Below, piece after piece: positions 1 to 20,000 of a DNA stretch of 20,000 nucleotides. Every line of letters begins with the position of its first letter. Positions within the stretch are counted from its first letter, which is position 1. Source of the DNA: an uncultured virus (IMG/VR IMGVR_UViG_3300012012_001842) (Duplodnaviria; Heunggongvirae; Uroviricota; Caudoviricetes); IMG/VR virus record IMGVR_UViG_3300012012_001842; one strand, 5' to 3'. Below the pieces are notes generated by a model that ran no database searches, was not told the origin of the DNA, and worked only from the letters and a program-made list of their open reading frames with translations. Made by a program: the position numbers and the translations under genes.

Positions 1-2
1 GG

Positions 3-248
3 TTCAGCGGCGCTGTTTACGCTTCGCGAATTTCGGCTGCGGTGTCGCCGTACCTGCCAGCCGGAGCTGAGTTGCTGCGAGTCAGGCTGTCCGGCATTGT
101 CTTTCGACCGGACGGCTCAAAAACGCTGTTTCGTGACCGGGAGGTTCTGGCAGCTCCGAACGAACCAGCCAAGATGACGACGTCCAAAACTGTGGCCTTC
201 TTCCTCGATCCATCCGACGTGTCTGTGAACATCATCTCCAATGGCTGA
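3..248 (+). CDS. C-terminal part of a 5'-truncated protein, possibly baseplate J-like
   Basis: Frame is open from position 3 (FSGAVYASRISAAVSPYLPAGAELLRVRLSGIVFRPDG...AFFLDPSDVSVNIISNG*) and its stop overlaps the next ATG. Function is inferred from position only. Confidence 0.55.
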   Translation, partial: FSGAVYASRISAAVSPYLPAGAELLRVRLSGIVFRPDGSKTLFRDREVLAAPNEPAKMTTSKTVAFFLDPSDVSVNIISNG

Positions 249-1713
249 TCGCATCGACGACTCGCAGGCAATCTCCACTCTACCTGGCTCGTTTTGGACA
301 GAAACGTACGCAGGTCACAGCCAGGTTACGTCCATTTGCGACGCAGTCGCGGAGGCAGGGCGACAGTCCTTGGTGACCGCCGAAGAGCTGGCAGCCTCGA
401 CTGGTCGCGAGAGTGCCTTGCCCTACCGGAGGACAACGTGGCACCCTCTGACGCTGAAACTTTCCGAATTGAACGCCAGCCGCGCCGCGTTGCTTCGATT
501 CGGAGACGGGGCTGTGCTCGGGCCGCAGTCGGACGGTTCCCGGTACTACTTCGGTGTCAGCAGGCAGACGTACTACACGTTTCCAACGCCGACAAACCTG
601 AAACGATTCTCCTACGCCGCTACACGAATCTCCTCGCCCGGCCGCGTGTGGCTCGTTGGTGTGGACGTGCTATTCGATCACGAGCGATCCTTGCTGCTGT
701 TTCTCGACAATCCTCTGGACGAGCCGACAGCGGCTGTCAGCTCCGTGTTTCACAATTCTGACCTGTCGGACGCTTCTCTGACTCTGTGGTTGGCTGATGC
801 CGAATTCGATCACGGCGACGTCTACGAGCAGCACGGGTTTGTGTTTGGCATGCCACCACAGCAGGACAGCGCGTGGCAGCAGCCTGGGTTGATCGCGCTG
901 GCTGACAACGTCGTGGGCGGTACCAATCTGTCTGACTTCATGGCTTTGTTGTCAGCCGGAACCGGAGTACCGCTGACGACCGAAGCCGAGGTCGTGGAAC
1001 ACATCGTTGAAGACCGTCACGGCGTCGCTGTGGTTACAGACAAAAACTGCCATCGGTTGCCGGCCGGTTCGGCTTCGACGGTTGCTGTTGGTGACACGCT
1101 GCTGGCCGGTACGTTTGTTGGGAGTGGCGTACGTGTCGCCACGTTCCAGAACGGGATTGTCCCAGCCTGGCTGAATGCGATCGCGATAGGCCGGGGACTT
1201 TTAGACAGGTCAATCGCCGGCGAATTTCTGCTGCAAAACGCCGACGTTCCGTTCATCACACAAACTACGTCCGGCTCGCCTGTTTCCCGGTTCGAGATCG
1301 GCGGACTTCCTGCGGAATCCGCCGCCTTCTTTAGAGAAGTACACACCCGCCTGGCGGCGAATGAGTCGTCGCTGTTCGACGTCGTCGGAAATTGGCAAGG
1401 TGAGGACTATCCAACGATCATCAACCCGTTGGCGTTTTTCGCCGACCAGTGGTTTCGCTGCTCGCTGGTTGTCGTACATTTGACTCAGGCGTCGCTGCGG
1501 TCGAAGGGTGTGTCGCATTTACGGCTGCTGCCTCGCGTGTTTCCTCCGCACCTGCTCTTGCTGGTGGTAATAGACTTACGCCCGCCGGTGTCCGACTTTA
1601 TACTGCCGCAGACGGCTTCGATCGGTGGTTTTTCCGCCGCTGTCAAACAAACGGCCTCCGGTACTGCGGGCGAGATCGTCTCCAGCCGTCGGTACGTGAC
1701 CAACTGCGCCTGA
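241..1713 (+). CDS. Hypothetical 490-aa protein, putative baseplate wedge/structural protein
   Basis: Long ORF coupled to the upstream gene, with LPGSFWTETY near the N-terminus and a V-x-VGD-x-L-x-x-G beta-hairpin motif (TVAVGDTLLAGT). Lies just upstream of fibre-like genes. Confidence 0.55.
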   Translation: MADRIDDSQAISTLPGSFWTETYAGHSQVTSICDAVAEAGRQSLVTAEELAASTGRESALPYRRTTWHPLTLKLSELNASRAALLRFGDGAVLGPQSDGSRYYFGVSRQTYYTFPTPTNLKRFSYAATRISSPGRVWLVGVDVLFDHERSLLLFLDNPLDEPTAAVSSVFHNSDLSDASLTLWLADAEFDHGDVYEQHGFVFGMPPQQDSAWQQPGLIALADNVVGGTNLSDFMALLSAGTGVPLTTEAEVVEHIVEDRHGVAVVTDKNCHRLPAGSASTVAVGDTLLAGTFVGSGVRVATFQNGIVPAWLNAIAIGRGLLDRSIAGEFLLQNADVPFITQTTSGSPVSRFEIGGLPAESAAFFREVHTRLAANESSLFDVVGNWQGEDYPTIINPLAFFADQWFRCSLVVVHLTQASLRSKGVSHLRLLPRVFPPHLLLLVVIDLRPPVSDFILPQTASIGGFSAAVKQTASGTAGEIVSSRRYVTNCA

Positions 1714-1729
1714 ACACGGATGTAAACGC

Positions 1730-2260
1730 ATGTCTGCGACACTGCTGGCCTCTTGGGGATACGCCGCCGCCAAAGCCCTCGGGGATGGCGGGCTGCAGTG
1801 GCGCGCTCGCAAGGTCTACATCGAGTTCGAGAACGTGGTCAGTCCATCTAATCCGGTATCCGTGCCGGCGGTGGCGGCTTTGGACGAGACACACGGAGCG
1901 GCGTACTACGCCGGTCTGTCCAGCTCCGCCACGCGAGACTTCCTTCGAGTCGACTTGCTGGCTGCCCCTTTACTGGGTGTCGCTGCCGGCTACGAAGGCT
2001 ACTTCCCCGAGGGACACGGCAACGTGTTGCGGCTGTTTGCACAAACGGCCGGCATCGTCGGATTCCACGGACGCACATTCTCCGACACAGCCAACAGTAA
2101 AGTCTGTGGCGTGGCGCTGGTCGTAGCCCCGGCTGAGCTGGACCAGACACAGGATGTTGTCATCATGCGGTCCTACTACAGCACCGGCGAGCAGATTCTG
2201 AAGCTGCCTAACTCGCAGATCGGCGTCTCACTCGAAATTCCGTTCATTCTGCCGGACTGA
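1730..2260 (+). CDS. Hypothetical 176-aa protein, putative tail collar/fibre-attachment protein
   Basis: ATG start; fills the gap between 1713 and 2279; beta-rich composition. Function is inferred from context. Confidence 0.55.
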   Translation: MSATLLASWGYAAAKALGDGGLQWRARKVYIEFENVVSPSNPVSVPAVAALDETHGAAYYAGLSSSATRDFLRVDLLAAPLLGVAAGYEGYFPEGHGNVLRLFAQTAGIVGFHGRTFSDTANSKVCGVALVVAPAELDQTQDVVIMRSYYSTGEQILKLPNSQIGVSLEIPFILPD

Positions 2261-2278
2261 CATTGGAAGGGACTTCGC

Positions 2279-4063
2279 ATGGCGGGTTGGCTGGAACGAA
2301 TTCAACACCTGATCGACGGCGAGCCGGTGGACGCTGGCGCGACGGGGCGTCCAGATCGTCAACTCGATCAGAACCTGCAGCATCTAAAAGATCTGCTGGA
2401 ACTGTCGTTGGTTGGACAAGCCCTGGTAGCCCGAGACGTGACAGTGTCGCCGGACGTACTGCTTGGCCAGCCTGTATTCTGGAACGCCACAAGCGATCGC
2501 GCGGAGCGGGCGTTGGCCAAGGTTGAATACGACACTGAGCTTGGTACGCTCGTCGCAGCGGCTGAGGCGGAAGTGCTGGGCGTGGTGTTGTCCAAGTCTG
2601 GCTCGACGTTGGCGGACATCGTCATCGTAGGTTGGGTGGACCTGGACATCTCCAACGCAGTGACTGGCGACACAGAGTCTGGACGCTATTACCTGTCCGG
2701 CAGCAATCCAGGACATTTGACTCGGTCGAGACCGTCTCTGTCTGTGCCTGTTCTGTTTGCGGACGGGCACGGAAAAGCGCTCGTATTGCCGATCGCCCGC
2801 AACTGGATGGAAGATCACGGACACTTCCGTTTTGGTTTGGTCTGCGCTCCAGCAGGCGACCACACGCCTCCGTCGAGCGGCAACCCGCACACGATTACCG
2901 ACGCGGACGCTGATCTCGCCGGCTGGTTGCCAGCCGCACACGCCAGCTTCAACGGAAACGCTCCAGCAGGGGCTAGGTTTGGCTACAACATACCCGCGCA
3001 TCCAGCCTTGTCTCGCGTTTGGCCTCCGCTGCCGGAGTCGTCCGCCTCGTTGACGTGGGACCGCGGCCAGAACCAAGTCGGTGGCACGGAAGTCCCCCTC
3101 GGCGAGCACGGCCAAGCGGTGATCGACAAACACGGCATCTGGTGGATGACCAACTGTTACAGCGACGTTCCATGGCCTACCGACTTCACGTTCGCTGACG
3201 GTGAAGACTCGGAGATTATCGATCCACCCAGCACTTGCCCGCGACCGGAAATCATGCGGCTGAGCCTGAACTTCTCCCGGACGCTTTTCGACGCTGCCAG
3301 AACCGTCGTGACCAGCCTGGTTGCCAAGCCTGGCGGAATTGTGCGCGTCTACGGCTGCGACGGGCTGGTGGCAAGCACCGGAGATTTGACAGTTGACGCG
3401 TTGTTGTCACTGTCCATTCTGAACAACGACGAGCCGGGCTTTCTGGTGATCAAGGGCATCGACGAGGACAGCAAATTTCTACGCGGTCCGGTGGTTGAGG
3501 GCGTCGTAGTCGCCGGTACCGGCCTCGTGGCCACATCAACTGGCTCGGAGGTCGTTCTCGGCACCACTGTACACCGTGGAAGAATTTCTCTCACCGCGGC
3601 GCTCACGCCTGCGGACAAGGAACTCGCGCCTACGGTTGTGCGTCTCAGCGACGCCAAGGAACGATTTGAGAACGAGATTCCCTACGTCGGCTTTCCGTCT
3701 GGTTACATGTCGTCCGTGCGGGTGAGTTTCAACGTGCCTCCGGACGGCGTGGCTGTCGATTCCCCGCTCACGTTCAATCTCGTGGTCCTCGGCACACAGG
3801 CTGGTCAGCTGCCAAACCTAGAAGTGTCGTACCGCGTCATTCCGGCGGCCTCTGGCACCCCTCAAACCGTGCCTGCGACGGACACAGCACTCACGCCTCC
3901 GGCCACGACGCCGCTCGTCTCGGCCAATCAGTACCTGGCAATCGCGATGCCGTCAATTGAAGTCAATCCAGGTGACACTGTGTTGCTGGATGTCGGCCGC
4001 GGGAGTGACGGTTACGGCGGAGAAATCGGTTTGATCCGTGTCTCCGCAGTGTTGGGGGGCTAA
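2279..4063 (+). CDS. Putative tail fibre/baseplate-anchored protein (594 aa)
   Basis: The N-terminus IQHLIDGEPVDAGATGRPDRQLDQNLQHLKDLLE resembles the phage fibre-anchor motif (DGEPV...NRP..QL..N..YLK). It is followed by a GQPVFW...LGVVL...GRYYLS...PGHLT domain common in virion proteins. GGAAGGGA lies upstream as a possible RBS. Confidence 0.7.
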   Translation: MAGWLERIQHLIDGEPVDAGATGRPDRQLDQNLQHLKDLLELSLVGQALVARDVTVSPDVLLGQPVFWNATSDRAERALAKVEYDTELGTLVAAAEAEVLGVVLSKSGSTLADIVIVGWVDLDISNAVTGDTESGRYYLSGSNPGHLTRSRPSLSVPVLFADGHGKALVLPIARNWMEDHGHFRFGLVCAPAGDHTPPSSGNPHTITDADADLAGWLPAAHASFNGNAPAGARFGYNIPAHPALSRVWPPLPESSASLTWDRGQNQVGGTEVPLGEHGQAVIDKHGIWWMTNCYSDVPWPTDFTFADGEDSEIIDPPSTCPRPEIMRLSLNFSRTLFDAARTVVTSLVAKPGGIVRVYGCDGLVASTGDLTVDALLSLSILNNDEPGFLVIKGIDEDSKFLRGPVVEGVVVAGTGLVATSTGSEVVLGTTVHRGRISLTAALTPADKELAPTVVRLSDAKERFENEIPYVGFPSGYMSSVRVSFNVPPDGVAVDSPLTFNLVVLGTQAGQLPNLEVSYRVIPAASGTPQTVPATDTALTPPATTPLVSANQYLAIAMPSIEVNPGDTVLLDVGRGSDGYGGEIGLIRVSAVLGG

Positions 4064-4065
4064 GC

Positions 4066-5868
4066 GTGCCCGCATTTTTTAACTCCGAATGGCTCAACAG
4101 CAACAGCCAGCGCAGCTACCCGTTTGCCGAGCACGCGACAAAGACAGACGTCACGTCGTCGATCGTCATGCCGGACAGTTTCCTGGTGGAGCTGTACATG
4201 CCGGTGTCTGCCGTGTTCGACACGCTGCCAGACAAGTTCTACGTCCATTCCATCGCAATCATCGGCGCTGGGTACGTGCTGAACATAGGCTACGACGACG
4301 GCACCAGCGAGCCGACAATAATCGCCGTGACCAGCATCGCCCGTACGAACTTTCACGAGAACGGACGCTACGCTCTGGTCGGCACCGGCGACTTCGACGA
4401 CACCGTCGGAAAAGTGGTCATTGGACGGCTGCAGGAGATCGAACGTCTGCCTGCCGGCATCTACACGTTCACTCCAGCGGGCGGAGCTATCGATCCGGAC
4501 TGCATTCGACCGATGATTCGCGGAGTCAGCTCGATCGCTGTTGACCTTAACGGCGTGCGAGGTCCTCGTCTGCGTGACAGGGTGATCCTGTCGGCTGGGA
4601 ACGGCATACGTCTGTCCACCATCACCGGACCAGGCATCGACTCCAGGATTCGCATCGACGCCATCCCAGGCAGCCTCGAAGAGGCGTGTCTGTGCGACGA
4701 ACCTCAACCGCCTTGCATCCGTACCATCAACGGGATCCCTGGAGACTCGAACCAGAACTTCACACTGACCGGAGACAACTGTCTGGTCATTACGCCATCC
4801 GGCAACGGGCTGCGTCTGGAAGACAAGTGCTGCAAGCCATGCTGCGGCTGTGATGAGCTGAACGAAGTGCTGCGAGCTTTGCGCGGCACGCAGTCCAGTC
4901 TGCACACGGTCGAGAACTTCACCAGTCGGTTGGCTGGTGAGGTGCAGGAGATGGAACTGACCGTTCTCAGCAGTCGACTGAACGACACCGGCTGCGGCGG
5001 TGGCGGTGGCGGCGGCGGTGGAGGTGGAACAGCTCCAACGATCACCATCACCGCAGCTCCGTCGAGCGTCGCGTCAGGGGCCAGCGCCACATTAACCTGG
5101 AGTTCCACCAACGCTACCACAGTCACAATTGACGGATCTTCAGTGGCGTTGTCCGGGTCGATGTCAGTCTCGCCCGGCGGCACGCATACTTACACAGCTG
5201 CGGCTGTCGGCGTAGGCGGCACCGCCTCCGCTTCGGCCACTGTGACAGTGACAGGCTCCGGCGGACCGCCAACGATCAACCTCACAGTCAGTCCGGCCAA
5301 TGTGCTCGCCGGAGGCTCTGCCACGCTAAGCTGGAGTTCCACCAACGCCGTCGCAGTCACAATTGATGGAACTTCAGCAGCGTTGTCCGGGTCTCGGGCT
5401 ATCACCGCTCCTGTAACATCTGGTCAACGGGCGATGCTTCAGTTTACCCACACGGCCCTGGCTACTAAGCCAGGCGCTACTAGCGGCAGCGATTCGGTAA
5501 TTTTGCACGTAGCTCCTGTGCCTGTGGGTGCTATGCGGGTTACCTTCAGTATCAGCGGAACTGCCGGCAGCTTCTCTATGTCATGGAATGCCGCCGAACG
5601 ACAGTGGCGATCGTACGCCACTTCCGGCGTGGCAACCAGCCGAGCGCTGACTGCGCAACTGGCCGGGGTTAGCTCAGGACCGGCTGCCGGTGCTACTTTG
5701 GTCATCTCCAGCCCGATCAACGGCCCTGTGGCTTGGTACAACTCCAGTTCAGGTGCGACAGACATCTCTGAAGGTGTGTGCGGGTCACTCTCACTCGGCA
5801 AGAACGTCAGCATGTCATCCATATACGGGCAGACTTACTCCAACGTGGCGACCGGGGCCTGCCTGTAA
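4066..5868 (+). CDS. Cys-rich virion-type protein, paralogue 1, with poly-Gly linker and two Ig-like repeats (600 aa)
   Basis: GTG start; motifs WLNSNSQRSYPF, CIRTINGIPGD and CCKPCCGC, then a predicted coiled coil, G11 linker and two PTI...G-x-SATL-x-WSSTNA repeats. Confidence 0.8.
   Translation: MPAFFNSEWLNSNSQRSYPFAEHATKTDVTSSIVMPDSFLVELYMPVSAVFDTLPDKFYVHSIAIIGAGYVLNIGYDDGTSEPTIIAVTSIARTNFHENGRYALVGTGDFDDTVGKVVIGRLQEIERLPAGIYTFTPAGGAIDPDCIRPMIRGVSSIAVDLNGVRGPRLRDRVILSAGNGIRLSTITGPGIDSRIRIDAIPGSLEEACLCDEPQPPCIRTINGIPGDSNQNFTLTGDNCLVITPSGNGLRLEDKCCKPCCGCDELNEVLRALRGTQSSLHTVENFTSRLAGEVQEMELTVLSSRLNDTGCGGGGGGGGGGGTAPTITITAAPSSVASGASATLTWSSTNATTVTIDGSSVALSGSMSVSPGGTHTYTAAAVGVGGTASASATVTVTGSGGPPTINLTVSPANVLAGGSATLSWSSTNAVAVTIDGTSAALSGSRAITAPVTSGQRAMLQFTHTALATKPGATSGSDSVILHVAPVPVGAMRVTFSISGTAGSFSMSWNAAERQWRSYATSGVATSRALTAQLAGVSSGPAAGATLVISSPINGPVAWYNSSSGATDISEGVCGSLSLGKNVSMSSIYGQTYSNVATGACL
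4996..5028 (+). repeat. GGN codon run encoding an 11-glycine linker
   Basis: ggcggtggcggtggcggcggcggtggaggtgga, directly after ...SSRLNDTGC. Confidence 0.9.
5097..5393 (+). repeat. Intragenic direct repeat: two 63-bp copies (5097-5159 and 5331-5393) in tandem Ig-like domains
   Basis: Manual alignment gives 8 mismatches in 63 bp; the copies are 234 bp (78 codons) apart. Confidence 0.9.
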
Positions 5869-5885
5869 CAATTGCGAGTACGGAC

Positions 5886-7448
5886 ATGCCCACTCTTTTC
5901 AATTCACTGCTGTCGCCTGACGCCGGGCGTGGAACCGGAGTGGAGTTCCACGGCTCGAATTACCCTTTTGTATCGCCCAACAACGGCTCGCGAGGTCTGC
6001 TGGCTGATCTGTGGCTGACGCACGACGACACGACGCTTGTGCCGCCATTCAGAGTGTCTCAAATGCTGCACATGGGTCGACCGCTCGACCTGGAGGCAGC
6101 CGCTCCGCCGGACGAGCACCCGTGCGACCTGGTTATACTGGACGCTACCAACTCCGTCGTCTGTGACACCCGCCTGGCTTCGCGATACGACGGTCGCCGA
6201 TTCGGTAGCCGGTTCTTCGTTCACGAGTGGAGGTTCCCGGACCGAGTCTGCAGCGTCGTGCAGCACGCAGCCCTGGACGATCTGCTGCAAGACGTGTTAC
6301 GCACGACAGACAACGGTGACGGCCAGATCGAGGAAGCCGAGCTGGACGCCTACCTCACAACGTTTGGCAATCCCATCCCGGAGTTGATCATACCGACGTC
6401 CGGTGAGTTGGATGAACGGACACACGAATTACTGGTAGACCGGCTGCTGGAGTTTGAAGTAGACGGAGTGGTCATTTCAGGAAATGTCATCCTGGTGCCG
6501 GGATTCAACATCGTCTTAGGTGGCGACGCCTCGCTGTCGCAGCGAATACCGGCGGGCCTTCCAACAAGTTTGCGTTCGTCGATCGGCTCTACGTTATCGT
6601 TGACAGAGAACGTGGTGTCGATTTCGATCGAGCCTGGCGGCGGTGAAGGGCCTGTTCCTGGCTGCGACGGAGCGGAAGCCGGCCTGCGGTCGATCAACAT
6701 CACCAATCCAACCAACGACGGACGGTTCACGCTCTCCGGAGTGGCCTGCATCGACGTGTCTCCACCGCCATTGGACGGACGTCCGTTGGAGCTGTTGACG
6801 AGCGCATTGAAACTCAGCAACCATTGCGGCGCGTGCTGCGCTTGCACGGACTATGTCGCCACGTACAAGCAGATTCGGCGGGTCTACGACCGTATCAAGG
6901 TGGCGGCGGCACTGGCCGAGGTGGTCCGATACGACTACCACGACTTGCTGGATCGATGGGACACAGAAAAGCTGTGCCGCGAGTCAAAGCCGCTGCGAGT
7001 CGGCTGCTCGGGTGCGAAATTCATCAGGCCGTACCCGGACGCCGATCCTCCTAAGCCGCCTTACGAGGTGACGTACGTCACCATAGCCTGCACCGTGTGC
7101 AACACCACCGACGACTGTCTGTTCGACGTCCAGGTGCGGTTGTCGCACGGCTGGGGCGGCGGCGTCATTCTAAACGGCAGCAATTTCCAAACTTATGACG
7201 ACGGGTCGTCTGACACAGCTGACGTTGGTAGCGGGCCAGTTCATTTCGCCAACTGGGGCCAGATCGCCAAGAACCAGTCCGTGTTTGTACAGTTCACGCT
7301 GATGTGGGAGCCGATCAACACTCCGTCTGGCTCGTTTACGGTTTGTGCCACAGCCACGGCCGCAGGTCAGACGTTGCCGCTGGGCGGGACAGCCTACGAG
7401 ACGTGTGATACGACGACAGTGGCTATCCAAGTACTGGCGGTGTTCTGA
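5886..7448 (+). CDS. Cys-rich virion-type protein, paralogue 2 (520 aa)
   Basis: ATG 5886 is preferred over 5778 because it avoids overlap with the upstream gene and gives an MPTLFNS start like MPAFFNS of paralogue 1. Motifs GSNYPF, LRSINITNPTNDGRFTL and HCGACCAC, then a helical segment and a beta-rich C-terminal domain. Confidence 0.8.
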   Translation: MPTLFNSLLSPDAGRGTGVEFHGSNYPFVSPNNGSRGLLADLWLTHDDTTLVPPFRVSQMLHMGRPLDLEAAAPPDEHPCDLVILDATNSVVCDTRLASRYDGRRFGSRFFVHEWRFPDRVCSVVQHAALDDLLQDVLRTTDNGDGQIEEAELDAYLTTFGNPIPELIIPTSGELDERTHELLVDRLLEFEVDGVVISGNVILVPGFNIVLGGDASLSQRIPAGLPTSLRSSIGSTLSLTENVVSISIEPGGGEGPVPGCDGAEAGLRSINITNPTNDGRFTLSGVACIDVSPPPLDGRPLELLTSALKLSNHCGACCACTDYVATYKQIRRVYDRIKVAAALAEVVRYDYHDLLDRWDTEKLCRESKPLRVGCSGAKFIRPYPDADPPKPPYEVTYVTIACTVCNTTDDCLFDVQVRLSHGWGGGVILNGSNFQTYDDGSSDTADVGSGPVHFANWGQIAKNQSVFVQFTLMWEPINTPSGSFTVCATATAAGQTLPLGGTAYETCDTTTVAIQVLAVF

Positions 7449-9034
7449 TGTCCTACAAGGGCCGAAACTTTCACGATCTGAACTCCGTCCGCGGCTATCC
7501 GCTGGACGATACGGCCACCGGTCTGTCTGACGACGGAGTCAGAATGCCAGACGGCATCCTGGTGGACGCCTGTCTCCGCTTCCCTCGCACGATCGGTCAG
7601 TTTGCCTACCTGATGGCTGTCAATTCTTCGCCGACGCAGGTCAGCTTCGTGATCGGCGTCGCGGACGAGCTCGATGACAGCACCATGCTGCCGATCGCCG
7701 CACTGTCGCTGTCGGCTCCGATACTGTCCGGCAAGCCGTATGAGCTTAAACCGCTGTTGGTTGGAGTTGCCGGCTGGCTGGTATTCGGACCGAACGACGA
7801 GCCGTACGCTGGCAAATTCTCCACGCCGTCGCAAAGCCGTTTGTTGGACAGGGTGGCGAGGCCGTATCAAAGTCTGCCAGTGCCGTGGATCTCGAAGACG
7901 ATGGACGAGCACAAGCTTGTCAGCGAGACACACTTGTTTGGCGGCACGGACATCGAGGTGATAACCGGGCAGAGGTTGATCGAAGGCGTGCTGAAAGACG
8001 CCGTCATCATTCGACTTACTGGCGATCTGCAGGCCAAGCTAGAAGAGTACGCGGGCACGTGCGGCGGGCGTCCAGACAGCCGTACCTGCATTCTGCCTGG
8101 TGTTGAAAGCATCTCCGGGGCGACGCCAGACGCTAATGGCGACATCGAGATCGCGTTCGGAGGTATGCGGGCTTCGTCCATTCCCAACGGAGTGTTGGTC
8201 AGTACGTCCGCGTCACTACCGGAATTGTGCGGTGACCGGCTCGTTTCCGTTGATGAGCCTGTGGACTACTGCAGCTCGATGTCCGAGATCAGCGAGAGCA
8301 CCGGCGTCTCCGACAGCATTAGCGACAGTGTGAGCGATTCTGTCAGTACGTCGGAGTCGTCCAGCGTTGTCGATGTAACCTATCCGAAGTGCGTCCGCTT
8401 CTTTTCGGACGAGACCTCGCCGCTGTCGTTTCCATACGGCGCGTGGGATAAGACCGCAGCCTACCCGCACACGTTTCCGTGCTGGGACGGCGGTCACGAT
8501 GAGCCTACGTGGAGGTCTCAACGGACCAACCACACGCCCCTTGCCGTCGGCAACCCCTGCGGTTCTCAGATCGCCATCTTTAACAATCCTGACTACACTC
8601 AAGCCGTAAACATGTCCGTCGAGACGTCTCTGCGGGTCATCGGCGCAGACGCCATCGCCGGTGTGTTGTTCGGTTATCGCCGGCTGTGGGACCGCAGTTA
8701 CCCAGACGGCTTCGCAGCTGTCATGGATCGCAGCCGCAGCAGTTTCAGCATCGGTTACTGGACGCCTTCTGGGTTCTTGCCACTCGTGTCCTCGAAAAAA
8801 TTGTATTTTGACTCAGGGTACTGGCACAAGATCCAGGCAACCATCACCCAGGACGGCGCGGACATCGTGTTGCAGGCTTCGCTTGGCATAGTTGGCGGCA
8901 ATTCCAGCCGCTCGATTCAGACGCGAATTCAAGGCGGTTGGCGAGATAGCGCCAGTGGTCGTTTCGGGCTGCTGGCCATGGGTCAGACTGCTGAAAACTC
9001 AATGTTTGCCTACCTCCGCATGGATCTAATCTGA
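7448..9034 (+). CDS. Virion-type protein, paralogue 3, with Ser-rich linker and C-terminal ConA-like (DUF1080/LamG-type) beta-sandwich (528 aa)
   Basis: TGATG coupling to the upstream gene; motifs FHDLNSVRGYPL and VESISGATPDANGDIEI; linker SSMSEISESTGVSDSISDSVSDSVSTSESSS; C-terminal AGVLFGY...WHKIQATI...GRFGL...FAYLRM pattern. Confidence 0.8.
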   Translation: MSYKGRNFHDLNSVRGYPLDDTATGLSDDGVRMPDGILVDACLRFPRTIGQFAYLMAVNSSPTQVSFVIGVADELDDSTMLPIAALSLSAPILSGKPYELKPLLVGVAGWLVFGPNDEPYAGKFSTPSQSRLLDRVARPYQSLPVPWISKTMDEHKLVSETHLFGGTDIEVITGQRLIEGVLKDAVIIRLTGDLQAKLEEYAGTCGGRPDSRTCILPGVESISGATPDANGDIEIAFGGMRASSIPNGVLVSTSASLPELCGDRLVSVDEPVDYCSSMSEISESTGVSDSISDSVSDSVSTSESSSVVDVTYPKCVRFFSDETSPLSFPYGAWDKTAAYPHTFPCWDGGHDEPTWRSQRTNHTPLAVGNPCGSQIAIFNNPDYTQAVNMSVETSLRVIGADAIAGVLFGYRRLWDRSYPDGFAAVMDRSRSSFSIGYWTPSGFLPLVSSKKLYFDSGYWHKIQATITQDGADIVLQASLGIVGGNSSRSIQTRIQGGWRDSASGRFGLLAMGQTAENSMFAYLRMDLI

Positions 9035-9035
9035 C

Positions 9036-9779
9036 GTGGCCAGAATAGTTCACCCGCAGTTTCGTGATGAGAACGCGTACTCTAAGTACCCGTTCACGGA
9101 CCTGTCGTCGCTCGTGTCGGACACAGGCGAGGAGCTACCTCGCGACGCACTGATCGACGCCGTGCTGCATCCGGTAGGACTGTCGCAGTCACTGGTCTTG
9201 CTGAGTGTGACCATCGACGGTTTGACAGCTTCATTTTCTATTGGGTGGGATTCTGAAGAGCTGTGCTCTGGGTCGATTTACCTGTCGGGGCAAAACGGAG
9301 CCACTGCGATGGCGGACGGTCTTGGGAGGCCCGCCGGCGTGTTGCTGTTCAATCCAGGCACGATCGCCACAATTCAGGGCTGGCAGAACGGAGTCCACAG
9401 TTTCGGGCGTGCCGCCACGTTCGTTCCTACCGTCGTCATACCGTCTCCGGAAGTTGCCGTGCGAGGTCTCGGCGCTGAGTCCGATGTGCCTCTCGTCAAC
9501 GATGTCTGGATCGTTGGGGAGGACGGTGTGTTGGTGACAGACGACAACGGCGACATCCGTATCGACATCGTGGGTGATCCTCTCTGGCGTCGCGCGGTTT
9601 GCGATCGACAACCTGACTTCCAAAGTCCAAACTTTGCGTTGACAATCAACGGGACTCCTCCAGATGACTACGGTAATTGGAGGCTTGTAACCGGCCGCGA
9701 GTTGACGACGAAGCCGGCGTTACGCGTCCGTCCGGAAAATGGCGTTTTGATCATTGAACTCGCGTTACCTGGAGGCTGA
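9036..9779 (+). CDS. Virion-type protein, paralogue 4 (247 aa, core domain only)
   Basis: GTG start 1 nt after the upstream TGA; motifs FRDENAYSKYPF, IRIDIVG and ALTINGTPPDDYGNWRL. Confidence 0.8.
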   Translation: MARIVHPQFRDENAYSKYPFTDLSSLVSDTGEELPRDALIDAVLHPVGLSQSLVLLSVTIDGLTASFSIGWDSEELCSGSIYLSGQNGATAMADGLGRPAGVLLFNPGTIATIQGWQNGVHSFGRAATFVPTVVIPSPEVAVRGLGAESDVPLVNDVWIVGEDGVLVTDDNGDIRIDIVGDPLWRRAVCDRQPDFQSPNFALTINGTPPDDYGNWRLVTGRELTTKPALRVRPENGVLIIELALPGG

Positions 9780-9780
9780 C

Positions 9781-10698
9781 TTGCCACGCACTAGCTTCCA
9801 CGACGACAACCGACATCGCCGATACCCATTTGTCAGCACGCCCGAAATCGAGGCGGCTGCCGCAGACGATCAGATTCCGGACAGTCTGCTGCTGGACGTT
9901 GGTTTCACAATGGCGGCCTACTCCGGCTTCGATCCCGAGGTGCATGAGGTCTGGCTAGAGGAAATCTACGCGTCCGGAGGTGCTTTGGTTCTGGTCTTTC
10001 AAACTGACTGTAACGCGGTGGCGTCCGATAACCCGCTCGTGTTTCAGCTGCAGCCGGATACCAGTGAATCGCAAGTGGCGTTCACTGAGTCGTCAGGCGT
10101 GACCATGGAATGCTCCAGCGCACAACTCATCTGGTACGGATTTGTCGCAGTCGGCAGCGTGTCAAAAACACTGACCTGGTTAGGTACGCACAGCGGCGAG
10201 CTGAACCGCTTGCAGCACACGGTAGAGCCGTCGCTGGTGCAGAACATCGACAAGACCTACGTGCGGTCAGCCAGCCTGGCTAACAGACAGCGCACGCGCG
10301 TGACAGACATCCCCGGCGTGACTCGGCCGTACATCGTCAACTCCAAAGGCATCCAAGGACCGCTCCGGTTCAAAGAAGGCAAAAACGTCACGATCAGTTA
10401 CGACCTCAATCGTAACGGCCTGACCATCTCCGCGGCGGTCGGCTCCGGTGAAGGCAAGGTCTGCGAGGAGCTGCCGCAGTTCGATGGCGAGGTGTCGCCC
10501 GACGGCGGCGAGTTGCTCAGCGGTGGACCTGCGTGCAGGCAGGTCGTCAAAACCCTAAACGGCATCTCCGGTTCGCGGATCACATTGCAGGGCGGTTCTG
10601 GCATTCTCATCGAACGCGCCTCGGATGACGAACACAAGTTAATCATCCGCGTTGATGACGGGTCCGTCGCCCCCTGCAGCACCGGGGGTTTAGCATGA
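9781..10698 (+). CDS. Virion-type protein, paralogue 5 (305 aa, core domain only)
   Basis: TTG start at 9781 with GGAGG at 9771-9775, preferred over 9754; motifs [24 protein letters not shown] and [13 protein letters not shown]. Confidence 0.78.
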
Positions 10699-11444
10699 CG
10701 AACGCATTCAATCCGGCCAACTGCGTTGTGGAAGACGTAGAGCGGATCGACAACTTCAAACTCATCGTAGACTGCGTGATTCGCGAGTCCCCGCCGCCGA
10801 TTCATGGCTGCGCTGACCTGCAGTTCTGGCCTCCGCTACCAGGAGCTCCGGGTCCGATCGGACCTCAAGGACCTCAAGGACCTCAAGGACCTCAAGGACC
10901 TCAAGGACCTCAAGGACCTCAAGGACCTCAAGGACCTCAAGGACCTCAAGGACCTCAGGGTCCTCGCGGAGTTCCTGGACCGCCAGGTCCGGATGGCGAT
11001 GACGGCCCTCAGGGTCCTCCTGGTGACAAGTACGCCATCGTTCCCACGTCTCAAGGGGCTGTAGGTCTGGTGTGCGTGGAAAGTCCTGAGGTCTGGTTTG
11101 ACGATGTCATCTCTGCCGCTGTGTGTGGTGAGTCGACGTACATCATGCTCGACCCGTTGTTCTGCGAGACAGTGGAACCGGGTTCGATTCGTGTCACCAG
11201 CCTGACCCCGTCCAGCCCGGCCATGTGCGGCGCCCGCGTCGAGCCTAGAAGTCCGGAACGGCATCTGTCGATGGTGGTGGTGGAGTGCTCAGCTCCGGTG
11301 GGTCGTTATCCTCTGCCGGCCTCGGTCACCGTCTGTGTTCGCGGAATACGTCGCGGTCGAGGCGGTGTGAGATTCCGCAAGTTTGACAACGAACAAATGA
11401 GGCGAAACGATGAGTTTTGGCGTTCAGCCTACGAGTGGAACTGA
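10695..11444 (+). CDS. Collagen-like short fibre protein (249 aa)
   Basis: 21 uninterrupted Gly-X-Y triplets (10842-11030). The C-terminal domain ESPEVWFDD...[10 protein letters not shown]...LTP...VRGIRRG...RF resembles C-terminal domains of phage tail proteins. Confidence 0.85.
10860..10958 (+). repeat. Perfect 9-bp tandem repeat (GGACCTCAA)x10 plus one GGACCTCAG, encoding (GPQ)11
   Basis: Read directly from the sequence. Confidence 0.97.
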
Positions 11445-13281
11445 AAACCTGCTTATCCGGTTGGCAAACGCGCCTGGCGATACGATCGTGCTGACAGCCG
11501 CTGTGCGGGATTTGGCGTTGCAGTATCCAGACAGGTTCTCCGTATCCGTCGATACGCACGCCAACTCCGTGTGGCATGGTAATCCGCACGTTGTGCCGGT
11601 TGGCCCGTCGCCACGAGTGCTGCAGCTGAAGTACGGCGGGCAGATGCGTCGCGCACACGGCGGCGTTCGCATGCACTTCCTACAGGCGTTTCACAACCTG
11701 CTCAATGAAGAACTCGGCACAGACATCAAAATGACTGAGCCGAAGCCGGATCTCCACCTGACGCCGGAAGACGTTCTCGACCTCGGAAAAAACTCCCTCG
11801 GAAAATACTGGGTGTTATTTCCAGGCTGGAAATCCGACATGCCAACCAAGGCTTGGCTGCCGTCTCGTTGGCAGACTGTGGTGGATGTGCTGGACAACTG
11901 GGGGGTGTCGTGCGTGCAGGTCGGCGCCACTTCCAAAGGGCACCACAACCCGACGTTGTTGGGGGTTACAAATCTGGTCGGCAAGACGAAGCTGAGGCAA
12001 CTGTTTCGTTTGATCGCGGACAGTGAGGGCGTCATTTGTGGAGTCACCTCCGGAATGCACATCGCCGCCGCATTCGATAAGCCGTGCGTGTCGATCGCTG
12101 GCGGACGTGAGGCGTGGTGGTGGGAGGCGTACGTCAACCAGAACACCGGTTTCGGCGCGGCGAATGGTCGCGTGGTTGTTCCGCACCGGTTCCTGCACAC
12201 GCAGGGGTTACTGACCTGCTGCGAACGCTCGGGCTGTTGTCGTCGAAAGACGAACTCAAGCCAAACTGACAATCAGCGGGACGTCTGTCTGCAGATGCAA
12301 GATTTTCAAGGTAGCGGCCTGCCGGCGTGCATGGGTCGCATCGAACCGGAGGATGTCGTGGACGGGGTTCTTTCGTACTATCTGGACCGAACGCTGGTCC
12401 CGCATTCATCGGAGCTGAAGAAGTTGACAGCCACACTCCCCGATACGCTGCCGGCAGTCGGCGATCCGTTGACAATCCTGGGCCAGGACGGACGCACCGT
12501 GCGCATCAGCTTTGGACCTCGCCAGGCTGAGTCTGCAGAGCAGCGGCGTCCGGAAGACACGGACGTGTCGGTGTTTCAAGATCCCAACATTGGTGATCGC
12601 GTCACCATCTGCCTGCTGATGTACGGTGACTTTGCCGAACTGCACAAGCGGTGTCTGAACGCCGTGCTGGCGACGACTCCGAAAGATCGCGTGGAGCTTC
12701 GCGTGGGCGGCAACCAGCTGTGCCGTGAAACGGACACGTACCTGAGAAAACTGCACGAGTCTGGCGACATAGCCCACCTGAACATCTCGTCAGTCAACAG
12801 ACGCAAGTATCCGGTAATGCGTGATCTGTTTCGTGAACCGCCGCTCACGACGAACTGGGTCATCTGGCTGGACGACGACACACTCTGCGACACAGACAGC
12901 GGCTGGCTGGTCAAAATGCTGGGCGTCGCCTCTGCGAATTTTGACAGAAACTGTCGATGGGTTGGTCCGCACTACAAGTACCGGATGAACGACTCGTGGC
13001 GCGAGTGGTGCGCGCAGGGCGGTTGGTACCGAAGCCTGCCGTGGCCCGAGGACAACAAGATAGGTTTCGCCACCGGCTCGCTGTGGATGGCCCACGTTCC
13101 GACGCTGCTCGCAGCTGACGTACCAGACTGCCGTCTAGGTCACAACAAAGGCGACGTGACTGTCGGCTGTCAGTTTCACCAGGCTGGAGTGAAACTTTGC
13201 AATTTCAGCGCAAAGAAAGAAACCGTAAACTGGAGCTCGTCCGCCCGACGCGGCATCACCGACAGGCACCCGGCGGAGTAG
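11410..13281 (+). CDS. Two-domain glycosyltransferase: N-terminal GT9 (heptosyltransferase RfaF/WaaF-like) fused to a C-terminal GT2-like domain (623 aa)
   Basis: GT9 motifs [21 protein letters not shown]...[27 protein letters not shown] and [13 protein letters not shown]-type features [15 protein letters not shown] and WVIWLDDDT (DxD at 12871-12879). Confidence 0.85.
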
Positions 13282-13285
13282 GAAA

Positions 13286-13882
13286 TTGAAAACTGTCACA
13301 TTGAGCAGACAAACAGCGGCTGCCGATCACCACCGTCGATTGATAATCGAAGTTGGTAGCGTCGTGGACATCGATCGAAACGTGTTCCTCTATCGCCAAC
13401 TGCCAATGCGAGCTGGAGACACGGAGCCAACAGGTCGATTCGAGGGCGTCTGCAGTCCGAACGACATGGCCGACCATCCTGTCGGTTCGCCTACTCTGGG
13501 TGCCAGCCCACCGTGGTTCCGCTTGGACACAGTTGACCTGCTGCTGCGCTCCGAGGCGGAGTTGCAGAGTGCGTGGATGATCATCCTGGAGGAAGTTCAG
13601 TCGCTGGTGGACGCGCTGAACATCTTGGAGGAGACAACCGCGACCCAGGTCTTCACCATCAGCAACTCTGGCGGTTTGACTGAGGGCTGCGGACTGTCAA
13701 TCTTCTTGCAGTCCACTCCGTCGGAGACATGGGTGATCCAGCACAACCTGGGTCGGTACGTAGAGTTCTCCCTCCACGATTTGAGTGGCAATCGACTCGA
13801 TGCCAATTACAATCAAGGTCTGAACACACTGACCGTTATGTTCGACGGAAACACAGTATCCGGATTCGTTCTGTTCTCCTGA
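13286..13882 (+). CDS. Hypothetical protein with C-terminal phage fibre-type HNLG domain (198 aa)
   Basis: TTG start after GGAG; C-terminal QSTPSETWVIQHNLGRY...D..G...NTLTVMF...SG pattern typical of small phage virion beta-domains. Confidence 0.7.
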   Translation: MKTVTLSRQTAAADHHRRLIIEVGSVVDIDRNVFLYRQLPMRAGDTEPTGRFEGVCSPNDMADHPVGSPTLGASPPWFRLDTVDLLLRSEAELQSAWMIILEEVQSLVDALNILEETTATQVFTISNSGGLTEGCGLSIFLQSTPSETWVIQHNLGRYVEFSLHDLSGNRLDANYNQGLNTLTVMFDGNTVSGFVLFS

Positions 13883-13892
13883 GAAAGACCAC

Positions 13893-14291
13893 ATGTCGAA
13901 AATTTACGGAGCTAGAAACGCCAAGAGCCGCTGGACGTTCGACTTGCCGCCGACGCTGGCCGCTACTCCAGTAGCAGATACCGACTTGGTCCCAAAGGTC
14001 TACGTGGACGATCTGTTCAGTCAGGTCCAATCTGGGGCGCAAAACGGCATCGCCATCACCATCGGTGATGGTGCGTCGGACGATTTCACGATCACGCACG
14101 AGATGAACACCAAAGATCTGATCGTGAACGTCTACGAAGTCGTTACAGGCGACCACATCGAGTGCTCGATCTCCGTACCAACTGTCGACACGATCGTGCT
14201 GCGCGGGCTTAACTCACCACCTGAAGCAGACTCGCTACGCTTAGTGGCTGTGCCGATAGTCAGCGGTCCGTGCTCTGTCGTAGGATTCTGA
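13893..14291 (+). CDS. Small virion-type protein with IGDG...FTITH domain (132 aa)
   Basis: DLVPKVYVD (like the fibre motif A-T-K-x-YVD) followed by IGDGASDDFTITHEMNTKDLIVNVYE, a pattern seen at phage fibre C-termini. Confidence 0.7.
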   Translation: MSKIYGARNAKSRWTFDLPPTLAATPVADTDLVPKVYVDDLFSQVQSGAQNGIAITIGDGASDDFTITHEMNTKDLIVNVYEVVTGDHIECSISVPTVDTIVLRGLNSPPEADSLRLVAVPIVSGPCSVVGF

Positions 14292-14292
14292 C

Positions 14293-14586
14293 ATGTCTCT
14301 GATGACCATCGACAACGCCGCCATCGACGCGATGCGGGCGGCTCCGGAGCTGCTGCGGTACCTGCCTTGTCTGGGATCGCCGCTGACGGCGTCCGTCAGG
14401 TCGCGTACCTGCTGCGACGGAGGCGGCAGCAACGGTCTGGACTACAACGCCATCAAGCTTTGCATCTCCGGGTTGGACTCAGTCAACACGCAGCGTGTGA
14501 AGGATTTCTTCAACGCGACACAGATTCGCGTCTACAGGGCCAGCACAAGAAACGGATCGCCGATCACGATCAAACACACAAAGTGA
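14293..14586 (+). CDS. Hypothetical protein (97 aa)
   Basis: ATG 1 nt after the upstream stop, with AGGA upstream; last gene before an AT-richer intergenic region. Confidence 0.65.
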   Translation: MSLMTIDNAAIDAMRAAPELLRYLPCLGSPLTASVRSRTCCDGGGSNGLDYNAIKLCISGLDSVNTQRVKDFFNATQIRVYRASTRNGSPITIKHTK

Positions 14587-14604
14587 GCTAAATTCGACCC
14601 GTTT

Positions 14605-14633
14605 TTGCGTCACTAATACCTGATTGATATCTT
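14605..14633 (+). promoter_or_regulatory. Putative sigma70-like promoter TTGCGT-N17-TATCTT
   Basis: -35 at 14605-14610 and -10 at 14628-14633 with exact 17-bp spacing, in the AT-richer gap at a module boundary. Confidence 0.5.
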
Positions 14634-14690
14634 TAGGTTTCCGAACGCGTCGTTCGGACAACGAGGAGACACAAAAATGAGGAAGTAGTC

Positions 14691-14858
14691 ATGTTCGGAA
14701 TTTTCAGATCGAGACCAGGCCAGTTTCACTACCCGCAACACACAGCCCTGCGGAAGGCTTCGTCGCTAGACGCGGCCAAGACGATGAGACGGACACTGCT
14801 GCTCGACTTCACCGCACTCTGCATTGTTGACCTGAAGACAGGTGAAGTTGTCGCCTGA
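14691..14858 (+). CDS. Small hypothetical protein (55 aa), absent from the ORF track
   Basis: GAGGA RBS at 14679-14683 and ATG 14691. Translation is MFGIFRSRPGQFHYPQHTALRKASSLDAAKTMRRTLLLDFTALCIVDLKTGEVVA; the D-x-x-TGEVV ending is common in small phage proteins. Confidence 0.65.
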   Translation: MFGIFRSRPGQFHYPQHTALRKASSLDAAKTMRRTLLLDFTALCIVDLKTGEVVA

Positions 14859-14860
14859 AC

Positions 14861-14889
14861 TCGAAATCGGCACACGTACCCAGTATCTT
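14861..14889 (+). promoter_or_regulatory. Second putative promoter TCGAAA-N17-TATCTT
   Basis: Same -10 hexamer as the 14628 site, with 17-bp spacing to a 4/6 match of TTGACA, in an intergenic position. Confidence 0.35.
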
Positions 14890-14890
14890 G

Positions 14891-14956
14891 ACGCCCGCAC
14901 AAACCTCTACGGACAAATCTCCGTGGTTGTTTCGTGCGGGCGTTTTACTTCCTTTT
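14891..14956 (+). terminator. Long GC-rich hairpin followed by a T-rich tract (terminator or structured leader)
   Basis: ACGCCCGCAC (14891-14900) pairs perfectly with GTGCGGGCGT (14934-14943); inner stems AAAC/GTTT and CTACGGA/TCCGTGG; followed by TTTACTTCCTTTT. Confidence 0.55.
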
Positions 14957-14973
14957 AGCTGTTGGAGACTTTG

Positions 14974-15252
14974 ATGATTTCGATCGTTGATAAAGAGACG
15001 TCCGTTGACTTGGCTCGTCGTTCGGCTTCGTTCGTGTTTGAGTCGGACGACATGCAGGAGCTGATTGGTGGAGACACAGTGCAGGCCGCCATGGCTGAAT
15101 CCGTCAAACGCGGCTTGCTGGGTGCCGGCATCTCGTCGCGGGGCACGCCCTACGCCGTCAATGCAGACGGGTCGCCCATCACGGACGTGGCGGCGGGGAT
15201 GCCCAAAGGGGCGAAGTTCCGCATCGACGTCAAGATGCTGAGCGCGACATGA
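14974..15252 (+). CDS. Hypothetical protein (92 aa)
   Basis: GGAG RBS at 14964-14967 favours ATG 14974 (or TTG 14971); ATGA overlap with the next gene. Confidence 0.7.
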   Translation: MISIVDKETSVDLARRSASFVFESDDMQELIGGDTVQAAMAESVKRGLLGAGISSRGTPYAVNADGSPITDVAAGMPKGAKFRIDVKMLSAT

Positions 15253-15665
15253 CTCTCGGAGAGCTAAAAAAATCGGTTAGGATGCCGTGGGACGAATTGT
15301 CCCAAGTGCTGAAAGTCGGTTTCGGTCTGTGGCCGTCTCCGGAAGAATCGGCCGAGGTGACGAATCGCGTGGTGGCTGTGGTGTGGCTGCTGGACGCCTG
15401 GGATTCCCTGGGCGTGCTCAGTCCCGGCTGCCGTCTGGCGGCAGCTGACCATCTCGCCAAGCTGGTTGTAGCGGACAACAACAATGATGGCGGCTGGCCT
15501 CCGATAAGACTGGCCGACCGACGCTACATGGCCATAGGCGGCACGGAGTTCCTGGACCTCACCAACGGCGCCACGCTGCAGCACATGCCTGAACCGCCTA
15601 TCGAACGTTCCATCTACGACATAGACGCCCTCTGGATCAGAAGGACTCGCCAAGGTGCCAAGTAA
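15249..15665 (+). CDS. Hypothetical protein (138 aa)
   Basis: ATGA-coupled start; its end overlaps the next gene. Confidence 0.65.
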   Translation: MTLGELKKSVRMPWDELSQVLKVGFGLWPSPEESAEVTNRVVAVVWLLDAWDSLGVLSPGCRLAAADHLAKLVVADNNNDGGWPPIRLADRRYMAIGGTEFLDLTNGATLQHMPEPPIERSIYDIDALWIRRTRQGAK

Positions 15666-16338
15666 CACCACAAAACTGACCGTATTTGCCAAGCCGTCAT
15701 TTGCCACTGTGCTGTTGGCGGCCTTCGTAGATCGCTACGGATTGGCGATCGTAGCTGGTGACGACAGCGAGCGATGGGAGGCGGAAACCATCGGACTGGA
15801 GCTGGAGCAGGACATCGGCGAAGTCGATCCCGATAATCTCGACAAGCTGATGACCGCCATCGAGCTGCTGACCACAGACAGCTTCGAGACCTCGCTGCCA
15901 GACTTCATCCGCATCTGCAATTCTCTGGCGGACAGTCCGACCGACGGCGGTTTCGACCCGGCCGAGGCGCACGAGATGGCCTGGGCGTTGCTGGAGGTGG
16001 GCTTGATTCGAGGTACGCAGGCGTTCCAGTACAACCCGGAAATCGTCGGTTACGCGATCGAGATGTTGAAAGACGAAGGATTGCTTCGCGTGCCTGACGC
16101 CCTGACAACACTCGTTCCACGAGACGCCTTGCTGGGCGAGCCGTCAAGAATTTCTGACGACCCTGCCATGTACGAGGGGTTGGAGGAAACACAGTCAGGC
16201 AACCTTGGCGAGATTGAGTTGTTCGTGACGGAACGATTTCAGCGTCTGCTGAGTGATCTCGCTGCGATCTCACCCGCGCACCTGAAAGAAAACGGAGCTT
16301 GGGTGGTGGAGCTGCTCCGGGAAATGCAGGCTGCATAA
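15655..16338 (+). CDS. Acidic, predicted alpha-helical hypothetical protein (227 aa)
   Basis: GTG start after AAGGA; D/E-rich; stop abuts the next ATG. Confidence 0.7.
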   Translation: MPSNTTKLTVFAKPSFATVLLAAFVDRYGLAIVAGDDSERWEAETIGLELEQDIGEVDPDNLDKLMTAIELLTTDSFETSLPDFIRICNSLADSPTDGGFDPAEAHEMAWALLEVGLIRGTQAFQYNPEIVGYAIEMLKDEGLLRVPDALTTLVPRDALLGEPSRISDDPAMYEGLEETQSGNLGEIELFVTERFQRLLSDLAAISPAHLKENGAWVVELLREMQAA

Positions 16339-16995
16339 ATGGAGATTCGCCTACCGCCAGCTTCGTGGCATAAGCAAATCGACAGGATCGCCCCAGGCGC
16401 CTGTAGTGGTTGGGATTGGTTTGGACCACCTAGAGACCCCGTCGGCTTCATTCAGCGGCAGGCAGACTTGCCTCCTGGAACAGTGGTCGTCTCCTACGAC
16501 ATGACCGGCAAGGCGTACAAAGGTCAAGCAGCTGCGTTCGTGCTGCTGGACGGTCCGCTGCTGTACCGCATCGCAACCGTGACGGCCAACGAGTTCTGGT
16601 CCACGACACTCACGCCATACGTCAGGCCGTTGCTGAGCATGGGCGCCGAATCACGGCTGCTGTGGGTTGTCAATCAATTCCTGGCCAGGTTCGACAGTCC
16701 CGATTTTCACGACCGCGTGCTCACGACGCCCGATCTGAAACTCTCAAAGTCTCAGAAGTCTGCCGAAGTTAAAGCACTTCGCATGTTGTACGCCGGACGT
16801 CTCAGCGAGATGCCGGACATCGAAAACGAGTACCTGACTGTCTCCTTCCAACTCTGGATGGCACAGCAGACCATTGTTACCGGGCGGACCGCCAGAGAAG
16901 TTCGCGCGACGCTGCAACAGCGGTGCGGCCTGAACTCGCTGGCGGCTCCAGTATCGAATCGCGATTCTATGAGTCTGAGAGTTTCATTGGATTGA
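16339..16995 (+). CDS. Hypothetical protein (218 aa)
   Basis: ATG directly after the upstream TAA; ends 6 nt before the ATPase gene. Confidence 0.7.
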   Translation: MEIRLPPASWHKQIDRIAPGACSGWDWFGPPRDPVGFIQRQADLPPGTVVVSYDMTGKAYKGQAAAFVLLDGPLLYRIATVTANEFWSTTLTPYVRPLLSMGAESRLLWVVNQFLARFDSPDFHDRVLTTPDLKLSKSQKSAEVKALRMLYAGRLSEMPDIENEYLTVSFQLWMAQQTIVTGRTAREVRATLQQRCGLNSLAAPVSNRDSMSLRVSLD

Positions 16996-17001
16996 AAAAA
17001 C

Positions 17002-18717
17002 ATGACTGACCTGGCAACGCAGACGAGACAGTATTTGGCGGCCGGGTACCAGAGTTTGGTGGTGGACACCAGCGAAATCGCCAGGTGTGAGGACGAAATC
17101 ATCGGCCTGTGCGCGTCAGGCTCTGTGGATATGGTGCTGTCCTGGGACTGCGTAGGCGGGTTGATTGTCAGGGCTGTCAGCGACGATTGCCCCGACTACA
17201 AGAATGACATCGGCAAGCGGATCACTTCGTCCAAGTCCGGCGCTGGACAGCCAACCATCGCCGACCCCCTGCAGGCGATCAAGCTCCTACTCAACGATCT
17301 GCCGGTCGAGAACGCTGTCATCATCATGCACAACCTGCACTTGTTCCTGAAGAAGGACGTTGAGGTTGGGCAGCTGTGGCAGACGTCCGTGAACTCCAGG
17401 CAGTTCAACGGGCTGTACACGGACGCAACGACTGGCGAAGCCCGTCCGATTTGCCGCGTACCGATCATCGTCGGCACCGGCGTAGACATCCCAGCGTCCC
17501 TGAAGCCTACCGTAACCCACATGACGTTCTCACTGCCGGACCTGAACGACATGCGAAAGCTTCGCGTCGAGGTGCAGCAGGCTGTCGAGGATGATCGTGC
17601 TAGGTTGGAACTTAGTCCTGACCCGGCTACTGCAGCGCTGGCTGAAAGGATCAGCCGCAGCCTGCTCGGCATGACCCGCGTCGAGGCTACGGGCGTACTG
17701 TCGTTGTGCGGCGTGCTCTACAAGTCGCTGGGGAACCCGGACGTACTGAACACGATCGAAAGCGAGAAGGCGGCGATTCTGAAGAAGAACACCGCCTTGG
17801 CCTACATCAGCCGAGACGCCATTTCCAAGTTACCTCGCGTCGGCGGCTTCTCCGAGTTCAAGAGATGGCTCAAGCGTCGCTGCCTGTGCTATACGCAGGC
17901 GGCGGACGACCTGCGGATCGACAAACCCAAGGGAGTGATCCTGCTGGGAGTTCCCGGCAGCGGCAAGAGTGCCGTGGCCAAGGAGTCAGCGGAGATTCTC
18001 GGGCTGCCTCTCGTGTCGCTGAACGTCGGTGCGTTGTTCGGTTCGCTGGTGGGTAGCAGCGAGGCCCAGACGGATGACACCATCCGCACGATCGAGAGTC
18101 TGAACGGTTGCGTGCTGCTGATCGACGAGGCCGACAAGGCGTGGCAGGGGTCGTCCGGCACGGCCACTGACTCAGGTGTGGCTCAGCGCGTGTTCGGTAA
18201 GTTCCTGACCTGGTTGGCCGAGAAGAAGGACAACACGTTCGTCATCATGACGATGAACCGTATCGACGGCATACCCTCAGAGCTTCTCAGACGCGGTCGC
18301 TTTGATGAGTTGTTCTACACCACGCTGCCCAACAGCGACGAGCGCGAGGAGATCATCCGACTGCACATGAGGCACCGCAACGTCGATCCTGACGCTGTGC
18401 TCAAGTCGGCAGCGGACTGGAAGCGGCTGCTCACTGTCACGGACGAGTTCGTCGGGGCGGAGTTGGAGCAGATGGTTGTCGAGAGTCGGTTGGTAGCCTT
18501 CTCGAATCGCTGTACCGGTGAGCCCACACTGGATGAGCTCGTCGCCGTGGCGAAGACCGTCGTCAAGCTGGTGACATTGGACCGGGAAAATCTGGACCGT
18601 ATCATGACCTTCTGCAAAGAGCGTGCGAGGCCAGTCAATGATGACATCGCCGCAACCGCAACCAAGGCGCCGCGAGCGCACCGCGTATCTGTCAGTGGAA
18701 ATCCCAACAACAACTGA
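17002..18717 (+). CDS. AAA+ ATPase, Ycf46-like (degenerate N-terminal AAA-like region plus an intact C-terminal AAA domain), 571 aa
   Basis: Walker A GVPGSGKS (17947-17970), pore loop LFGSLVGSSE, Walker B VLLIDEADK and second region of homology TMNRIDGIPSELLRRGRFDELFY. The IESEKAAILKK..L...VGG..EFKRWL segment and the C-terminal FCKERARP are typical of Ycf46-like proteins. Confidence 0.92.
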   Translation: MTDLATQTRQYLAAGYQSLVVDTSEIARCEDEIIGLCASGSVDMVLSWDCVGGLIVRAVSDDCPDYKNDIGKRITSSKSGAGQPTIADPLQAIKLLLNDLPVENAVIIMHNLHLFLKKDVEVGQLWQTSVNSRQFNGLYTDATTGEARPICRVPIIVGTGVDIPASLKPTVTHMTFSLPDLNDMRKLRVEVQQAVEDDRARLELSPDPATAALAERISRSLLGMTRVEATGVLSLCGVLYKSLGNPDVLNTIESEKAAILKKNTALAYISRDAISKLPRVGGFSEFKRWLKRRCLCYTQAADDLRIDKPKGVILLGVPGSGKSAVAKESAEILGLPLVSLNVGALFGSLVGSSEAQTDDTIRTIESLNGCVLLIDEADKAWQGSSGTATDSGVAQRVFGKFLTWLAEKKDNTFVIMTMNRIDGIPSELLRRGRFDELFYTTLPNSDEREEIIRLHMRHRNVDPDAVLKSAADWKRLLTVTDEFVGAELEQMVVESRLVAFSNRCTGEPTLDELVAVAKTVVKLVTLDRENLDRIMTFCKERARPVNDDIAATATKAPRAHRVSVSGNPNNN

Positions 18718-18729
18718 AGGAGTCGAACC

Positions 18730-19137
18730 TTGTCACACATCAACACCTACACGTCCCAGTTCAAAGACGAGAGCATTGTTCGTCGCGCCTGCCAGTTTCT
18801 GGACCTTCCAGCGCCGGTTCGCGGTACGTTCAGGCTCTACAACACGCCGGTCACCGGACTTGGCGTCCAGCTGCGAGGCTGGCGGTTCCCGCTGGTGATC
18901 AACACCGACACCGGCGACACCAAGTACGACAATTACGGCGGCAGCTGGGGCGACGCCAAGGAGCTGGATGCCTTCAAACAGCGATACCCGCTGGAGGCAG
19001 CCAAGCAAGCTGCTGAAGCGAAGAACATGCAGTACCGCGAGGTTGTGCTGGATGACGGGGCAATCGCCCTGGACGTGGTTCTGGTTGGAGGCGGCGGCGG
19101 TTCCGGAGGCGGGAGAAGTCCAATTGGCTTCGACTGA
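18730..19137 (+). CDS. DUF1257 (Ycf35-like) family protein, 135 aa
   Basis: TTG start after AAGGAG; MSHINTYTSQFKD...RAC, GVQLRGWRFP, YDNYGGSWG...LDAFKQRY...A...DGAIAL pattern; sits next to a Ycf46-like ATPase as expected. Confidence 0.8.
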   Translation: MSHINTYTSQFKDESIVRRACQFLDLPAPVRGTFRLYNTPVTGLGVQLRGWRFPLVINTDTGDTKYDNYGGSWGDAKELDAFKQRYPLEAAKQAAEAKNMQYREVVLDDGAIALDVVLVGGGGGSGGGRSPIGFD

Positions 19138-19321
19138 TCTCGACCCGGCCAGGTACGACGCACATCGTCAGGCAGAGTCTGACGCAACTACCGCGGCGGA
19201 GGTTGAACTCAACACCTCTGCCAAACGGCGCAAGGTGAGCGAGGCCGCCCTGTCGCAGACTGTCAAAGATCTCGCGGATACTGAACAGGAAATTGCAGAC
19301 ACACTGGAGAGCAGGCCATGA
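19124..19321 (+). CDS. Small charged helical protein (65 aa)
   Basis: TTG 19124 with GGGAG at 19111-19115, in the frame of track ORF 18968-19321. It fills the gap between DUF1257 and DUF2997 and ends in an ATGA overlap. Confidence 0.5.
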   Translation: MASTDLDPARYDAHRQAESDATTAAEVELNTSAKRRKVSEAALSQTVKDLADTEQEIADTLESRP

Positions 19322-19521
19322 GTCAGGGAAAAGAGCAGATCGCGCGCATCATTGCAGACAAGCACGGTAACGTCTCGATGGAGACGAAAGGTTTCCAGGG
19401 GTCGAGCTGCGCAGGGGCGGCTGAGTTCCTCTCCCAAGCCCTCGGCACAGTCGAAACTACGCAGAAAACGGCTGAGTTCTACGGCGAACAGAGGGATGTT
19501 GATCAGGTCGTGGCGCAGTGA
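19318..19521 (+). CDS. DUF2997 family protein, 67 aa
   Basis: I..DKHGNVSMETKGFQGSSC...AEFLSQALG.V....KTAEFY matches the DUF2997 pattern; usual neighbour of DUF1257 and Ycf46. Confidence 0.85.
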   Translation: MSQGKEQIARIIADKHGNVSMETKGFQGSSCAGAAEFLSQALGTVETTQKTAEFYGEQRDVDQVVAQ

Positions 19522-19778
19522 CTGTGGCCATGACCTACGCTATCCGCAATGAATACTATCCGAAGTTCAGACGCCAACGGCTTACGCTGTGGTCAGGTAG
19601 TTACTGTTCGGACTACGAAGGGGAAGCGATAGAACTTCCGCGTCACAACGGCTACATGGTGAATGTCGGCGGCGATCTGTATCGCGTTCACTGCCCGTCG
19701 CCGCGCACCGAGGAAAACTATGAGACCGTCGACAATGTCATCAACGAAACGATTGCAGCGGCGACGTGTTGTTTGTGA
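19518..19778 (+). CDS. Hypothetical protein (82-86 aa)
   Basis: GTGA overlap with the DUF2997 stop; alternative ATG at 19530. Confidence 0.55.
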   Translation: MTVAMTYAIRNEYYPKFRRQRLTLWSGSYCSDYEGEAIELPRHNGYMVNVGGDLYRVHCPSPRTEENYETVDNVINETIAAATCCL

Positions 19779-20000
19779 TGTCTGCGGCGAAGAAAACATT
19801 GGCCAGACTAAGCGGAAGAAATGCCTTAATTGCAACAAGATGATGTGCCTGTTTTGTACCGCCGTTTTGCAAGGTGTTAGTGCGAGGTGTCCTGATTGCC
19901 GGAAGCAACGATTGCTTCAGTTCGTGGAAAAGCACGGAACCAGGACGAGTCGCGATCAGATTGCGGTGTGGTTTCAAGGTCATAGGATTTATGGCGTGCC
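19720..20000 (+). CDS. 3'-truncated C4C4 zinc-finger protein, absent from the ORF track
   Basis: GAGGA RBS at 19710-19714 and ATG 19720 (alternative 19735). Frame is open to the window end: ...VVCDVCGEENIGQTKRKKCLNCNKMMCLFCTAVLQGVSARCPDCRKQRLL... Confidence 0.7.
   Translation, partial: MRPSTMSSTKRLQRRRVVCDVCGEENIGQTKRKKCLNCNKMMCLFCTAVLQGVSARCPDCRKQRLLQFVEKHGTRTSRDQIAVWFQGHRIYGV

Follow-up and report, generated by a model that had tools for sequence, protein, structure and literature searches.

Five tandem paralogues beside the baseplate genes of an uncultured contractile-tail phage: a probable cysteine-linked hetero-oligomer

Introduction

The 20,000-nucleotide stretch of DNA analysed here (the window; IMG/VR record IMGVR_UViG_3300012012_001842, an uncultured virus of the Caudoviricetes) raises the question of what is built by five consecutive genes, designated A to E, that had been proposed to be diverged copies of one scaffold, and whether their products act singly or within one complex.

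Gene set and neighbourhood

The features of the locus are as follows.

241..1713, + strand: baseplate wedge-type protein, not a paralogue of A to E, with profile matches to Arash gp14 and D69 gp15
1730..2260, + strand: conserved small protein (176 aa) that accompanies the cassette, not a paralogue
2279..4063, + strand: "pre", conserved protein of ~600 aa, not a paralogue, candidate fibre or adaptor
4066-5868, + strand: A, 600 aa
4066..4998, + strand: A core, with N-terminal beta domain, beta-repeat shaft, CxxxCCxC knot and ~45-residue coiled coil ending at C310
4999..5868, + strand: lineage-specific A extension, with poly-Gly linker, two Ig-like repeats (aa 323-486) and terminal domain
5886-7448, + strand: B, 520 aa counted from the ATG, with divergent N-domain, shaft, CxxCCxC knot, coiled coil and conserved beta tip (6981-7445)
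7448-9034, + strand: C, 528 aa, with core, Ser-rich linker (about 8273-8371) and ConA-like tip (8375-9031)
9036-9779, + strand: D, 247 aa, core alone, no tip
9781 (or 9754)-10698, + strand: E, about 305-314 aa, core with loop insertions, stopping just past C308
10695..11444, + strand: F, with ~45-aa Cys/Pro N-terminal peptide and hypervariable body (here collagen, PF01391)
11410..13281, + strand: GT9-like glycosyltransferase fusion, a frequent neighbour (PF01075, E 1e-14)

The product of 241..1713, whose profile matched gp14 of Salmonella phage Arash (E 2.9e-25) and also gp15 of Vibrio phage D69, is taken from its position to be gp7/gpI-like, and the upstream gene ending at 248 is presumably baseplate-J-like, following the usual architecture. 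Arash gp13 and gp14 are listed in the virion proteome in Table 2 of PMC10585845. In nearly every locus that extends to the baseplate wedge genes, the cassette is situated directly 3' of them, and the capsid gene is far away; the assignment of A to E to the baseplate module of a contractile-tail phage is supported, and a virion location of their products at the tail baseplate is predicted. The gene "pre" lies directly 5' of A in nearly all loci extending that far and, with an N-terminus that we take to be fibre-type, is likely a fibre or adaptor between the wedge and A to E. The GT9-like fusion was present in 33 of the 43 distinct loci with at least 6 kb past E, and small genes nearby match head-decoration PHROGs.

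Paralogy, gene order and domain layout

The kinship of the five genes is faint in single sequences (the best blastp pair, C-D, reached E about 1e-5), while the N-terminal and second motifs quoted in the original prediction recur in A to E, each with a cysteine upstream. The claim of five diverged paralogues in a row was confirmed by the all-against-all alignment of family profiles, where 10/10 pairs were significant (probability 87-99.7%, E 4e-6 to 3e-25) against at most 0.84% in 35 control pairs involving five neighbouring genes; removal of one B row from the A alignment altered the pair scores little. The N-terminal domain of the whole B family failed to align with the other paralogues (0.3-15%), and that of 18 divergent B orthologues aligned at 92-94% (E 2-5e-7; three controls at or below 0.14%); the predicted strand order of the B N-domain is similar to that of D. 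Judged by their profiles, A to E are true, ancient paralogues of one apparently undescribed fold family. A sixth paralogue was sought among "pre", F and the other neighbours, which have no homology to A to E (by hhalign for "pre"), and an internal duplication behind the two shaft repeats was at most suggestive (best probability 54%).

The family has escaped the usual annotations. Pfam gave no match for any of A to E; among PHROGs, the A extension alone matched (phrog_2155, E 2.5e-12) and 0 of 58 A cores did. In a PDB profile search D had no match and A only noise from coiled coils, the weak matches of the A core being all of coiled-coil type. Searched by tblastn, A and D were without a match among 50,697 phage records, and no cultured phage carrying the genes came to light. 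The D and B models had no Foldseek match at E <=0.001, and the best VIA Z scores were 6.1 for B, confined to its helix, and 4.8 for the N-domain of D, to generic C2-like sandwiches; such results do not establish a new fold. A search of the ESM Atlas with D retrieved uncharacterised clusters only, all below 0.9.

The expectation of a conserved multi-gene array held: all five genes occur together in 109 distinct loci, in the order ABCDE. The first round gave 74/74 for loci with all five genes, a set including duplicates and the window itself and one gene relabelled B by hand, and the new distinct loci gave 41/44 and then 8/9, the remainder being cut by contig ends. The copy number of A to E is invariant in the surveyed loci. 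Five matches in genomes of unrelated taxa carry the full phage context around the genes and are therefore read as binned phage contigs and not as cellular genes; a further candidate, L126, was a false positive that contains no family member.

The division into two short and three extended genes was likewise found as described, D being core-only, E ending past C308, and A, B and C bearing Ig-like, beta and ConA-like extensions, respectively. The knot cysteines are C262 of A (4849-4851) and C326 of B (6837-6839, residues numbered from 5862), and C308 of E is at 10675-10677 (numbered from 9754). The end cysteine of A follows the knot at a distance of 48-49 aa in 97/112 pairs, and the coils of A and B form a nearly constant combination of lengths (48/44 in 81/112). 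The B model (pLDDT 78) has a helix at 319-363, and the D model is confident over residues 10-135 and of low confidence past 140, with no long helix.

Cysteine co-change between the paralogues

Gains and losses of cysteines were mapped on a tree for 78 Cys sites, giving 1888 inter-protein pairs over 124 loci, and specific members were found to gain and lose cysteines together. The pair C246-D207 had 12 shared changes of 14/15 (approximate Bonferroni p 3e-5), agreed in state in 116/123 loci and, of 11 independent pairs, gave 9.0 same and 0.5 opposite (p about 0.02), the pair having been both discovered and scored on one pooled locus set with no hold-out. A triple was made up of B326-E308 (5 shared changes of 5/6, approximate Bonferroni p 0.0015), A262-E308 (4 of 4/5, p 0.008) and A262-B326 (4 of 4/5, p 0.017), in which C308 of E was lost together with A262 and B326; its 4-5 events are too few for a sign test (p 0.125-0.25), and the later loci, fetched mostly via a pattern containing C262 of A, added retention and no new losses. 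In one locus (L210), A262 and B326 are kept without the E tail cysteine. The pair B57-D171 shared 4 changes of 7/5 by site (approximate Bonferroni p 0.25) and 7 of 10/11 by region call (pairs p about 0.03), and C229 is weakly linked to an E loop (3 of 7/9; p 0.25 in the sign test).

The overlap of the five top-ranked pairs was 0.5-0.83 versus a 99th percentile of 0.17, the matrix is block-specific, with off-block pairs sharing at most 3 changes, and a positive control within one protein, E120-E199, shared 13 changes of 17/15. The pairs C309-D133, A326-B413 and pre159-A217 were not significant in the co-change test, and on visual inspection of the co-loss loci the cysteines of F did not track the A/B/E triple. 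The apparent perfection of a set C244-pre165-I324-I375-B515 was rejected, since C244-pre165 reflects a single change in one clade and the remaining pairs share those loci. In all-residue MI-APC the phylogenetic signal dominated, and A-C came out as high as C-D.

Proposed assembly

Since the co-change connects C with D, A with B and E, B with D and, weakly, C with E, all five proteins are linked into one likely hetero-oligomer. The reading that we consider probable, from sequence comparison, is that A to E assemble as a single cysteine-cross-linked hetero-oligomer, a pedestal at the baseplate rim, encoded next to the baseplate genes of a large phage with a contractile tail. The co-changing cysteines would touch, and disulfides would form by oxidation after lysis, or the A/B/E triple might alternatively be a three-Cys metal site. 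The beta-repeat shafts, which are of low confidence, would wind together; C and D would end first, A, B and E would meet at the cysteine knot, and A and B would go on as a coiled coil, with the B beta tip and the C ConA-like tip displayed as fixed, low-copy glycan-contact domains. Gene order would place the complex suspended from the wedge via "pre" and gripping the variable fibre F by its conserved Cys/Pro N-terminal peptide. Host range would change mainly in F and occasionally by domains added to the free C-terminus of A, as in the window.

The putative links A-B, B-D, D-C, C-E and E-A give a ring of exactly that order, with B-E as the sole chord. A closed 1:1:1:1:1 hetero-pentamer A-B-D-C-E, in which a five-stranded beta shaft of five different chains tapers to the three-chain A/B/E cysteine knot and then to a two-chain A/B coiled coil, is a tentative and rather doubtful model; the stoichiometry may be a five-ring or two trimers, and the literature searched contained no fibre base of five chains on a six-fold baseplate.

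A beta-repeat shaft followed by a coiled coil is typical of homotrimeric fibres, and this layout fits the alternative that each paralogue makes its own homotrimer, a short fibre or spike docked side by side with the others on a hub, with cysteines cross-linking the neighbours; co-changing cysteines could also bridge adjacent separate oligomers. In Agrobacterium phage Milano, as far as described in the available text of PMC10811340, the tailspike and short fibre are homotrimers disulfide-tied to the baseplate, and the members of B57-D171 and of C229-E loop are not in register along their chains. Against this, A262, B326 and E308 are at one level of the chain and disappear as a triple, C246 and D207 fall within one repeat, D and E are tipless, and the A and B coils are nearly fixed jointly; D, because it is without any tip, would be a poor stand-alone receptor-binding trimer. 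We regard separate homotrimers as unlikely.

Tips, adhesins and the variable gene F

The original prediction read the locus as a branched receptor-binding system, with a shared N-terminal dock and exchangeable host-range adhesins. CBA120/G7C-type tailspike branches have members each with an exchangeable receptor or enzyme domain, and their copy number varies. C-terminal domains on three of the five members here, one ConA-like and one Ig-like, agree with this reading, as do tips more diverged than cores (median identity 21-23% vs 32-43%) and the unrelated extensions sometimes acquired by A. However, extensions of at least 60 aa occur in 0/112 orthologues of D and 3/92 of E, while those of B and C are always or nearly always there and each belong to one conserved family: 65/78 B tips fall within one BLAST cluster and 70/83 C tips within another, and the window's tips join these by profile (E 5e-13 for B, 7e-22 for C). 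The A extension is lineage-specific, being found in 1/64 first-round orthologues (the window) and 6/150 database representatives; its Ig-like repeats are 62% identical over 45 aa, and its terminal domain recurs without them in the nearest relative, P0033 (E 6e-7). With tips so conserved and the copy number constant, the CBA120/G7C-type traits are wanting in A to E and the branched system is largely refuted and very improbable. The baseplate module, the single unnamed fold family and, through the inter-protein cysteine co-change, the hetero-oligomer of the original interpretation are supported, and the display of "several adhesins" on swappable tips is not.

The B tip had no match in Pfam or PDB. 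The C tip matched the PF06439/PF21708/PF25849 clusters of the ESM Atlas at 0.96 (9/10 from one clan), with weak support from Pfam and PDB (PF13385, E 0.012 in 1/32 C tips; levanase, E 0.19).

The hypervariable part of the locus is F (186-2468 aa), whose N-terminal motif lies at most 150 nt from the end of E in 63/79 distinct loci, with G-X-Y runs in 38/63; F is likely the variable fibre.

An appendage of the neck, the collar or a capsid vertex is the least credible reading. In its favour, the contact graph can be closed into a ring of five, which would fit a five-fold vertex, and there are the head-decoration matches nearby; against it, the cassette follows the wedge genes and is distant from the capsid gene.

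Comparison with known systems

The closest analogue of A to E is the fibre base of phiKZ (gp131 x3 + gp133 + gp134 + gp135), presented in the available text of PMC13250141 as tandem paralogues with a common N-domain and differing C-termini, modelled as a hetero-hexamer that anchors fibres at the baseplate rim of a jumbo phage. A to E are likewise tandem paralogues with a related N-domain and varied C-termini adjoining baseplate genes, and differ, as far as that text describes phiKZ, by the predicted beta-repeat shaft and cysteine linkage and, for A, B and D, in having a long helix in A (coil by sequence) and B (model) and none in the D model, instead of a six-helix bundle. No homology was detected (hmmsearch E 0.03 or worse; hhalign <=0.5%, with a phiKZ profile of four sequences and hence of limited sensitivity), and no phiKZ chain appeared among the matches listed in the N-domain fold searches (best Z 4.8).

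Inter-chain disulfides join tail parts in Milano, where the paralogous gp125 and gp127 make a peripheral garland (PMC10811340, available text); the likeness would lie in such disulfides, co-change supporting cysteine contact in A to E, whereas the Milano spike and fibre are homotrimeric and its garland paralogues cysteine-free. The tripartite tail of virophage DSLV2, encoded by consecutive conserved genes, is a heterotrimeric mixed-chain fibre according to the available description (PMC12724248), which is where the likeness would lie; it consists of three T4 gp37-like receptor-binding chains, as against five chains of an unnamed fold.

Mixed-paralogue fibre bases were modelled just recently in phiKZ, judging by the available text, and A to E would be an unrelated second case, suggesting that jumbo phages repeatedly convert homo-oligomeric fibres into asymmetric pedestals. 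The co-change names residue pairs, making subunit order and stoichiometry directly testable without phage culture. Taken by itself, A already accounts for 483 clusters (50% identity, E <=1e-30). The structural family is large and uncatalogued; it is the mark of a widespread clade of uncultured phages, many of whose contigs measure about 200 kb, and the closest cultured phages lack it. Those are Salmonella phage Arash and Vibrio phages D69/D148/D181, with identities of about 26% in the capsid protein and about 31% in the large RNA polymerase subunit. The wedge genes are related in Arash and D69, as are the sheath and protease in D69, where they were checked. Searches of the complete Arash and D69 records, run without a positive control, did not find A or D, and in the tail regions tested B, C, E, "pre" and the 176-aa gene were likewise not found. 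The phage encodes RNA polymerase beta and beta-prime regions, as mReC phages do in the available account (PMC7481178), and the NADFDG catalytic motif given there for mReC does not occur, the sole D-x-D-G-D motif reading TLDHDGD.

The Five Paralogues and Their Conservation

The five consecutive paralogous genes, here named A to E, and the genes on either side are placed in the window as follows:

2279–4063, the gene called pre, about 600 aa, directly 5' of A, not a paralogue
4066–5868, + strand, A
5886–7448, + strand, B
7448–9034, + strand, C
9036–9779, + strand, D
9781 (or 9754)–10698, + strand, E
10695–11444, F, directly 3' of E, not a paralogue

Both the open reading frames and the shared motifs quoted in the original prediction are present, and the paralogy that it proposed was borne out by all-against-all profile alignment, for which relatives were collected and one alignment was built per gene: 10 of 10 A–E pairs were significant as against 0 of 35 control pairs, a result that stood once one B row was taken out of the A alignment. 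The B N-domain gave no alignment to the other N-domains with the whole B family as profile; it aligns via 18 divergent orthologues (92–94% probability). In the common core, an N-terminal beta domain (about 130 aa; modelled confidently in D) precedes beta repeats with a Cys knuckle, for which monomer models are poor. Only in A and B does the core lead on to a CC-x-C knot and a helix some 45 aa long. No library searched gave the core a name and fold searches returned generic matches only; the family is large, with 483 representatives at an E cut-off of 1e-30 and 2161 at one of 0.001.

The conserved multi-gene array looked for in metagenomes was recovered, with the order ABCDE in all 74 first-round loci having all five genes (60 distinct) and in 41/44 and 8/9 further distinct loci; contig ends truncate the remaining four. 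Exactly five members occur in 109 distinct loci overall, sometimes with unrelated genes between them, and neither a sixth copy nor the loss of a member was seen among the loci examined, which were retrieved with A, C or D queries, so that arrays without those genes would escape. A–E are a real, conserved and uncatalogued set, and their proposed assembly would be a variant of a recently recognised kind.

Cysteine Co-Change and the Proposed Assembly

Whether gains and losses of optional cysteines coincide between proteins was asked on a tree of 124 loci computed with cysteines masked, with 78 variable sites scored and within-protein pairs as positive controls (E120–E199 shares 13 of 17/15 changes). 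Outstanding among 1888 between-protein pairs were C246–D207 (approximate Bonferroni p 3e-5), B326–E308 (0.0015), A262–E308 (0.008), A262–B326 (0.017) and B57–D171 (0.25), the p values being binomial and weighted by how readily each branch changes. The A/B/E triple, whose events are too few for a sign test, was jointly lost in L001, L002, L028 and L106; in L067 the B and E cysteines were lost together, A lying outside the contig, and in L210 only the E tail Cys is missing. The window retains all three despite nesting with L001/L002, and later loci, mostly chosen by the A knot, contributed no new losses. C246–D207, a pair identified on the pooled loci, agrees in state in 116 of 123 loci; the nine third-round loci were uninformative.

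In region-based calls, from which cut or misaligned rows were dropped (L007, L108 and L113 for E308; L200 for B; L121, L207 and L292 for the E loop; all seven retained in the automatic calls), B57–D171 shares 7 of 10/11 changes and C229–E loop 3 of 7/9. For off-block pairs the shared changes number 3 at most, so a general drift in cysteine content does not explain the co-change. Both partners of C246–D207, B57–D171 and C229–E loop are absent from the window. An all-residue mutual-information scan was dominated by phylogeny, with A–B densest and A–C rivalling C–D. From these sequence patterns, co-change likely marks proximity and does not indicate the oligomer to which each contact belongs.

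The links connect all five paralogues, and the reading that we prefer, and consider probable, is that they form a single mixed pedestal, cross-linked and placed at the baseplate rim. The N-domains would cluster and the shafts intertwine; C and D would terminate first, A, B and E would converge at the knot, and from there A and B would continue as a coiled coil. The fixed B and C tips would supply glycan contacts and F would be an exchangeable fibre; by gene order, attachment would run via pre, and F would dock on the complex. Contributed by three different chains, the A/B/E cysteines may form a Cys3 metal site on a pseudo-axis or, together with a second A copy, two disulfides. Two geometries fit: cross-links between an ABE trimer and a C/D trimer, or a five-chain ring A-B-D-C-E, the latter only tentatively entertained. 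The same links could also join separate homotrimers, each made of one paralogue and cross-linked to the others, which we hold to be unlikely.

The mixed pedestal would work most like the hetero-hexameric fibre base of phiKZ, gp131 x3/133/134/135 (PMC13250141); however, homology of A–E to it is not detectable and its six-helix plan is absent from them. Searches of a mostly open-access literature for phage tail parts that are heteropentameric or built from paralogues gave that paper as the sole relevant match. Disulfide-tied tails and mixed-chain fibres are reported for Milano (PMC10811340) and DSLV2 (PMC12724248), respectively.

One clade (L005, L007, L010, L011, L013, L017, L020, L032, L047, L055, L088, L121) shows a joint Cys gain, a single event, spanning C, pre, B and the wedge protein; it hints at possible cross-links from the cassette (A–E plus conserved neighbours) to the wedge.

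C-Terminal Tips and Gene F

A branch displaying several adhesins, as originally envisaged, is favoured by the extensions of B, C and the window A; swappability of the tips is not supported. Extensions of at least 60 aa occur in B (77/77) and C (83/88), hardly in E (3/92) or A (1/64, one row reassigned to B) and never in D (0/112), and B tips and C tips form one family each, joined by those of the window at E 5e-13 and 7e-22, which leaves a branch with swappable adhesins very improbable. The C tip is ConA-like by ESM Atlas, with weak Pfam and PDB support, and the B tip had no Pfam or PDB match. The Ig-like repeats of A are an insertion that its nearest relative lacks, and various long A extensions occur in 6 of 150 representatives.

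The hypervariable gene is F, with bodies of 186–2468 aa behind a conserved Cys/Pro N-terminal peptide that adjoins E in 63 of 79 distinct loci and might act as a plug-in anchor for variable fibres. The peptide (about 45 aa, three Cys, Pro-rich) precedes collagen or beta-repeat bodies, and L075 has three tandem copies. Ser-rich linkers recur across the cassette (window 8273–8371; E, D and pre loops in many loci). A conserved GT9-like glycosyltransferase (11410–13281) stands beside it in 33/43 loci, often with extra glycosyltransferase-like genes, and tail glycosylation may be phage-encoded. Two further conserved downstream genes are 13286–13882 (43 loci; variable C-terminus, 135–817 aa) and 14293–14586 (36 loci).

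Phage and Genomic Setting

The window makes up the end of a 72-kb contig, whose genes include those for a tail sheath and for beta and beta-prime regions of RNA polymerase. The capsid protein shares 26% identity with its counterpart in Salmonella phage Arash, and the wedge-type genes are related to Arash gp12–14 and to Vibrio phage D69; Arash is a myovirus with gp13/gp14 in its virion proteome (PMC10585845). By its sheath, Arash-like capsid and wedge-type genes, the source is judged to be a large contractile-tail phage. A–E lie three genes past a baseplate-J-like gene, and a site elsewhere than the baseplate is very improbable. Searches of the Arash and D69 records gave no A or D, and searches of their tail regions gave no other member of the cassette. 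The source clade resembles the mReC phages (PMC7481178); with TLDHDGD as its polymerase motif, it is not filed with them.

The RNA polymerase split is unusual (G000:C1:11451-18845), a 1477-aa gene with a full-length match in Arash and D69 comprising beta and the catalytic part of beta-prime, which carries this motif, and a separate 621-aa gene the remainder of beta-prime. The sheath protein (G000:C1:35609-41677) has 2022 aa with large N-terminal insertions, the D69 sheath about 700 aa. Repeated K-x-A motifs (KTAS, KQAA) in many head-region proteins (G000:C1:10340-29800) may be prohead-protease cleavage sites. An AAA ATPase, a small gene and a DUF2997 gene follow one another at window 17002–19521.
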